The notes beneath the pieces are model-generated. The model did not search any database. It saw only the letters and a program-made list of their open reading frames with translations, and was not told the origin of the DNA. Both the position numbers and the translations under genes were made by a program. 64,000 nucleotides of DNA from Nitrospirota bacterium. Its GTDB lineage: Bacteria > Nitrospirota > Thermodesulfovibrionia > Thermodesulfovibrionales > BMS3Bbin05. Positions 1 through 64,000 of this stretch are shown one piece after another (the first letter of the stretch is position 1; each line of letters starts with the position of its first letter). Location of the stretch: assembly GCA_020351835.1 (NCBI GenBank), contig CP070669.1:102782-166781 (forward strand), in the 5' to 3' direction.

Positions 1-288
1 GACCCTTAAGCTTCGCTCAACCTCTACCGTGAAATCAACATGGCCGGGGGTATCGATAATATTTATTCTATTATCCTTCCAGTAACAGGTTGTGGCTGCG
101 GCGGTTATGGTAATTCCCCGCTCCTGCTCCTGTTTCATCCAGTCCATTTGAGCCTTGCCGTCATGGACCTCGCCGATTTTATGGCTCTTACCGGTATAAT
201 ATAGAATCCTCTCTGTAATCGTAGTCTTGCCGGCATCAATATGCGCCATAATACCAATATTCCTTGTCTTATCAAGCGGAAATCTCAC
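1..288 (-). CDS. fusA: Elongation factor G, N-terminal fragment (gene continues past the left edge)
   Basis: Minus-strand translation from GTG at 288 gives [44 protein letters not shown]...[10 protein letters not shown]. This contains the G1 motif AHIDAGKTT and G3 motif DTPGH. It lies directly downstream of rpsL-rpsG, as in the str operon. Confidence 0.9.
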
Positions 289-318
289 TCTAAACCTCTC
301 TTAATGGATCAGATTAAT

Positions 319-789
319 CTACCATCTGTAATGGGCAAAGGCCTTATTGGCCTCAGCCATTTTGTGGGTATCTTCTTTCTTCTTGATGGAGGAGCCTGTG
401 TTGTTGTAGGCATCTAACAGTTCTGCAGCAAGCTTCTGACTGATAGTCTTCTCGCTCCGCTGCCTTGTGTAGGTACTTATCCACCTGAAAGCTAATGCGT
501 TCCTTCTCTGAGGCCTGACCTCAACGGGCACCTGGTATGTTGCTCCGCCGACCCTCCTAGGCCTGACTTCGAGGACCGGTTTAACATTGTCTATAGCGGT
601 CTTAAAGACCTTGAGCGGGTCCTCTCCCGTCTTCTCCTTTATGATATCAAAGGCACCGTAACACATTTTCTCTGCGGTAGACTTCTTACCGCCCTTCATC
701 AGAATATTCATGAACTTGCTAAGAAGTACGCTACCGTACTTCGGATCCGGCAATATGTCTCTTTTTGCTGCTACTCTGCGTCTTGGCAT
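319..789 (-). CDS. rpsG: 30S ribosomal protein S7
   Basis: 156 aa starting [20 protein letters not shown] and ending AFAHYRW, typical of S7. Sits between rpsL and fusA. Confidence 0.97.
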
Positions 790-798
790 GATCTCCTC

Positions 799-1170
799 TT
801 ATTTAGGCTTCTTTGCTCCGTATTTGGATCTGCCGCGCCTTCTTCCATCAACACCGACAGAGTCCAATGTTCCTCTTATTATATGGTACTTGACACCAGG
901 AAGGTCCTTTACCCTGCCTCCCCTGATCAGCACTATAGAATGCTCCTGAAGGTTATGACCGACTCCCGGTATGTAGGCGGTGACCTCCATCCCGTTCGTA
1001 AGACGCACCCTTGCGACCTTTCTCAAAGCAGAGTTCGGCTTTTTGGGAGTGGTCGTGTAGACCCTTACACATACCCCTCTTCTCTGAGGGCACGACTTAA
1101 GAGCAGCGCTCTTGGTCTTCTTCTCGGTCTTTTTTCTTCCCTGCCTTATCAGCTGTGCTATAGTCGGCAA
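799..1170 (-). CDS. rpsL: 30S ribosomal protein S12
   Basis: 123 aa, [14 protein letters not shown]...[19 protein letters not shown]...[14 protein letters not shown]. The start codon is TTG, with GAGG 9 nt upstream. Confidence 0.97.
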
Positions 1171-1189
1171 TTCTTTTCCTCACTTACGC

Positions 1190-1205
1190 CGGGTCCATGG
1201 ACCCG
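1190..1205 (-). promoter_or_regulatory. Perfect 16-nt palindrome (hairpin) in the rpsL leader
   Basis: CGGGTCCATGGACCCG is its own reverse complement. It would give a 6-bp stem with a CAUG loop, 20-35 nt upstream of the rpsL TTG start. Confidence 0.35.
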
Positions 1206-1394
1206 ATAGTTTATTATTCCCATGATCGGGGGAAAACTCGACAATGATACCAGAGGCATGCTGTTTTGTCAAGATAGATCATCCCGATATCCGGGAAATG
1301 AAATTCTAACATTACCGAAAAAAAATAATCAATAAAAAAAAGGTATTTAGGTATTTATGCTCTGAAGTTGACAATATGACCCTTTTGCCGGACG

Positions 1395-2888
1395 CTAAAG
1401 GTCCATGTCCTGAGGGCCCCAGTTCTCTATATATTTCTTGGCAGTCCGCCTGTCAAGTCCGGCCCTCCTGGCTACGGCTTCATAGGACCCATACCTGTCG
1501 TAAAGGATCCTGCAGTAATGGGATAGCAGGGTCTGTGCATCCAGAGAGCCGGCCTTTATCCCTTCGATAATAAGGCTTTCAATATCTCCCGCAGGTGTAG
1601 AATTAAGGTCTATCTCATACCTTCGCTTTAAAAGTATTCTCCTTATGCACTGTTCAAGTTCACGGACATTGCCCGGCCAGGAGTAATCCTGAGGGACCTG
1701 TTTCCTGATCTCCTTTATTACATTACCGGCTATCTCGTCGGCTTTATCACCAACAATACGTCTGACCATATGGTTCACAAGATCAACAAGCTCCTTAGGG
1801 TCCTCAGCTATTCGCTGGCTTAGGGTCGGGACCATTATAACATCCGAACAAAGACGGTAATAGAAGTCATCCCTGAACACTCCTTCGGCCCGGAGCCTGT
1901 CAAGGGGCCTGTTCGTGGCCGCAATGATCCTCCCGGGGAAACGCTTTTTCTCGTGGCTTCCGACAGGTGAGTATTCCCGGTCCTCCAGTACCTGCAGAAG
2001 CTTTATCTGCACCGGAACAGGCACCTCGCCTATTTCGTCGAGGAACACCGCACCATGCTTACGGCACCGCGCAAGCGCACCATCATAGTCCGAGACAGCA
2101 CCTGTAAATGAACCTTTTTTGTGTCCGAACAGTTCCGATTCAATTAACTGTTCAGGGAACTGGGAGAGGTTCATAGCCACAAAAGCACTTGTAAAGCTCT
2201 CTGCATAATGTCCCTTTTCCCTATCATAAGGTATATAAGCTGACTGCCCTATGGCCTTTGCACACATTCCCTTCCCGGTTCCGGTCTCTCCGAGAATAAG
2301 AGTAGAGTAGTCCTCCATCCTGTCCCAAAGCTCCCTTGTATAAAGTCCAATATTACTGGTAATAACATTGTTCCATAGACTTTCTCTAAGGTATACCATG
2401 CATGGACTTCTGCCTACTATTGTCTTTGCAATGAAATAGTAGGCGCGGCGCATCTGGAAGAACGCGGCGAAATAATGCAGAGCCTCTTTATCACTAAAGC
2501 CGAGCTTCCTGATCATTGATATCATTTCCTCGGCAAACGGCACCTTGCATGGAGATTCTCCCTGTGATATCTGCGATTCTATCAACTCATCGTTCTTCGG
2601 GAAAAAGATATTGTACACATGATAAAGAACCGCATTCTCGATAAGTATGCGGTCACTGCCTTCGAACTTTCTTACATCGTTCTTCCCTTCTGAAAAGAGC
2701 TTCTTAACTCCGGATGCCACCATTTTTATTATCTTTATCCTTCTTTCCTCATATGTAGAGTTAGGGGGGAAGTCTGCAAGCTTGCTGTCGGCAGATATCC
2801 TCATTTCAGAAAATGGATTGGCATGAATGACATCGGTCACATCAGACAGGAACTTTCTTTCGGAGCTGGATAGTTTACTTTTAGACAT
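1395..2888 (-). CDS. Sigma-54-dependent transcriptional activator (AAA+ plus C-terminal HTH) with an uncharacterised N-terminal domain and no receiver domain
   Basis: Walker A GETGTGKG, ESELFGHKKGSFTGA (GAFTGA-type loop), Walker B FLDEIG, WPGNVRELE, C-terminal HTH. The ORF opens at 2918, but MSKSK at 2888 is the more plausible start. Confidence 0.9.
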   Translation of the reverse strand: MSKSKLSSSERKFLSDVTDVIHANPFSEMRISADSKLADFPPNSTYEERRIKIIKMVASGVKKLFSEGKNDVRKFEGSDRILIENAVLYHVYNIFFPKNDELIESQISQGESPCKVPFAEEMISMIRKLGFSDKEALHYFAAFFQMRRAYYFIAKTIVGRSPCMVYLRESLWNNVITSNIGLYTRELWDRMEDYSTLILGETGTGKGMCAKAIGQSAYIPYDREKGHYAESFTSAFVAMNLSQFPEQLIESELFGHKKGSFTGAVSDYDGALARCRKHGAVFLDEIGEVPVPVQIKLLQVLEDREYSPVGSHEKKRFPGRIIAATNRPLDRLRAEGVFRDDFYYRLCSDVIMVPTLSQRIAEDPKELVDLVNHMVRRIVGDKADEIAGNVIKEIRKQVPQDYSWPGNVRELEQCIRRILLKRRYEIDLNSTPAGDIESLIIEGIKAGSLDAQTLLSHYCRILYDRYGSYEAVARRAGLDRRTAKKYIENWGPQDMDL

Positions 2889-3179
2889 GATGCACAAATT
2901 GTACATCCATATGCACAATATGGCAAGTTTCTCAAATATTAATTATCATGGCGGCGATCATTATTCGGCATCGACCATATTTATTTTTATCGGATCCCCC
3001 TGGCAATATCCCTCGCAAAAGGCGTCTCCTGCAGGTCAGAGCAAGATAAGTTATTGCATGTCTTGATTAATTAAAGGATATTTCTGCTATTATAAACATC
3101 TCTTCTGGAATGATCCTTTTAAAGGGTATTTCTTTAAGAGAACAAATTGAAGGGAAATAACGGAGAAGGAGGTCATTTA

Positions 3180-3269
3180 GTGGGAAACGTAAAGAAGTGG
3201 CGTAAGAAGAAGATGAGCAAGCATAAGAACAAAAAGCTTCGCAGAAAAATGAAGTTCAAGAAGAGGTAA
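3180..3269 (+). CDS. 29-aa Lys/Arg-rich small protein resembling the AURKAIP1/COX24 (mS38 C-terminal) motif
   Basis: GTG at 3180 lies 6 nt after GGAGAAGGAGG. Translation is VGNVKKWRKKKMSKHKNKKLRRKMKFKKR, with TAA at 3267-3269. It is too short for the supplied ORF track. Confidence 0.6.
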   Translation: MGNVKKWRKKKMSKHKNKKLRRKMKFKKR

Positions 3270-3273
3270 GCAT

Positions 3274-3289
3274 AGAGCTGAGAAGCTCT
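3274..3289 (+). terminator. Weak hairpin terminator after the small basic ORF
   Basis: AGAGCT-GAGA-AGCTCT (6-bp stem, 4-nt loop) followed by TTAT. It begins 5 nt after the TAA. Confidence 0.35.
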
Positions 3290-3328
3290 TTATCGTTAAT
3301 GTTCGGTCTTTCATGTAAGTAGCAAGAT

Positions 3329-4084
3329 CTATTTTGTATCGAACCGAGTAACCATGATCCCCGTAAAGGGCATGCTATCAATATAATTTCCCAGGGCCAC
3401 CCTCTTAACTTCCCCGTTCCCGTTCTTATTACCGCTAGCGTGGATAAGGAATATACCCCCTTCGTGTACCGATACAATTCCTATGTGTCCGATTATCTCA
3501 CCTACTTTTCTCTTTGAAGGGTCCTTTACAAAGAAAATGATATCCCCGCTTCTTAATTTATCAGCATTAGTCAGAGCGCTCTTCTTTGCTATGATATCTA
3601 CCCTTTCGATCCCCCTTTCACCCTTAACAGAGACCGGTGAAGCTATCTCTCGTGTAACGTTCCTGCCGAACTTGCCGCTTAATATCATATCTATTCCATA
3701 CTGGTACCTTTCCTCATAGTTCAGTACATTACCGTCAGCATCCAATCGGCCATGTGTCAGGAACCTTGTATTGAGCGCATTGGCTACAGCATCAGAGTAA
3801 TTGTTGCTGAATGCGAGCTCAACAGACCTGAACGTTGTATACATGCAATCTACCCGTTCATCCGCTACAATGACACCTTTTCGAACATACTCACCGACAG
3901 GGTCAGGATCATAGGGGGTCCCAACGAAACTCTCAGCCCAGAAGGCTATTCTATCGCCCGTGGACATATCACTTACCATACTGCTTAGCTCCTCGAACTT
4001 TGCCTCAGATATGACGAATCCTTCCGAGTAAGTACCGAGCAGTAGGATAAGAAAAGTGATGACCATTCTCTCTATTTTTCTCAT
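3329..4084 (-). CDS. Secreted NlpC/P60-superfamily (DUF1460-like) putative cell-wall hydrolase
   Basis: N-terminal signal/anchor MVITFLILLLGTYS. Cys-His-His arrangement: VDCMYT, IGHIGIV, LIHASG. Also a GTPYDPDP motif. Confidence 0.55.
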   Translation of the reverse strand: MRKIERMVITFLILLLGTYSEGFVISEAKFEELSSMVSDMSTGDRIAFWAESFVGTPYDPDPVGEYVRKGVIVADERVDCMYTTFRSVELAFSNNYSDAVANALNTRFLTHGRLDADGNVLNYEERYQYGIDMILSGKFGRNVTREIASPVSVKGERGIERVDIIAKKSALTNADKLRSGDIIFFVKDPSKRKVGEIIGHIGIVSVHEGGIFLIHASGNKNGNGEVKRVALGNYIDSMPFTGIMVTRFDTK

Positions 4085-4158
4085 ACTTCAATTATAATTG
4101 TTTATATATATGCCTGTCATGTGCCTGAATAACATAGGAGTCTGTTCTTCGGAGGGGA

Positions 4159-5166
4159 ATGACCATGCTGGATACGTCTTTTCGTGAAGGTAAGAAAGAC
4201 ATGCCACTCATAGTTTTTGTCCATGGCCTGGGAATGGACAAGCACATATGGACAGACCCTCTTAGATCAAAGGTCCTCGCAGGAAAGTTTCCTGTCGATA
4301 TATTGCTGAGAAAGAAGGCCAGGTCCTTTATTACCGAAAGTAAAAGACCGATGAGGAACAGGATATCGCTCGGTGTTGCGCCTTCAAGGCTTGAATCTCT
4401 CTACTATAAACTTAATAAGATCGGTTTCGGCGTACTGGCCTGGTCACAGAGAAGACCGGCAGCAGACTCTGGATTTGCTGTTAACGAATTGAGGTCCCTC
4501 CTTACCGATCATGATGAACATACGAGGAACGGCATAGTCCTTTTGGGTCATAGCAGAGGAGGACTTATCGCGAAAAGGTTCGCATTGTCCGAACCCAGAC
4601 CCGTTATCTCAATCATTTCTTTAGGTTCCCCATTCATGGGAAGTTCACTTGCAAAGTGGGCAAAAATACTTGCTAAGACGTCATTTGTGCTTAAGCCTTT
4701 CTTAAAGAGCTCAGGGCAAAAAGATGTAAAGGGCAACATAAATCATGTACTAAAGTTCATAAACAGTAAGGCGGTAAAGGAGCTTCTTCCCGACTCGGAA
4801 TTTATTCGTTCACTGAAAAAACCTCTCTCCAGCAGAATAAAGACGCTGAGCATAGCCGGTTCGTCTCCTGATCTTATAGGCCTTTACAGCTGGCATTCGG
4901 ATTGCATAAAGAACTCAAAAAAATACAGATCAAGGCAAAAATTGCTATTCTCATTTCCAAATTCATTGAACAGGGTATTACCCGAAATGATGATGCCTGA
5001 AGAGCTGATCGACGGCAAGGGGGATGGACTTGTTGCTGTAGATAGTGCTCTGTCTACAATGAAAGGCATATCGTCCATACATTCGTTAAACCATGCGGCA
5101 TTGGTTTTCAACCGGTCAGTCCATCAAGAGGTCATATCGTTCTTAAAAGATGGTGTAGCAGCGTGA
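4159..5166 (+). CDS. Alpha/beta-hydrolase (lipase/esterase-like)
   Basis: HG oxyanion motif VFVHGLGMD and nucleophile elbow GHSRGG. 335 aa. Confidence 0.75.
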   Translation: MTMLDTSFREGKKDMPLIVFVHGLGMDKHIWTDPLRSKVLAGKFPVDILLRKKARSFITESKRPMRNRISLGVAPSRLESLYYKLNKIGFGVLAWSQRRPAADSGFAVNELRSLLTDHDEHTRNGIVLLGHSRGGLIAKRFALSEPRPVISIISLGSPFMGSSLAKWAKILAKTSFVLKPFLKSSGQKDVKGNINHVLKFINSKAVKELLPDSEFIRSLKKPLSSRIKTLSIAGSSPDLIGLYSWHSDCIKNSKKYRSRQKLLFSFPNSLNRVLPEMMMPEELIDGKGDGLVAVDSALSTMKGISSIHSLNHAALVFNRSVHQEVISFLKDGVAA

Positions 5167-6263
5167 GCATATTTTACATAATTTTAATTGTGATACTTCT
5201 TCTGGGATTGGTCATGACCTTCGTGCGAGGCAGAAAAATATCCCTGGAGCTCTCAGACATGGTCAGCTCGAACAAGAGAACGATAAGGGAGCTTAACATT
5301 ATAAATGAGCTGACGGCGGCCCTTCTGTCAAGCCTGGAGATGGAAAGCGTGATAGAACTACTGCTGGACAGGGCAAAAGAACTGCTAAGGGCAACACGTT
5401 CTGCCGTTATTCTTATAGAGCCGGGAGGTCGGGTCAGGGAGTTTCACACATCGCTAGGTCCCGCTCCTGACTGCAAAATAAAGCTTACCGGGACCTTGTT
5501 AAAGGTATTTGAGGATATGACACCTCTAAGAGCAACAAATGTCACAGAGACTGATGACTTTAAAAGGTTTCCGGACCAGCACCCCGATATCAGGAGCATT
5601 CTTGCCGTACCCATAATCCTAAGAAGTAAAGTAATAGGAGAACTGATAGTTACGGATAAACTGCAAGGTGACAGTTTTACACCTGCTGATGAAGACCTGT
5701 TACTCACAATGGCATTTCACAGTGCATTTGCAATAGAGAAGGTGCTTCTTCACACCGAAGTACTTAAGATGGCAACGACCGACGGTCTTACAGGACTGCA
5801 TAACCATAGGAGCTTTCAGGAAAGACTGGAGAACGAAATAGAAAGAGTAAGAAGGTACGACCATTCATTTTCATTGATGATCCTTGATATTGACAGGTTC
5901 AAGGACTTCAATGACGCTTACGGCCACCAGGCAGGTGATATAGCGCTGAGATCGATAGCCGGCGTTATGAACGATAACATCAGAGGAGCCGATATGGCAG
6001 CGCGATACGGCGGTGAGGAATTTGCCATCATACTTTCGGAGACCCCGCTTGACGGAGCTATACAGACCGCTGAAAGGATAAGGGGCCAGATAGAGAAACT
6101 TGCAATACAGCACGATGGTCAGACACGGCGCGTAACCATCAGTATCGGAATAGCCGAATTCCCCTCCGACGGTTTGTCGAGAGAGGAGCTTATAGAATCA
6201 GCCGATAAGGCTCTTTACTATTCGAAAAGATCTGGTAGGAACAAGGTAAGCACGTTCAGTTAA
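5163..6263 (+). CDS. Membrane-anchored GAF-GGDEF diguanylate cyclase
   Basis: N-terminal TM helix, a GAF-like middle region, LTGLHNHRSF, an active-site RYGGEEF, and an RxxD I-site (RGAD) 5 residues upstream. There is a 4-nt overlap with the upstream hydrolase gene. Confidence 0.9.
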   Translation: MSIFYIILIVILLLGLVMTFVRGRKISLELSDMVSSNKRTIRELNIINELTAALLSSLEMESVIELLLDRAKELLRATRSAVILIEPGGRVREFHTSLGPAPDCKIKLTGTLLKVFEDMTPLRATNVTETDDFKRFPDQHPDIRSILAVPIILRSKVIGELIVTDKLQGDSFTPADEDLLLTMAFHSAFAIEKVLLHTEVLKMATTDGLTGLHNHRSFQERLENEIERVRRYDHSFSLMILDIDRFKDFNDAYGHQAGDIALRSIAGVMNDNIRGADMAARYGGEEFAIILSETPLDGAIQTAERIRGQIEKLAIQHDGQTRRVTISIGIAEFPSDGLSREELIESADKALYYSKRSGRNKVSTFS

Positions 6264-6280
6264 GAAAAGCTCATCAAAGA

Positions 6281-6793
6281 TCATTTTTCTATCCCTTTTC
6301 TGGCCTCAACACCGTTCCTGTAGTAATGCTTGATCTCTTTCATTTCCGTTACCAGATCGGCTAAAGCTATCAGTTTTTCATCAGCATAGCGGCCAGTAAT
6401 AACAACCTCAACACCTGCATGCCTGTTTTTGATCATTTCAAGAAATTCATCTATATCAATGATCTTATAGAAAATAGCCACATTGGCCTCATCAAGGACC
6501 ACCAGGTCATAATTGCCTGATGACAGGGCATCATTTACCTCTCTCAAGCCATCCCTGACGGCCTCTACATCCTCATCCGTCGGTCTGTTCTCGAAAAAGG
6601 CGCCTGTACCATATTGTCTGATATCTACCCTGTCCTTAAGCTTTTCCAAAACACTGATCTCACTGTAATCTCCCTTTTTAAGGAACTGTGCGAATAACAC
6701 CCGCAAGCCTGCACCGTAAGCCCTAAGCGCAAGACCCAATGCCGCCGTCGTCTTTCCTTTTCCTTTGCCGGTGTATATTTGTACGTAATTCAT
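6281..6793 (-). CDS. cobO: Cob(I)yrinic acid a,c-diamide adenosyltransferase (CobO/BtuR type)
   Basis: IYTGKGKGKTTAALGLALRA P-loop, VLDE, ITGR, 170 aa. This is the typical CobA/CobO layout. Confidence 0.9.
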   Translation of the reverse strand: MNYVQIYTGKGKGKTTAALGLALRAYGAGLRVLFAQFLKKGDYSEISVLEKLKDRVDIRQYGTGAFFENRPTDEDVEAVRDGLREVNDALSSGNYDLVVLDEANVAIFYKIIDIDEFLEMIKNRHAGVEVVITGRYADEKLIALADLVTEMKEIKHYYRNGVEARKGIEK

Positions 6794-6845
6794 TTCAGGT
6801 GAATGCGAAAGTTATATATCGAAAGAAGGACCGAGGCACAGAGCA

Positions 6846-7199
6846 TCATTCATCTTTGATGCTCTGCTCGAACAACTCATATAAGTTAGGTTGATCAGCA
6901 GGATTTAGTTCCTCATGAAATGATATTCCTATGTAGTAAAGATCGTCCCGCTTAATACATCCGGAGATCTTCCCATCTATCCTGTCCTTGATCTCCGCAC
7001 CTAACTTGGAGATGAAGTATACATCGATAGACACTTCTGCTCCGATCTCAAGAGGTTTTTCAAAGAAAACACCGATCCCCCCTTCGGAAATGTTATGGAC
7101 CATTACTGTATAAGGCTCATCGTCCTTAACTCCTTTGACAGTTAAGGAAGCTGTAGCTATATATGAATATCTTTGATGTTTTCTGGTTCCATCTGCCAT
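6846..7199 (-). CDS. PilZ-domain protein
   Basis: 117 aa with RKHQRY (RxxxR-like) near the N-terminus and NISEGGIGV (D/NxSxxG), the c-di-GMP binding signature. Confidence 0.75.
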   Translation of the reverse strand: MADGTRKHQRYSYIATASLTVKGVKDDEPYTVMVHNISEGGIGVFFEKPLEIGAEVSIDVYFISKLGAEIKDRIDGKISGCIKRDDLYYIGISFHEELNPADQPNLYELFEQSIKDE

Positions 7200-7303
7200 T
7201 TCTGATCTCCCCTTTAATCATTGTATTATGAAAACAAAAACAATTCAACCAAAAAAGCTCTCTCATGAATATGGTATATTAAAGCATTGCCAAGAAAAGG
7301 AGT

Positions 7304-7909
7304 TTGCTGACCTTGTCGAAAAAACAAAGACCACTGCCTAAGCAACCAGGAACACCCTTTAAAGGAAAAGACCGCTTCGGATCAGAAAGGGACAGGGCTA
7401 CACTTATGGCCGATGAGATGGCAATGGCCATGGCAGAGGGCAGGCTTGAAGAGTTCATAGAGTCAGAGATCCCGGATAGTGAACATGCAAGAAAATTGCT
7501 CGAGATGATGATGGGCATGACCGGGATGTCACCTGTTTCAAAGAAAGTTCAAAAAAGCACGAAAAAAGGATCAGGTGTTAAAGTATCACACACGGAAGAC
7601 GACCCAATGAATATTGAAAACGCCTCATCCATGCCATCAAAAGAGATAATGGATGCCGTGAAGGACGGAAGTGTAGGCGATCTTGTTGATCTCTTAAGAA
7701 AGGAACACGACAAGAGGAACCCCGGCAGTTCAGAAGGAACGACTTCCAAACAGCCGCCGTTAAAGGACAAAGGCCTATCCGCGAAAGAAAGAACTATTAT
7801 CGATGAACTGATAAAGATATCCAAAGATAACAGTGTTTCACTTGACTGGATAACGTTGCGAGCACTTCAACATTACATCAAAGAATATAAGAAGACCGGC
7901 AAACTTTAA
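7304..7909 (+). CDS. Hypothetical charged protein
   Basis: Long ORF with an AGGAG upstream. The TTG at 7313 is better spaced from the SD than the TTG at 7304. No domain recognised. Confidence 0.5.
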   Translation: MLTLSKKQRPLPKQPGTPFKGKDRFGSERDRATLMADEMAMAMAEGRLEEFIESEIPDSEHARKLLEMMMGMTGMSPVSKKVQKSTKKGSGVKVSHTEDDPMNIENASSMPSKEIMDAVKDGSVGDLVDLLRKEHDKRNPGSSEGTTSKQPPLKDKGLSAKERTIIDELIKISKDNSVSLDWITLRALQHYIKEYKKTGKL

Positions 7910-8107
7910 TCATGACCTAACAGCTTTTGTAAAATTTCTCTTTATTGCCTCTGCAGAAAGAGGGATAGCCGGCAATGTCTTATTACCTTTTTTCGCGATT
8001 ATATGTATGAACTTAGGCCCCTTCTTTCTGGATCTCAGGGCCTTATTTATTTCATTCTTATCGCTAACCGTATGGATGTTCCTAAGTCCAAATCCACCAG
8101 CTACTGC
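7910..8107 (-). pseudogene. In-frame continuation (65 codons) of the decarboxylase gene beyond the TAA at 8108-8110
   Basis: The same frame after the TAA reads AVAGGFGLRNIHTVSDKNEINKALRSRKKGPKFIHIIAKKGNKTLPAIPLSAEAIKRNFTKAVRS, then TGA at 7910-7912. It has no start codon of its own. The joined length of 374 aa fits the family. Confidence 0.7.
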
Positions 8108-9034
8108 TTAAAGGTTGGCAACTCTATTAGCAGCCGTCGGCTGATCTCCTGTCGAGCTATATACACCGTTGTCGATAAGCACAATAGTGAGGTTCCGGGG
8201 CTTCTTTGCAGCTATGGTCGAAAGAGTCGAAGGGTTCATCAGCAGACTGCCATCTCCATCAATGACCATTACCTCTTTGCTGCATGAGATGGACAGGCCA
8301 AAACCGATCGGTGTAGCCATTCCCATGCTTCCGAGCATATAGAAATTTGAAGGTTGATCTAAAATATCATAGAGTTCTTTAGCGGGGAAACCAAGATTAC
8401 AAACAACAAGCTTGCCCCTAAGGTATCTTTTGATCTCGTTAATAATTTCATATCGGGTCATTCTCCCGGGATGGATACTATTTTCCCTCTTGTCCTTTAT
8501 ACTGAAGGCTCTCCTTTCGCTGATCAGCGGGATATTGATGTGAGATCCTTCCCATACCCTGGGACTCAGCAGAAAAGCATGAATAAGGTTCTTGCTATAG
8601 ACTTTTTGAAGTGGCCCCTTGATCTTATTGATCTCTTTCGCATTCTCGATATTCGTATAGCCTATCCCCGCAGCCTTGAGCAATCCTTCCACATGTTCTC
8701 CCATCGGTACCTGAGCCGCAATAGTTTCCTTATAAACACCTCTATGACTTAAAAAGATCGGCAACGGTAGTTTATAAAATGAGGTCAGGGACAAAAGCGC
8801 ATTTATCATGTTCCCGATGCCTGAGTTCTGCACGATCATCGCGGCTCTATTCCCGGCAAGGGCTACTCCTGCCGATATGCCCACACCGGCCTCCTCGCGC
8901 GACAATCCTACATGTTCAAACTCTGATCTGACAAGCATTATCAGGTTCTTTACCCTTTCGCAGGGCAAGGTAGCTACTACGTCCACACCGCTCTCTCTTA
9001 GAATGCTGACTAGCTCTTCTTCAGGTGATCGCAT
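8108..9034 (-). CDS. Sulfopyruvate/phosphonopyruvate-decarboxylase-like TPP enzyme (fused ComD/ComE-like), ended prematurely by an in-frame TAA
   Basis: N-terminal half is ComD-like (GVDVVATLPCERVKNL...GISAGVALAG). C-terminal half has the TPP motif GDGSLLMNPSTL...LIDNG. At 308 aa it is short for this family; see the extension at 7910-8107. Confidence 0.75.
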   Translation of the reverse strand: MRSPEEELVSILRESGVDVVATLPCERVKNLIMLVRSEFEHVGLSREEAGVGISAGVALAGNRAAMIVQNSGIGNMINALLSLTSFYKLPLPIFLSHRGVYKETIAAQVPMGEHVEGLLKAAGIGYTNIENAKEINKIKGPLQKVYSKNLIHAFLLSPRVWEGSHINIPLISERRAFSIKDKRENSIHPGRMTRYEIINEIKRYLRGKLVVCNLGFPAKELYDILDQPSNFYMLGSMGMATPIGFGLSISCSKEVMVIDGDGSLLMNPSTLSTIAAKKPRNLTIVLIDNGVYSSTGDQPTAANRVANL

Positions 9035-10266
9035 ATGATGCCCTCTATATTCTCATCAGATATGTACTTTGAAATGAATATCGGTTCAACAACATGCCTT
9101 CCCTTATCTTTCTTCAGCCTCACCTCCCCACCACCGGTGATGTTGAGCAATATCTTATCGTTCCTTTTTACTTTATCTTCTTTAGTTGCCCTTAAAAGTG
9201 CTGCAACAGCAACTCCTGACGCAGGAACTATGTCTATTCCTTCCGCCTTCTCAAAAAGGTCCATCGCCTCTATGACCTCATCGTTCTCTATTCCATACAT
9301 CATACCACCCGTAGACTTTAAAGCATCATATACCCCGCCCTGAACCGAATACGCAGGATATCTGTTAGATAGTACCCTTGTGGTTATCTCAGATATAAGT
9401 TCCGGTCTTAGGTCATTCGGGGAGAGCTCACTGCTTCGGGACTCCCATGCTTTGACCATCGGCGCAAAAGGAAGGTTCTGTGCCAGGTGTAACCTGGTCA
9501 TATGCGATCCGTACTTTCCTGTCCTTAGAACTCTCTCGGCCATCTCCCATACCCCGATAGCCCCCGTTCCGCTCCCCACTGCCTGAAAGTAATGATCAGG
9601 AAGTTGCCTCATCACAGAAACCGCCTCCAGAAGAACTGCTCCGAGCCCATCCCTTTTAGCTATATTTTTGACCCCACCTTCAAAAGGCATATCCATTATC
9701 CGGGCTATCCGCTTTGCCATATCGATAGAATCTGCATAATCCCCATCCTCAATAGCGATCGTCGGAATGGCCAGTGATGATTCCAGATACCACATCTCAA
9801 GAAGGCACATCTTCGGCACTACAATGATGACAGGAAATCCGGAAATTACCGAAAGATGGGAAAAGGCCCGTGCAGTATTTCCAGCTGATGCCACTATAAG
9901 ACCCTCGACACCATTTTCTTTTGCATTTTGAAGGACTGCCGCAGCCTCGAACTCCTTGAACGTACATGACTCTATCTTTCCTCCCCTCTCAGGCCAGTAA
10001 CCGTTGAAAGCTATATAAAGGTTTTCAAGCCCTGCCGATGACGCGAACCTCTCAGACCTGAACACAACAGGGCCTGGCTGTTTGAACAAAGGGTCATGTA
10101 CTGGCAACCAGTCAAATCTCCACAGCCCTTCCCTGTCAGACCTGAAAGGGTCTTCAGATGAATATTCGGTCACTAAAAGCGATCCGACACAGTGTTCACA
10201 GAAGGCGCAATATACCTCCTGTAGTTCCTTTCCGCATTTTCTGCACCTTATATTAAAATGGCTCAT
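9010..10266 (-). CDS. Threonine-synthase-family PLP enzyme, cysteate-synthase-like
   Basis: N-terminal Cys cluster CRKCGKELQEVYCAFCEHC, candidate PLP lysine in TFKEFEA, GSGTGAIG loop, 418 aa. Translationally overlapped (25 nt) with the decarboxylase gene. Confidence 0.55.
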   Translation of the reverse strand: MSHFNIRCRKCGKELQEVYCAFCEHCVGSLLVTEYSSEDPFRSDREGLWRFDWLPVHDPLFKQPGPVVFRSERFASSAGLENLYIAFNGYWPERGGKIESCTFKEFEAAAVLQNAKENGVEGLIVASAGNTARAFSHLSVISGFPVIIVVPKMCLLEMWYLESSLAIPTIAIEDGDYADSIDMAKRIARIMDMPFEGGVKNIAKRDGLGAVLLEAVSVMRQLPDHYFQAVGSGTGAIGVWEMAERVLRTGKYGSHMTRLHLAQNLPFAPMVKAWESRSSELSPNDLRPELISEITTRVLSNRYPAYSVQGGVYDALKSTGGMMYGIENDEVIEAMDLFEKAEGIDIVPASGVAVAALLRATKEDKVKRNDKILLNITGGGEVRLKKDKGRHVVEPIFISKYISDENIEGIICDHLKKS

Positions 10267-10287
10267 ATTATCTTTCCTTACAGGAGA

Positions 10288-11490
10288 TCAAATGCATTCT
10301 GATATAAGCTCCATGATATCTACTATCGTTATCTGTTTTTTATGACCTTTCATTGCCTCGTTAACTTTCGCATAGCATGCAGGACAACTAAGTACAAGCC
10401 TGTCAGCACCTTTCTCCACAGCCTCGTCTATTGTTAGCCTGCCCATTGCGATCGCGTTCTCATGGAATATCTTCCTGGCCGCCCCTCCCGCCCCGCAACA
10501 CCTGGAATTTCTCCCGTGTGCATCAAATTCAATAAGTTCTGCTCCATCAATATGCCTTAATACCTCTCTCGGCTCTTCTATTACACCAACACCTCTGCTT
10601 AAGTAGCATGGGTCATGGTATATGATCTTCTCTTTAAGTCCTTTGCTTAACTTCAATCTCCCTTCTTCCAATGCTTTTTTAACATACTGAGAGATGTGTA
10701 CTATCCTGAACGGCAGTTCACTTCCGTAAAAGATAGGCCAATCTCTGGACATAATGTTCACGCAGCAGGGGCAGGAACAGACAAGTTCCCTCACACCCTT
10801 TTCAGCGTAAGCACTAACAAGTTTATTGGTAAGCTCCTCAAGCATTTCATGCTGCCCAGTTATAAAGAGCGGAAAGCCGCAACATACCTCTTTATCCGCA
10901 GAAAGCATTGTGAACGGTTCACCTATAGCATCAAGAACTAAAACATCGCTCCTTACCATCGGATGAGCTTCATAAGCCCCTGTGCAGCCTGCATAGTATG
11001 CGATCTCGCTTTGCTCAGCTATCTTTATTTCATCAGGGAACCATGTCTTGAACCTTTCTTCAGCAGGTTCGTTATACGGATTTCCGGTGTCAGAAATTGC
11101 CTTCTGCATTTCACGCTGAGCACCGAAGGGGCCGATACCTCTTTTTACCATCTCCCTTCTTAAAGCCGGCCACAGCCTCTGGGTATCAAGTCCTACAGGA
11201 CATATCTCGCCACAGGCACCACAAGTTGTACACTCAAACACCGCCTCGGCAAAATCCTTAAGCAGCTTTTCATCAATATCTTTTTTGCCGAATATCCTTG
11301 CTTTCAGGCTATCAGTACTGTCAATGAACTCCTTATAGATCTTAATTTTCTCAGGTGTTGAGATGTCGGCATTTCCTGTTACCATCTGCACAGGGCAATG
11401 CTTCAAACACTCCCTGCAATCCGTGCAGCCCTTTATCTCCATGACCTGCTTTTTCGAGAGGTCTTTTATGAAAGATCTTTTATTCTTCAT
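10288..11490 (-). CDS. HdrD/DsrK-like iron-sulfur protein (2x[4Fe-4S] ferredoxin motifs plus two CCG domains)
   Basis: CTDCRECLKHCP and CTTCGACGEICP motifs. CCG motifs: VCCGFP...CSCPCC and RCCGAGG...SCPAC. Confidence 0.85.
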   Translation of the reverse strand: MKNKRSFIKDLSKKQVMEIKGCTDCRECLKHCPVQMVTGNADISTPEKIKIYKEFIDSTDSLKARIFGKKDIDEKLLKDFAEAVFECTTCGACGEICPVGLDTQRLWPALRREMVKRGIGPFGAQREMQKAISDTGNPYNEPAEERFKTWFPDEIKIAEQSEIAYYAGCTGAYEAHPMVRSDVLVLDAIGEPFTMLSADKEVCCGFPLFITGQHEMLEELTNKLVSAYAEKGVRELVCSCPCCVNIMSRDWPIFYGSELPFRIVHISQYVKKALEEGRLKLSKGLKEKIIYHDPCYLSRGVGVIEEPREVLRHIDGAELIEFDAHGRNSRCCGAGGAARKIFHENAIAMGRLTIDEAVEKGADRLVLSCPACYAKVNEAMKGHKKQITIVDIMELISECI

Positions 11491-12202
11491 GTCCCAAAGG
11501 TACGAACGTATCGTCCCGTTCTCTCGCTTCGATCATTACTATGGGGGCTGCGAGTATATGAGATGGGAGGAACAGTAAGAGCACAAGAAATAGAATATAG
11601 TGCAATAAGAACACGGGATCAAGCGGCAAAGGATTAGGATCGAATGCAAGAACTCCAAGTACGTAATGCTTGATGTCGATCACATCGGGCCTCACAAAAT
11701 ACCTCATTATCACTCCTGTTGCTCCCAAAATGAATATAACCGATACCAGAACAAGGTTGCGTACAGAGAAATACTCTCCTTTTTCGCTGATGACCAGACG
11801 AACTATAAGTATGTATAAGAGAGACAATGGAAGCACATATCCTGCATGCTTTCCTATGCAGTTAAGCTCCATTACTATCCCGGGAACAGGTTGCATAATA
11901 TACCTTAAGTGACCTAGCAATACGAGCGCAAAGGAAACATGAAAGACCCACTCTCCTATCCATAAAGCACGATTCACTCTTAACAGCCTTCTGAATAAAA
12001 TAATATCAAGTATCGCATTTAACAATATCTTCGCTTTCTTAACACGGCTCTTTGCCAGTGGTCGATAATGCGGTTCAGAATGGCCGCATACAAGTACTAT
12101 TGCAGAAATGCCTCTCCAGTAAGCAACAGCAAGAATCCCATAAGTTATTCCCGTTACCAGTATCTCCATAGCTTTACTATAGCACGTAGATCCGTCCGCC
12201 AT
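11480..12202 (-). CDS. NarI/DsrM/HdrE-like integral membrane (putative cytochrome b) subunit
   Basis: 240 aa with about 5 hydrophobic helices carrying conserved-looking His residues (HVSFALVLLGHLRY, LLHYILF, PSHIL). There is an 11-nt overlap with the HdrD/DsrK-like gene. Confidence 0.7.
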   Translation of the reverse strand: MADGSTCYSKAMEILVTGITYGILAVAYWRGISAIVLVCGHSEPHYRPLAKSRVKKAKILLNAILDIILFRRLLRVNRALWIGEWVFHVSFALVLLGHLRYIMQPVPGIVMELNCIGKHAGYVLPLSLLYILIVRLVISEKGEYFSVRNLVLVSVIFILGATGVIMRYFVRPDVIDIKHYVLGVLAFDPNPLPLDPVFLLHYILFLVLLLFLPSHILAAPIVMIEARERDDTFVPLGHEE

Positions 12203-12226
12203 TGACAGATCTTGAGCATCGATCGG

Positions 12227-12553
12227 TCAGTCCCTGCTATCATCCGATATAAATTCGATAGATACTTTCCTGGGAACGGCAAGTCCAGCCTCGACCTCGA
12301 GCGCTTTAAGGATGCCTGCCGGTACCGGGCAGGACACATGCTTCAAGCAGTTAGAGCCCGCTGAATAGACAGGATTATCAAGGATCCTTTTGAAGGCATC
12401 CATGAAGGCCAGTTCAGGCAGTTCCTTACCAAGCTTTTCGACCATCTCGCAGTCAGAGGTTATTTTTAGATCGAAAACCTTGTCCTCTTTCCTGGTGACC
12501 TCTATCTCGGTCAGCAGGCCACATGCTCCCGGATCTATTTTTATCTTTGTCAT
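12227..12553 (-). CDS. Small Cys-containing hypothetical protein
   Basis: 108 aa with four Cys (GACG, SDCE, SNCLKHVSCP). Embedded between the activase gene and the membrane redox genes. Family not recognised. Confidence 0.6.
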   Translation of the reverse strand: MTKIKIDPGACGLLTEIEVTRKEDKVFDLKITSDCEMVEKLGKELPELAFMDAFKRILDNPVYSAGSNCLKHVSCPVPAGILKALEVEAGLAVPRKVSIEFISDDSRD

Positions 12554-12608
12554 AACAGTAAAAATTGGACCGAATACTGCCGGCTCTGATACTGACAGCC
12601 AGGCAATA

Positions 12609-14585
12609 CTACCCCTTAACCGTCACCTGAGCATTGCTCTTTTCAAGCATGTTCTTCAGGTTAGGGAAGTTGTCCTTCATGTGGGGTATATGCATCGCCA
12701 TCATGAACTCCTTTTCGAACTCCGGTTCAATAGCTATCTCCACAAAGTTCACCCATCGGGCCTTTTCCTTGGCCTCCAGCCTCTTCGCCCTGCTCAGCAA
12801 GGTCATTATGGCTCCGTCCCCGGCCGCGTTACCCACGGCGTATACTTTCTCAATATCACAGTCAGGGAACATCCCCAGCGTTAACGCCGATCTTGTATCT
12901 ATATGGCTGCCGAACGCACCTGCCAGTACAACCCGGTCAAGTGTCGTTATACCGAGCTTTTTCATCATAAGCTTTGCTCCGGCATAAAGGGCTCCCTTTG
13001 CGAGCTGAAGTGCACGCACATCTCCCTGGGTTACCGTAATATCCGCTCCGATCGATGTCTCATCAGCCCATGCAAGTACGTATTCAGGTTTGCCGTCTGC
13101 ATCCAGTCTTACCCTGGGTGTATCCAGATCCTTCACTATCTTGCCGGATTTGTCTATTATTCCTGCTTTGAACATTTCGGCGATAACATCGATTATCGCT
13201 GATCCGCATATTCCCTTCGCATCGATCTTCTCTATATGGGTATGCCAGTCCGCCTTTCCTATCACCTTGTATCTGGGCTCCTTTGTGTCCGGATCTATCT
13301 CTACTGTTTCTATCGCTCCGGGTGCAGCTCGCATTCCGAACTTTATCTGTGCTCCTTCGAACGCCGGGCCTGTAGCACAAGATGTTGAGTATACCCCGTT
13401 CCTGTTCCCGAGAAGGAGCTCACCGTTAGTTCCAATATCGATTATCAGGACCATATCATCTACGTTATAAGGTTCTTCAGCAATAAGCACACCTACATTA
13501 TCAGCGCCAACGAAACCCGCCTCTATAGGAAGCACATGCACATAGGAAGCGGGATTTATATTTATATTAATATCGCGCGCCTTAATGTCCATCGGGTCCT
13601 GCACGGCCGGAATAAATGGTGACCTTCCTATATACACCGGGTTAAAACCAAGGAATATATGGTGCATTGCGGTATTGAAAACGACGGTCATGTCCACTAT
13701 CTGGTGTCCTCCGTCCGACCCGTCTATCTTAATCTCTGAGGTTATCTTGTCGATTATTTCGTTCAATCCTCCGATTATCGCTTTCTGCATTGTCTCAAGA
13801 CCGTCACTGTTCATCATCGCGTATGTTATCCGGGACATGACATCTTCACCATATGGTACCTGAGGGTTCATCATGGACTCGGTATTAAGCACCTTGCCCG
13901 TAACAAGGTCGCATAGATAAGCTGCAACTGTTGTCGTGCCGACATCAATAGCGATACCATATGTATTCTCAATGAATCCAGGTTCAACCTTTATTATTTC
14001 CCTGCCTTCCCTGACTGTCACGGTACACTTCCATTCACCTTTGCGCAGAGCATCCTGAAGGTCCTTTTGTACCACATAATCTATGATGATCCCCTCTAAT
14101 CCGTATTGCTCCTTTAAGAGTTCTCTGATCCTTTCATAATCTCCCTTTGAGAGATCATGGAGTGTCGGGGGCTCCATCTCTATGAAATATTTCCTCACGG
14201 AAGGATCTATAGGAATGGTTATATCTTTTGCCGCTTTTCTTACGATCTGCTTTCCCGCCCGTGATTTCTCGGGAACAAATAGCTTCACATCTCCATGAAC
14301 GGTAGCAGCACACGCAAGCCTCATCTGAGGCCCTTCCTCAGATTTTATGAACTTTTTTTCAACTTCCGATAATTCGCTCAGATGCGACATCCTGGAGTCC
14401 ATTGCGTCCTTCTCAAAGTATCCTTCCTCTACCCTGACCTTGCATTTCCCGCATGTACCCTTTCCGCCGCAGATGGATTCAAGGTCAACGCCAAGACCCT
14501 GTGCTGCCTCAAGAAGCGTCTTGTTCTCCTCTATTTCACCCCTGCTTCCAGAGGGTTGAAAGTTCACTTTATATTTCTTGCTCAT
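12609..14585 (-). CDS. Corrinoid reductive activase (RamA/AcsV-type: [2Fe-2S] ferredoxin plus ASKHA ATPase)
   Basis: N-terminal plant-type ferredoxin motif CGGKGTCGKCKV...LACA. Actin-fold phosphate motifs GIAIDVGTTT and IDIGTNGE. 658 aa. Confidence 0.85.
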   Translation of the reverse strand: MSKKYKVNFQPSGSRGEIEENKTLLEAAQGLGVDLESICGGKGTCGKCKVRVEEGYFEKDAMDSRMSHLSELSEVEKKFIKSEEGPQMRLACAATVHGDVKLFVPEKSRAGKQIVRKAAKDITIPIDPSVRKYFIEMEPPTLHDLSKGDYERIRELLKEQYGLEGIIIDYVVQKDLQDALRKGEWKCTVTVREGREIIKVEPGFIENTYGIAIDVGTTTVAAYLCDLVTGKVLNTESMMNPQVPYGEDVMSRITYAMMNSDGLETMQKAIIGGLNEIIDKITSEIKIDGSDGGHQIVDMTVVFNTAMHHIFLGFNPVYIGRSPFIPAVQDPMDIKARDINININPASYVHVLPIEAGFVGADNVGVLIAEEPYNVDDMVLIIDIGTNGELLLGNRNGVYSTSCATGPAFEGAQIKFGMRAAPGAIETVEIDPDTKEPRYKVIGKADWHTHIEKIDAKGICGSAIIDVIAEMFKAGIIDKSGKIVKDLDTPRVRLDADGKPEYVLAWADETSIGADITVTQGDVRALQLAKGALYAGAKLMMKKLGITTLDRVVLAGAFGSHIDTRSALTLGMFPDCDIEKVYAVGNAAGDGAIMTLLSRAKRLEAKEKARWVNFVEIAIEPEFEKEFMMAMHIPHMKDNFPNLKNMLEKSNAQVTVKG

Positions 14586-14621
14586 TCAGCATCCTCCATT
14601 GAATTGATCGAATATTTGATC

Positions 14622-15281
14622 TTATGTCGCAACCGACCGTTGTCTCCTTTCATTGCCGTTCCTGCCGTAAGGGCAGATGTTTATACATAACCCGCAATTC
14701 GGCTTGTCATTCACCGCTTTAGAGTTCTCCTTATACGACCTGCATCGTTCTGTCATTATAAGTTCCGGAAAAGGCTCTTTCCTGGACCATGTATCACCTG
14801 TGATAGCCTTTGATGGGCAGTGCTCAACACAAAGCCTGCAATTACCGCAAAGGCTCTCCCTTATAGGTTCATCGGCCTTAAGAGGCGCATCTGTCAGTAC
14901 CGTCGCTAATGAGAGCCTCGGACCAAATCTTTCACTGATGAGAAGTCCGTTCCTGCCTATCCACCCCAGTCCGGCACAGGTTGCCGCCACTTTATGAGTA
15001 AAAAGCGGGTACAACTTCGATTGGAACTTATCCTTGATCCTGTCCGAATCCGGAGGAATACAAAAGTATCTGTGTCCCATGTCCTTAATATAAGATGCGG
15101 CAACTTTTTGGATAATGCCGATCTTTTCCAGTGTGTTCTCTTTAAGGTTACCTTTGATCCCTATAGAAATAGCCTTTCCAAGATGACTGATGTCCTCTTC
15201 GAGAGCCTCTTCAACAACGGCAAAGCCTACTATAGTGGCCCCTTCATCCAGCAGTATCTTTCGAAGGTCCTCGCCGATCAC
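14622..15281 (-). CDS. Short QueG/RdhA-family protein with 2x[4Fe-4S]
   Basis: GLGWIGRNGLLISERFGPRLSLATVLTD, followed by CGNCRLCVEHCP and CGLCINICP. Only 219 aa. There is a 4-nt overlap with the corrinoid protein gene. Confidence 0.7.
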   Translation of the reverse strand: MIGEDLRKILLDEGATIVGFAVVEEALEEDISHLGKAISIGIKGNLKENTLEKIGIIQKVAASYIKDMGHRYFCIPPDSDRIKDKFQSKLYPLFTHKVAATCAGLGWIGRNGLLISERFGPRLSLATVLTDAPLKADEPIRESLCGNCRLCVEHCPSKAITGDTWSRKEPFPELIMTERCRSYKENSKAVNDKPNCGLCINICPYGRNGNERRQRSVAT

Positions 15282-15970
15282 TCCTTGTTCTTTCCTTCTG
15301 CATCATCTTTCATCTCTTTGAGGGAACCTATCATCTTGATAGCATCAGAAAGCGCGTTAGTAGCATCATCCGCATACCCGTCCGCTCCCCATTTCTCTGC
15401 AATATCCTTTGATACCGGGGCACCACCTATCATTATTTTCACGTTCGGGTTCTTTGCCTTGAGGTTATCAATTACCTTCTGCATTCCCACCATGGTAGTT
15501 GTCATCATGGCAGACAAACATACGAGTTCCGAATCCGTCTTTATCTGTTCTTCAACGAACTGGTCAAGAGGGACATCACGCCCAAGGTCATATACCTCAA
15601 ATCCCGCGACATCGAACATCATCTTCACAATGTTCTTGCCTATGTCGTGCACATCTCCCTCGACCGTCCCTATCACCACTGACCCTTTAACCCCCAGGTC
15701 AAGCTGCTCAACGTGAGGCTTAAGTATATCCAGGCCGGCATAAAGTGCGTCCGCGCACATTAAAAGCTCCGGGACAAAGTATTCCTGAGCCTCGAACAAC
15801 TTCCCTACCTCCTGCATACCTACTACAAGTCCATCGAAAATGGCATCATTGGCATTTATACCTTCATCCAGGACCTCTTGTGCCCCCTCCTTGGCGGTAT
15901 CTTCATCATATTCTATGACCGCCTGCTTCAGCTTCTCCAGAAGCTCCTTCTTTCTCTCTTCTGTCGCCAT
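15278..15970 (-). CDS. Methyltransferase cognate corrinoid protein (B12-binding)
   Basis: Helical cap domain followed by GTVEGDVHDIGKNIV (DxHxxG), LSAMMTTT and IMIGGAP. 230 aa. Confidence 0.92.
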   Translation of the reverse strand: MATEERKKELLEKLKQAVIEYDEDTAKEGAQEVLDEGINANDAIFDGLVVGMQEVGKLFEAQEYFVPELLMCADALYAGLDILKPHVEQLDLGVKGSVVIGTVEGDVHDIGKNIVKMMFDVAGFEVYDLGRDVPLDQFVEEQIKTDSELVCLSAMMTTTMVGMQKVIDNLKAKNPNVKIMIGGAPVSKDIAEKWGADGYADDATNALSDAIKMIGSLKEMKDDAEGKNKE

Positions 15971-15973
15971 TTC

Positions 15974-17008
15974 TTACCTCCTGTGTTCTTTTACTGTGTC
16001 TATCATTGCTTTAAAATTCTCGGGCGGTACTGTAGGCCAGATATCGCATCCGGGCCATACCGCGCTAACTCCGTCATCTATACATTTTGTGATAGCTTCC
16101 CTTATGAGGTCAGGTGTCCCTGCAACGAGCACATTATAGGGATCAAAGTTCCCGAACACTAAAGCATCATTTCCAAGCTTCTTTCTGGTCTCCGTAATAT
16201 CGTTCTTTTGGTCAACACTAATGGCGTCTGCCCCCGACTCCATCATGAACCCTACGATATCATTTGTCTTACCGCACACATGAACCACGGATGGGACATT
16301 AAGCTCTTTGATGATATTTTGCAGGTGGGGCAGGATCAGGTTCTTGAAGACCCGGGGACTCAGGACATCGGATGTCGCTCCCATCTCCCTTACCGTAATG
16401 AAATCTATCCCCGCATCTTCATATACCTTAGCTACCTTAACTATAACTCCTGACAATATTTCAAGGAGCTTTCCCACCTTATCAGCTTTCTTAAAAGATA
16501 GTTTCAGCAGGTCATTAAGCTCCATTATCTGTCCGGCCAGGGTAAAAGGTCCAAGCACATATGAACCTACCGGTATCTCACCCCCGGCCTCCTTTTTAGC
16601 TATTCCTATTGCCTCGTGCATCAGGGGAACCCTGCCCCTCCCGACCAGGTCTTCAGGAACTGATATCTCCATCTCATCTTCGTTCTTTATCACCTTCTCC
16701 TTAATGGTCGGATAAAGAAGGTCCTCGGAGTGAGGATAGGTGTTGATAACCGCCCCAAGTGCTTCAGCTTCTACACACAGATCGAACGGGAGCACACATG
16801 AATCAAATCCGAACAACTTCGGCGTAGTCACCGCCGTCTCAGCCATCTGCTTAGCGTCGAGATGGACCTGGGCAAACTTATATCCCAACTCGTCGAGACC
16901 GGTAGTAGTAACATTTCCCATACCGCTGAAACAGGGTACCCTGTCGGTCTCCTCTTTCTTGAATAGCCTGGTTACTCTGTCTTTAGAGCTCATCTCAGAT
17001 ACAGACAT
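15974..17008 (-). CDS. Uroporphyrinogen-decarboxylase-family methyltransferase (MtaA/MtbA/MtsA-like)
   Basis: 344 aa. Candidate Zn ligands VVHVCGKT (HxC) and VWPGCDIWP (C), as in methylcobamide:thiol methyltransferases. Confidence 0.85.
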   Translation of the reverse strand: MSVSEMSSKDRVTRLFKKEETDRVPCFSGMGNVTTTGLDELGYKFAQVHLDAKQMAETAVTTPKLFGFDSCVLPFDLCVEAEALGAVINTYPHSEDLLYPTIKEKVIKNEDEMEISVPEDLVGRGRVPLMHEAIGIAKKEAGGEIPVGSYVLGPFTLAGQIMELNDLLKLSFKKADKVGKLLEILSGVIVKVAKVYEDAGIDFITVREMGATSDVLSPRVFKNLILPHLQNIIKELNVPSVVHVCGKTNDIVGFMMESGADAISVDQKNDITETRKKLGNDALVFGNFDPYNVLVAGTPDLIREAITKCIDDGVSAVWPGCDIWPTVPPENFKAMIDTVKEHRR

Positions 17009-17064
17009 TATTCATCTCCTTTCAATCATAATTAATGGTATACCTATCGTAAATTTGTTCCTTT

Positions 17065-18027
17065 TTATTTCTTTGCTTTCTTCCTTCCTCCGCCTTCTTC
17101 CAGCTTCTGTATGAACTCGGCAAACAGCTTTCTGATCGGCAGGTCTTCGTTCCCGGGTATCATTCCGGTCTCATCATATATAAAAGTAGACAACAGAGTA
17201 TGGGCAGTAGCCACTGCAGGGAAGATCCTCGAAGCCGTTACAATGGGCCCGTAGAAGTTAAAATCGCTCCATATGGCCGACGCCATTCCCTGAGCTACCG
17301 CATCCATGGCCCTGAAACCGTCGAGTCCCCATATCTCCCTGGCCTCTTTCCACATATGTGTGCCATTAGAGTATGCCCCCCCGCACGGCAGCCCATGCTT
17401 TTCCTTTATTATCCTGTTAGCTATCAACGAGAATGATGTCGACGGCAGGTTCATCACCGAGGTATCTACGATCACCGTATCAAAGCCATCTGCGCCCTGG
17501 GAATAGATCGATTCGAACGAGCTTAACCTTCCTGCAGGTGACTGGTCCTGGTCGTCGAACGCCTGAATAACGACATGTTTTATTCCGAGGTCCTTCAGCC
17601 GCTGGACCTGACCTTTGATGTCCTTATCCCATGGAGTAATGCTGTTATAAAGGAACTTGTCCTGTACTCCAAGCTTTGCGACATACTCTGTTGCCTTAGC
17701 CCTTTTCTCTGCTACCCACATGTCTATCCCAAAGGGCATCTCTGTCGTCTCGAGAAAGAAATCTATATAAACCTGTGCTTCCTCAGGTGTATTAGCAACC
17801 ATTGCGACCATACCGGGGATCCCGGTAGACCGGTTGAGCTCTTCCTGCTTTCTTATAAGCTCTGCTGCTCTCTTGCGGTCGAACTTGCCCGACTTTCTGT
17901 CATCAAGGATCCTGTCCTTATTATGGAACATGGACGCGATCATTAAAGGCGGGTTTTCCCCGGGTCTTCCCCCGACCTTGATCCCTGCTATATCAAAAAC
18001 CTTCTGCTCTGACTTTAAATTGAACAT
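17065..18027 (-). CDS. MtrH-like methyl-pterin:corrinoid methyltransferase
   Basis: N-terminus MFNLKSEQKVFDIAGIKVGGRPGENPPLMIASMFH closely parallels archaeal MtrH (MFKFDKKQEVFEIGGVKFGGQPGEYP...). 320 aa. Confidence 0.85.
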   Translation of the reverse strand: MFNLKSEQKVFDIAGIKVGGRPGENPPLMIASMFHNKDRILDDRKSGKFDRKRAAELIRKQEELNRSTGIPGMVAMVANTPEEAQVYIDFFLETTEMPFGIDMWVAEKRAKATEYVAKLGVQDKFLYNSITPWDKDIKGQVQRLKDLGIKHVVIQAFDDQDQSPAGRLSSFESIYSQGADGFDTVIVDTSVMNLPSTSFSLIANRIIKEKHGLPCGGAYSNGTHMWKEAREIWGLDGFRAMDAVAQGMASAIWSDFNFYGPIVTASRIFPAVATAHTLLSTFIYDETGMIPGNEDLPIRKLFAEFIQKLEEGGGRKKAKK

Positions 18028-18062
18028 CTATGCTCCTTTCAAGAAATGATGATGAGTTCTCT

Positions 18063-18093
18063 TATCAAATAAAGAGTCCTGCAAGGGCAGGAC
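18063..18093 (-). terminator. Intra-operon intrinsic terminator candidate
   Basis: Minus-strand RNA reads GUCCUGC-CCUU-GCAGGAC followed by UCUUUAUUUGAUA. Located between the AhpD-like gene and the mtrH-like gene. Confidence 0.5.
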
Positions 18094-18110
18094 GATCATT
18101 CGCCCTGCCC
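18085..18110 (-). promoter_or_regulatory. Alternative (antiterminator-like) hairpin overlapping the terminator 5' arm
   Basis: Minus-strand RNA reads GGGCAGG-N12-CCUGCCC. Its 3' arm shares 18085-18093 with the terminator stem, so the two folds are mutually exclusive. Confidence 0.4.
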
Positions 18111-18126
18111 TCACAGTTAAGGTCTA

Positions 18127-18642
18127 TCAGTAAACGCCGTGATCGAACTTTGTTTCGGGTAGATATTCCCAATCCTCTCCATTACGGTATTTCGCCTCAA
18201 TATCGAGACACTTCAGCGCGTACTCGAACGCATACGGAATGCCTGGTCCGCCCGGAACAAAGCCGGCCAGTATCATTCCTACTGCAGCCGCTTCAAAGAT
18301 CTCTCCGGTCGTAGCTCCCGCGTCTATAGCCGGAATAACGTGGATGATACACCTCGGTGAGCAGTATGCAACGCCTCCGGACATGAACATCAGCTCCTTT
18401 ACCTTCTTTGAGAGCGCACCGTCGCCGAAGATGCTCTCATAGAAATCAGCGAACGTCTTTCCGGGGACAGGTGTTACAGTGTTGATGATCTTGAACATGC
18501 GAGGTACAAAACCGCAATGTTCCTTCATGTACGCATTGACTTCATCTACCGACATCTTTGATGCATCTGACATAAGCTCCTCCTTCATTTCATTTCCCGG
18601 CTCACCGGCCAGAAATTTCTTAATGCTTTCAAAAATACCCAT
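18127..18642 (-). CDS. Carboxymuconolactone-decarboxylase/AhpD-like family protein
   Basis: AYCSPRCIIHV, a CxxxCxxH variant of the AhpD CxxCxxxH core. The ORF opens with GTG at 18648, but ATG at 18642 sits 5 nt after a perfect GGGAGG. Confidence 0.7.
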   Translation of the reverse strand: MGIFESIKKFLAGEPGNEMKEELMSDASKMSVDEVNAYMKEHCGFVPRMFKIINTVTPVPGKTFADFYESIFGDGALSKKVKELMFMSGGVAYCSPRCIIHVIPAIDAGATTGEIFEAAAVGMILAGFVPGGPGIPYAFEYALKCLDIEAKYRNGEDWEYLPETKFDHGVY

Positions 18643-18728
18643 TGTCACCTCCCTTTACGGGAACTTAAGCTACCTGCCTCACCTCCTCTCATATACAAAC
18701 ACACATAATATTTGGATTTCGTTCCTCT

Positions 18729-19757
18729 TTATAGCTTCCACTCTGTTGCAATCTGAATGAACTTCTGAATGTTCTCATAAGGAACCGTTGGCGGGATGTC
18801 GCATCCCGGCATAAGAACAAAAGCACCATCGGTACCGGCTGTTTCTATTATTTTTTTGCATGAGCTCTCAACATCGCTTGCACTTCCCTGCAGCATTATC
18901 TGTACAGGATCTACGTTGCCGCCAAAACATATTTTGCCGTGCAATACTTCTTTAGCCTTTGCTATATCGGTCTTGTGATCAAGACTGATGCAACTGGCAC
19001 CAGTGTCAGGGAAAAGCTCAAGCCTGTCAGTAGTATTCCCGCAAATATGCAAAAGAGTATGTGCGTTCTTCGATTTGGCCCAGTCTGTGAACTTCTTGAG
19101 GGCTGGCACAGCGAACTGCTCGAACTGTTTTTTGGAGATAAGATCACCCGAAGCGGTCGGGTCTGCAAGGCTTATCACCTCAAGCGTTCCGTCGCTGACT
19201 ATGGGTTCGTAAAGATGGATAAGGAGATCACATGCAAAATCAACTATCTTCTCGACGAGAGCCGGTTTCTTGAACGTAGCCTTCATCATGGCCTCTTCAC
19301 CGACAAACCGGGCACCAAGTGTAAAAGGTCCCCACGCAGTGAGGGTAACGATATATTTATCGCCTATCTCCTTTTTTGTTCTCCGCAATGCCTCTTTTGT
19401 AGTATTAATGGTCTCGTCTTTATCAATATCTTCAATATTAAGACCATCTATCTCTTCTTCTGAACTTATGAGATGATCTTCGAGATCAGGGGCACCTACC
19501 TCCCGGAACTTGATCTTTCCTCCAAGAGCTGAGGCATGAAAATTGTTGTATCCCGACCCTGCATAAACGATATCGCACTTCAGCCTCTCACTGTTCTCTA
19601 CGAGCACTTTTGTCATCTTGCCGGCATCCTTTGAGATCTCTTCAAAGGTAGTCCCTGAGCTGTTAATGCTCCACATGCCTCCGCCAAAAAGAGTTACCGG
19701 TACCCTTTCAGGCTTGCCCCCTTCATAAGCCTTTAGAATTATTTCCCTCGGTGTCAT
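18729..19757 (-). CDS. Uroporphyrinogen-decarboxylase-family methyltransferase (MtaA/MtsA-like), paralogue 2
   Basis: 342 aa. LLHICGNT (HxC) and LMPGCDIPP (C) are candidate Zn ligands. Strong SD (GGAGGAG). Confidence 0.85.
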   Translation of the reverse strand: MTPREIILKAYEGGKPERVPVTLFGGGMWSINSSGTTFEEISKDAGKMTKVLVENSERLKCDIVYAGSGYNNFHASALGGKIKFREVGAPDLEDHLISSEEEIDGLNIEDIDKDETINTTKEALRRTKKEIGDKYIVTLTAWGPFTLGARFVGEEAMMKATFKKPALVEKIVDFACDLLIHLYEPIVSDGTLEVISLADPTASGDLISKKQFEQFAVPALKKFTDWAKSKNAHTLLHICGNTTDRLELFPDTGASCISLDHKTDIAKAKEVLHGKICFGGNVDPVQIMLQGSASDVESSCKKIIETAGTDGAFVLMPGCDIPPTVPYENIQKFIQIATEWKL

Positions 19758-19769
19758 ATACTCCTCCTT

Positions 19770-20135
19770 TCAAATAAGAACAGAACTTCTGTTTCGAATT
19801 ATTTCTTTGAACATTGCCAGGAAACTGTCTATCTCTTTGGGAGATCCTGTGACATATACTCCATCTTTTAGCCTGGTCTTTTCCGATACGCTATCTGTCA
19901 AAAGAAATATCGGGGCAGATGAGATCGTATCCTTCATTATTGAAGCAGCCTCATACGCATTAAGTCCTATATTCCTTGTGTCGAGTATTACTGCGTCGTA
20001 CCTGTTTGCAAGAAACTCTCTTACTGCATCTGATATATATTCGATAGTAACAACCTCTATACCCCCGTCCCGGATAGGACCATACAGCTCCTTTATAAGC
20101 AACGGTTCCTGAGAGCACAGAAGGATCCTTTTCAT
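19770..20135 (-). CDS. Stand-alone receiver-like (CheY-fold) protein, degenerate
   Basis: 121 aa. AVILDTR retains an acceptor-like Asp, but the N-terminal acidic pair and the usual MP motif are missing. Confidence 0.6.
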   Translation of the reverse strand: MKRILLCSQEPLLIKELYGPIRDGGIEVVTIEYISDAVREFLANRYDAVILDTRNIGLNAYEAASIMKDTISSAPIFLLTDSVSEKTRLKDGVYVTGSPKEIDSFLAMFKEIIRNRSSVLI

Positions 20136-20149
20136 CGCAGGAAATTAAG

Positions 20150-20165
20150 AGCAACTTCAATGCCA
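20150..20165 (-). promoter_or_regulatory. Sigma-54 (-24/-12) promoter
   Basis: Minus strand reads TGGCAT-TGAAG-TTGCT, with exact GG-N10-GC spacing. It is the only full match I found by eye on either strand. It is intergenic, directly upstream of the 13-gene operon. Confidence 0.6.
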
Positions 20166-20237
20166 GATCCAATTCCCTTTATAATGCTTTGCTTACAGCG
20201 TATAGGGCAGTTGACCGATAGCAGTTCTGAGTAAATC

Positions 20238-20266
20238 TTCCCCATAGACTGAGGTATTTTTCCCCA
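20238..20266 (-). repeat. Direct repeat TTCCCCA x2 (22-nt period), possible activator binding site
   Basis: TCTTCCCCATA at 20236-20246 and TTTTCCCCACA at 20258-20268 (plus-strand text). These lie 75-100 nt upstream of the sigma-54 -24 box, in the divergent intergenic region. Confidence 0.3.
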
Positions 20267-20345
20267 CATCTTTTATCAATACTGCTAATGAAACATTGCG
20301 CTCCCGCACTATTCAATGGGGCACAAATATTGCTTTTCCGTTGAT

Positions 20346-21218
20346 ATGAGAACAACCATTGTATGCGGAATGCTGGGCTCAGGAAAAACCACTTTTATAG
20401 GAAACGTTCTGAAAGAGAGCAAAGAGAGGACCGTTGTATTGGTCAACGACTTCGGAAGCGCTGGAATAGACGGTGAGATACTGTCTGTAGACGGCATAGA
20501 TACGGTAGAACTTCCGAGCGGTTGCGTATGTTGCACACTGAAATTCGATCTCATAACGACAATAGAAAAGATTATAAAAAAATTTGACCCTCTTAGCCTC
20601 TATATCGAACCAAGCGGTGTCGCCTCACCTTCGGGTGTTTTAGAAGCGCTCGAGTCATTGAACATATCAAATGTGCTCGTGGTTGGTATAATTGATGCCA
20701 CAGAATTCATAGATATATACGAATCCGAGATGTACGGCAACTTCTTTATTGACCAGGTCGCACGATCGGACGTCTTATTGATCAATAAAACTGACCTTAC
20801 CGGATCCGGGAATGTCGAAAGGACACTGAAAATACTCCAAGAGATGAACGGTAAGGCCATAATGATACCTACCGTAAATGCCGAGATGGACCATATTCCG
20901 AAACACCGGGATAATATAAAGAAGGTTACCGGCAGTCCCTGCCATGATGTCCATCTCAGCTCCCTGTCCTTTATCATTAGAAATAAGTCGCCTCTATCCG
21001 TCTTAAATGACCTGTTCGAGAATTTATCCTCGGGCACTTACGGGAATGTCGTCAGGGCAAAGGCACTGGTCCATACCGATGAGGGGCCTTTCCGCTTTGA
21101 CCTGTCGTTCGGTCATCTATCCGTAGAACCGTTCAGAAGCAGCATTACCGACAGCCGCCTCGTTGTAATTGGCAGTTCTCTGAATGAAATGAAGTTATCA
21201 GAAGATATTGATAATTAA
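20346..21218 (+). CDS. CobW/COG0523-family GTPase metallochaperone
   Basis: P-loop GMLGSGKTTF, GCVCC motif, NKTD. The ORF opens at 20316, but MRTTIVCG at 20346 matches the family N-terminus. Confidence 0.85.
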   Translation: MRTTIVCGMLGSGKTTFIGNVLKESKERTVVLVNDFGSAGIDGEILSVDGIDTVELPSGCVCCTLKFDLITTIEKIIKKFDPLSLYIEPSGVASPSGVLEALESLNISNVLVVGIIDATEFIDIYESEMYGNFFIDQVARSDVLLINKTDLTGSGNVERTLKILQEMNGKAIMIPTVNAEMDHIPKHRDNIKKVTGSPCHDVHLSSLSFIIRNKSPLSVLNDLFENLSSGTYGNVVRAKALVHTDEGPFRFDLSFGHLSVEPFRSSITDSRLVVIGSSLNEMKLSEDIDN

Positions 21219-21314
21219 GGAGGTCCGGGATCTTGTGAAGTGCGTTATTCTGCCGTATAAGGGACCGCTACCGAATAGCTACAATTTGTGTATTGTGCAC
21301 AAATCGTAAATAAA

Positions 21315-23738
21315 CTAACTTAATACTTTTCTTACCACCGCTAAAAGGTCTCCAGGGAGTATAGGTTTTGATATGTACTCAAATCCATCCCCGGGATTTA
21401 TCCTGTCAGATATAACATCCTCACTATATCCGCTCATAAAACAAACATGGATATCCGGATCTATTTTTCTGATCGCTTCCATTGCCTCTTTCCCATTATA
21501 TCCAGGCATCAACACATCAAAAAGAAGCATATCTATCGAGTCACTGTTTTCTCTGTATTTATTTATCGCATTCAGACCGTCTGTCGCCTCAATAACCGTA
21601 TACCCTGCGGCCTCAAGAATTGCCTTAATTGCACCCCTTACCGCTTCATTATCCTCCGCAAGAAGGATCGTTTCTGTGCCGTGTGATACGTTCAATGGTT
21701 TACTATCTGATATCATTTCGGTTCTTATGCTATCAACAAGTGGAATATATATAGTAAAAGTTGTGCCCTCGTTCATTTTGCTGTGACATTCGATGCTTCC
21801 ACCGTGCTGAGTAACGATCCCATATGCCATTGAAAGCCCAAGTCCTGTTCCCTTCCCAGCCGGCTTTGTCGTAAAGAACGGCTCAAAGATATTCTCTATC
21901 ATAGATTCCTCGATCCCTTCACCGGTATCTGCAACTATTATTCTTGCATATTCTCCAGGCTTGACAATCTGACTTTCAGAGAGGTTATCCGTCATTAAGA
22001 CTTTGTCTGTCGATATGCTTAATGTCCCCCCTTTTGGCATTGAATCACGAGCATTTGTTGCAAGGTTGATCAATACCTGGTGAATTTGACTTGCGTCCAC
22101 AAGAGAAATGAGGGGTTCCTGAGCAGTATAAGTTTTCAGATCAATGTCTTCACCGATTATAGGATGCAGCAGTTTTTCAAGATTTGCTACGATCACATTA
22201 AGATCTTCCCCTTTTAAGTTAAGTGTCTGCTTTCTGCTATAGGCAAGAAGCCCTTGCGTTAGTTCAGAAGCTCTTTCCAGGGTGTTCATAATACTATCTA
22301 ATGCTTCTTCTGCAGATGATGCATCTAACTTCTTCATCGCCAAAAGTGATGTATAACTCATTATCGCCTGGAGCATATTGTTAAAATCGTGTGCGATCCC
22401 ACCAGCCAGCAGCCCAATGGCTTCCATCTTTTGGGATTGGCGAAGCTGTTCCTCAAGTGATTCTCTTTTCTCCTCGGCTCTCTTTCGTTCTGTAATATCT
22501 CTTATAGCAGATATTCTGATCTCCTCTCCTTCCTGAGTGACTGTCCTGCCCCTTGCCTCAATGTTAATCACAGATCCATCTTTCCTGGTCGCCTTAATCT
22601 CATAAACTGAGGTGTCTTTTTGTTTCATCTTTTCTTTGACCATATCTCTATCGGTCTCATGGATCAGGTCCATTAAGTTCATCCCGACAAGCTCATCCAA
22701 TTTATATCCGAGAAGTCTTGCAAATTGATCATTAGCATCTATGACCTTGCCTTTTTTTGAGAACAGTATTCCTTCAAATGATGCATCACTTATCTTCGCA
22801 AGTCTCTCTCTGCTATCACGGAGATCATTATCGGCCATGACCCTCTCTGTAATATTATGGACCATTGAAATAACACCAAGGAATTTACCATCCTTCTCAA
22901 CCGGTGTATTATGCCATTCACATGTTATGGTTTTGCCATCTCTTGTAAGATTTTCATTTATGCTGTAAACTGGCATTCTATCAGAAATAATATGTTCCCA
23001 TTTTTCCTCGATCTCAGGCCTTATATCTGAGTTAATGATCAGATCATAAGCATGTTTTCCTAATGCCTCATCCGCTGAATAACCAAAGATCTTTTCGGCC
23101 TCGGGATTCCATAATTCGATCCTGAACTCAGGAGTCCACATTATACATCCCGTAGGCATTTTATCAATAATGAGTCTGAGTTGTTCCCTGCTTTCATTTA
23201 GTGCCATCTCAATCTCTAATTGGAGTTTTTGCTTGAGTCCCTGTTCAGCAAGTATCTCGGTCAATTGAGCTAATACTATAAGATTCTTTTTATGCTTATC
23301 CTCAGTGATTATTGGAACTCTACTCAATGCATCAATGTATGCTTCTTCATCATACCCATATTTTTTAGCAAGCTTTCTAAAGCTATCCTCATCAGGCTCG
23401 TCAAGGAAGAACTGTCCAGTGAACGCGTTCCCAAGGTGGTCACCATCCACTATGATCGGAGTGGCGGTATCTACAAGTCCATGCGGGCATTTATATACAA
23501 CCTGCTCCTTCCCCTTAGAGAGCTCGCTGACCAAGTGTGTATCACTTTTAATACACACTTTTTCAGACTTCGGGTTAGCTCTGTGAAACTTCGTGCATAT
23601 GTCCTGCCACGCGGTCCCGGTCAAAATATTGCCTTCTATATCAATAATGGCAGACGGGATACTGTAAAGCTCATCAAGGTTATCCAGCAATGCTTGAAGT
23701 TTTGGAACATCTATTAATTCTGATAGTTTATAGTTCAA
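21315..23738 (-). CDS. Hybrid sensor histidine kinase with N-terminal PocR domain, two PAS domains, HisKA-HATPase and C-terminal receiver
   Basis: PocR-like region: [15 protein letters not shown]...CTKFHR...[18 protein letters not shown]. Also the H-box [17 protein letters not shown], and a receiver with [14 protein letters not shown]. Confidence 0.88.
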
Positions 23739-23882
23739 TAGGCCCCCCGCTTAGAACTAGTGAGATGACTATACCCCTCATATTACCATATATAATTACT
23801 TATTTCGCTCTTAGAGGTTACTTAGAACAAAGATTTGCGGGTATCTATTCCGGCTGAAACATGCATTTCCATCAGTATATCT

Positions 23883-24797
23883 CTAAATCCTGTAATGATC
23901 CGGTTCGGGGTGTATTTTATTCACGAGTGACAGGTCGAATATTTCTGCGCGCTCGACATCTCTTTCTATATAGCCAAGGTCTTTCAGACGTGCGGCAAGC
24001 CTCATCGAGCAATCAATATATTCATCAGTAATAGCAATGCAGTAATGCGGCGATATTTTCAGCGCTTCCATTACGAAGTCTTTATCAACAATTTTAATAT
24101 ATGAAGATATATCACGTGATACCGGCCCCATCTCCGTCCGCAGCAGCTCCGAGGCGGACTTGTGACACTTCAGGAACTCTATGATATCTTCTATTTGCTC
24201 TACCATTATCTCTTCCCGCACAAGTATCCCGTAGCTAGGGTTATAAGGCCAAAGAAGCTCGGGTGGTATCACTATTTTACCGCCCGCAAACTTAATGATA
24301 GACTGAGCAAGGGCCGGTGTTCCAATAACCGCATCTACTTCTTTCTTTATAAAAGCCTCGAGCAGGTTGTCCGACCATCTGAAGTTCACTACCTTTGCTG
24401 GAGAACCGGTGCTGTCGATCGCATCTCTCAATATCAGGTCATGAATAGAACCGTTACCGGGGACCCCTATGATATTGAACTGGGAAAGTACATCCAGAGG
24501 ATCGCTATGTCGAGAGTGATCATCAGCATCTTTGTGGGATGCCATGACCGTTCCCTCAATATGCCCGCCTGCTACGCATTTGATCCTTACACCGTTAGCG
24601 ATACCGATAATTGCAGGAGGAAGGCCGACATAACCTATATCAAGCTCCTTATTCCCAAGTGCCTCGATAATCGCAGGCCCCGTACCAAAGAGCTGCCACT
24701 CAATGTTTTCATATGAACTACACAAACTCTCCGCGCGTGCAAGCATCAATGCAGATGTATGATAAAGAGTTGAAAGGTGACCTACCTTAAGCCTCAT
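23883..24797 (-). CDS. Periplasmic-binding-protein-fold (NMT1/NitT-TauT-like) protein without a signal peptide
   Basis: MRLKVGHLSTLYHT...LDIGYVGLPPAI resembles sulfonate/nitrate-type substrate-binding proteins. There is no hydrophobic leader. Family call is tentative. Confidence 0.4.
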   Translation of the reverse strand: MRLKVGHLSTLYHTSALMLARAESLCSSYENIEWQLFGTGPAIIEALGNKELDIGYVGLPPAIIGIANGVRIKCVAGGHIEGTVMASHKDADDHSRHSDPLDVLSQFNIIGVPGNGSIHDLILRDAIDSTGSPAKVVNFRWSDNLLEAFIKKEVDAVIGTPALAQSIIKFAGGKIVIPPELLWPYNPSYGILVREEIMVEQIEDIIEFLKCHKSASELLRTEMGPVSRDISSYIKIVDKDFVMEALKISPHYCIAITDEYIDCSMRLAARLKDLGYIERDVERAEIFDLSLVNKIHPEPDHYRI

Positions 24798-24865
24798 AGG
24801 CTATATTATTCACTAACTACACCTCAAATAGGAACTTTAGGCCGGGCTCATACCTATGATTCCTT

Positions 24866-27358
24866 ATGTTAATATTAAGAATGGGATGGTTAACGGATAT
24901 CGGCAGGAACACCGACCTTCTCTGGGAGGTGCTTGACTCCCTGAGGCTTCCGGGACTCATGATCCAAACCGACCTAAGGATAAGGGAGATAAACCGCACG
25001 GTTAAGAGCAAGCTCCTTTTTTCAGAGGATGAGATGATCGGAGCCTCACTCTCGGAGATCATCAGGATTCCCGGTGTCGAGCTGGACCATCTTCTTGATA
25101 AAGATGAGCCGGTCTTCGAGGGGACATGCTTCCAAAAGAACAGGGAGTCTTTTCCGGCAAGGATCACTTTTGTAAAGCAGCCTGAAGGGCATATAGTCGT
25201 GATCGAGGACATCAGCGGGGTTAAAGATATCGCTTCGCGTGCGGCCCAGCGAAACAGAGAGATCAGTGCGTATAACGCTCTATCCGAAACTCTAAGCCGC
25301 TCCGGCGACCTGAAAGAAGTGACAGCAGGCGTGCTTAATACCCTTGTACAGATAATGAACATAGATGCGGCCTGGATGTATCTGATCGATGCCGACATGG
25401 AAAAGCTTCAGCTCTGGAACTTCAAGGGTGTGGATGAAAAGATATTCGACAAGGCAAGGTCACTTCAACCCTATGAATGTTTTATCGGCAGGGTGCTATC
25501 TTCAGAGAAAGCTCTTCTTGTAAAGAACGCCCCAGATGATCCCAGAATAACTCACATCGATATTATTAATTCGGGATTTAAAAGCATTGCCGGCGTCCCC
25601 TTGACCATAAAGGATATCGATCACAAAAAGGGGCGTGTGGTCGGTGTCCTGGGTGTAGGATCATTAAAGCCTGACAATTTCTCATCGCTTGATATGAAGT
25701 TCCTAACGAGCATCGGGCAACAGCTGGGAGTCACCATTGAGAATACACGCCTGATGGACAACCTCAAGGATAAAATGAAACAGATCGAACTAATTAATGA
25801 GATAAGCGGTGTCGTGAACTCAAGTCTTAGTATAGGTCATATATTCAGGCTCGTTGTATCAGAGCTCTCAAAGACCCTGAGATTCGACAGGGCCAGCATA
25901 ACACTTCTTGACGAATCAAGGAACGCCCTTAATATCTTCGCTCTTGACACGAAGCACAAAACAAGGCTCTCAAAAGGTGTTATCGCACCCATCGAAGGCA
26001 CAAGCGCCGGATGGGTAACACTTCATCAGAGGCCGTGGATCAATTACGACCTTGGTGAGGATATGGAGTTTGAACTGGATGATGTCCTGTTAAGGGAGGG
26101 GATACGTTCCACTGTGAGCATCCCCCTGTTCAAGGACCGTCCTCTGGGCTCTCTTAATTTCGACAGCTTCGAGAGCAATAAGTATTCAAATAAGGACCTT
26201 AATGTCCTGATGCCGATTGCAAAGAGTCTGTCAATTGCACTTGAGAATGCGCTGCTCTTTGAAGAGATATCGAAGGAGAAACGTGAATGGGAAAGGACCT
26301 TCGATGCTATCACCGATATGGTGTGGATAGAGAACAGTTCCGGGAAGGTCCTTCGGGTCAACAGGATGGTGCTTGAATGTTCCGGGAAGCCGGAGTTCTC
26401 ACTGGTCAAGAAGAGCTCGGAAGATATCTTTAAGGCCCTTCACATTAAGGACAGGTTTACCGGGGACAGCAACCGGGACCCGGTCAAGAAAAAACTGTAT
26501 AGAGAGGTAAAAAGCGATAGCGGCCGCATCTATCACTACTGGACTTATCCGCTTGTGGACAGTAACGGAGAGGGATATGGCGTCGTAAATTACCTAAGGG
26601 ATGTTACTGACCAGAAAAGCCTTGAAGGCCAGCTCTTTAGAAGTGACAAACTTGCATCATTAGGCACTCTCTCGGCGGGCATAGCACATGAGATAAATAA
26701 CCCGCTTGGCATAATAGCAGGTTATTCGGAGGCACTGCTTGACAGGCTCCATGACGGAGAGTTCGGCGGAGCTGAGGCACGTGAAACGTTCCTGGAGTAT
26801 CTCGAAACTATCAATAAGGAGATATTCAGGTCAAAGGACATTTTAAGAAGCCTTCTTGATTTCGCCCGTCCCTCACAGGGGACATTCAGGGAGATAGATA
26901 TAAACGAACTGATCAAAGAGGTCATACTGCTTGTAAAACATAAGGCAAGTAAATTAAGGCACTCCATAGAGCTCAGACTTAACCGGAATATACCTGCGAT
27001 AATGGCAGATCCGGGAGCATTGAGGCAGCTCTTCATAAATATAATAATGAACTCAATGTCATTTATGAGCTCGGAAGGTTCGATAATAATAGCTACATCG
27101 GTCAAAAGGTCCGGAGACAATAAGGACCACGTTCATATTAGTCTTGCAGACGACGGTTCGGGCATTGCAGAAGTAAATGCAGAAAAGATATTTGATCCAT
27201 TTTTTACGACAAAACCGATAGGTGAAGGTACGGGACTTGGCCTGTCGATCAGTCACAGGATCGTAACAGACCATAACGGTACGATAAAGGCTGAGAATAA
27301 CGATAATGGAGGAACCACAATACATATAAGATTGCCTGTAACAGAAGGGAGCAAATGA
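24866..27358 (+). CDS. Sensor histidine kinase (PAS-GAF-GAF-PAS-HisKA-HATPase), NtrB-like partner of the downstream activator
   Basis: H-box SAGIAHEINNPL and GEGTGLGLSISHRIV. 830 aa. There is a 4-nt overlap with the response regulator gene. Confidence 0.88.
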   Translation: MLILRMGWLTDIGRNTDLLWEVLDSLRLPGLMIQTDLRIREINRTVKSKLLFSEDEMIGASLSEIIRIPGVELDHLLDKDEPVFEGTCFQKNRESFPARITFVKQPEGHIVVIEDISGVKDIASRAAQRNREISAYNALSETLSRSGDLKEVTAGVLNTLVQIMNIDAAWMYLIDADMEKLQLWNFKGVDEKIFDKARSLQPYECFIGRVLSSEKALLVKNAPDDPRITHIDIINSGFKSIAGVPLTIKDIDHKKGRVVGVLGVGSLKPDNFSSLDMKFLTSIGQQLGVTIENTRLMDNLKDKMKQIELINEISGVVNSSLSIGHIFRLVVSELSKTLRFDRASITLLDESRNALNIFALDTKHKTRLSKGVIAPIEGTSAGWVTLHQRPWINYDLGEDMEFELDDVLLREGIRSTVSIPLFKDRPLGSLNFDSFESNKYSNKDLNVLMPIAKSLSIALENALLFEEISKEKREWERTFDAITDMVWIENSSGKVLRVNRMVLECSGKPEFSLVKKSSEDIFKALHIKDRFTGDSNRDPVKKKLYREVKSDSGRIYHYWTYPLVDSNGEGYGVVNYLRDVTDQKSLEGQLFRSDKLASLGTLSAGIAHEINNPLGIIAGYSEALLDRLHDGEFGGAEARETFLEYLETINKEIFRSKDILRSLLDFARPSQGTFREIDINELIKEVILLVKHKASKLRHSIELRLNRNIPAIMADPGALRQLFINIIMNSMSFMSSEGSIIIATSVKRSGDNKDHVHISLADDGSGIAEVNAEKIFDPFFTTKPIGEGTGLGLSISHRIVTDHNGTIKAENNDNGGTTIHIRLPVTEGSK

Positions 27359-28692
27359 GCATCAGAATATTGATAGTCGACGATGAAGAACCGTTCAGGC
27401 GCCTGCTTAATAAAGAGCTCGGTCGCAAAGGATTTATCACTGAAACAGCTGAAGATGGCCGTGCTGCTTTGAAGATGCTCAAGGAAACCTCCTTCGATGT
27501 AGTACTGTTGGACATAATGATGCCCGGGATGGATGGGATGTCAATGCTGAAAAAGATGCGCTCAGATCCGGCATCTCCGGCTATAGTCGTGATAACCGGC
27601 AAGGCAACAGTTGATACTGCAGTAGAGGCTATGAAGAACGGCGCATACGATTACCTTACAAAGCCCTATAAGCTTGAAGAGCTCATAATTATTATCAACC
27701 GCGCCTACGACCAGAAGACTTTAAGGATAGAGAACCAGTTATTACAGCAGGAGCTCCAGAGAAAAGAGGGCGGTTTTGAGTTTATCGGCAAGAGCAGGTC
27801 GCACAAAGACCTGCTTAAGTTCATAGATAAAATATCTTCAACTGATTCAACGGTTCTGGTCCTGGGAGAAAGCGGTACCGGCAAGGAACTGGTCGCGAAT
27901 CACATATGGAAAAAAAGCAGACGAAGTAATAGACCTTTTATTGCCTTGAATTGCTCCACTTTTTCAGAGACTCTCATGGAAAGCGAGATATTCGGTCATG
28001 AGAAGGGTGCGTTCACAAGCGCCTTTAAGGTCAAAAGGGGTCTTGTGGAGACCGCTCACGGGGGAACGCTGTTCCTTGATGAGATAGGTGAAATGCCTCC
28101 CGGACTTCAGGCAAAAATTCTCAGGTTCCTTGATTCGGGAGAGTTCAGACGCGTTGGAGGCAACAAGAACCTTCGTGCCGACGTAAGGATCATCGCTGCA
28201 TCCAACCGGGACCTTGAAAAGGCCATTGAGAAAGGCGACTTCAGACAGGACCTTTATTTCAGGCTGAACGTCCTCAAGATGAATATGACTCCCCTGAGAG
28301 ATAGAAGGGATGATATAGAACCGCTAGCGACCTATTTCCTCGATAAGTTCAGGAGCTTATACGGAAAGTCCGTAGGCGGATTTGATAAGAGTTCTATGAA
28401 GATGCTCCACAATTATGATTGGCCGGGAAATGTGAGAGAACTGGAAAATGTCATAGAGAGGGCCGTAATATTATGCGAGAGTGATCTGATAACTAACGAT
28501 GATTTCATTATACCTTCAAGCAGCCCCGGGCAGGTCAACGAAGAAATCCCCCGTCTTAAGGAAATAGAGAAGGAACATATTAAAAAGGTACTTGAAAGAA
28601 CCGGTGGTAACAGATCACAGGCCAGCAAGCTTCTGGGCCTGGACAGAAAGACACTGTACCTTAAGCTTAAGAAATACGGACTTGAGGCATGA
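27355..28692 (+). CDS. NtrC-family sigma-54-dependent response regulator
   Basis: Receiver DVVLLDIMMPGMDG, Walker A GESGTGKE, ESEIFGHEKGAFTSA, WPGNVRELEN, C-terminal Fis-type HTH. Confidence 0.93.
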   Translation: MSIRILIVDDEEPFRRLLNKELGRKGFITETAEDGRAALKMLKETSFDVVLLDIMMPGMDGMSMLKKMRSDPASPAIVVITGKATVDTAVEAMKNGAYDYLTKPYKLEELIIIINRAYDQKTLRIENQLLQQELQRKEGGFEFIGKSRSHKDLLKFIDKISSTDSTVLVLGESGTGKELVANHIWKKSRRSNRPFIALNCSTFSETLMESEIFGHEKGAFTSAFKVKRGLVETAHGGTLFLDEIGEMPPGLQAKILRFLDSGEFRRVGGNKNLRADVRIIAASNRDLEKAIEKGDFRQDLYFRLNVLKMNMTPLRDRRDDIEPLATYFLDKFRSLYGKSVGGFDKSSMKMLHNYDWPGNVRELENVIERAVILCESDLITNDDFIIPSSSPGQVNEEIPRLKEIEKEHIKKVLERTGGNRSQASKLLGLDRKTLYLKLKKYGLEA

Positions 28693-28705
28693 TATATAAG
28701 TTACC

Positions 28706-29950
28706 CTACCTCTCTTCCCATTCCAGACCGCTCTCGATCAGCTGACCAAGCCTCTCCGCTGCTTCGGGATCAAGTTCTTTCAGCCTCTCATGCATCTCGA
28801 CTGCTTGTTCCCTTCTGTCAGTACTTACATATACTATTCCAAGTCCTTCAATGGCACTTACATTGTTAGGATCGATATCCAATGCTTTCTGAAAGGATTC
28901 GATAGAGCTCTTTGCCCTGTCCATATATATATCAAGCAGACTGAACCCAAGCCCGGCGTGATAATCGGGCACATCAGGGGATATCTCAACCGCTTTCTTA
29001 TACTCTTCATAGGCTTTATCGGGGAACCTCATGTTAAGAAGTGTCGCCCCGTACCACGCTCTAAGATCAGCATTGTCCGGGAACATAGCAAGTCCCTTTC
29101 TGAGCAGTTCTGCCGCTTTGCCGTAATCATCAGCATCATAATAAGAGGAGGCCTCATTGATGATATTGTCAACGGGAGCAGGGTTCACGCTCACATCCTG
29201 AGTGACAGAGTTCGCTTTAGAAAGCTCATCTGCTGAGACCTTTCTTCCATCTATTACCATAGTATCGCTTTCAGTCTCCTGTCCGTATTGTGATACTATC
29301 ACTTCGTCCTTCATGAATCCTTTCAGTATAATAGCGTCATCGAGGACTTTCCCGCTTTCGTTCTGAAAATCCCTTGCAAGGCCATAATTCTCGAACTTGC
29401 CTATCCTCACGCTGTAGAATCTGCCTACCATCTCGATCCGCAAATACTTCAGTTCGTCGGCTATCAATACTCTTACCAGTGAATCAAACCTCTCCTCCGC
29501 TTCCTTCCTTATACTGTAGTTCCCGAGCTGGAGCGTATAATATTCCTCCAGTTCAGGAGCTGACGGAGTATAGGCCTTTACAATATTAAGCTTTTCGTAA
29601 TCCAACTGTCTAAGTATAAATGCATCGGGAACGAAAACCCTTACACGCTCCATCAAGCTTATAGCGTCGGCTTTGTCCGGCAATCGGCCTATCCTGATAA
29701 TAAAGTACTTATTCCCTTTTTCTATCCTGAGATGTTCCAGGTCATTATCGCCGAGCTTTTTGCTTAGCATTTCATATTGTTTTGCAGCAAACTTTATTGC
29801 GGTCAACGAGTATGTTCCGGCCTGAACAGAATAGAACTTCTCAGACGCGTGTGAGTACACAGGCATGCCCAATAATGCACATGTCAGGAGTAAGACACAG
29901 ACTATCTCAAGTGACTTTTCCCTGATCCTCCGATCATATTTGCATACCAT
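28706..29950 (-). CDS. SPOR-domain (x2) plus TPR-repeat protein with N-terminal anchor
   Basis: Two YS/TLQ.G.Y...RIE..G..Y..RIG segments typical of SPOR. C-terminal TPR-like repeats (AELLRKGLAMFPDNADL...). Confidence 0.7.
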   Translation of the reverse strand: MVCKYDRRIREKSLEIVCVLLLTCALLGMPVYSHASEKFYSVQAGTYSLTAIKFAAKQYEMLSKKLGDNDLEHLRIEKGNKYFIIRIGRLPDKADAISLMERVRVFVPDAFILRQLDYEKLNIVKAYTPSAPELEEYYTLQLGNYSIRKEAEERFDSLVRVLIADELKYLRIEMVGRFYSVRIGKFENYGLARDFQNESGKVLDDAIILKGFMKDEVIVSQYGQETESDTMVIDGRKVSADELSKANSVTQDVSVNPAPVDNIINEASSYYDADDYGKAAELLRKGLAMFPDNADLRAWYGATLLNMRFPDKAYEEYKKAVEISPDVPDYHAGLGFSLLDIYMDRAKSSIESFQKALDIDPNNVSAIEGLGIVYVSTDRREQAVEMHERLKELDPEAAERLGQLIESGLEWEER

Positions 29951-30090
29951 AAACCAATTATATCAAATAACTATATGTATATTCCCAATGATACTCAAGT
30001 CACAGATATGTGTCTCAACAATGTGGTCCATAAATATTTTTTCTGGGTCCTTATTTCTGTATAATAGTCATCACGAGGAGGGTTCTTACA

Positions 30091-30588
30091 TTGCATATCA
30101 GGACCGTGTTAATGTTGGCGTTATTTACTGCTGTTATTTCTCTGCCCCCTGTTTACGGCACTGAAGACCAGCAACAACAAATGTTCACCGATGAAGATCT
30201 TGAAGTGTATCGAAAAGACAACGATAAAGAAAGACCGGTTAGTGACGTCAAGGCAGCTGATAAAAAGATACAAAGCAGACAGGAAGAGGAATATAACTAT
30301 AAATATGAACAGGCGCAAATGAACTACTGGTGCAAGCTAGGCTCGAAGTACGAAGTTAAAATAGAGAGGGCAAAGAAGGACATAGAGCTTGCAGAAGAAC
30401 ATCTGAACGAGACCGAGGATGATTTTAGAACACTTAGGAACCAGCAGTGGCGCATACGACTTGCTAAAAAGAAACTTGAATCTGCCAAGCTTCGACTAAA
30501 GCGTGCCGAAGAAGATATGTACCGCATCGAGAATGATGCACGCAGGCAGTCAATACCTCATGGATGGCTCAGATGTGATTTCGACTGA
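30091..30588 (+). CDS. Secreted Lys/Glu-rich coiled-coil protein
   Basis: TTG start after GAGGAGGG and signal peptide MLALFTAVISLPPVYG. No domain recognised. Confidence 0.6.
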   Translation: MHIRTVLMLALFTAVISLPPVYGTEDQQQQMFTDEDLEVYRKDNDKERPVSDVKAADKKIQSRQEEEYNYKYEQAQMNYWCKLGSKYEVKIERAKKDIELAEEHLNETEDDFRTLRNQQWRIRLAKKKLESAKLRLKRAEEDMYRIENDARRQSIPHGWLRCDFD

Positions 30589-31657
30589 TAAAGTTCTTAA
30601 TACCTTTAATAAGTTCAGCATTTGACCGGTGGTCCCTTAAGGCAATATATAAATATCCCTTGCCAAGTCCAGGCATATCATCGCATCTTTTTACGATCGA
30701 CCTTATTTTGAACAGATCATTGTATAGTTGCTCTGAGAGATCAGTATAAATCAGATAGCTGCTCGACTCGCTCCGAACAAATTCGACACCTGCCTTTTTC
30801 AATTCTTTCTCAATAAATACCTTTTCCGCCTTTAACCACGTCTTGGTTTCCGTTACATATACCCTGTCCTTTAGCGCAACTGCTGCAGCCCTCTGCGACA
30901 GAAGGTCCGGGGGCGTTACCCTGGCGCTCTTTGTTATCTTTCCGATCAGGTCCTGATTCAATACGGCAAAAGAGAAACCGAGCCCGCATAGACCGTAATA
31001 TGGCGATAAAGAACTTAATACTATAATGAACCCGTTATCGGAAACCGCATCTGCGACCGACCCACCATTGCAGAACCCTGTTAAAGATTCGTCGATTAAC
31101 ATATAGCACTTCTTCTCCCGGGCTGCTTCTGCAAGTTCAAGCACATTCTTCCTGTTAAGACATCTGCCGGTGATCACATTCGGATTTGATATAAGCGCCA
31201 TACCGCCTTTCGTCATGTTATCTATCAGTTCGTTCTTAGCAAACAAGAAACCTTCTTCTTTGCTCGAGCTAATGGTCCTGATGTTGCTTTCTCCGGTTCC
31301 CGTGCCTTCATGTGAAGATATGGATAACAGTCCTGGGTCATCTGGCATATTTACGATCAACTTCACTGGCAACACAGCCGTAATAATGGCATTTAATAAG
31401 CTGAGATGATCTGCTCCACAGATGATCTGTTCTTTATCTGCTTTCAGGTGCCCGGCCAGGTGCTTGCGTATCCTTACGCAATCAGGATCGGGCTGTTCGT
31501 TCAAGCGCTTCAGGTATCTTCTGAGCTCTGCCTTAACCTTCTGGGATGGCCCAAGCGGATTTACAGGCCTTGAGAAATCGTTGATATATCGCTCCTGTAC
31601 CTTCAGGATCTCAGCGGCCCTGTAAATGTTCATATCTCCATTACCTTCGAATATCAT
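30569..31657 (-). CDS. CobD/HisC-family aminotransferase-fold protein (threonine-phosphate-decarboxylase-like) lacking the PLP lysine
   Basis: Aligns by eye with CobD: NDFSRPVNPLG, SNPNVITG, LIDESLTGF, DMPGLGKGYLYIAL. The expected SLTKxYGxPGLRxGY is SLSPYYGLCGLGFSF instead. Confidence 0.7.
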   Translation of the reverse strand: MIFEGNGDMNIYRAAEILKVQERYINDFSRPVNPLGPSQKVKAELRRYLKRLNEQPDPDCVRIRKHLAGHLKADKEQIICGADHLSLLNAIITAVLPVKLIVNMPDDPGLLSISSHEGTGTGESNIRTISSSKEEGFLFAKNELIDNMTKGGMALISNPNVITGRCLNRKNVLELAEAAREKKCYMLIDESLTGFCNGGSVADAVSDNGFIIVLSSLSPYYGLCGLGFSFAVLNQDLIGKITKSARVTPPDLLSQRAAAVALKDRVYVTETKTWLKAEKVFIEKELKKAGVEFVRSESSSYLIYTDLSEQLYNDLFKIRSIVKRCDDMPGLGKGYLYIALRDHRSNAELIKGIKNFISRNHI

Positions 31658-31730
31658 TTATTAGGTCCCTGTTGAACGGTTCTATTATAGCAGGAAAACT
31701 ATGGGCTAAATAGTTATAATTAATCCTGCT

Positions 31731-32471
31731 ATGGGCATTATAACTTCAGATGGTCTGACCAAGAAATACGGAGAACTTCTGGCCGTTAACGATGTTAGTT
31801 TCGATATCAACGAGGGGGAGTGCTTTGGCTTTCTTGGTCCTAATGGTGCCGGGAAGACCACCGTAATGAGCATAATATACTGTTTTATGCCTCCCACATC
31901 GGGACTTGTTAAGGTATTCAACATGGACGTGACCAAAGAGCCCGGAACTATCAAGTCAAGGACAGGTGTAATGCCACAGGACGATAATCTCGACCCGGAC
32001 CTAAGCGTTCTTGAGAACCTTATAGTGTATGCACGCTATTTCGATATCATGAAGAAGGATTCTCTTGCTCTTTCAAACAGGTTACTTGAATTTGTAGATC
32101 TGTCAGAAAAGGCAGACGTTAATATAAAGGACCTGTCCGGAGGAATGAAGCGAAGGCTTCTTCTGGCAAGATCACTTCTGAACGATCCGGACCTTCTTAT
32201 TCTGGATGAACCTACTACCGGACTCGATCCGCACAGCAGGCGGGACGTGTGGGCCAAGTTAAACCACCTGAAGTTCAATAATACTACTCTTCTTTTAACT
32301 ACACATTACATGGAAGAGGCTCAGAGGCTCTGCGACCGTGTGGCCATCATGGACCTCGGTAAGTTGATCACCATAGATTCACCGGCCAATCTAATGGATA
32401 TTCATGGCGGGAACCTCGAAGATGTCTACATCAAGCTGACAGGTAAAAAGCTTTCGGGAGATACAGTATGA
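31731..32471 (+). CDS. ABC transporter ATP-binding protein (ABC-2/DrrA-NodI type)
   Basis: Walker A GPNGAGKTT, signature LSGGMKRRL, Walker B LILDEPT. Confidence 0.93.
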   Translation: MGIITSDGLTKKYGELLAVNDVSFDINEGECFGFLGPNGAGKTTVMSIIYCFMPPTSGLVKVFNMDVTKEPGTIKSRTGVMPQDDNLDPDLSVLENLIVYARYFDIMKKDSLALSNRLLEFVDLSEKADVNIKDLSGGMKRRLLLARSLLNDPDLLILDEPTTGLDPHSRRDVWAKLNHLKFNNTTLLLTTHYMEEAQRLCDRVAIMDLGKLITIDSPANLMDIHGGNLEDVYIKLTGKKLSGDTV

Positions 32472-33223
32472 AGTTTATTAAAGCGATACGCGTATGGCAA
32501 AGACACCTTACGGTATACTCAAAGCTTTACAAGTCCAGCCTGGTTCTTAACTTCATAGAGCCCGTTCTGTATCTTGTCGCTCTCGGTCTGGGTCTTGGAG
32601 CTTTCGTACGAGAGATAAACGGGATGCCGTATCTGAACTTCATCGCTCCCGGGATCGTCGCTTCTTCGGCCATGTTCGCCGCAACATATGAATGCTCCTA
32701 CGGGACATATGTTCGCATGACTTATCAGAAGACGTTCGACGCTATACTTGCTACTCCCGTGAACCTGGATGACCTTATTGCGGGAGAGGTGATATGGGGA
32801 GCAACAAAGAGCGCTCTTTACGGTTCTATTATTATAATTGTAATCTCTTTGTTCGGCCTTGTAGAGTCGCCGCTGATAATACTTTCGATACCGCTTCTCT
32901 TCTGCATTGGTCTAATCTTCTCAGAGATATCGATCATATTCGTAGCTGTCGTGCCGGGGATAGACTCATTCAACTATTTTTTTACTCTATTTATGACACC
33001 TATGTTCTTATTTTCCGGCATATTCTTTCCAATTGATAATCTTCCGGGGATCGTAAATGTAATAGCCTACTTCACACCACTGTACCATATGGTAAATATT
33101 ATGAGGGCTTTTGCCGCTGGTGAACTATTAGCGGTCATTAAGGATATAGTATGGATACTGGTCGCGATATTCTTGCTCGCTCCAATACCGTTCGGTCTGA
33201 TGCGGAAGAGGATAATCAAGTAG
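32468..33223 (+). CDS. ABC-2 type transporter permease
   Basis: 251 aa with 6 predicted TM helices. There is a 4-nt overlap with the ATPase gene. Confidence 0.88.
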   Translation: MKFIKAIRVWQRHLTVYSKLYKSSLVLNFIEPVLYLVALGLGLGAFVREINGMPYLNFIAPGIVASSAMFAATYECSYGTYVRMTYQKTFDAILATPVNLDDLIAGEVIWGATKSALYGSIIIIVISLFGLVESPLIILSIPLLFCIGLIFSEISIIFVAVVPGIDSFNYFFTLFMTPMFLFSGIFFPIDNLPGIVNVIAYFTPLYHMVNIMRAFAAGELLAVIKDIVWILVAIFLLAPIPFGLMRKRIIK

Positions 33224-33250
33224 GCTGGCTAAATGATGTGACTATGAGGA

Positions 33251-33934
33251 TCAGATATCCCCGCCGGGATTTCTGCTCCTGACAAAATCTTCTATTAAGT
33301 TCCGGTTATCCTGCGAAAGATCGATGAACTTAATGCCGTATAAACGAACATCCTGTGACTTCTTTTCCTCTCTCACCACCTCACCGTTTACGGAAATATT
33401 TACCGACCTCAGGAAAAAAGCGCACTCTATATCAACGCCGGGTTCAAGAACCTTCTCTGTCTCGAGGAGCACCCCTGAAACACTCAGATTGTGAGATGTG
33501 CAGAAGAATGACTCCTTCCTGATCTTGCTCTTCACTGTAACTTTCATTAATACTCTGTAACTTTCGCGACCGTGGATATTAAGCAGGTCATTTACTTGTG
33601 AAGAAAGGTCTTTAGGTGACAAAGGCTTCGAGAGGTATGCATTCGCTCCGCATGTATTACTTCTGTCCTTGGCCGACTGGCTCTCAAATCCAGTAAGGAT
33701 CACCGATATGTTCTTTAGTTCTGGCCTCTTACGCAAAGAAGAACAAAGCTCATCTCCGTTCATTCCCGGCATATCCAGTTCCGATATAATGACATCGACC
33801 GGGTCCTTCCTTATCAATTCCAGGGCCTCCTGTGCGGATTCCACTCCACTGACCTGTAATCCCTGTTTTGTAAGAGATGTAACTTTCTTCTCAAGAGAAG
33901 ATTTGAGTGGATCTACTATAAGGATCTTCCTCAT
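33251..33934 (-). CDS. Receiver-PilZ two-domain protein (atypical receiver)
   Basis: MRKILIVDP...DVIISELDMPGMNG...LSKP, then a PilZ-like half (RESYRV...HNLSVSGVLL). The ORF opens at 34006, but the REC fold starts at 33934. Confidence 0.8.
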   Translation of the reverse strand: MRKILIVDPLKSSLEKKVTSLTKQGLQVSGVESAQEALELIRKDPVDVIISELDMPGMNGDELCSSLRKRPELKNISVILTGFESQSAKDRSNTCGANAYLSKPLSPKDLSSQVNDLLNIHGRESYRVLMKVTVKSKIRKESFFCTSHNLSVSGVLLETEKVLEPGVDIECAFFLRSVNISVNGEVVREEKKSQDVRLYGIKFIDLSQDNRNLIEDFVRSRNPGGDI

Positions 33935-34009
33935 AGCATGATTATAGCAGGATTGCTGATTTTGTATAAATGAACACGTACCGTTGTTAGAGAAAAACCT
34001 CTGCACAGG

Positions 34010-35041
34010 TCACTGGACCTGGTCCCAATACCCCTTAGGCATATCCTTCGCCAGCGCCAATGCTCCATTGGCTCCTGAGAAGACAGGATCGGTCGCAACC
34101 GTTACCTTGCCGGACCCGTATTCCTTAAGGCGCCCCTCTATATACTCACGTATCCCTCGTATCTGGCTCCCGCCCCCGGACAGTATCACGTTATCCCGTA
34201 CCTTGGCCTGGTATTCCGGATCGAACTTTGCTATCATTTCTGTAACCGTCTCGATTATGGCCGGCAATATGGACTCGCATGCACGTTTGACCTCATCGGT
34301 TATATCGTGTTCTGTAGGTTTACCGGCCACAGGTATCTCGACCTTTATCGGTGCACTGCTATTGCCAACAAACCCGTTGCTTTCCTTAAAACCCTTTACC
34401 ATGTTCATGTTAAAGGTAGATCCCGGGTATTTCTCCGTAAGGAAATTGTTCAATTGCTGATCGATGTAATCTCCGGCGTTGATTATTGTCTTCTGGTCCT
34501 CATCAGCAGGTAACGTTCCGTGCATGATACAAAAGTCTACAGTACCCGCACCAATATCTATAACGATGGCGTTGTTAAGCATATTAAGTCCGTAAGCTAC
34601 CGCAAAAGGTTCCGATACTACCATGATCGAGTCTGTAAAACCGGAAACAGCACTTCTGATAGCCAACTTATTCACCTTGAATGATTCTGCAGGCACACCA
34701 ACAACAGCATTGATCTTCTGTCCCTCAGAAGGATTAACCAGCTTTATCAGATAATGTATCAGTTCCTTAACTGCTTCTGCATCTTTTGCAGTTCCTTCTT
34801 TCAGTACACCCTTCTCAAGCGGCCTGTAAAGGTCAAGAGATAACCTGTTCTTAAGGGCTTCACGACCGAACAGCACGGATTTGCCCAGTACTTTTGCAGA
34901 TATAAAGTCCTTGGGCCACCCGACATAGCTCTCGACCCATTTCTTCTCACCATTGCTGGCCGCTATTGCACTACTGGATGTTCCGAGATCGATCCCGACA
35001 TAAAGAACTTCATCTGCGCTCTTCATCTCACCTGGCTGCAT
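34010..35041 (-). CDS. MamK-like actin-family filament protein
   Basis: GIDLGTSSSA, VGWPKD, VVSEPFAVAYG, IDIGAGTVD, LSGGGSQIRG. Collinear by eye with MamK along the whole length. AAGGAGA SD 8 nt upstream. Confidence 0.8.
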   Translation of the reverse strand: MQPGEMKSADEVLYVGIDLGTSSSAIAASNGEKKWVESYVGWPKDFISAKVLGKSVLFGREALKNRLSLDLYRPLEKGVLKEGTAKDAEAVKELIHYLIKLVNPSEGQKINAVVGVPAESFKVNKLAIRSAVSGFTDSIMVVSEPFAVAYGLNMLNNAIVIDIGAGTVDFCIMHGTLPADEDQKTIINAGDYIDQQLNNFLTEKYPGSTFNMNMVKGFKESNGFVGNSSAPIKVEIPVAGKPTEHDITDEVKRACESILPAIIETVTEMIAKFDPEYQAKVRDNVILSGGGSQIRGIREYIEGRLKEYGSGKVTVATDPVFSGANGALALAKDMPKGYWDQVQ

Positions 35042-36092
35042 AGTGCGTTTCTCCTTTATTAAAGTTCTTGTTAAGGTACTTGACCACTCCCTCTTCGAGA
35101 TAATTTGCTATCTCTTCTCTGTAAAGCTCAGCGTTCAGCTTCATCTCTTCGCTCTCATTGCTCAGGCACGATATCTCAGTGAGAACGCTCGGCACATCGA
35201 CCCCGAGCAGCACGACAAACGGTGCTGTCTTTATCCCGTAATCCAGTATCTCCTTATTGCTCTTGCTAATGTTCCCATACAAGCTTTCCTGTATGAATGT
35301 GGCGAGCTGCTTTGACTCCTGGAACTTCATTGTATCGCCGATCTTCATTACAACGTTCCTGTAAGCACTCAACGTATATTCCGTCCCTTCATTCTCTTTC
35401 TCAGCCAGTTTCAGCGTCTCCTCATCGGAATAGGCCCCAAAATAATAGGTCTCTATTATATTTATCGGCTTACGCGGAACGTAGTTCACGTGTATAGATA
35501 TGTACAGATCGGCGTTGTGTTTATTAGCGAACTCGATCCTGTCGTTAAGGGGTACAGTTACATCGTTCTCCCTGGTCATGAGTATCTGGTAGTTCTTGAA
35601 CCTGGTAAGTTTATCTCTAAGCCTCTTTGCAATATCGAGGGTGATATCCTTCTCTTCAGTGCCCATCTTACCGATAGCACCGGGATCATCTCCCCCGTGG
35701 CCGGGGTCTATTATTATTGTCCTGACCTTGAAACCGAAAATGTTCCAGATCGGCTGCATCGAATCTGCAAAAAGAGATCTGTAGTATGAAAGGTCCTGTC
35801 CTGAATCAGAAACCTGCATCAACCGCTGAGGGCTGAAGGAAGAGGTTACCTGCGGTGGGATCTCCGGGCTAACTGCTCCGACATTAGCAAGTTCGGAGGA
35901 ATCGAACCTCCCTATGAGCAGAAAGAAGACCATCGAAAAGAGCACAACGGAACTCTTCATCAAGACCCCCATCTTCCTGTACCCGCTACTGCGAGGGCGA
36001 CGGCCCAGCATCACGAGGTTTTCCTCATAGACACCCTTTAAGATGGCTCTGCGCCTGCGGGCACCACTGCCATTAATACTGCCTAAGATCAC
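35028..36092 (-). CDS. N-acetylmuramoyl-L-alanine amidase (Amidase_3, AmiA/B/C-like) with an Arg-rich N-terminus and TM anchor
   Basis: IIIDPGHGGDDPGAIG, ADLYISIHVN, TAPFVVL..VDVPSVLTEISCLSNESE. GTG start after GAGGGGGA. There is a 14-nt overlap with the MamK-like gene. Confidence 0.88.
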   Translation of the reverse strand: MILGSINGSGARRRRAILKGVYEENLVMLGRRPRSSGYRKMGVLMKSSVVLFSMVFFLLIGRFDSSELANVGAVSPEIPPQVTSSFSPQRLMQVSDSGQDLSYYRSLFADSMQPIWNIFGFKVRTIIIDPGHGGDDPGAIGKMGTEEKDITLDIAKRLRDKLTRFKNYQILMTRENDVTVPLNDRIEFANKHNADLYISIHVNYVPRKPINIIETYYFGAYSDEETLKLAEKENEGTEYTLSAYRNVVMKIGDTMKFQESKQLATFIQESLYGNISKSNKEILDYGIKTAPFVVLLGVDVPSVLTEISCLSNESEEMKLNAELYREEIANYLEEGVVKYLNKNFNKGETHYAAR

Positions 36093-36563
36093 ATATCCCC
36101 CTCTAAAGGATATAGTTACGAGAAGATAGGTAAAAGTATAGCACAGAACATTCTGCTAATGAATAAGATGCCTTTCCGGCCTGCGGAACTACCCCCGTTC
36201 CGCCGTATTCTGTCTATAGCTTTCACATACCTCTCCCTTACGGAAATCGTCCGCAACACTAAAGTTTGAGCAAGAAATATACCTGTAATGCGTCTCTTAG
36301 GCTTTTTTGCAATTTTATCCTTAACTTATTGTTTATATTGTAATAATTGATAATACAGCTTCGCACGTACATATATCCAAAACTATGGAAGTGACAATTT
36401 ATGTCATTTATTGTGTAGTTGCGGGTATTTCTGCCCTAGTTCTCAAAGTCGCTTATTATATGAAGAACGTATACAATATATAATCATTGAATATTTCCTG
36501 TTTTCTACTGGTCGGGCATCTTTTTACCTGCTCTCTTCGGCCCATTTCCTATATAATCTCATC

Positions 36564-37376
36564 ATGAAGTCAGTGGCTTACGGTGATCTGTTGAAGTTGT
36601 CGACCGAAGCGGCCCGAAAGGCCGGTAGCCATATAATGAGCAACCTGGGCGGGATCACATCTTCAGACATAGTGCTCAAACAGACATCTGACTTTGTGAC
36701 AAGGGTGGATAAAGAGTCTGAAACCCTGATCGTGAACCTTATAAGGTCCCAATATTCAGATCACTCGATCGTTGCTGAGGAATCAGTTAATGAGGAAGTG
36801 TCAGGTTACAGGTGGATAATAGATCCCCTGGACGGCACCACCAACTTTATACATGGCTATCCGGTTTTTTCCGTCTCCATAGCGGTTGAACATGCGGGAA
36901 ACATAATTACAGGTGTAGTCTTTGATCCGACAAGAGACGAGATGTTCACTGCAGCAGAAGGCTCCGGAGCGCATCTTAACGATAGGCCAATAGCCGTCTC
37001 AAAAGTTAATAGCATTGCTGACTCCCTTATCACAACAGGATTCCCCTTCAGAAGAAAGGACCATATAGATAAATATCTTTCAGTATTCAAGGAAATGTTC
37101 ATGCAGGTAAGTGATATCAGGAGAGCCGGCAGTGCGGCACTGGACCTGTCTTATCTGGCATGCGGAAGATGTGACGGTTTTTTTGAGATAGGACTTAGCA
37201 TCTGGGATATCGCGGCAGGCAGTCTGCTTATTTCTGAAGCCGGAGGCATGGTATCGGATTTTACAGGAGGTTCCGACCACCTTGCTACCGGGAATATCGT
37301 AGCCGGCACGCAAAATATACATGCATTGATCCTCAATACGGTAAAAAAGTCCTTTCAAGGCACAATAGACAGCTAG
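36564..37376 (+). CDS. suhB: Inositol monophosphatase family protein (SuhB-like)
   Basis: EESV, WIIDPLDGTTNF and WDIAAG motifs. The family N-terminus begins at MKSVAYGDLLKLSTEAARKAG. The extension back to 36411 looks spurious. Confidence 0.88.
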   Translation: MKSVAYGDLLKLSTEAARKAGSHIMSNLGGITSSDIVLKQTSDFVTRVDKESETLIVNLIRSQYSDHSIVAEESVNEEVSGYRWIIDPLDGTTNFIHGYPVFSVSIAVEHAGNIITGVVFDPTRDEMFTAAEGSGAHLNDRPIAVSKVNSIADSLITTGFPFRRKDHIDKYLSVFKEMFMQVSDIRRAGSAALDLSYLACGRCDGFFEIGLSIWDIAAGSLLISEAGGMVSDFTGGSDHLATGNIVAGTQNIHALILNTVKKSFQGTIDS

Positions 37377-37699
37377 CCGGGTCCGACACTTCAAAACATC
37401 ACTTATTACTTCGCATCTCAATCCTAAACTATTAATATACCTGAACATTTAATTAACATATGCGGCCCGGCCAGTATGACCGAAATTTCACATTTTGCGG
37501 CAATTAGTAACATTTTAAAGAACATCTCATATTCATTAAAAAGTTCACAACATTAAATAGCCATATAATTCAGTATGTTATTTCTCATCTCATCTTTGGT
37601 CGGAAACGGGTACGGATTATGCATAATAAATTATCAAATGGTATAAGGATTGTCCTGGGAAATGGGAAAAGAGCGTTAATTGAGAAAAAGGAGTTTAAG

Positions 37700-37963
37700 A
37701 TGAACCATAACGAACATGACAGAAAAGGCGACCCTGAGACCATTAAATGGTGGACCGAGCTTGAGGACAGGCCTCTCGGCAAATTGCGCCCCTGCTGCAA
37801 GCTCATCGTAGAGTCAGGCCTCGAGGCACTCCAGTGGACCGACTGTGAAGGTACGGTACACAACATGCTTGTGAACTATTGCCCGCAGTGCGGAACAAAG
37901 CTTACAAAGTATATGAAGGGAGCCGAGACCTCTGACTGCGATGAATGCGAAGATTGCAATTGA
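37700..37963 (+). CDS. Small Cys-rich hypothetical protein (zinc-ribbon-like)
   Basis: AGGAG 7 nt upstream of ATG at 37700. 87 aa with PCCK, DCEG, CPQCG and a DCDECEDCN tail. Confidence 0.55.
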   Translation: MNHNEHDRKGDPETIKWWTELEDRPLGKLRPCCKLIVESGLEALQWTDCEGTVHNMLVNYCPQCGTKLTKYMKGAETSDCDECEDCN

Positions 37964-38019
37964 TAGATCGGGCGGAATGTTCCACCATAATTCGCAATTG
38001 ATACATCCATGCGGGCATC

Positions 38020-39099
38020 TTATGCCTTCAGTGTTTCCGCAAGCGTGGGATGTTCAACCTTTCCCCGGTATGTATTAAGGGCACTTCTAAGCTCGCCAAC
38101 GCTTTCGACAGCGCCATCTATCCCGCTATCTGCAAGCATTTTTATATACGGAAGTGTAGCATTTGTAAGTGCCATGGTGGCTGTTCTTGGGTATGCGCCG
38201 GGCATATTAGCAACAGCGTAATGTATAACATCATCGACAATATAGACAGGATCGTCATGTGTTGTCGGCCTTGAAGTTTCGATACATCCACCCTGGTCCA
38301 CTGATACATCAACTATCACAGCCCCTTTCTTCATACTCCTTAACATTTCCCTTCTTACCAAGACAGGTGTCCTGCCACCCGGGACAAGGAGTGCGCCTAC
38401 AAGAATATCGGCGTACTGTATCTCTTCAATGATATTCGCCTTGGTCAATGGCAGGGTCTCTACTCGGCCCAAGAACATCTCATCTATCTTTCTCAGCTTA
38501 TCAGCACCCCTGTTAAGAACAACTGTTTCCATCTCAAGGCCGTTGCTGATCCTCGCCGCGTTCATGCCCACTATCCCTGCTCCCAATATGACCGACCTTG
38601 CGGGTCTTACCCCCTCAGCTCCTGCCGGAAGTACTCCCGTACCACCTCTGAACTTCTGGAGGTAATAAGCTCCGATTATGGGTGCCATTCTTCCCGCTAT
38701 CTCGCTCATAGGAAGAAGCAGCGGCAGCACACCATCCTTTTCAAGTGTCTCATACGCAAGTCCGGTTATATTCTTTCTTAACAGAACATCAGTCAGCTCC
38801 CTGTTGGGGGCAAGATGAAGATAAGTGAACAGCGCCTGCCCTTCTTTCATAAGATCATATTCGGGTGGTAATGGCTCTTTAACCTTCACAATGAGGTCTG
38901 CGCTTTTGAATATTGATCTCCTGTCGACAATATCCGCATCCGCCTTCAGGTATTCATCATCACTAAAACCGCTCCCTGCCCCGGCACCTTCTTCAATAAG
39001 CAGTGTGTGTCCGTCTCTTTTAAGCTCTGAGGCGCCGTCAGGCGTAATGCCGACTCGGTACTCTTCGCTTTTTATCTCTTTCGGGCAACCGATTATCAT
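38020..39099 (-). CDS. ald: Alanine dehydrogenase
   Basis: MIIGCPKEIKSEEYRVGITP, Rossmann motif VILGAGIVG, 359 aa. Confidence 0.93.
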   Translation of the reverse strand: MIIGCPKEIKSEEYRVGITPDGASELKRDGHTLLIEEGAGAGSGFSDDEYLKADADIVDRRSIFKSADLIVKVKEPLPPEYDLMKEGQALFTYLHLAPNRELTDVLLRKNITGLAYETLEKDGVLPLLLPMSEIAGRMAPIIGAYYLQKFRGGTGVLPAGAEGVRPARSVILGAGIVGMNAARISNGLEMETVVLNRGADKLRKIDEMFLGRVETLPLTKANIIEEIQYADILVGALLVPGGRTPVLVRREMLRSMKKGAVIVDVSVDQGGCIETSRPTTHDDPVYIVDDVIHYAVANMPGAYPRTATMALTNATLPYIKMLADSGIDGAVESVGELRSALNTYRGKVEHPTLAETLKA

Positions 39100-39285
39100 C
39101 TGGAAAGATTATATCCGAACTCATTTCCCTTTACAAGAAATGATAAGGCCTTAAGAAGAAGGACGGGCCGAAATGCAAAAACAATATAACCGGCAAGTCA
39201 AAATATTGCGCTACTTAAAAAAAATACTAAAACAGTAAACATGATACAATAGAGCAGTAGCCGTTTGTTGACAAAAGGATTATCA

Positions 39286-42200
39286 TCATTTATTCATCGC
39301 TTCCTGCATCGCCCTGAACAACTGTCCCGGGGTAACCGGTTTATAGAGAAAATTAAGCTCTTCTCTGCTTACCCCTTTCTCATCAAGAATATCCTTTGGG
39401 TAGCCGCTCATGAAAAGTGCTTTTATCTGGGGAGAGATACGCTTGATCTCATCAAATGCCTCCATTCCGTTCATCCCGGGCATTATAAGGTCAAACAAAA
39501 GGAAATCGACCTTTCTCTTGTTATTTTTGTACTTATAAACAGCGTCCTCGCCATTAATTGCCTCGATGACTTTATAGCCAAAGGCCTCAAGCGATGCCCT
39601 CAAGGCCTTTCTTACCGGCTCCTCATCCTCGGCAAGGAGTATAGTGGAGGATCTCTTGACCTTTTTGTATATTTCTACTGCAGCCGACGCATCTTCGGCC
39701 ACTTCCTGCTCCATGATCGGCAAGTAGATCTGAAAAGTAGCTCCTTTATCCAGCTCACTCTCCACATTTATATATCCTCCGTGCTGCTTAACTATTCCAT
39801 ATGATGTCGATAGCCCGAGTCCGGTTCCACGCGCGGCATCTTTCGAGGTAAAAAAAGGTTCGAAAACCTTGCTCTTTATTTCTTCGGTCATTCCTATCCC
39901 CGTATCTTTTATAGTTATCAGTGCGTATTCTCCTATAACTCCGAATCCGTAATGCAGTATAAAGTCCCTGTCTATTCTGTCCAGGCTTGTTTCTATCAAA
40001 AGCTTGCCACCCTTCGGCATCGCATCTCTGCTGTTGGTAACAATATTAACGAGGACCTGCTCGATCTGTCCTGTATCTGCCATTATCATTAGTACTTCCT
40101 TTGATAATTTTGTATCGAAGCTGATGTCCTCCCCTATAAGCCTTGAGAGCATGTTTTTGATCCCATCGATTATCTTGTTCACGTCCGCAAGCTTGGGTGT
40201 TATTACCTGCTTCCGGCTAAATGCAAGTAGGCTTTTGGTAAGAGATATTGCCCTCTCGGACAGGGACATGAGCTCATCAACGTACTCACGGGATGGATCG
40301 GTATTCTTCATGCTTAGCTGAATAAGGTTGGTGTTAGCGATCATTGCAGACAGTATATTATTGAAGTCATGAGCTATGCCTCCAGCAAGCCTTCCGACCG
40401 CCTCTATCTTCTGGGCCCTGAGCAGCTGTTCCTGCAACCCCTCTTTTTCCTTCTCTGCTTTTTTTCGGTCGCTAATATCCAGAAATGACGCCACCGCATA
40501 CTTTATTTCCCCATTATCTTCATATACAGGATATCCCAAAACCTCGAGCGGTATAATTCGATCATTCCTCTTGATCTCCATATCATCAATATGGGAGGTC
40601 TCACCCCTTAATGCCCTTACGATAGGCATCTTCTCCTTTGGATAAAGTTTATCCGTTCCCGCTAAATAGGCATTATATACCTCTGCCAATTCGCTCTTAT
40701 CTATATCCATCACATCCTTGCCTAACAGCGATTTTGCCTTATCATTAGCAAACACGGGAACGCCGGATGGGTCAAGCACAAAAATTCCGACCGGAAGAGT
40801 ATCGATGAACCCAAAGAGACGTTGTTCGCTCTCCCTGAGAGCTTCTTCAGCTTTCACACGATCGCTTATATCTATAGCCATACCTATAAGCCCGGTAATA
40901 TTTCCATCACTTCCCTTAACAGGTGAATAGAATATATCGAAAAAGATCCCGTTAACATCGATGATATCCTGATGGTACCTTCCTGCCAGTGCCTCATTGA
41001 TCCCGCTTATGATGGCCGGGAAATCCTTATACATCTCATAGGCTGACATTCCTACAGCCTGTCCCGGTTTAAGCCCGAGCACCGATAACATCTTTCCTTC
41101 AGAGAGAAGGAACTTGCCAGCATTATCTATCATGAATATGATCGGCTGGGAGTTCTCGATTATGGTCCTGAACTTCTCTTCTGAATCTCTCAGGGCCTTT
41201 TCCGCCTTTCTTCTGGCAGTAATGTCCCTTGCAATTCCTATTATCACTTTCTTATTATCGAGTTTTATCGGGTTTGATATTATTTCGACATAAACAGTGC
41301 TTCCATCCTTGGACTTTAACGCAAGCTCATTAGGCCCGGTAGGTCTGCCGAGCATGCCCATTCCGAACATCTTCAGTGCTTTAGGCACATCCCTCAGTCT
41401 TAGAATGCCTGCTGTCTCAAAATTCTTTCCAATCAGCTCTTCCTTTTTATAACCGATCAGCTTTTCGGCAGCCTTATTGCCGTCAATAAAATTGCCCTTC
41501 ATATCCAGCAAATAGTATGCATCAGGGGCCTTATCAAAGAGCAGCTCGAACCTGTCAACATTATCCTTAAGCATCTTCTCTGCGATCCTTTGATCTGTAA
41601 CATCTCTGACCGATGCAACACGCACTATTCTGCCCTCATAAGGTACATTAGAACCACGTGCTTCAACTATGATCTCTCTTCCGTCTTTTCTCCGAATAAC
41701 ATGTTCATATGGTTGTTCATTCTCTGTACTTAACATCTCTTCAACCTTACTTTTTGACGCAGGAGAAACATAGTCTAAAATAGACATTCCTATTAACTCC
41801 TGCAATGAATACCCTATGAGCTCGCAGAACTGCATATTTGCATCTACGATCTGTCCCTTTTCGGATAATACTATTCCTTCCAATGAAGCACCTGCCAGGA
41901 TACGGAAGCGCTCCTCGCTTTCCTTGAGCCTCCTTTCTGTCTCCATTCGGTCCTGTATCTCCAGCATGAGGTCCTTTGTACGTTCGTTTACGATAAGCTC
42001 TAGTTCATCTTTCATCCCCACAGCCTCTTCTGCCGCGGTCTCTTCCCATTCTTTCTGCCTTGTTATATCCCTGGCTATCTTCATTCCGCCTATGATCTCA
42101 GCGGATTCGTTCCTTAACGGGCTTGTCGTCAGTTCAAAATACCTGATACCATCATCGGTCTCTACCCGCCTTTCCGTTTTGTTAGAGGTTCCGCCGCTAA

Positions 42201-42567
42201 GCGTGGGCAACATGGGGCATCCTTCACATACGTCTTTCTCCCCCTCATAAACCTCATAACATAACTTTCCGGTATTTTCTCCGAACGCTCTGCGAATGGC
42301 CTCGTTCTCATAAAGGACCTTGTAATCAAGGTCCTGAATGACTATTCCGTCCGCAATATTATCAAGCGCTTCGGTCAGGGATCGCAGCAGAGATGGGCCA
42401 ATACCCTTCTCAACTTTTTTATTAACGGTCTCATCCCTTGTAACTTTTCTCTTCTTAGGGGTCTTAACGGCAGCAGGTGACACTTTCCTTTTCCTGGCAG
42501 TATTCTTGATCTTTGATGCTTTTTTGGTTATGGTCTTTTTTGTCTGCTTCTTTTTCGCCATAAACAA
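39286..42567 (-). CDS. Multi-PAS hybrid sensor histidine kinase with C-terminal receiver
   Basis: Lys-rich N-terminus, at least 5 PAS-like repeats, H-box [17 protein letters not shown], receiver DFLLFDLIMPGMNG. 1093 aa. Confidence 0.9.
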   Translation of the reverse strand: MFMAKKKQTKKTITKKASKIKNTARKRKVSPAAVKTPKKRKVTRDETVNKKVEKGIGPSLLRSLTEALDNIADGIVIQDLDYKVLYENEAIRRAFGENTGKLCYEVYEGEKDVCEGCPMLPTLSGGTSNKTERRVETDDGIRYFELTTSPLRNESAEIIGGMKIARDITRQKEWEETAAEEAVGMKDELELIVNERTKDLMLEIQDRMETERRLKESEERFRILAGASLEGIVLSEKGQIVDANMQFCELIGYSLQELIGMSILDYVSPASKSKVEEMLSTENEQPYEHVIRRKDGREIIVEARGSNVPYEGRIVRVASVRDVTDQRIAEKMLKDNVDRFELLFDKAPDAYYLLDMKGNFIDGNKAAEKLIGYKKEELIGKNFETAGILRLRDVPKALKMFGMGMLGRPTGPNELALKSKDGSTVYVEIISNPIKLDNKKVIIGIARDITARRKAEKALRDSEEKFRTIIENSQPIIFMIDNAGKFLLSEGKMLSVLGLKPGQAVGMSAYEMYKDFPAIISGINEALAGRYHQDIIDVNGIFFDIFYSPVKGSDGNITGLIGMAIDISDRVKAEEALRESEQRLFGFIDTLPVGIFVLDPSGVPVFANDKAKSLLGKDVMDIDKSELAEVYNAYLAGTDKLYPKEKMPIVRALRGETSHIDDMEIKRNDRIIPLEVLGYPVYEDNGEIKYAVASFLDISDRKKAEKEKEGLQEQLLRAQKIEAVGRLAGGIAHDFNNILSAMIANTNLIQLSMKNTDPSREYVDELMSLSERAISLTKSLLAFSRKQVITPKLADVNKIIDGIKNMLSRLIGEDISFDTKLSKEVLMIMADTGQIEQVLVNIVTNSRDAMPKGGKLLIETSLDRIDRDFILHYGFGVIGEYALITIKDTGIGMTEEIKSKVFEPFFTSKDAARGTGLGLSTSYGIVKQHGGYINVESELDKGATFQIYLPIMEQEVAEDASAAVEIYKKVKRSSTILLAEDEEPVRKALRASLEAFGYKVIEAINGEDAVYKYKNNKRKVDFLLFDLIMPGMNGMEAFDEIKRISPQIKALFMSGYPKDILDEKGVSREELNFLYKPVTPGQLFRAMQEAMNK

Positions 42568-42694
42568 TGACCTCGTTTAGTTAATAGAACGGACCCGGGT
42601 AGACAATATGATCAATACAGATGAAGTAAAAGCACACTCCCCGATCTTTACCATGAACGTAGCTCTATTATATCATCTATAATTATCGAAATAT

Positions 42695-43315
42695 TTATGT
42701 CGCACCTGAAATGAACCAAATGCCGAATACCACAAGAAATATTCCGCAAATATACAGAAGTATCCTGTAACCTTTATCCCCCATGAACTTCTTACCTTTT
42801 GCGACAGTGAAAGATATCAGACTGTACCAGACTAGATCCGCTGTAATATGGCCTATAAAGAACACCACAATGCCCAGTATCCCGAGCTTTATCGCGCTTA
42901 CTAGATAACCAAGTCCTATCGTCGCCCACCATATCGTCCAGTAAGGGTTAGATATGCTTCCCACTATCCCGGCGATCACAGGGTGCATGCCTGATCCCTC
43001 GCCCTCTAACTCGACAGAGATTCTGGCGTGTCTTGCATCTCTTATCATCATGGCACCCATTATCACGAGCATCGCGCCGCCCAGAAGGCTTATGGCAATA
43101 ATGACTCCCTGTCTTTTGAAAAAAGGCGAAAGACCTATCAGAAGAAGTGCGATGAGTGTAAGCTCAAGTATTGCATGGCCGAGTATTATGAGCGGGCCTG
43201 AGATGAACCCCCTTTTAGCAGACTCGGCAACAGTGATGGTAAAAAGCGGTCCCGGCACCAGAGCACCCGAGAGTGCAACAAAAAAGGATGTCAGGCCTAT
43301 CATCATTATGCTCAT
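42695..43315 (-). CDS. LysE-family amino-acid/metabolite exporter
   Basis: 206 aa with about 6 TM helices. The N-terminal ALVPGPLF motif is typical of LysE/RhtB. Confidence 0.75.
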   Translation of the reverse strand: MSIMMIGLTSFFVALSGALVPGPLFTITVAESAKRGFISGPLIILGHAILELTLIALLLIGLSPFFKRQGVIIAISLLGGAMLVIMGAMMIRDARHARISVELEGEGSGMHPVIAGIVGSISNPYWTIWWATIGLGYLVSAIKLGILGIVVFFIGHITADLVWYSLISFTVAKGKKFMGDKGYRILLYICGIFLVVFGIWFISGAT

Positions 43316-43398
43316 TTCGTTCCCTGCCCTTTTCTCACGTGATATTATATAATTTTATCTGTATCACATTCTTGAACATATGCTGAGGGAGGTTACGA

Positions 43399-44583
43399 TT
43401 GGCCGTAAGCATTGCCCTTTTAGTTGTTCTTGGGCTTTTCTCTGATTTCCTTTTTAAAAAGATCAAATTGCCCGGCCTCATTGGCATGCTCGTTGTAGGC
43501 ATACTTTGCGGCCCGTATGTATTTGATATCCTTCAGCCTGTTCTTCTGTCAGTTTCTTCGGACTGGAGGATGGTAGCATTAATAATCATTCTCCTCAGAG
43601 CGGGACTTGAACTAAGGCGGGATACCCTAAACAGGGTCGGGAAGACAGCCCTTATAATGGCCTGCCTGCCTGCGATGCTTGAGGGGGCTGTCATCATGCT
43701 CTTGGGTCCCCCTCTTCTAGGACTTACATATCTTGAGTCGGCGATACTTGGTTCCATTATCGCTGCGGTATCACCGGCCGTGGTCGTACCGTTTATGATA
43801 GATCTTATACGAAACAAGAGGGGAACAAAAAAGGGCATCCCGACCATGATCCTGAGCGCCTCATCGGTGGACGACGTGTTCGTTATCGTCATATTCACGA
43901 TACTTCTTGGCATATATACAGGCTCCGAGACAAATCCTTTCTTAAAGCTACTTGATATACCCGAGGCAATGATCTCTGGTATAGCAATAGGTGCGGTCGC
44001 TGGCTATATGCTATATATTCTCTTTAAGAAGTTCGACCTGAGGGCAACAAAGATGACCATTGTCGTTGTTGCCACCTCCATTCTTCTCACATGGCTGGAG
44101 GAAGAGCTCAAGACAAGGGTGGCAATGTCAGCACTGCTCGGTGTTATGACCGTAGGTTTCGTTCTGCTCGAGAGATCAGAGGAAAGGGCACATAAGATCG
44201 CTTCAAAGCTTTCGAAGGTCTGGATCTTCGCCGAGATATTACTTTTTGTTCTTGTCGGGGCACAGGTTAACATACATGTGGCATGGCGGGCCGGGCTTGC
44301 AGGAGCACTCATCATATTCACAGGACTTATCGCCAGAAGCATCGGAACTTATCTTTCTGTAATAGGGACCGACCTGAACTTCAGAGAGAGGATGTTCTGT
44401 GTTATCTCCTATATACCGAAAGCAACCGTCCAGGCGGCTATAGGTGCTGTGCCGTTGGAGGCAGGGGTTGGGGGAGGAGAGGTGATACTTGCCGTTGCTG
44501 TGCTGTCGATACTGATAACGGCGCCGCTTGGAGCAATAGGGATATCCCTGACCGGCAGCCGATGGCTCGCAAAAGAAGGATAA
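43399..44583 (+). CDS. Cation:proton antiporter (Na+/H+ exchanger family)
   Basis: 394 aa polytopic membrane protein. TTG start after GGGAGG. ATDP-like region SAVSPAVVVP. Confidence 0.75.
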   Translation: MAVSIALLVVLGLFSDFLFKKIKLPGLIGMLVVGILCGPYVFDILQPVLLSVSSDWRMVALIIILLRAGLELRRDTLNRVGKTALIMACLPAMLEGAVIMLLGPPLLGLTYLESAILGSIIAAVSPAVVVPFMIDLIRNKRGTKKGIPTMILSASSVDDVFVIVIFTILLGIYTGSETNPFLKLLDIPEAMISGIAIGAVAGYMLYILFKKFDLRATKMTIVVVATSILLTWLEEELKTRVAMSALLGVMTVGFVLLERSEERAHKIASKLSKVWIFAEILLFVLVGAQVNIHVAWRAGLAGALIIFTGLIARSIGTYLSVIGTDLNFRERMFCVISYIPKATVQAAIGAVPLEAGVGGGEVILAVAVLSILITAPLGAIGISLTGSRWLAKEG

Positions 44584-44665
44584 ATTTACTATTTGTCAGT
44601 TATCAGATACCATTGGTTATTGTTATCATAAGGCAATAAATTAGCAAATACTGAAGGAGGATACC

Positions 44666-44890
44666 ATGCAATGGCTGGATAACACCTCGTGGGGACTTAT
44701 AATCATAGCCTGTCTTACACTGGGCCTGGCACCATACAGCCCTCCTCACATAGTCGAAAAGCTGCAGATGTTATTTAAGGGTGAACTGAAAAGACCGATT
44801 GACTGGTTCGATCTCGTGTTCCATGGCATCCCGTGGATACTTCTTGTCCTGAAAGGTATCGCATCTGTCAAAGGAAAACCGACTTTGTAG
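44666..44890 (+). CDS. Small two-TM membrane protein
   Basis: Strong SD GAAGGAGG. 74 aa with two hydrophobic helices. Confidence 0.6.
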   Translation: MQWLDNTSWGLIIIACLTLGLAPYSPPHIVEKLQMLFKGELKRPIDWFDLVFHGIPWILLVLKGIASVKGKPTL

Positions 44891-44903
44891 TATAATTAAC
44901 CCG

Positions 44904-45869
44904 ATGCTTTCTTTTATAAGGAAATTGTTCAAACGCACCCCGGTCCCCAGGGGACCGATGCATGTTACCGGCATTGGCCAGTGTTCATGGGACTACCTGT
45001 CTGTAGTTGACAGCTATCCACAGGCCGATACAAAGAAAGAGGTGATAAGGCATGATGAACAAGGGGGAGGTCCTGTCGCTACTGCACTTGTTACTCTTTC
45101 AAAGCTTGGGGTTCCATGCAGTTTCATAGGGATAGTAGGAGATGACGAGATCGGTGATAAGATAACCAGATCTCTCGGCCAGGAGAATATAGACCTTAGC
45201 AGGCTCATTAAGAGACCTGACAGTTCATCACAGGTCGCTCATATAATTATCGGCGAGAACAACAGTACAAGGACGATATTCTGGAAGAGGCCTTCCGGGA
45301 CCCCTATCGATCCCGATGAGATAGATCCGAAGCAGTTCGAGGTGACAGGATTTCTTCTTCTTGATGGTCTAATGAAGGATGCTTCCCTGAGGGCAGCGCG
45401 TATAGCAAGGGACAGGGGAATACCTGTCATGCTCGATGCCGGAAAGGTACGCGAGGGTATGATAGAGCTTGCAAAGGTTTCGGACTATATAGTTGGGTCG
45501 GAGGAATTTGCTCGTGACATAGGATGGAACGATAATCCTGAAACGTTCAAGCAGCATATATTGAACCTGGGATTTGGAATAACCACAATAACCCTGGGAA
45601 ACAGGGGCAGCATAACGTTCGCTGACAACCGGATACTAGAGATACCCGCCTTTACTGTCAAGGCCATAGATACGACCGGTGCGGGCGATGTCTTTCACGG
45701 AGGTTACATATTCGGCCTCCTCAGCGGATGGAATATAAAGGATATTGTCACGTTTGCATCAGCAGTTGCTGCGATAAAATGTGAATCCCTTGGCGGACGC
45801 TCCGGGATACCCGACCTCGACCAGGCTTATAAGTTCCTGAGGAACCGGAACTACGACGTCCCGTTCTGA
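44904..45869 (+). CDS. PfkB-family carbohydrate kinase
   Basis: GGGPVATA and C-terminal DTTGAGDVFHGG motifs. ATG at 44958 (MHVTGIG) is a plausible alternative start. Confidence 0.85.
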   Translation: MLSFIRKLFKRTPVPRGPMHVTGIGQCSWDYLSVVDSYPQADTKKEVIRHDEQGGGPVATALVTLSKLGVPCSFIGIVGDDEIGDKITRSLGQENIDLSRLIKRPDSSSQVAHIIIGENNSTRTIFWKRPSGTPIDPDEIDPKQFEVTGFLLLDGLMKDASLRAARIARDRGIPVMLDAGKVREGMIELAKVSDYIVGSEEFARDIGWNDNPETFKQHILNLGFGITTITLGNRGSITFADNRILEIPAFTVKAIDTTGAGDVFHGGYIFGLLSGWNIKDIVTFASAVAAIKCESLGGRSGIPDLDQAYKFLRNRNYDVPF

Positions 45870-45875
45870 CCGATC

Positions 45876-46730
45876 TTAATTGATATATCGCAGAGGATTT
45901 GCTGAAGCTGCCATACGCACGGTCTCCGGGTCGAAACCGTTCTTTATAAGCAGGTCTATCGATTCTGACAGTGTAATGCAACTGCCCGCTATGGTACCAT
46001 CCTTCAGATAAACAGCCTTCTTAGCAGATCTCCTTCCTTTGACAGCATCCGATATTATTATCAATCTGTTCGAAGGCTTTACGGAAAAGATCAATTTGAG
46101 TGTGTTCAGATCAAGGTGAACACCATCGGCTATTATCTCAACGTATGTGTCATCATCCAGGAGCCCAAATCCTGCAAGGCCCGGCTCCCTGTGGTGCATC
46201 GGCCTCATAGCATTGAAGATATGCGTGATGCCGGTTGCACCAGCATTCTTGCCTCTAAGTGCCTCCCTGTACGTTGCATCGGAGTGGCCCATGTTCACCT
46301 TGATACCGCGGTCACGGCAAAACCTTATGACATCGGAGGCCTTTCTTAGCTCGGGAGCGATCGTCACGATGCGGATAATATCCTCGTATCCGTCTATTAT
46401 TGACCTCAAGGAAGAAATAGATGGAACAAGAAAGTGCGCCTTGTTAAGGGCACCTGCCCTGAGAGGGTTAAGAAAAGGCCCCTCAAGGTGAACCCCTATG
46501 ATATCTGCGCAATCTTCCCTGAGAGCTCCCATGGCCTTGCTTATCACCTCGAGCTGGCTCCTCATGACACCGATCTCATCCGGATAAATGGAGAGAACGA
46601 GGCCGCTGATACCGTTCGACTTCTCTGTCATAGCGATCTCTATTATGTCGTCCACATGTGATGTCGAAGTATCCAGCTTGCCAATCCCGTGTACATGAAG
46701 GTCTATAAGCTCGAGCTTCTTCTTTGTCAT
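45876..46730 (-). CDS. NagA-like amidohydrolase lacking the N-terminal beta-sandwich
   Basis: IDLHVHG and HLEGPFLNPLRAGA resemble the N-acetylglucosamine-6-phosphate deacetylase core. Only 284 aa. There is a 4-nt overlap with pdxA. Confidence 0.6.
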   Translation of the reverse strand: MTKKKLELIDLHVHGIGKLDTSTSHVDDIIEIAMTEKSNGISGLVLSIYPDEIGVMRSQLEVISKAMGALREDCADIIGVHLEGPFLNPLRAGALNKAHFLVPSISSLRSIIDGYEDIIRIVTIAPELRKASDVIRFCRDRGIKVNMGHSDATYREALRGKNAGATGITHIFNAMRPMHHREPGLAGFGLLDDDTYVEIIADGVHLDLNTLKLIFSVKPSNRLIIISDAVKGRRSAKKAVYLKDGTIAGSCITLSESIDLLIKNGFDPETVRMAASANPLRYIN

Positions 46731-47698
46731 AAGTTCATCCTTTCGGCCATTAATATGGCCTCTATCATGCTTGATGGATCAGCAACACCCCGCCACGCTA
46801 TATCATACGCAGTACCATGATCGGGAGATGTTCTGATAATAGGCAGACCAATGGTCGTATTTACCCCTGAATCGAAGTGTATCATCTTAAAGGGGATGAG
46901 GCCCTGGTCATGGTACATTGCAACAATTATATCGAACTTACCATCCAGAGCTTTTCTGAAAATAGTATCAGGCGGGTACGGACCGCTCACATCCAGTCCT
47001 CTTTCTCTAGCCTTGATTATCGCAGGCCCTATAGCTTTCTTTTCACTCGTTCCGAACATTCCTCCTTCACCGGCGTGAGGATTAAGCCCGGCGACACCTA
47101 TCCTTGGATGCTCTATCGACAACATTCTTGATGCAATCCGGGCCATGTCGAGGGTATCGGCTACCCTCTCTTCGTTAATAAGTGCAGGGACCGACCTGAT
47201 CGGCACATGTATGGTCGCAAGTATAACCTTTAACCTGGGCCCTGCGAACATCATTGCCGTCCTTCCGGCACCTGTAAGTTCGGCGATCATCTCCGTATGT
47301 CCCGGCCATGAATACTTTGCCAGCTTAACAGCCTCTTTAGAAATGGGAGCTGTGACCACGGCATGGACCTTTCTCTCAAGGCATAGACTAACCGCCTTCT
47401 TTATTGATTCGACCGCAGCAGTGCCTCCGGCAGCCGACGGTTCCGACCTGGTTAAATGTCCACTCTCATCAATACTAACGAAATACACTTTCTCAGTATC
47501 TGACATCCATGAGATATCTTCAATAAGAGATATCTTCGAACCCGTTAACCCTATTGCTTCCCTGATCACATTCCTGTTGCCTACTATCAAGGGTATTACC
47601 CTCTCACGGACCGACCTGTCGCTCACCGCTTTAACAACGACCTCGGGTCCGATCCCGCCCGGGTCTCCCATGGTTATTGCAATCAATTTCTTTTTCAT
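46727..47698 (-). CDS. pdxA: 4-hydroxythreonine-4-phosphate dehydrogenase
   Basis: ITMGDPGGIGPE, GHTE, GLNPHAGE, YHDQGLIPFK, RTSPDHGTA. Confidence 0.93.
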   Translation of the reverse strand: MKKKLIAITMGDPGGIGPEVVVKAVSDRSVRERVIPLIVGNRNVIREAIGLTGSKISLIEDISWMSDTEKVYFVSIDESGHLTRSEPSAAGGTAAVESIKKAVSLCLERKVHAVVTAPISKEAVKLAKYSWPGHTEMIAELTGAGRTAMMFAGPRLKVILATIHVPIRSVPALINEERVADTLDMARIASRMLSIEHPRIGVAGLNPHAGEGGMFGTSEKKAIGPAIIKARERGLDVSGPYPPDTIFRKALDGKFDIIVAMYHDQGLIPFKMIHFDSGVNTTIGLPIIRTSPDHGTAYDIAWRGVADPSSMIEAILMAERMNL

Positions 47699-47772
47699 TA
47701 TGAACAGTATTTAGAATTAAGCTCTTTTTTATGATAGATTATACCACTTATGGTATTGGACGGTTGCAGTGA

Positions 47773-48870
<1,098 letters not shown>

Positions 48871-48871
48871 A

Positions 48872-49066
48872 CTACTTGTCCCGTTCCTTGAGCACTATCT
48901 TGTGGTCCCGCAATGAGATCAACCTGACATCGCCCTCGAACACCTTTTGCTCACCGAACAGGCTTTTGAGGAAAACCTTGTCCTCCTCAAGTCTCACTTC
49001 ATCAACGTTCTCAAGGTACAGCTCTTCATTGCCGTCCTTGTATATATAAGCATTCGTGTCACACAT
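48872..49066 (-). CDS. cooT: CooT-family small nickel-binding protein
   Basis: 64 aa beginning MCDTNAY (Cys2). The beta-rich pattern resembles CooT. The ORF extends to 49090, but family members start at MC. Confidence 0.6.
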   Translation of the reverse strand: MCDTNAYIYKDGNEELYLENVDEVRLEEDKVFLKSLFGEQKVFEGDVRLISLRDHKIVLKERDK

Positions 49067-49210
49067 AGCTCTCCTCCATGGGAATATCATATCTGCAGCA
49101 CAGCTGCTATTAATTTATATTCTAACATTCAACTATCTCATAATAAAGATATGCTGATTAATATGATAGGATATAATGTAGTCCAGCAGGACGAGATAGC
49201 CGGGTCAAAC

Positions 49211-49525
49211 ATGGAATATATAATAGTGTTTATAACTGCATCAAACGAGGACGAAGCAGGGGGAATAGCCCGGAAGCTCGTTGAGGAAAAGTTGGCTGCC
49301 TGCGTAAACATTATCAGGGACATAAGGTCTGTATATATGTGGAAAGGTAAGATAGAGGACGACACGGAAGTCCTGATGATAGTAAAAACACGAAAAGAGC
49401 ACTTTGAGAAGCTCAGAGACGTCGTAACCGAACTTCACAGTTACGAAGTGCCTGAGGTCATATCATTGCCTTTAATTGCCGGATCGGAGCCATACCTCGC
49501 ATGGCTCAAAGATGTTACCGGTTAA
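49211..49525 (+). CDS. cutA: Divalent-cation tolerance protein CutA
   Basis: KLAACVNI...S.Y.WKGKIE...E..L..KT...HSYEVPE signature. About 104 aa from ATG at 49211. Confidence 0.88.
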   Translation: MEYIIVFITASNEDEAGGIARKLVEEKLAACVNIIRDIRSVYMWKGKIEDDTEVLMIVKTRKEHFEKLRDVVTELHSYEVPEVISLPLIAGSEPYLAWLKDVTG

Positions 49526-49528
49526 CCC

Positions 49529-49756
49529 TTATACCGCCTCGACCGCTTTTATTTCGGACACTTCTTCCTTAAGTTTGGCCTCGATACCGTTCTTCAAGGT
49601 AAGGGTCGACATAGGGCAGGATCCGCAAGCTCCTACTAGCTTTACCTTTACTACTCCGTCGTCCGTAACATCGACCAGCTCTACATCTCCTCCATCCCTC
49701 TGCAACAGCGGCCTGACAATATCCAGCACTTCTTGAACCTTCGATCTATCTACCAT
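49529..49756 (-). CDS. NifU-like (Nfu C-terminal) Fe-S scaffold domain protein
   Basis: 75 aa with [14 protein letters not shown] and GACGSCP (CxxC). Confidence 0.85.
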
Positions 49757-49901
49757 TACAGCCTCCTTAACTATCTGATATTACTTGTTTTATGTTAACT
49801 CATCTCTTCAGGGAATAACAAGCCATTAATGATAATGATGTGTTAGAATGTTTAATTAAAAGGCTTTTTGTGCAATCTCTATCGATCATGGACATCATTC
49901 A

Positions 49902-50471
49902 ATGAGGATAACAAGACCTTTAAAAGCGATGCAGGCTCTGCTACTGGTACTTATTTTGTTTGCCTCTATCGAAGCAAGAGGAGCTGAGATAGGTACTGCA
50001 GAAGCGACTATCATCAATGGGTTAATAAAGATCAATGCCAATCTTGTTATCGATCCGGCTCATATTAGCGATCTTGATAGCGGTTTTGAGAAGGAATATA
50101 TCTTTTATATAGACCTGTTCAGGTCCTGGACAATCTGGCCTGATGAGTTCATATCGGGAACCAGGATCATTCGCAAGATAAAGAGCGATCCGGTAAAGAA
50201 AGAGTACTCGGTCCGTTCCTCGACCAACGGCAAGGATAAAGAGCACAGGTTCAACAGCCTGGAGTCAATGTTATCAGAGGCACTTATAATCAAGGACCTG
50301 GCGCTGGCTGACACAAGGACGCTTCTGCCAGGTGATTACTATGTAAAAGTTTCGGCTCTATCCAGGATAAGAAAGCTCGCACCTATAGTCAGTTACCTGC
50401 TCTTCTTCATACCCGATGAGGAGTTCAGGGTAGAAAAGCTGACATCAACCTTTAAGATCCAAAAACAATGA
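49902..50471 (+). CDS. DUF4390-like secreted protein preceding ntrY
   Basis: Signal peptide LLLVLILFASIEARG. Position and size match the gene usually found upstream of ntrYX. There is a 4-nt overlap with ntrY. Confidence 0.6.
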   Translation: MRITRPLKAMQALLLVLILFASIEARGAEIGTAEATIINGLIKINANLVIDPAHISDLDSGFEKEYIFYIDLFRSWTIWPDEFISGTRIIRKIKSDPVKKEYSVRSSTNGKDKEHRFNSLESMLSEALIIKDLALADTRTLLPGDYYVKVSALSRIRKLAPIVSYLLFFIPDEEFRVEKLTSTFKIQKQ

Positions 50472-52501
50472 AGAACAAAAGATTCATAATATTAGTCTCT
50501 CTCCTTTTTGTTCTCCTGCTCGTGGCATTGAACATTGAGTACTACTACCTGCAGATCGAGACCGATGTTACTACGAAGTTCCTGATAATATTCCTCTTTA
50601 ACTTTTCAATAATCTCCCTCCTTACACTCATCTTCTTCGTTTCGAAGAACCTGTTCCGTTTATGGATGGAGAAGAGAAGAAGGATAATCGGTTATAAGTT
50701 CAAGACAAAGCTGGTAGCTACTTTCGTTATCCTCACGCTGGTACCGTCATTGATGCTGTTCCTGATAGCAAGCGAGATAGTCTCTAACTACATAGACAGG
50801 TGGTTCGATCCTCAGATCGAAAGGCCGCTTAAGGATTCTGTAGAACTTTCCAGAACGTTCTACGAGATCGAGCGGGAGCGAACTATAAATAAGGCAAGAA
50901 AAGTGATAAGAGGTGAGATATTCAGGGATAACATAACTGTCCGCATCCTTGAAGAGATGCCGGAGGATGCTTCTGAAACGATAAAGAACGCCTTCGAGGG
51001 TAAAGAAGGTACGGAGGTGATTACGAGGGAGGATGCGGACGTTATAAGGGCCGTTATCCCTGAGCTTAAGGGCAAAGAGGTAATAAGAGTGTTCGTTGCA
51101 GAAGGCCTCGTCCCCCCCGGCATAGTGGAAAAGATAGAGAACATAAAGTTCGCTCAGGGCAATTATACGGCGATGAAGAAGCTCAAGCTCCCGTTGAAGC
51201 TTAATTACCTGCTGGTCCTTGCGTTCTTTACATCACTTATCGTTTTTATGGCTATGTGGGTAGCTCTGAAGATCTCAAAGGGTATCACTGAGCCCATCGG
51301 TACCCTTGCAAATGCAACGGAAGATATCGCAACAGGCAACCTGGATGTAACGATAGATATGGAAAGGGATGATGAGATAGGCATGCTTGTATCATCCTTT
51401 AACAATATGGTTAGCGAGCTTAAAGATAGCAAGGAATCGCTTGTAAGGGCATATCTTGAAGCAGACAGAAGAAGGGTAGCTATCGAAAGTATTGTCGAGA
51501 ACGTTGAGGCGGGAGTTATATCGACGGACAATAACGGCCGTGTGCGGACTATCAACGATTCCGCCTGCAGGATCCTGGGTATCGACAGGGCAGAGCTTGA
51601 AAAGGAGAGGTGGAACTATGAAAAGCTTCTGTCGAAGATAGAATCGGAGGACCTGAAGGAGTTCATAAAGACGATCGATCTCACTGACACAAGGACTATA
51701 AGGGATCAGGTCACTATACATATTAACGGCAAGAAGCTCATTCTGAAACTTTTTATAACGAGGTTAATGCTTCCCGACGACAGACCGGTCGGATTGCTTG
51801 TCGTCTTTGATGATCTCACGGACATAATAAGGGCTGAGCAGGCCCTGACCTGGCAGGATATTGCAAGGAGGATCGCCCACGAGATAAAGAACCCTCTTAC
51901 CCCTATCAAACTTTCGGCGGAGAGGATCATGAAGAAATGGGAAAAGAAAGACGATGACCTTGGCCATACGATCGACAGTGCCACACGGACCATAATTCGC
52001 GAGGTAAATGGATTAAGGAAACTTGTAGACGAGTTCACAAAGTTCGGAAGGATGCCCGAGATAACAAAACTTGACGCGGATCTTGTAAGCATAATGAAGG
52101 AAGCGGTAGAGCTGTACAGCGAATATGAAGATGTGAACATAAGTGTAGATATGAACAATGGCATACCGAATATAAGCCTTGACCCTGAACAGATAAGAAG
52201 AGTACTGATAAACCTTCTGGATAATGCGATCAACGCAATAGATGGAAGAGGAGAGATAATTGTAAGCGGGGAGTATTTACCCAAAGAGGAGAGGATAAGG
52301 CTGGAAATAGCCGACAGCGGGAAGGGGATAGAGGAGGAAGATATGGATAAACTTTTCCTTCCCTATTTCTCTACATCAAAGGACGGAACCGGCCTTGGAC
52401 TGGCCATATCTCATATGATAATATCGAAGCATGGGGGCACTATAAGCGTTGCCAACAGGTCTCCGCATGGAGCCGTATTTAGCATTGAACTCCCGGTATA
52501 G
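50468..52501 (+). CDS. ntrY: NtrY-like sensor histidine kinase (TM-HAMP-PAS-HisKA-HATPase)
   Basis: H-box IAHEIKNPLTPIKLSAERI and GTGLGLAISH. Multiple N-terminal TM helices. Confidence 0.88.
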   Translation: MKNKRFIILVSLLFVLLLVALNIEYYYLQIETDVTTKFLIIFLFNFSIISLLTLIFFVSKNLFRLWMEKRRRIIGYKFKTKLVATFVILTLVPSLMLFLIASEIVSNYIDRWFDPQIERPLKDSVELSRTFYEIERERTINKARKVIRGEIFRDNITVRILEEMPEDASETIKNAFEGKEGTEVITREDADVIRAVIPELKGKEVIRVFVAEGLVPPGIVEKIENIKFAQGNYTAMKKLKLPLKLNYLLVLAFFTSLIVFMAMWVALKISKGITEPIGTLANATEDIATGNLDVTIDMERDDEIGMLVSSFNNMVSELKDSKESLVRAYLEADRRRVAIESIVENVEAGVISTDNNGRVRTINDSACRILGIDRAELEKERWNYEKLLSKIESEDLKEFIKTIDLTDTRTIRDQVTIHINGKKLILKLFITRLMLPDDRPVGLLVVFDDLTDIIRAEQALTWQDIARRIAHEIKNPLTPIKLSAERIMKKWEKKDDDLGHTIDSATRTIIREVNGLRKLVDEFTKFGRMPEITKLDADLVSIMKEAVELYSEYEDVNISVDMNNGIPNISLDPEQIRRVLINLLDNAINAIDGRGEIIVSGEYLPKEERIRLEIADSGKGIEEEDMDKLFLPYFSTSKDGTGLGLAISHMIISKHGGTISVANRSPHGAVFSIELPV

Positions 52502-52510
52502 GAAGATAAC

Positions 52511-53854
52511 ATGGCTGATGAGACGATACTGGTAATTGACGATGAACAAGGGATAAGGGACACCCTTAAGGGCATCCTTGAGGATGAAGGTTACAATGTT
52601 ATAACGGCCGAATCCTCGGAGGATGGTATTGAGCTCCTTAAGAGGTCGCTTCCTGACCTCGTGATACTGGATATATGGCTTCCAAATATGGACGGGATAG
52701 AGGCACTCTCGATAATACGTGACATCATGCCTGACCTTCCCGTGGTTATGATCTCAGGGCATGCTAACGTTGAACTTGCCGTCAAATCTACGAAACTCGG
52801 CGCATATGATTTTCTCGAAAAGCCCCTTTCGCTCGATAGGATAATCATTACGGTCGAAAGAGCGCTGGAAAAGAGCGCTCTGATAAAGAAGTATAAGGAG
52901 CTACAGGATGGGTACTCTCATTCACACCGCCTTGTCGGCAGATCGGCCGGAATTAAGGCAGTTCTGGACCAGATAGACAAAGCTGCACAGAGCAGCGCAA
53001 CAGTATTGATATCAGGAGAGAGCGGGGCGGGCAAGGAGATCGTTGCCAGACTGCTTCACAGCGCAAGCGAAAGGGCTGATAAACCTTTCGTAGAAGTGAA
53101 CTGTGCCGCAATTCCCCAGGAACTGATAGAAAGCGAGCTTTTCGGCCATGAAAAGGGTTCGTTCACTGGAGCTTTCGAGACAAAGAAAGGGAAGTTCGAG
53201 CTTGCCAACAATGGCACTCTCTTCCTAGATGAGATAGGTGATATGTCGTTACAGACACAGGCCAAGGTCCTGAGGGTCATTGAGACACAGGTATTTCAGA
53301 AGGTAGGGGGCAGCAGGAACATAGAGGTTGATGTGAGGATAATTGCCGCGACCAACAAGAACCTGCTTGAGGAGATAAAGGAGGGAAACTTCAGGGAGGA
53401 CCTTTATTTCAGGCTTAATGTAATACCCATCTCTATTCTACCTTTAAGAGAACGGCGGGAAGATATCCCGCTTCTTGTAGAGCACTTTCTTACAAGATTA
53501 GCAAGTGAGCACCGCAAGGCCCAAAAAACGGTATCCGAACCTGCCATGGACAAGCTCAAGAAATATGACTGGCCCGGCAATGTACGGGAGCTTAAGAACT
53601 GTATAGAGCGTATGCTTATAATGGTCCCGGGTGATGAGATAAAGGCCGGGCACGTTGATATGTTCGAGGGGGATGAAAGGGAGTTCTTTAATTACTCAAG
53701 CCTGAGGGAAGCGAGGGAGGCGTTTGAGAAACATTTCATTATTAAAAAGCTAAAGGAGAACAACTGGAACATATCGAAGACCTCAGAGGTTCTCGAGATC
53801 GAAAGGAGCAACCTCCACCGTAAGATCAAGGCATACGGGATCACCATCCCCTAG
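52511..53854 (+). CDS. ntrX: NtrX-like sigma-54-dependent response regulator
   Basis: Receiver DLVILDIWLPNMDG, GESGAGKE, ESELFGHEKGSFTGA, WPGNVRELKN, C-terminal HTH. Confidence 0.9.
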   Translation: MADETILVIDDEQGIRDTLKGILEDEGYNVITAESSEDGIELLKRSLPDLVILDIWLPNMDGIEALSIIRDIMPDLPVVMISGHANVELAVKSTKLGAYDFLEKPLSLDRIIITVERALEKSALIKKYKELQDGYSHSHRLVGRSAGIKAVLDQIDKAAQSSATVLISGESGAGKEIVARLLHSASERADKPFVEVNCAAIPQELIESELFGHEKGSFTGAFETKKGKFELANNGTLFLDEIGDMSLQTQAKVLRVIETQVFQKVGGSRNIEVDVRIIAATNKNLLEEIKEGNFREDLYFRLNVIPISILPLRERREDIPLLVEHFLTRLASEHRKAQKTVSEPAMDKLKKYDWPGNVRELKNCIERMLIMVPGDEIKAGHVDMFEGDEREFFNYSSLREAREAFEKHFIIKKLKENNWNISKTSEVLEIERSNLHRKIKAYGITIP

Positions 53855-55038
53855 CTGTCTAATTCAGCTACCGTATCATCTTCCAGGGAGACCTCAAGCT
53901 GTTTTGCATCGGAAGATCCATCACTGATCCTGCTTATATTGTCCCCGAACCTTGAGATATGACCCTCAATGTCCCTGTACTTCGATGCCGTTCTGCTGAT
54001 ATGCCCCCCCAGGGTCTGGAACTCTCCTTCGAACTTCCGGAAATCACCCTGTAACTGCTGGATACCCCTGATTATCGATTGAGCCTGTTTTTCGATCTTC
54101 ATTCCCCTTAGCCCTAGCAGAATGGTCTGAAGATATGCGTAGAAACTGTTGGGTGATACAGGTATTACGTTCTTTTTGAGAGCATGGTCAAGTATGGATA
54201 CCTTATCATCCCTTTCATCCTTCAGGATAACCTCATAATATACATTCTCGGCAGGGATATACATAAGCGCGAAATCAAACGTCCCCTCATCCGGAAGGAT
54301 ATATTTATCGGCGATATCATCGATATGTTTCCTTACGGAGGTCCTGAACTGCCTTGCAGATATCTTTGAGGGTTCTTCTCCTTCCTGTGCATTTATCAGG
54401 TCATTGAACCCTCCCATCGGGAACTTGGCATCAATGGGTATCAAGCCATTCCCAAGCCTTATCACTGCATCGACCCTTCCGGACCTGAAGTTATGCTGCA
54501 GACTGTAGTATTCGGGAGGAAGTATCTGGGCCAGCAGCTCCGCTAGCATGAACTCTGCCATTCCTCCTCTGAACTTAGGGGCCTTGAGCAGGTTTTGAAG
54601 CTGGTTAAGTTCCTTGCCAAGCTCAAATATCTGCTTGTTCGACTCTTCTATCTGTCCGATCTTGCCCTTTAGGTCGGCTATGACCTTCGAAGCACTATCC
54701 AGCCGCTCTCCCACCGAGCTCTGGGTCTGCTGAATGATAGAAACGTTCTCCTTCAGACGGTTTGCAACGTTCTCGGTAACCGACCGCATCTGCTCTGACA
54801 GGCCGGTATTGATCTGTCCGATCGTGTCCATGAAGAGCTTTGTTATGCCTGCCATCTGCTGGTTAATGTTCTGGTTCCCGGTATCAAGCGATTGCTGCAC
54901 CTGCGTACGTAGTGCGTCCAACTGAGATTGCATCATCAGGAGTGACTGGTCCTTCTTTCTTCCTGCCCTTGAAAGGACGACCACAACAGCAACCACTATG
55001 ACAGCGAGGAGCACTAAAAATACAGTATCGACAGGCAC
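53851..55038 (-). CDS. rmuC: DNA recombination protein RmuC
   Basis: N-terminal TM helix, long coiled coil, and a C-terminal nuclease-like region (DAVI.L....IPIDAKFP...MYIP.E). GTG start after AAGGGGGA. Confidence 0.85.
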   Translation of the reverse strand: MPVDTVFLVLLAVIVVAVVVVLSRAGRKKDQSLLMMQSQLDALRTQVQQSLDTGNQNINQQMAGITKLFMDTIGQINTGLSEQMRSVTENVANRLKENVSIIQQTQSSVGERLDSASKVIADLKGKIGQIEESNKQIFELGKELNQLQNLLKAPKFRGGMAEFMLAELLAQILPPEYYSLQHNFRSGRVDAVIRLGNGLIPIDAKFPMGGFNDLINAQEGEEPSKISARQFRTSVRKHIDDIADKYILPDEGTFDFALMYIPAENVYYEVILKDERDDKVSILDHALKKNVIPVSPNSFYAYLQTILLGLRGMKIEKQAQSIIRGIQQLQGDFRKFEGEFQTLGGHISRTASKYRDIEGHISRFGDNISRISDGSSDAKQLEVSLEDDTVAELDS

Positions 55039-55128
55039 GCTTCCCCCTTTTATTTTTCGCTATTACTATATATAATACTTAAAACCTGATTTTTTATACA
55101 TTATTCTTGACAATTTGATCGACACCGT

Positions 55129-55500
55129 ATGCAAGTAGGCTTTAATACAAATATACCCTATAAGGGTAAGGTCTATCATGTGCAGACCGAAGATACTCCG
55201 GAGACATTCTCACTGATCTCACTTCTTTATTTTAAGGGGGCCATTCTTGCATCCAGAAAGACGATATACGAACACCTGAAGGATGAACCGGACTATAAGG
55301 AAAAGGTCCGTGAACTGATGAAGGAGCAGCACAAGAACCTTATCAAGGAGCTTATCAACGGTAAGGTAACTGAAGGAGAACAAACAGCTGAACCGGTGGT
55401 TGAAATGAAGAAGGTCGAAAAGCAGGACGACTCGAAAAAGTACAAGAGCCTTGATGATATCCTCATAGATTATATAATAGACAAGGCAGGCGATAAATGA
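55129..55500 (+). CDS. Hypothetical protein
   Basis: 123-aa ORF, translationally coupled (ATGA) to ftsE. No domain recognised. Confidence 0.55.
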   Translation: MQVGFNTNIPYKGKVYHVQTEDTPETFSLISLLYFKGAILASRKTIYEHLKDEPDYKEKVRELMKEQHKNLIKELINGKVTEGEQTAEPVVEMKKVEKQDDSKKYKSLDDILIDYIIDKAGDK

Positions 55501-56159
55501 TCACTTTCTCCAACATCTCAAAAATATACGAGAACCACGCTGCTGTTAAGGACATCAACCTTCAGATAAACAAGGGTGAGCTTGTCTTCGTCACCGGAGC
55601 AAGCGGGGCAGGAAAAACCACCCTCCTAAAGCTCGTTTATGTCGCGGAAAAACCGGACACTGGCAGTATAGTGATAGCCGGCTATAACACATCTACGCTT
55701 AAAGAGAAAAGTATCCCCTTCTTAAGAAGAAATATAGGGGTAGTGTTCCAGGATTTTAAACTTCTTTCCAACAAAACTGTATACGATAATATCGCTCTAG
55801 CCCTCAGGATCAGAGGTGTTCAGGAGGGAGAGATCAAGAACAGGGTAAGCAATGCCCTGAAACTTGTAAACCTTAGGCACCGGTCTGAGAGCTACCCTCT
55901 TACGCTGTCTGGCGGAGAACAGCAGAGGGTTACCATAGCGAGAGCGATCGTTGACGAACCGACGGTCCTACTTGCTGATGAACCTACCGGGAACCTTGAT
56001 AGCGGTAATGCCAGGAGCATTATGGATATATTCAGGGAGATCAATGCCAAGGGCACAACGATAATGATAGCCACCCACAACCATGATCTTTTCAGGAACA
56101 CAGGCCTGAGAGTTGTGCAGCTTGAAGAAGGCAGGCTTATAGGGGAGACCGTAGGATGA
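55497..56159 (+). CDS. ftsE: Cell-division ABC ATPase FtsE
   Basis: GASGAGKTT, LSGGEQQRV, LLADEPTGNLD. Followed by ftsX. Confidence 0.93.
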   Translation: MITFSNISKIYENHAAVKDINLQINKGELVFVTGASGAGKTTLLKLVYVAEKPDTGSIVIAGYNTSTLKEKSIPFLRRNIGVVFQDFKLLSNKTVYDNIALALRIRGVQEGEIKNRVSNALKLVNLRHRSESYPLTLSGGEQQRVTIARAIVDEPTVLLADEPTGNLDSGNARSIMDIFREINAKGTTIMIATHNHDLFRNTGLRVVQLEEGRLIGETVG

Positions 56160-57022
56160 TGTATCTTTTGGGACTTGCTATAAAGAGCATACTGAGGGAG
56201 AAGTGGATAAATCTCCTCACTTCAATTACTATAGGGTTCTCTCTTCTTATCCTCTCGATGACTATATTTACCGTCTATAACATAGAAGGAGTGTCCGATA
56301 AACTTCCCGAGAAGTTTACGATAATGGTGTATCTCAAGGATGATCTCTCAAGCGACGAAATAATCAAGGCCCAGTCTCAGGTCGAGGGTAAGGAGCTCGT
56401 AAAAGAGGTCCTTTACATCTCAAAGGAAAAGGCTTTCAGTGAACTGAAGAGCAACCTGAAGGGATCGGCCTTCGTTCTTGAAGGTATCGAGGACAATCCT
56501 CTTTCGCCTTCTTTTGAGGTAAAGATAAAAAAGGAACTCTTTTCCGTTGAAAAGGTCGAATCATTAATAGATATCTTGCAGGATGAACCTTATGTGGAGG
56601 ATATCGACTACGGAAGGGGTTTCCTGGATTTCGTTCACTCGTTCCGCACCGCAATGAGGGCAGTCGGGATATTCTTTACATTACTTATAGTGTTCGCTAT
56701 CATCTTCGTTATATACAGCACGGTAAAGATCCTCTTCTACAGGAGGAAAGACGAGATAGAGACATATAAACTGCTGGGAGCAACAGCGGGTTTTATTCGT
56801 GCTCCGTTCCTTATAGAAGGAGGAGTTATAGGGTTTCTGGGCGGTCTTTTCGGTATTGCGGAATCTTACGCTTTCTACTATGTAATTGTCAGGCTGGGAC
56901 ACAACATCCCTCTTATCGGTTTTATGGACTTTCCGGTGCAGTTCTTTGCCGTGCTGCCTGTTGTCGGACTGATGCTGGGCCTCTTCGGGACGATCTTTGC
57001 GCTGGGAAGGATAAGGTTCTAG
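56156..57022 (+). CDS. ftsX: Cell-division permease-like protein FtsX
   Basis: 288 aa: TM1, a periplasmic loop, then 3 C-terminal TM helices. There is a 4-nt overlap with ftsE. Confidence 0.88.
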   Translation: MMYLLGLAIKSILREKWINLLTSITIGFSLLILSMTIFTVYNIEGVSDKLPEKFTIMVYLKDDLSSDEIIKAQSQVEGKELVKEVLYISKEKAFSELKSNLKGSAFVLEGIEDNPLSPSFEVKIKKELFSVEKVESLIDILQDEPYVEDIDYGRGFLDFVHSFRTAMRAVGIFFTLLIVFAIIFVIYSTVKILFYRRKDEIETYKLLGATAGFIRAPFLIEGGVIGFLGGLFGIAESYAFYYVIVRLGHNIPLIGFMDFPVQFFAVLPVVGLMLGLFGTIFALGRIRF

Positions 57023-58186
57023 GTGACCGTGGCCTCGAAAGGGACTTTTATGACCTTCTTCAGATCCGTCGTATTCCTCATAATATCAGTTATTTTGATC
57101 ATTCCGGCATCTGCAGAGGACCTTGAGAAGAAGTACCGGGACATCCAGAACCAGATAAAAGAACAGAAGATCAAGCTGAAGAAGATAAAGGAGAAGGAGA
57201 GTTCTTTCATTGCCCAGATCGATATAGCTAACAGGAGCCTTGAACTCAATAAGAAGGCCCTTTCGATCCAGAAGCAAAAGCTAAGCAATACAAGGGGCCG
57301 GATCAATGTGGTCAAGAACGATATCGCATCTTTCAATAAGCTTTTAGATAAACAGAGGTCCTACCTCAGGAGAAAACTTTCCTCTGTCCAGAGATACGGT
57401 AACGAGGCTGCAAATACACTCGCGGTCATCGCCTCATCAAACAGCTTTTCACAGATGGTCCGAAACATGCATTTCCTGAAAAAGATCGCTGAATATGACT
57501 TTGCTCAGATCCAAGAATACAAAGAGAACCTGATCAAACTTGACGAGAAGAAGAAAGACCTCAACACCCTGTATTCTGCTCAAAAGGAAGAAGAGAAAGA
57601 GCTTAAGCTCAGGGAGCAGGAGCTAAAGGCTGAAAAGAACCGTAAGGAGTATCTGCTTGCTGCCGTAAGAAAACAGAAAGAAGGCTACAGAAAGATGCTC
57701 AAGGAGCTGACAGACGCATCAAACAGCGTAAGGAAGATGCTCGAGGAAAAGAACGCCAATACATATAAATTGACCAGGTTCGCCTTACTTAAGGGTAAAC
57801 TGCCGTGGCCTATCACTAACGGGATTGTAGCAAAAAAATATGGTCAATACGAGGACCCGGAGTTCAAAACCCCCGTGTTCAGAAGAGGTGTTTATATCAA
57901 GGCCCAGGAGGGTGCTCCTGCCAAGGCCATATATACGGGCAAGGTCGTATATGCGGATTGGTTTAAGGGCTATGGAAAGGTTATAATAATTAATCACGGT
58001 GGTGGTTACCACTCGGTGTACGCCAATCTTAATGAGATTTATTTTAAGGCCGGTGACATAGTAAAGAGGCAACAACCGATTGGCGAGGTAGGGCAGTCAG
58101 GCACGATAAGTGCGCCGGCGCTCTATTTTGAGATAAGGTTCAAGGGTAAACCTCTTAATCCCAATCAGTGGCTGGACAGAGGATAG
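57023..58186 (+). CDS. envC: EnvC-like murein hydrolase activator (coiled coil plus M23 peptidase domain)
   Basis: Long coiled coil followed by INHGGGYHSVYANL and LYFEIRFKGKPLNP. ATG at 57050 is a possible alternative start. Confidence 0.85.
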   Translation: MTVASKGTFMTFFRSVVFLIISVILIIPASAEDLEKKYRDIQNQIKEQKIKLKKIKEKESSFIAQIDIANRSLELNKKALSIQKQKLSNTRGRINVVKNDIASFNKLLDKQRSYLRRKLSSVQRYGNEAANTLAVIASSNSFSQMVRNMHFLKKIAEYDFAQIQEYKENLIKLDEKKKDLNTLYSAQKEEEKELKLREQELKAEKNRKEYLLAAVRKQKEGYRKMLKELTDASNSVRKMLEEKNANTYKLTRFALLKGKLPWPITNGIVAKKYGQYEDPEFKTPVFRRGVYIKAQEGAPAKAIYTGKVVYADWFKGYGKVIIINHGGGYHSVYANLNEIYFKAGDIVKRQQPIGEVGQSGTISAPALYFEIRFKGKPLNPNQWLDRG

Positions 58187-58221
58187 AGGCACCCCCGGTA
58201 AAGGAGAAATAAGCAAAAGAT

Positions 58222-59544
58222 ATGCAGAAAATACTAAAGATATTATCTATCTGGTTCATCATAGTATTGATATCCGCCGCTGGAGTATTTCTCGGCAAGT
58301 GGAGCATTGACAGCGTTGACGCAGGTAGTGACGTTTACAAGGAGCTAAAGATATTCACTGAGGTTCTCTCACTGGTCGACAAGAACTACGTTGAAGAAGT
58401 GGAGATAAAGGACCTTATATACGGCGCTATAAGGGGTATGCTCAACTCACTGGACCCGCATTCGGGTTTCCTTACGTCTGACGCTTACAAGGAGATGAAG
58501 GTCGATACTAAAGGAGAGTTCGGCGGCCTGGGTATTCAAATAGGCATCAAAGAGGGTGTTCTTACAGTTATAGCGCCGATAGAGGATACACCGGCTTATA
58601 ATGCGGGGATAAAGGCAGCAGACAAGATAATAAAAGTAGATGACGAACCGACTAAGGATATGACACTTCTTGAGGCGGTCAATAAGATGAGGGGGCCCAA
58701 GGGGACCTCAGTAACTATCACGATCGTTCGCGAAGGATGGAAGTCACCTAAGGACTTCAATATAGTACGGGGGATCATCAAGATAAAGAGCGTTAAATAC
58801 AGAACTATAGAGGATACGATAGGTTACGTCAAGATCAGTCAGTTCCAGGAAAAAACTGCAAAGGACCTGGAGGCGGCACTCAAAAAGCTGGATTCCAAAG
58901 GCATCAAGTCCCTGATCCTTGACCTGAGGAATAATCCTGGCGGATTACTGAACAGTGCTATAGAGGTTTCAGACCAGTTCCTCCCGCCGGAGAAGCTTGT
59001 AGTATACATAAAGGGAAAGACAGGGGAGAGAGTGGATTATCTTACGCAGGGCAAGAGACCCTCTTATGACTACCCGATGATAGTAATGGTCAACCAGGGA
59101 AGCGCAAGTGCTTCGGAGATCGTTGCAGGCGCCGTCAAGGACTGGAACAGGGCAGTCATACTTGGAACAACGACCTTCGGCAAGGGCTCCGTTCAAAGCG
59201 TGATACCTTTAAGCGACGGAGCTGCATTAAGATTGACCACCGCCAAGTATTATACTCCCAGCGGCAAGCTCATTCAGAACACGGGCATTGAACCTGATAT
59301 CGAGGTCAAGCTCGAGGTAACCGATGAAAACGGCCATGTTTTTCTAAGGGAAAATGACCTCAAGGGCCGCCTGGACAATGAGCAGGTAGATGAAAATAAA
59401 GGGAAAACCGGAAAAGAAAAGGTTCCGTTAAAAGTAGATGATGAGGATGATCTCCAATTACAGCGCGCGATAGAACTACTTAAGCTCTGGAACAAGTTCA
59501 AGAAGTTCCCCGGCAAGGAAGCTGTCCTGCAGTCGGCGGGTTAA
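58222..59544 (+). CDS. ctpA: Carboxy-terminal processing protease (S41)
   Basis: PDZ region GLGIQIG, catalytic GSASASEI and TFGKGSVQ. Confidence 0.92.
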   Translation: MQKILKILSIWFIIVLISAAGVFLGKWSIDSVDAGSDVYKELKIFTEVLSLVDKNYVEEVEIKDLIYGAIRGMLNSLDPHSGFLTSDAYKEMKVDTKGEFGGLGIQIGIKEGVLTVIAPIEDTPAYNAGIKAADKIIKVDDEPTKDMTLLEAVNKMRGPKGTSVTITIVREGWKSPKDFNIVRGIIKIKSVKYRTIEDTIGYVKISQFQEKTAKDLEAALKKLDSKGIKSLILDLRNNPGGLLNSAIEVSDQFLPPEKLVVYIKGKTGERVDYLTQGKRPSYDYPMIVMVNQGSASASEIVAGAVKDWNRAVILGTTTFGKGSVQSVIPLSDGAALRLTTAKYYTPSGKLIQNTGIEPDIEVKLEVTDENGHVFLRENDLKGRLDNEQVDENKGKTGKEKVPLKVDDEDDLQLQRAIELLKLWNKFKKFPGKEAVLQSAG

Positions 59545-60212
59545 TGTCCCGCGTAGTATTTGACATAGAGACCCTCGGAAAGGACTTCGATTCTCTGGAC
59601 GAACCCACCCGCGAATATCTGATGAGATGGGCCTCAACAGAAGATGAGCAGCAGGATGTCAGGGACAGCCTGTCGTTCTATCCTCATACCGCTGAGATAA
59701 TTGCTCTCGGCATGTACAATGTTGACAGCCGCAAAGGCACTGTCTATTACCATTCTCCGGGCGGAAAAGATACAGATAGCTCCGAGGGCGATATCGCATA
59801 TCAGGTCTGCGATGAAAAGACAATGCTCGAGAACTTCTGGGCTGTAATCGGTAAATACGATAAGTTCATAACATTTAACGGAAGGGGATTTGACTGTCCG
59901 TTCATTATGGTGAGGTCAGCCGTTCATAAGCTGAGGCCCACACGTGATCTGATGCCCAACAGATATAGCGGTCCGCATATCGATCTCTTCGATCAGCTCT
60001 CTTACTTCGGAGCAACAAGACGGAAGTTCAGCCTTGATAGGTGGTGTAGGACGCTGGGTATCACCAGCCCGAAAGATGAGGGAGTAAAGGGTGAGGATGT
60101 CAGGGAGCTTTACAGCCGGGGCCGATATCTTGATATCGCCAGATATTGCGGTCGTGATGTAATAGCCACCGGCGAGCTATTTAAGCATTGGGAGAAATAT
60201 TTCAAGGCTTAG
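59544..60212 (+). CDS. RNase H-fold 3'-5' exonuclease-like protein (PolB-exonuclease-related)
   Basis: VFDIET (ExoI), FNGRGFDCPF (ExoII), YCGRDV (ExoIII-like). Confidence 0.7.
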   Translation: MSRVVFDIETLGKDFDSLDEPTREYLMRWASTEDEQQDVRDSLSFYPHTAEIIALGMYNVDSRKGTVYYHSPGGKDTDSSEGDIAYQVCDEKTMLENFWAVIGKYDKFITFNGRGFDCPFIMVRSAVHKLRPTRDLMPNRYSGPHIDLFDQLSYFGATRRKFSLDRWCRTLGITSPKDEGVKGEDVRELYSRGRYLDIARYCGRDVIATGELFKHWEKYFKA

Positions 60213-62005
60213 CTGTTCAGATACTCCTTTAATCTCTTTGCAATCGGTTCATTGAACCCTTCAAGCCCGGATATCTCATCAACGGCTGCTTTTTTGATCC
60301 TTTCGACAGACCCGAAATGCCTGAGCAATGCCAATCTCCTTTTCTTTCCTATCCCCGGTATCTGTTCAAGCACTGAGCTCAGCACCTTGCCGCTTCTCGA
60401 CTTTCGGTGCCTCGTTATAGCAAACCTGTGTACCTCATCCCGTATGCTCTTAAGCAATAAGGAAACGGGCTTACTATTGTCTATATTGATAGCCCTTCTG
60501 CCGGTCATAAAGACCCTGTCAGGATCTTTGGCAACGGCGATGATCTCAGGCTCATGCTCCAGCCCTAGCGACATGAACGCCCTTCTGGCAGCTTCAAGCT
60601 GCCCCTTGCCTCCATCGATGACTATTATGTCAGGAACATCCTTTAACCTCTTATTAATTATTCTTAAGATCGATTCCTTTATCATCGCGTAATCATCCAT
60701 TCCCTTTACTGTCTTAATATTCACATATCTGTAATTTTCTCTTATAAAGCTTCCGCTCTCCCAGTAGATAAATGCCCCTATCGGGCTCGCACCCAGCATT
60801 GTGGAGATATCAAAAGCACCGATCGAGAACGGTGCTTCATCCAGTCCTAAAAGTCTTTGCAGGTCTTTAAGCGACGAACTGTGGTCGACCGACCTCTGCT
60901 GGCTCAGGAACTCTCCTGCGTTAAGGCATGCCATCTCAACAAGCTTCCTCTTCGTCCCTCTTTTAGGTACCTCTATCTTTACTCTCTGCCCGCGATGTTC
61001 ATTCAGCCACTGGACAAGTATATCCGGGTCATCAGGCATTTCAGGGAGAACAATATTTGAAGCCGGTATAACCTGATTAGAGTAGAACATCTCAATAAAT
61101 GAATAGAGCAGCTCCTTTCGAGATATATCTGCAAGTCCTGACAGAAGAAATTCCTTAGAGCCAGTCATTATCCCCTTTCTCACGAAAAGGACCACGACCG
61201 CTATATCGTTTGCTCTCATATCCATACCGATAACATCAATATCATCCAGTCTCGGAGAGACCACTTTCTGAGAGTCCCATATCTTCTCTATGGCCAGTAT
61301 CCTGTCCCGAGTTCTTGCTGCCTCCTCGTACATCTCCCGTTCCGAATACTCATGCATCTGCGCCCGAAGAACGCCCAGCAGCTGTTTGCTCTTCCCCCTT
61401 AAGAAATTTACCACTTCGTCGACATACGACATATACTGCTCTCTAGTCACTTTGCCGTCACATGGTGCGGGGCATCGCCCCATTTGGTACTGAACGCATG
61501 GCTTAACTCTTTGCATTGAAGAATATCTGCATGGCCTTAGGTCGAAATATTTCCGGATGAACGACAGCGTCTCCCTTAAGCCTCCGGCCGGGATATAAGG
61601 ACCAAAGTATAGCGCCTTGTCGCTCCCCACCCGTCTCACAACCTCTATCCTTGGCCACTCCTCATTCAGGTCGATCCTTATGTACGGATAGTTCTTGTCA
61701 TCCCTCAGAACGACATTGAACTTCGGCCTGTTCTGTTTAATTAGGTTTGCCTCGAGAGCCAAAGCCTCAAGCTCATTGTCCGTTAACAGGTAGCTGACGT
61801 CCCTTGCGCTCTCGACCATCTTTAGCTTTCTGGCATCCAACCCCGAGGTACCGCTGACATAGCTCTTTAGCCTGCTGCGCAGGTTCTTTGCCTTACCTAT
61901 ATAGATTATCCTTCCCTTTGGATCCTTGAACAGGTATACGCCGGGTTTTGTCGGAGCTGACGATATCTTATCCTTAATGGAGGTAGCAGACATTATGAAA
62001 TACAC
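60209..62005 (-). CDS. uvrC: Excinuclease ABC subunit C
   Basis: GIY-YIG (PGVYLFKD...IYIGKAKNLR), UvrBC-like middle region, C-terminal (HhH)2 (IPGIGKKR). ATG at 61993 is an alternative start. Confidence 0.93.
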   Translation of the reverse strand: MYFIMSATSIKDKISSAPTKPGVYLFKDPKGRIIYIGKAKNLRSRLKSYVSGTSGLDARKLKMVESARDVSYLLTDNELEALALEANLIKQNRPKFNVVLRDDKNYPYIRIDLNEEWPRIEVVRRVGSDKALYFGPYIPAGGLRETLSFIRKYFDLRPCRYSSMQRVKPCVQYQMGRCPAPCDGKVTREQYMSYVDEVVNFLRGKSKQLLGVLRAQMHEYSEREMYEEAARTRDRILAIEKIWDSQKVVSPRLDDIDVIGMDMRANDIAVVVLFVRKGIMTGSKEFLLSGLADISRKELLYSFIEMFYSNQVIPASNIVLPEMPDDPDILVQWLNEHRGQRVKIEVPKRGTKRKLVEMACLNAGEFLSQQRSVDHSSSLKDLQRLLGLDEAPFSIGAFDISTMLGASPIGAFIYWESGSFIRENYRYVNIKTVKGMDDYAMIKESILRIINKRLKDVPDIIVIDGGKGQLEAARRAFMSLGLEHEPEIIAVAKDPDRVFMTGRRAINIDNSKPVSLLLKSIRDEVHRFAITRHRKSRSGKVLSSVLEQIPGIGKKRRLALLRHFGSVERIKKAAVDEISGLEGFNEPIAKRLKEYLNS

Positions 62006-62088
62006 TCTCTTTTTAATAGATAATTATAACAGGAAAGAACCACCCGTTAATTACTGGTTATAAACCTCGCTATCTGATAGAATATGCC

Positions 62089-63066
62089 GTGCCCAGTATG
62101 CGAACCAGAACGATATTTGCATTTCTGATCTTAATGATCATGCTCTTCCCTGGAGCACTGTTAGCCTTTCAGGGGCCTCTATACATCAGGAACTCGCATC
62201 CGCTTTTCATTGGGGCAGGCAATCCCCTCCTAACCTCTGCTGTTTTGGAAGAGTCCGCTGATCTGAACTTGACCTATTCAAGTACTTATCTAGATGCCGG
62301 TAATGCACAGTGGTCATTTCTTATTGATATAGAGGCTGCTGTTGCAGACATAAGGTTTAGCAAGATAATAGACAACCGACTCGAGATTGGGGTAGATGTG
62401 CCTTTTATCTCATATCATAGCGGCGTTCTGGATGGACCTCTTGCCACATTTCATGACATGTTCGGCTTTGATGACTACGGACGAAGTGACAGGCCTCAGA
62501 ACGAGTTCGCACTCAGCGTTACAAGAAACGGTGAGACAGTACTGGATGGAAGCTCGGGGAAGTACGGATTTGGAGACATAGTAATAAGCGCAAAAGAGAT
62601 CCTTAAGCTCAATGATCCGGTGATCTCGGTCTATGCCTTTGCCGACCTGCCTACGGGAGATGCAAAGGCCGGGCTTGGCAACGGTAGCGTAGACTGGGGC
62701 ATATCACTTCTAATGGACAAGTCCATTGGTGGCAACTATATGTCGTATTTAAATATAGGATACGGCTTTTCGGATGAGTTCAAGGCCGACCGTACCATTC
62801 CGATGGAGAACTACATTTTTGGAGCGATCGGAGTTGAACTAAAGAGGTCTGAGCAGCTTTCGCTATATTCTCAACTGTTCATGCAACAGTCTCCTTTCTC
62901 TAATATAGACGTAGGGGAAATAGATGGTACCATAAGCATACTTAGCTTCGGGTTCAAGTACATAAGCAACCGGAGAAGAATGGTAGAGTTCTCATTTTCA
63001 GAAGATCCCGGTACAACAGGAGCTCCCGATTTTATGATAGCCTTTTCTTTAAAGAACGCTCTTTGA
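62089..63066 (+). CDS. DUF3187-like outer-membrane protein
   Basis: Signal peptide FLILMIMLFPGALLA, alternating beta-strand pattern, C-terminal aromatic-rich end. ATG at 62098 is a possible start. Confidence 0.55.
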   Translation: MPSMRTRTIFAFLILMIMLFPGALLAFQGPLYIRNSHPLFIGAGNPLLTSAVLEESADLNLTYSSTYLDAGNAQWSFLIDIEAAVADIRFSKIIDNRLEIGVDVPFISYHSGVLDGPLATFHDMFGFDDYGRSDRPQNEFALSVTRNGETVLDGSSGKYGFGDIVISAKEILKLNDPVISVYAFADLPTGDAKAGLGNGSVDWGISLLMDKSIGGNYMSYLNIGYGFSDEFKADRTIPMENYIFGAIGVELKRSEQLSLYSQLFMQQSPFSNIDVGEIDGTISILSFGFKYISNRRRMVEFSFSEDPGTTGAPDFMIAFSLKNAL

Positions 63067-63127
63067 TTTTAAGTGCGATTCTTTGTATATTAATCGTGAA
63101 CAATGTGACTGCTAAGGAGGTCGTAAA

Positions 63128-64000
63128 GTGAATATATTGGTATCCGGGTCTATGGCCTATGACAGAATAATGGACTTTCCCGACAAGTTCTCTAACCACA
63201 TACTGCCTGACAAGATACATATTCTTAATGTCTGTTTTATGATCGACGGGCTTAAGGAGAATTTCGGTGGCACCGCGGGTAACATAGGATATACTCTGTC
63301 ACTTCTCGGTGAGAAACCTACGATAATCTCTGCCGCAGGAAGTGATTTCAGCACTTATAGAAACTGGTTCGATAAGAACAAAATACCGACCGACCACATC
63401 AGGATAATCGAAAGTGAACTTACGGCAGGCGCATATATTACGACGGATAAGGCTGACAATCAGATAACTGCGTTCAATCCGGGTGCGATGAAACATAGCT
63501 CACCTTTTGACTTCAGCCCATTCAAATCAGATGATACTCTGGCTATAATATCACCCGGAAATCTCGATGATATGCTTGGCTTCTCCAGAACATATAAGGA
63601 TAAAGGCATCAGGTATATCTTTGATCCGGGCCAGTCGTTGCCGGCATGGTCAAGTGAGCAAATAGCCGAGATGATAGATGGCTCGCACATATTCATATGC
63701 AATGACTATGAACTCCAGCTTACTCTGGAAAAAACCTCTTTTGTGCTTGACGAGCTCCTTCATAAAACAGGGACACTGATAGTCACAAAGGGTGAAGAGG
63801 GTTCTGAGGTCCACACTATGGATAATGGTGTGGCCGAGAAGATCGACATTCCAGCAGCTAAGGCAGATCCTATAGCCGACCCCACAGGCGCCGGGGATGC
63901 ATACCGGGCAGGGCTCATAAAAGGTCTGCTTCTTAAAGGTAAAGATATATATCATGCTGCAAAGATGGGAGCAGTAGCCGCAACCTATTCTGTTGAGAAC
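63128..64000 (+). CDS. PfkB-family kinase (adenosine/sugar kinase-like), 3' end beyond the window
   Basis: GTG after AAGGAGG. NILVSGSMAYD, GGTAGN, and DPTGAGDAYRAG near the window end. Confidence 0.85.
   Translation, partial: MNILVSGSMAYDRIMDFPDKFSNHILPDKIHILNVCFMIDGLKENFGGTAGNIGYTLSLLGEKPTIISAAGSDFSTYRNWFDKNKIPTDHIRIIESELTAGAYITTDKADNQITAFNPGAMKHSSPFDFSPFKSDDTLAIISPGNLDDMLGFSRTYKDKGIRYIFDPGQSLPAWSSEQIAEMIDGSHIFICNDYELQLTLEKTSFVLDELLHKTGTLIVTKGEEGSEVHTMDNGVAEKIDIPAAKADPIADPTGAGDAYRAGLIKGLLLKGKDIYHAAKMGAVAATYSVEN

Follow-up and report, generated by a model that had tools for sequence, protein, structure and literature searches.

Only a handful of bacterial actins have a known cellular role, namely MreB, FtsA, ParM-like proteins and MamK, and the MamK family is taken as an indicator of magnetotaxis. 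The E. coli system FtsA–FtsN–AmiA/B/C combines an actin-family protein, a bitopic protein made of tail, transmembrane (TM) helix, linker and SPOR domain, and septal amidases. In Bacillus subtilis, the actin homologue MreBH directs where the cell-wall hydrolase LytE acts, and in the MreB–RodZ system bitopic RodZ binds the actin through its cytoplasmic N-terminus. MamK-like actins outside magnetosome function have also been reported, namely BeeR in Verrucomicrobiota, Bbp in large bacteria and Mad28 (PMC11929497, PMC10580974, PMC12713370). According to the available text of these reports, BeeR is 25–30% identical to MamK and carries a disordered N-terminal domain, Bbp lies between MamK and MreB, and no link to an amidase is mentioned for BeeR or Bbp.

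The locus described here lies in a 64-kb window, the whole stretch of DNA that was analysed, on a 2.29-Mb contig of a Nitrospirota bacterium. Its MamK-family actin has a peptidoglycan amidase as its invariable partner, whereas the partners of MamK are MamJ, MamY and magnetosome membrane proteins. Comparison of gene sequences and neighbourhoods supports a view in which amidase and MamK-type actin form a deeply conserved functional pair outside the magnetosome context, and this pair suggests an as yet undescribed cytoskeleton for the positioning of cell-wall cleavage. In the reading that we prefer, with a probability of roughly 0.55, the actin filament binds the cytoplasmic tail of the amidase and thereby positions peptidoglycan cleavage. 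We found no published description of an amidase–MamK-type actin system in the literature searched; the initial annotation, too, was not aware of such a function for MamK-family proteins. The features of the locus are collected in Table 1.

Table 1. Features of the amidase–actin locus, in window positions
Feature	Position	Strand	Remarks
Amidase	35028..36092	-	354 aa; GTG start, Shine-Dalgarno-like GAGGGGG 5' of GTG
MamK-family actin-like ATPase	34010..35041	-	343 aa; ATG 14 nt inside amidase gene, AAGGAG 5' of ATG
Receiver-PilZ, long ORF form	33251-34006	-	251 aa
Pseudo-receiver and PilZ, short form	33251..33934	-	227 aa; ATG 33934
Extended -10 element TGcTATACT, candidate promoter of the amidase–actin operon	36135..36143	-	~45 nt upstream of amidase start
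Sigma-70-like promoter TTTATA-18-TATAAT, TG upstream	33941..33970	-	In 75-nt spacer; ends 7 nt before receiver-PilZ ATG
Tail motif RRAILKGVYEENLVMLGR	36000..36053	-	Amidase residues 14-31; proposed actin-binding peptide
TM signal-anchor of amidase	35907..35960	-	Residues 45-62; preceded by basic segment
Periplasmic Amidase_3 catalytic domain	35085..35717	-	Residues 126-336; Zn-binding and catalytic residues intact

Three minus-strand ORFs were confirmed at the positions claimed in the initial annotation, and the 14-nt overlap between the amidase and actin genes is correct in coordinates and arithmetic. The start codon of the amidase is backed by an alignment of 67 homologues, and, judging from the gene arrangement, the actin gene is translationally coupled to the amidase gene. 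Moreover, the TTCTGTGCTATACT block is identical in the window and in loci L101, L102 and L001, with diverged intergenic DNA around it, and may well be the promoter of the amidase–actin operon.

Data from other genomes showed the same pair again and again. Of 89 loci, 86 have an amidase homologue directly upstream of the actin, and the three remaining loci have <160 nt of contig upstream, which makes 86/86 where there is room for the gene. The groups represented among these loci are Nitrospirota, Desulfobulbaceae and Aminicenantes, and all named homologues found are MAGs. The two genes overlap in 74 of 83 pairs, with a median gap of -17 nt and a largest gap of 16 nt. The layout is also present at divergent actins (P0242 with 54% identity and P0310 with 35%), and a reverse search starting from the amidase P0210 recovered it. 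One closed Aminicenantes genome has only a 35-codon remnant of the actin after the amidase. Flanking genes vary among loci and are ordinary metabolic or housekeeping genes, such as polA, citrate synthase and DNA ligase; hence, the linkage of amidase and actin does not reflect general synteny.

Across these loci, the conserved unit is the amidase and the actin only, and the receiver-PilZ gene is a local add-on. The initial annotation had proposed one three-gene unit, in which the receiver-PilZ protein couples c-di-GMP or phospho-relay signals to the filament or the amidase, a model that we regard as rather unlikely although several observations agree with it. The third gene is indeed a receiver-PilZ gene, since Pfam matched both Response_reg (residues 28-138 of the long form, 1.7e-19) and PilZ (147-243, 2.4e-15). 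It lies on the same strand, no terminator-like site was found between actin and receiver-PilZ, and the trio is kept in three relatives with actin identities of 80–82%. The PilZ motifs RESYR (147-151) and NLSVSG (173-178, both in long-form numbering) are intact and conserved in orthologues, so c-di-GMP binding is plausible for a protein that, like pseudo-receiver/PilZ c-di-GMP receptors, combines a REC fold with a PilZ domain bearing RxxxR and D/NxSxxG. In addition, the window holds a GGDEF cyclase and a second PilZ protein.

However, the boundaries of the third gene argue against a single unit. The 3-nt gap after the actin gene is arithmetically right for the long form, but the true gene is probably shorter: in three orthologues of 223–226 aa, the protein starts with MKKILI at the equivalent of Met25, so the real start is probably the ATG of the short form. 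The 3-nt gap would then be an artefact of an upstream in-frame GTG, and the real start would lie 75 nt past the actin stop. This spacer carries its own promoter-like element, which matches 10 of 12 consensus positions, and L102 and L103 have a comparable TTTACA-17-TATAAT at the same place. No Shine-Dalgarno sequence was found between this element and the ATG, suggesting a leaderless receiver-PilZ transcript.

The distribution of the gene and the residues of its receiver domain also speak against the three-gene model. Outside the three relatives, the receiver-PilZ gene is missing from 89 other loci, including L001, the closest GTDB relative, which has 76% actin identity and is otherwise syntenic. 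In the three relatives that keep the gene, the surrounding genes (IMPase, ABC-2 transporter) are all retained as well, so its retention amounts to no more than general synteny, and of the proposed operon it is the amidase–actin pair that stands. In the receiver domain of the window protein and its three orthologues the REC fold is present, but the position of the acceptor Asp (CheY D57) is Glu and that of D13 is Pro, leaving the second acidic residue missing as well. Classical phosphotransfer is therefore excluded and phospho-relay control unlikely, whereas the c-di-GMP part of the earlier proposal keeps its plausibility. In the narrow lineage of the window, the soluble pseudo-receiver-PilZ protein at the third-gene position may thus add a c-di-GMP input.

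Receiver-domain genes were recruited to the same position in another subclade, a further point in favour of the three-gene model. Of the other loci, 81 were informative, and 31 of these have a third gene for a protein made of pseudo-receiver, TM helix and SPOR domain; Pfam detected REC and SPOR together in six of seven examples scanned, and SPOR only in the seventh. Genes with a receiver domain recur downstream of the actin. But the window REC is not specifically akin to the REC of these REC-SPOR proteins (26 bits, versus 58 bits to an unrelated NtrC-type regulator), and the REC-SPOR gene appears to have been recruited independently of receiver-PilZ.

The amidase was described earlier as a membrane-anchored Amidase_3 protein with an Arg-rich cytoplasmic tail, and the sequence agrees with a basic tail. 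The catalytic domain is matched by Pfam with an E of 1e-43, and residues 1-44 contain 10 K/R versus 2 D/E and are followed by a hydrophobic helix whose position is conserved across all homologues. AF2 predicts a helix at residues 41-61, in a model of moderate quality (mean pLDDT 62) with low confidence in the tail and the putative regulatory insert. The basic segment ahead of the TM anchor indicates an N-in topology. The amidase is thus, by prediction, a bitopic type-II membrane protein consisting of a cytoplasmic tail, one TM helix, a disordered periplasmic linker and a catalytic domain. Its best PDB matches are E. coli AmiA (8c2o) and AmiC (4bin) and Bartonella AmiB (3ne8); all three align along the full domain, end to end, including their insert and the conserved LAE.EN segment, whereas unregulated amidases such as CwlV and LytH align over the first ~100 residues only. 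The domain has 211 residues compared with 174 in the Pfam model, and AF2 confidence is low over residues 206-243. The length and the alignment would fit a regulatory insert like that of auto-inhibited AmiA/B/C-type amidases, and with such an insert catalytic activation would probably still need a LytM-type activator. Scores of the AmiA, AmiB, AmiC and CwlD equivalog HMMs are all far under their cut-offs, and Pfam found no AMIN domain in the amidase, which has the tail and TM anchor in its place.

The residues H132, E147, H201 and E306, which bind Zn or act in catalysis, do not vary among 45 homologues, and no other part of the protein is as conserved as the catalytic domain. This argues that the enzymatic activity itself is under selection. 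Such selection does not fit well with a second alternative, in which the filament is the effector and the amidase mainly an anchor, so that a cytoplasmic MamK-like track tethered to membrane and wall would position other cargo (an inclusion, an organelle or a protein complex), as MamK positions magnetosomes. Filaments of the MamK family are known to serve as tracks on which cargo is positioned (PMC10653835), and the actin, which itself lacks a membrane-binding element, is always paired with a membrane protein. Moreover, partners differ in other clades of the MamK family; P0250, for one, is followed by a coiled-coil protein. Against it, in addition to the conserved enzyme, no cargo-type gene conserved beside the pair was seen in our survey of neighbours, and the third gene that recurs has a SPOR domain, a type of domain that recognises the product of the amidase. 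Hence, we consider an anchoring role improbable.

The cytoplasmic tail of the amidase carries a motif with the consensus R..ILRGVYEENL.I.G. Tail residues 12-33 reach 2.67 bits per column, compared with 3.09 for the catalytic domain and 1.26 for the periplasmic linker; thus, the motif is conserved almost as strongly as the catalytic domain in a protein with a hypervariable linker. N25 and G30 are at least 90% conserved, a strict pattern finds the motif in 103 of 120 amidase homologues, and it is still recognisable in the divergent L090. The segment is helical in the AF2 prediction, and its low hydrophobic moment and invariant polar residues may point more to a peptide that binds protein than to an amphipathic helix that binds the membrane. 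We infer that this motif binds the actin.

A third alternative is co-expression without contact, in which the tail would have a different binding partner, such as FtsZ, FtsA or some divisome protein, and the role of the actin would be independent. Conserved operons sometimes reflect co-regulation alone. But linkage of the two genes in every informative locus, overlap of their reading frames for translational coupling and maintenance of the pair down to 35% actin identity speak against this explanation, and the tail motif was seen in an amidase family whose members adjoined the actin in every case examined. We hold independent action of the two proteins to be quite improbable.

The actin matches the NCBIfam 'MamK family' model NF040964 with 440.4 bits versus a cut-off of 400, with residues 13-342 on profile positions 1-330 of 335. 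It remains below the BeeR model NF053558 (228.4 bits versus 530) and far below the MreB models NF010539 (85.5 bits versus 293) and TIGR00904 (71.5 versus 366); hence, the database annotation 'rod shape-determining protein MreB' borne by genes of this clade is misleading. The closest solved structure by sequence is MamK of Magnetospirillum magneticum AMB-1 (PDB 5jyg and 5ljv, E 4e-90), with 42% identity and no gap over 330 residues. All motifs named in the initial annotation (GIDLGTSSSA, VGWPKD, DIGAGTVD and LSGGGSQIRG) were found in the 343-aa protein, and its nucleotide-binding motifs are the same as those of MamK, with the corresponding residues lined up. Twenty clade members share D18, G20, T21, D162, G164, G166, T167, G289, G291 and S292 without exception, with at least 90% conservation at E144. 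On these alignments, the ATPase site is intact in its phosphate-1, phosphate-2 and adenosine motifs and in the catalytic Glu/Asp, and the motifs of a filament-forming actin of the ASKHA type are present; a membrane anchor of its own is absent.

Although MamK is its nearest relative of solved structure, the window actin is not part of a magnetosome gene cluster within the 64 kb covered and lies in a separate clade. The earlier proposal to compare it with MamK by phylogeny was carried out by neighbour joining (NJ), a crude method, with one labelled magnetosome MamK included, and placed the core amidase-linked clade apart from AMB-1 MamK with a bootstrap of 100/100. Members of this clade share at least 58% identity with one another and no more than 50% with other representatives of the MamK family. 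Two divergent actins linked to an amidase, P0242 and P0310, group with the core clade at a bootstrap of 18–23% only. As the initial annotation had noted, no magnetosome genes are nearby: Pfam families typical of magnetosome proteins are absent from the ~58 larger ORFs of the window. Uzun et al. counted 2798 MamK-like metagenome sequences, 227 of which are on scaffolds with other Mam genes (PMC7449369). A magnetosome-related MamK paralogue, belonging to or recently derived from a cluster elsewhere in a magnetotactic Nitrospirota genome, is therefore highly improbable, even though the actin passes the MamK cut-off, Nitrospirota include magnetotactic lineages (PMC8353452, PMC10278575) and the absence of magnetosome genes covers 64 kb of the contig, because the orthologue clade is separate and has ordinary, unrelated neighbours in several phyla, the 'MamK family' label is also found on Planctomycetota MAGs and [Eubacterium] cellulosolvens, and few MamK-like sequences stand beside Mam genes in the figures of Uzun et al.

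According to the preferred reading, in which the filament positions the enzyme, the actin would polymerise under the cytoplasmic membrane and bind the tail motif, and the filament would cluster, position or move the amidase, so that peptidoglycan is cut at one particular site, most likely the division septum. The septum is the probable site by analogy, given the AmiA/B/C-type domain and the SPOR partner of another subclade. The tail and TM anchor would replace the AMIN septal-targeting domain of E. coli AmiB and AmiC. In the large sister subclade, the operon gains the pseudo-receiver-TM-SPOR gene, and its SPOR domain should bind denuded glycans made by the amidase.

This arrangement resembles the E. 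coli division system in combining a cytoplasmic actin with a bitopic protein of short basic tail, TM helix, disordered linker and periplasmic peptidoglycan domain. With the SPOR gene, whose product is a bitopic partner like FtsN, the circuit logic would match by analogy. However, the actin is FtsA in E. coli and a MamK-family protein here; E. coli amidases are soluble, periplasmic and, in part of the set, AMIN-targeted, whereas this amidase is itself membrane-anchored and bears the tail; the SPOR protein of sister loci has a pseudo-receiver cytoplasmic domain instead of the FtsN tail; and all components are encoded in one small operon. The pair also differs from two precedents for an actin that directs a wall hydrolase or is bound by a bitopic protein: in MreBH–LytE, the secreted endopeptidase LytE has no genetic linkage to mreBH, and RodZ has a helix-turn-helix domain and no enzyme domain.

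The data thus define a large branch of the MamK family that is unrelated to magnetosomes and tied to a peptidoglycan amidase with a conserved cytoplasmic peptide, and mamK-based surveys of magnetotactic bacteria must leave out this amidase-linked clade. The tail motif is a candidate short binding peptide that can be tested. If the filament positions the enzyme, the pair would offer a new through-membrane way for a dedicated cytoskeleton to direct a periplasmic wall hydrolase, a natural experiment parallel to the FtsA–FtsN–amidase–SPOR circuit, and a candidate ancestral role for the MamK family. More tentatively, and with more doubt than conviction, the pair and the pseudo-receiver-TM-SPOR protein may form a self-contained machine for septal or localised peptidoglycan splitting in Nitrospirota, Desulfobacterota, Acidobacteriota (Aminicenantes) and related phyla, parallel to or replacing FtsA–FtsN–amidase, with magnetosome MamK recruited later from this ancestral role. 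A cluster of FtsE, FtsX, M23 (EnvC-like) and CtpA genes lies 20 kb from the pair, within the window.

Comparison of related loci showed that the membrane-anchored Amidase_3 amidase and the MamK-family actin encoded downstream of it form an obligate gene pair with translational coupling. Loci were drawn from a species-representative genome scan (5 loci), a search of metagenomes using a profile built from 20 sequences (80 loci, actin identity 58-68%) and look-ups of individual proteins; all evidence for the pair is comparative. With the window proteins as tblastn queries, an amidase homologue was found immediately 5′ of the actin gene in 86 of the 89 loci of a first set; in the other 3, the actin start lies <160 nt from a contig end. 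The two genes overlap in 74 of 83 cases with resolved gene boundaries (median gap -17 nt, maximum 16 nt). Flanking genes are otherwise unrelated among loci: Desulfobulbaceae, for example, have DNA polymerase I and citrate synthase there, one further lineage DNA ligase, and another peroxiredoxin and LPG synthase. Hence, the linkage is specific to the amidase and actin genes. Divergent actins (P0242, 54% identity; P0310, 35%) keep the linkage, and a reverse check starting from a related amidase (P0210) again found the pair. Named carriers are Nitrospirota (Thermodesulfovibrionales), Desulfobulbaceae, Candidatus Aminicenantes and Ca. Sulfobium, and a search of cluster names for cultured hosts turned up none, since all members of the amidase-linked clade that have names are MAGs. 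In the closed Aminicenantes genome CP070627.1 (locus L105), an amidase orthologue carrying the cytoplasmic tail is followed by a 35-codon actin remnant, 86% identical to window residues 13-47, and then by an unrelated gene on the opposite strand. Either the actin was lost naturally in this genome or the assembly is at fault here.

The initial annotation described a three-gene operon of amidase, actin and receiver-PilZ protein. ORF calling bore out its coordinates for three minus-strand ORFs (see table), and the 14-nt overlap and 3-nt gap between them are arithmetically right. The finding proved to be real and more general than proposed, and its scope shifts from three genes to a conserved pair, joined by third genes that are specific to particular lineages. 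Pfam searches identified Amidase_3 at residues 126-336 of the first product (E 1e-43), MreB_Mbl and further actin-fold families in the second, and Response_reg and PilZ in the third. The amidase starts at a GTG preceded by the ribosome binding site GAGGGGG, and the actin ATG is preceded by AAGGAG within the amidase gene; both were graded good. An Rfam scan of window 32900-36700 for riboswitches ahead of the operon, such as the c-di-GMP type, gave no match at E <= 1. In the intergenic region between the IMPase gene and the amidase gene, a perfect inverted repeat sits in an 18-nt block, AATGACATAAATTGTCAC, which is conserved in the window and two related loci (L101 and L102) and nearly so in the closest GTDB relative (L001), and the DNA beside it has diverged among these four. 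The repeat may be an operator in the divergent promoter region.

Coordinates of the amidase-actin locus, parts of the amidase, and related or neighbouring features (L, related loci; P, related proteins from database searches)
Feature	Position	Strand	Remark
Amidase ORF	window 35028-36092	minus	354 aa
Actin ORF	window 34010-35041	minus	343 aa
Third ORF, long form	window 33251-34006	minus	251 aa
Promoter-like site to REC-PilZ ATG	window 33934-33970	minus	
Promoter-like site of relative	L102:3762-3806		TTTACA-17-TATAAT
Inverted repeat	window 36392-36406		TGACA-N5-TGTCA
Amidase extreme N-terminus			variable
Amidase tail motif	residues 14-31		R..ILRGVYEENL.I.G; strongly conserved, then basic stretch
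Amidase hydrophobic helix	residues 45-62		
Amidase linker	residues 63-105		hypervariable in length and sequence
Amidase pre-domain segment			conserved; between linker and catalytic domain
Amidase orthologue and actin remnant	L105:4001-5219		
REC-TM-SPOR gene	L011:6054-7283, L017:3745-5352, L065:6032-7339		~28 further loci
~80-aa membrane protein	L039:2320-2568, L041:7263-7511, L050:1875-2120, L051:1688-1933, L018:5944-6246		others
FtsE, FtsX, EnvC-like coiled-coil/M23, CtpA	window 55497-59544	plus	operon-like run; EnvC-like protein at 57023-58186
SPOR-TPR protein	window 28706-29950	minus	3.3 kb from trio
GAF-GGDEF diguanylate cyclase	window 5163-6263	plus	
Single-domain PilZ protein	window 6846-7199	minus	
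Corrinoid-dependent methyltransferase cluster	window 12609-21218		
P0250 actin and coiled-coil-like protein	L093:5001-6697		
Extension-bearing actins	P0245, P0249, P0251, P0252, P0257-P0261, P0265, P0269, P0277		representative search

Alignment of 67 full-length partners gave the layout of the amidase, a bitopic protein with a conserved cytoplasmic peptide and intact active sites. Conservation reaches 2.67 bits per column around the tail motif (residues 12-33) and 3.09 in the catalytic domain, with 1.26 in the linker, and the motif is still recognisable in the divergent locus L090 (RALLQQAVYNNVDVIKG). Residues 1-44 contain 10 K/R and 2 D/E and should therefore be cytoplasmic. In an AlphaFold model from a 45-sequence alignment (mean pLDDT 62), residues 8-28 and 41-61 are predicted to be helical and residues 62-101 disordered. 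A signal peptide is ruled out by the 44-residue N-region and its conserved motif. A low helical hydrophobic moment (0.07-0.36) and the acidic or polar character of the conserved or invariant residues make a membrane-binding amphipathic helix less likely, and the motif has more the look of a peptide that docks onto a protein. Residues H132, E147, H201 and E306, which serve Zn binding and catalysis, do not vary among 45 homologues, and the catalytic domain is closest by sequence to AmiA (8c2o) and AmiC (4bin) of E. coli and AmiB of Bartonella (3ne8). Alignment to these enzymes spans a ~40-residue insert, which in them is the auto-inhibitory helix, whereas unregulated amidases match the first ~100 residues only. 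Judged from this similarity, insert included, the amidase is of the cell-division type, with a TM anchor and the conserved cytoplasmic peptide in place of an AMIN domain.

The receiver-PilZ gene (REC-PilZ) is confined to the small actin subclade of the window. It is absent from L001, where actin identity is 76% and the order is otherwise the same (IMPase, amidase, actin, ABC-2 transporter), and from the remaining 88 loci in the first set; it is found in three close relatives, whose actins are 80-82% identical. Because the products called in these relatives have 223-226 aa and start with MKKILI, ATG 33934 is most likely the start in the window. The resulting 75-nt spacer after the actin gene holds a near-consensus promoter with an extended -10 element (TTTATA-18-TATAAT and an upstream TG) ending 7 nt before the ATG, and two of the relatives, L102 and L103, both have a similar site, TTTACA-17-TATAAT, in the corresponding position. 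Since the promoter-like site lies only 7-8 nt from the ATG in the window and the L102/L103 orthologue, and no Shine-Dalgarno sequence was found in between in either, a separate, possibly leaderless transcript is suggested. In all four REC-PilZ sequences, the receiver carries Glu where CheY has D57 and Pro where it has D13; both PilZ motifs, RESYR and NLSVSG, are preserved. The window also encodes a GAF-GGDEF diguanylate cyclase and a single-domain PilZ protein, indicating a c-di-GMP network that REC-PilZ could plug into. REC-PilZ may plausibly add c-di-GMP control in the window lineage.

When all ORFs on either side of the pair were clustered across 97 non-redundant loci, a different gene emerged directly 3′ of the actin in 31 of the 81 loci that were informative, beginning 20-185 nt after the actin stop. 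From N- to C-terminus, its product consists of a receiver, a TM helix, a linker rich in Pro, Ala and Lys, and a SPOR domain (Response_reg and SPOR in 6 of 7 examples searched against Pfam, SPOR only in the seventh). This REC-TM-SPOR gene, confined to one large actin subclade, had not been noticed before as a third member of the module. In 22 of 24 sequences the acceptor Asp of the receiver is replaced by Asn or Lys, thus these are also pseudo-receivers. A shared origin with the REC-PilZ receiver was considered and rejected, because a REC-SPOR receiver HMM gives the window receiver only 26 bits and an unrelated NtrC-type regulator 58 bits; independent recruitment of receivers that are not specifically related is favoured by these scores. 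SPOR domains bind denuded glycan strands, the product of amidases, which links the module to peptidoglycan that amidases have processed and that is typically septal. In one subclade, an ~80-aa membrane protein with the motif RKPKLFF.LLGLGL.LAGLFYL recurs beside the pair or module at varying positions, namely upstream of the amidase, behind the REC-SPOR gene or immediately downstream of the actin. On the same strand as the trio, the window encodes a protein with N-terminal SPOR and TPR repeats, which matches the clade-specific SPOR HMM weakly (20 bits) and is not of the REC-TM-SPOR type.

Elsewhere in the window, FtsE and FtsX genes are followed by genes for a coiled-coil and Peptidase_M23 protein resembling EnvC/PcsB and a CtpA-type S41 protease; FtsX carries FtsX_ECD. 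Auto-inhibited amidases of the AmiA/B type are canonically activated by such a set, and this run is therefore a candidate activator of the window amidase. According to the model we propose, the actin would polymerise under the membrane and bind the tail peptide, so that the filament would position or concentrate the amidase, a putatively auto-inhibited enzyme of the AmiA/B/C type, most likely at the septum; a LytM factor would activate the enzyme. In many lineages, the SPOR partner might sense the amidase product and signal back via its cytoplasmic pseudo-receiver. Such a circuit would share the logic of FtsA-FtsN-amidase but be built of other parts. The main alternatives are that the amidase serves chiefly as an anchor for a cargo-positioning filament, that amidase and actin are co-expressed and make no contact, or, for the window lineage, that REC-PilZ adds c-di-GMP control. 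Literature searches on MamK with amidase, SPOR, cable bacteria or Thermodesulfovibrio returned no description of the pair, and nothing was found linking a MamK relative to an amidase or SPOR; the pair appears undescribed, touching two known kinds of system, MamK-family actins and cytoskeleton-guided wall hydrolysis.

A magnetosome role for the window actin is very unlikely. The locus had been described as free of magnetosome genes, and the larger ORFs of the 64-kb window indeed gave no match to magnetosome-typical Pfam families. The window, from a 2.29-Mb contig of a Nitrospirota MAG, is ordinary chromosome with genes for ribosomal proteins, two-component systems, corrinoid methyltransferases, uvrC, tgt and pdxA. 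Its corrinoid-dependent methyltransferase cluster (RACo-type activase, MtrH-like protein, two URO-D-like methyltransferases, CobW and a PocR-PAS hybrid kinase) is unrelated to the amidase-actin finding. The actin scores 440 bits on the NCBIfam 'MamK family' model (cut-off 400) and falls far below the cut-offs for BeeR (228 vs 530) and MreB (85 vs 293). Among solved structures, the closest is that of MamK from M. magneticum AMB-1 (5jyg/5ljv; E 4e-90), with 42% identity over 330 residues without gaps. It has no N-terminal amphipathic helix, and nucleotide-binding motifs are invariant throughout the amidase-linked clade. A HMMER scan of 1.84 billion cluster representatives yielded 176 clusters (50% identity) at E < 1e-30. 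In a neighbour-joining (NJ) tree of their representatives, the amidase-linked actins form a separate, tight clade (bootstrap 100/100; identity >=58% inside and <=50% to all else), and AMB-1 MamK, the sole labelled magnetosome MamK, falls in another clade. Grouping of P0242 and P0310 with this core clade was not accepted, with NJ bootstraps of only 18-23%, though both are amidase-linked.

MamK homologues in non-magnetotactic bacteria are already noted in 10.1101/682252 (citing Lefèvre 2013), and only 227 of 2798 MamK-like metagenome sequences were on scaffolds with other Mam genes (PMC7449369). Further relatives are Mad28 (PMC12713370), BeeR (PMC11929497) and Bbp (PMC10580974). Surveys of magnetotactic bacteria based on mamK will also catch the amidase-linked clade. 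Around the actin of another MamK-family clade (P0250, 45% identity; locus L093), there are neither amidase nor magnetosome genes, and a 178-aa Glu/Lys/Gln-rich coiled-coil-like protein follows, which suggests that different MamK-family clades pair with different adaptor proteins. For neighbour clades P0243, P0246, P0248 and P0264, no amidase was present on contigs of just 1.4-3.4 kb. One well-populated clade bears N-terminal extensions of 440-900 residues, and in the five such proteins scanned, Pfam recognised no domain within them. Proteins from Planctomycetota MAGs and [Eubacterium] cellulosolvens likewise bear the 'MamK family' label, and most members of the amidase-linked actin clade (database entries P0001-P0120) are named 'rod shape-determining protein MreB', despite scores far under the MreB cut-offs.
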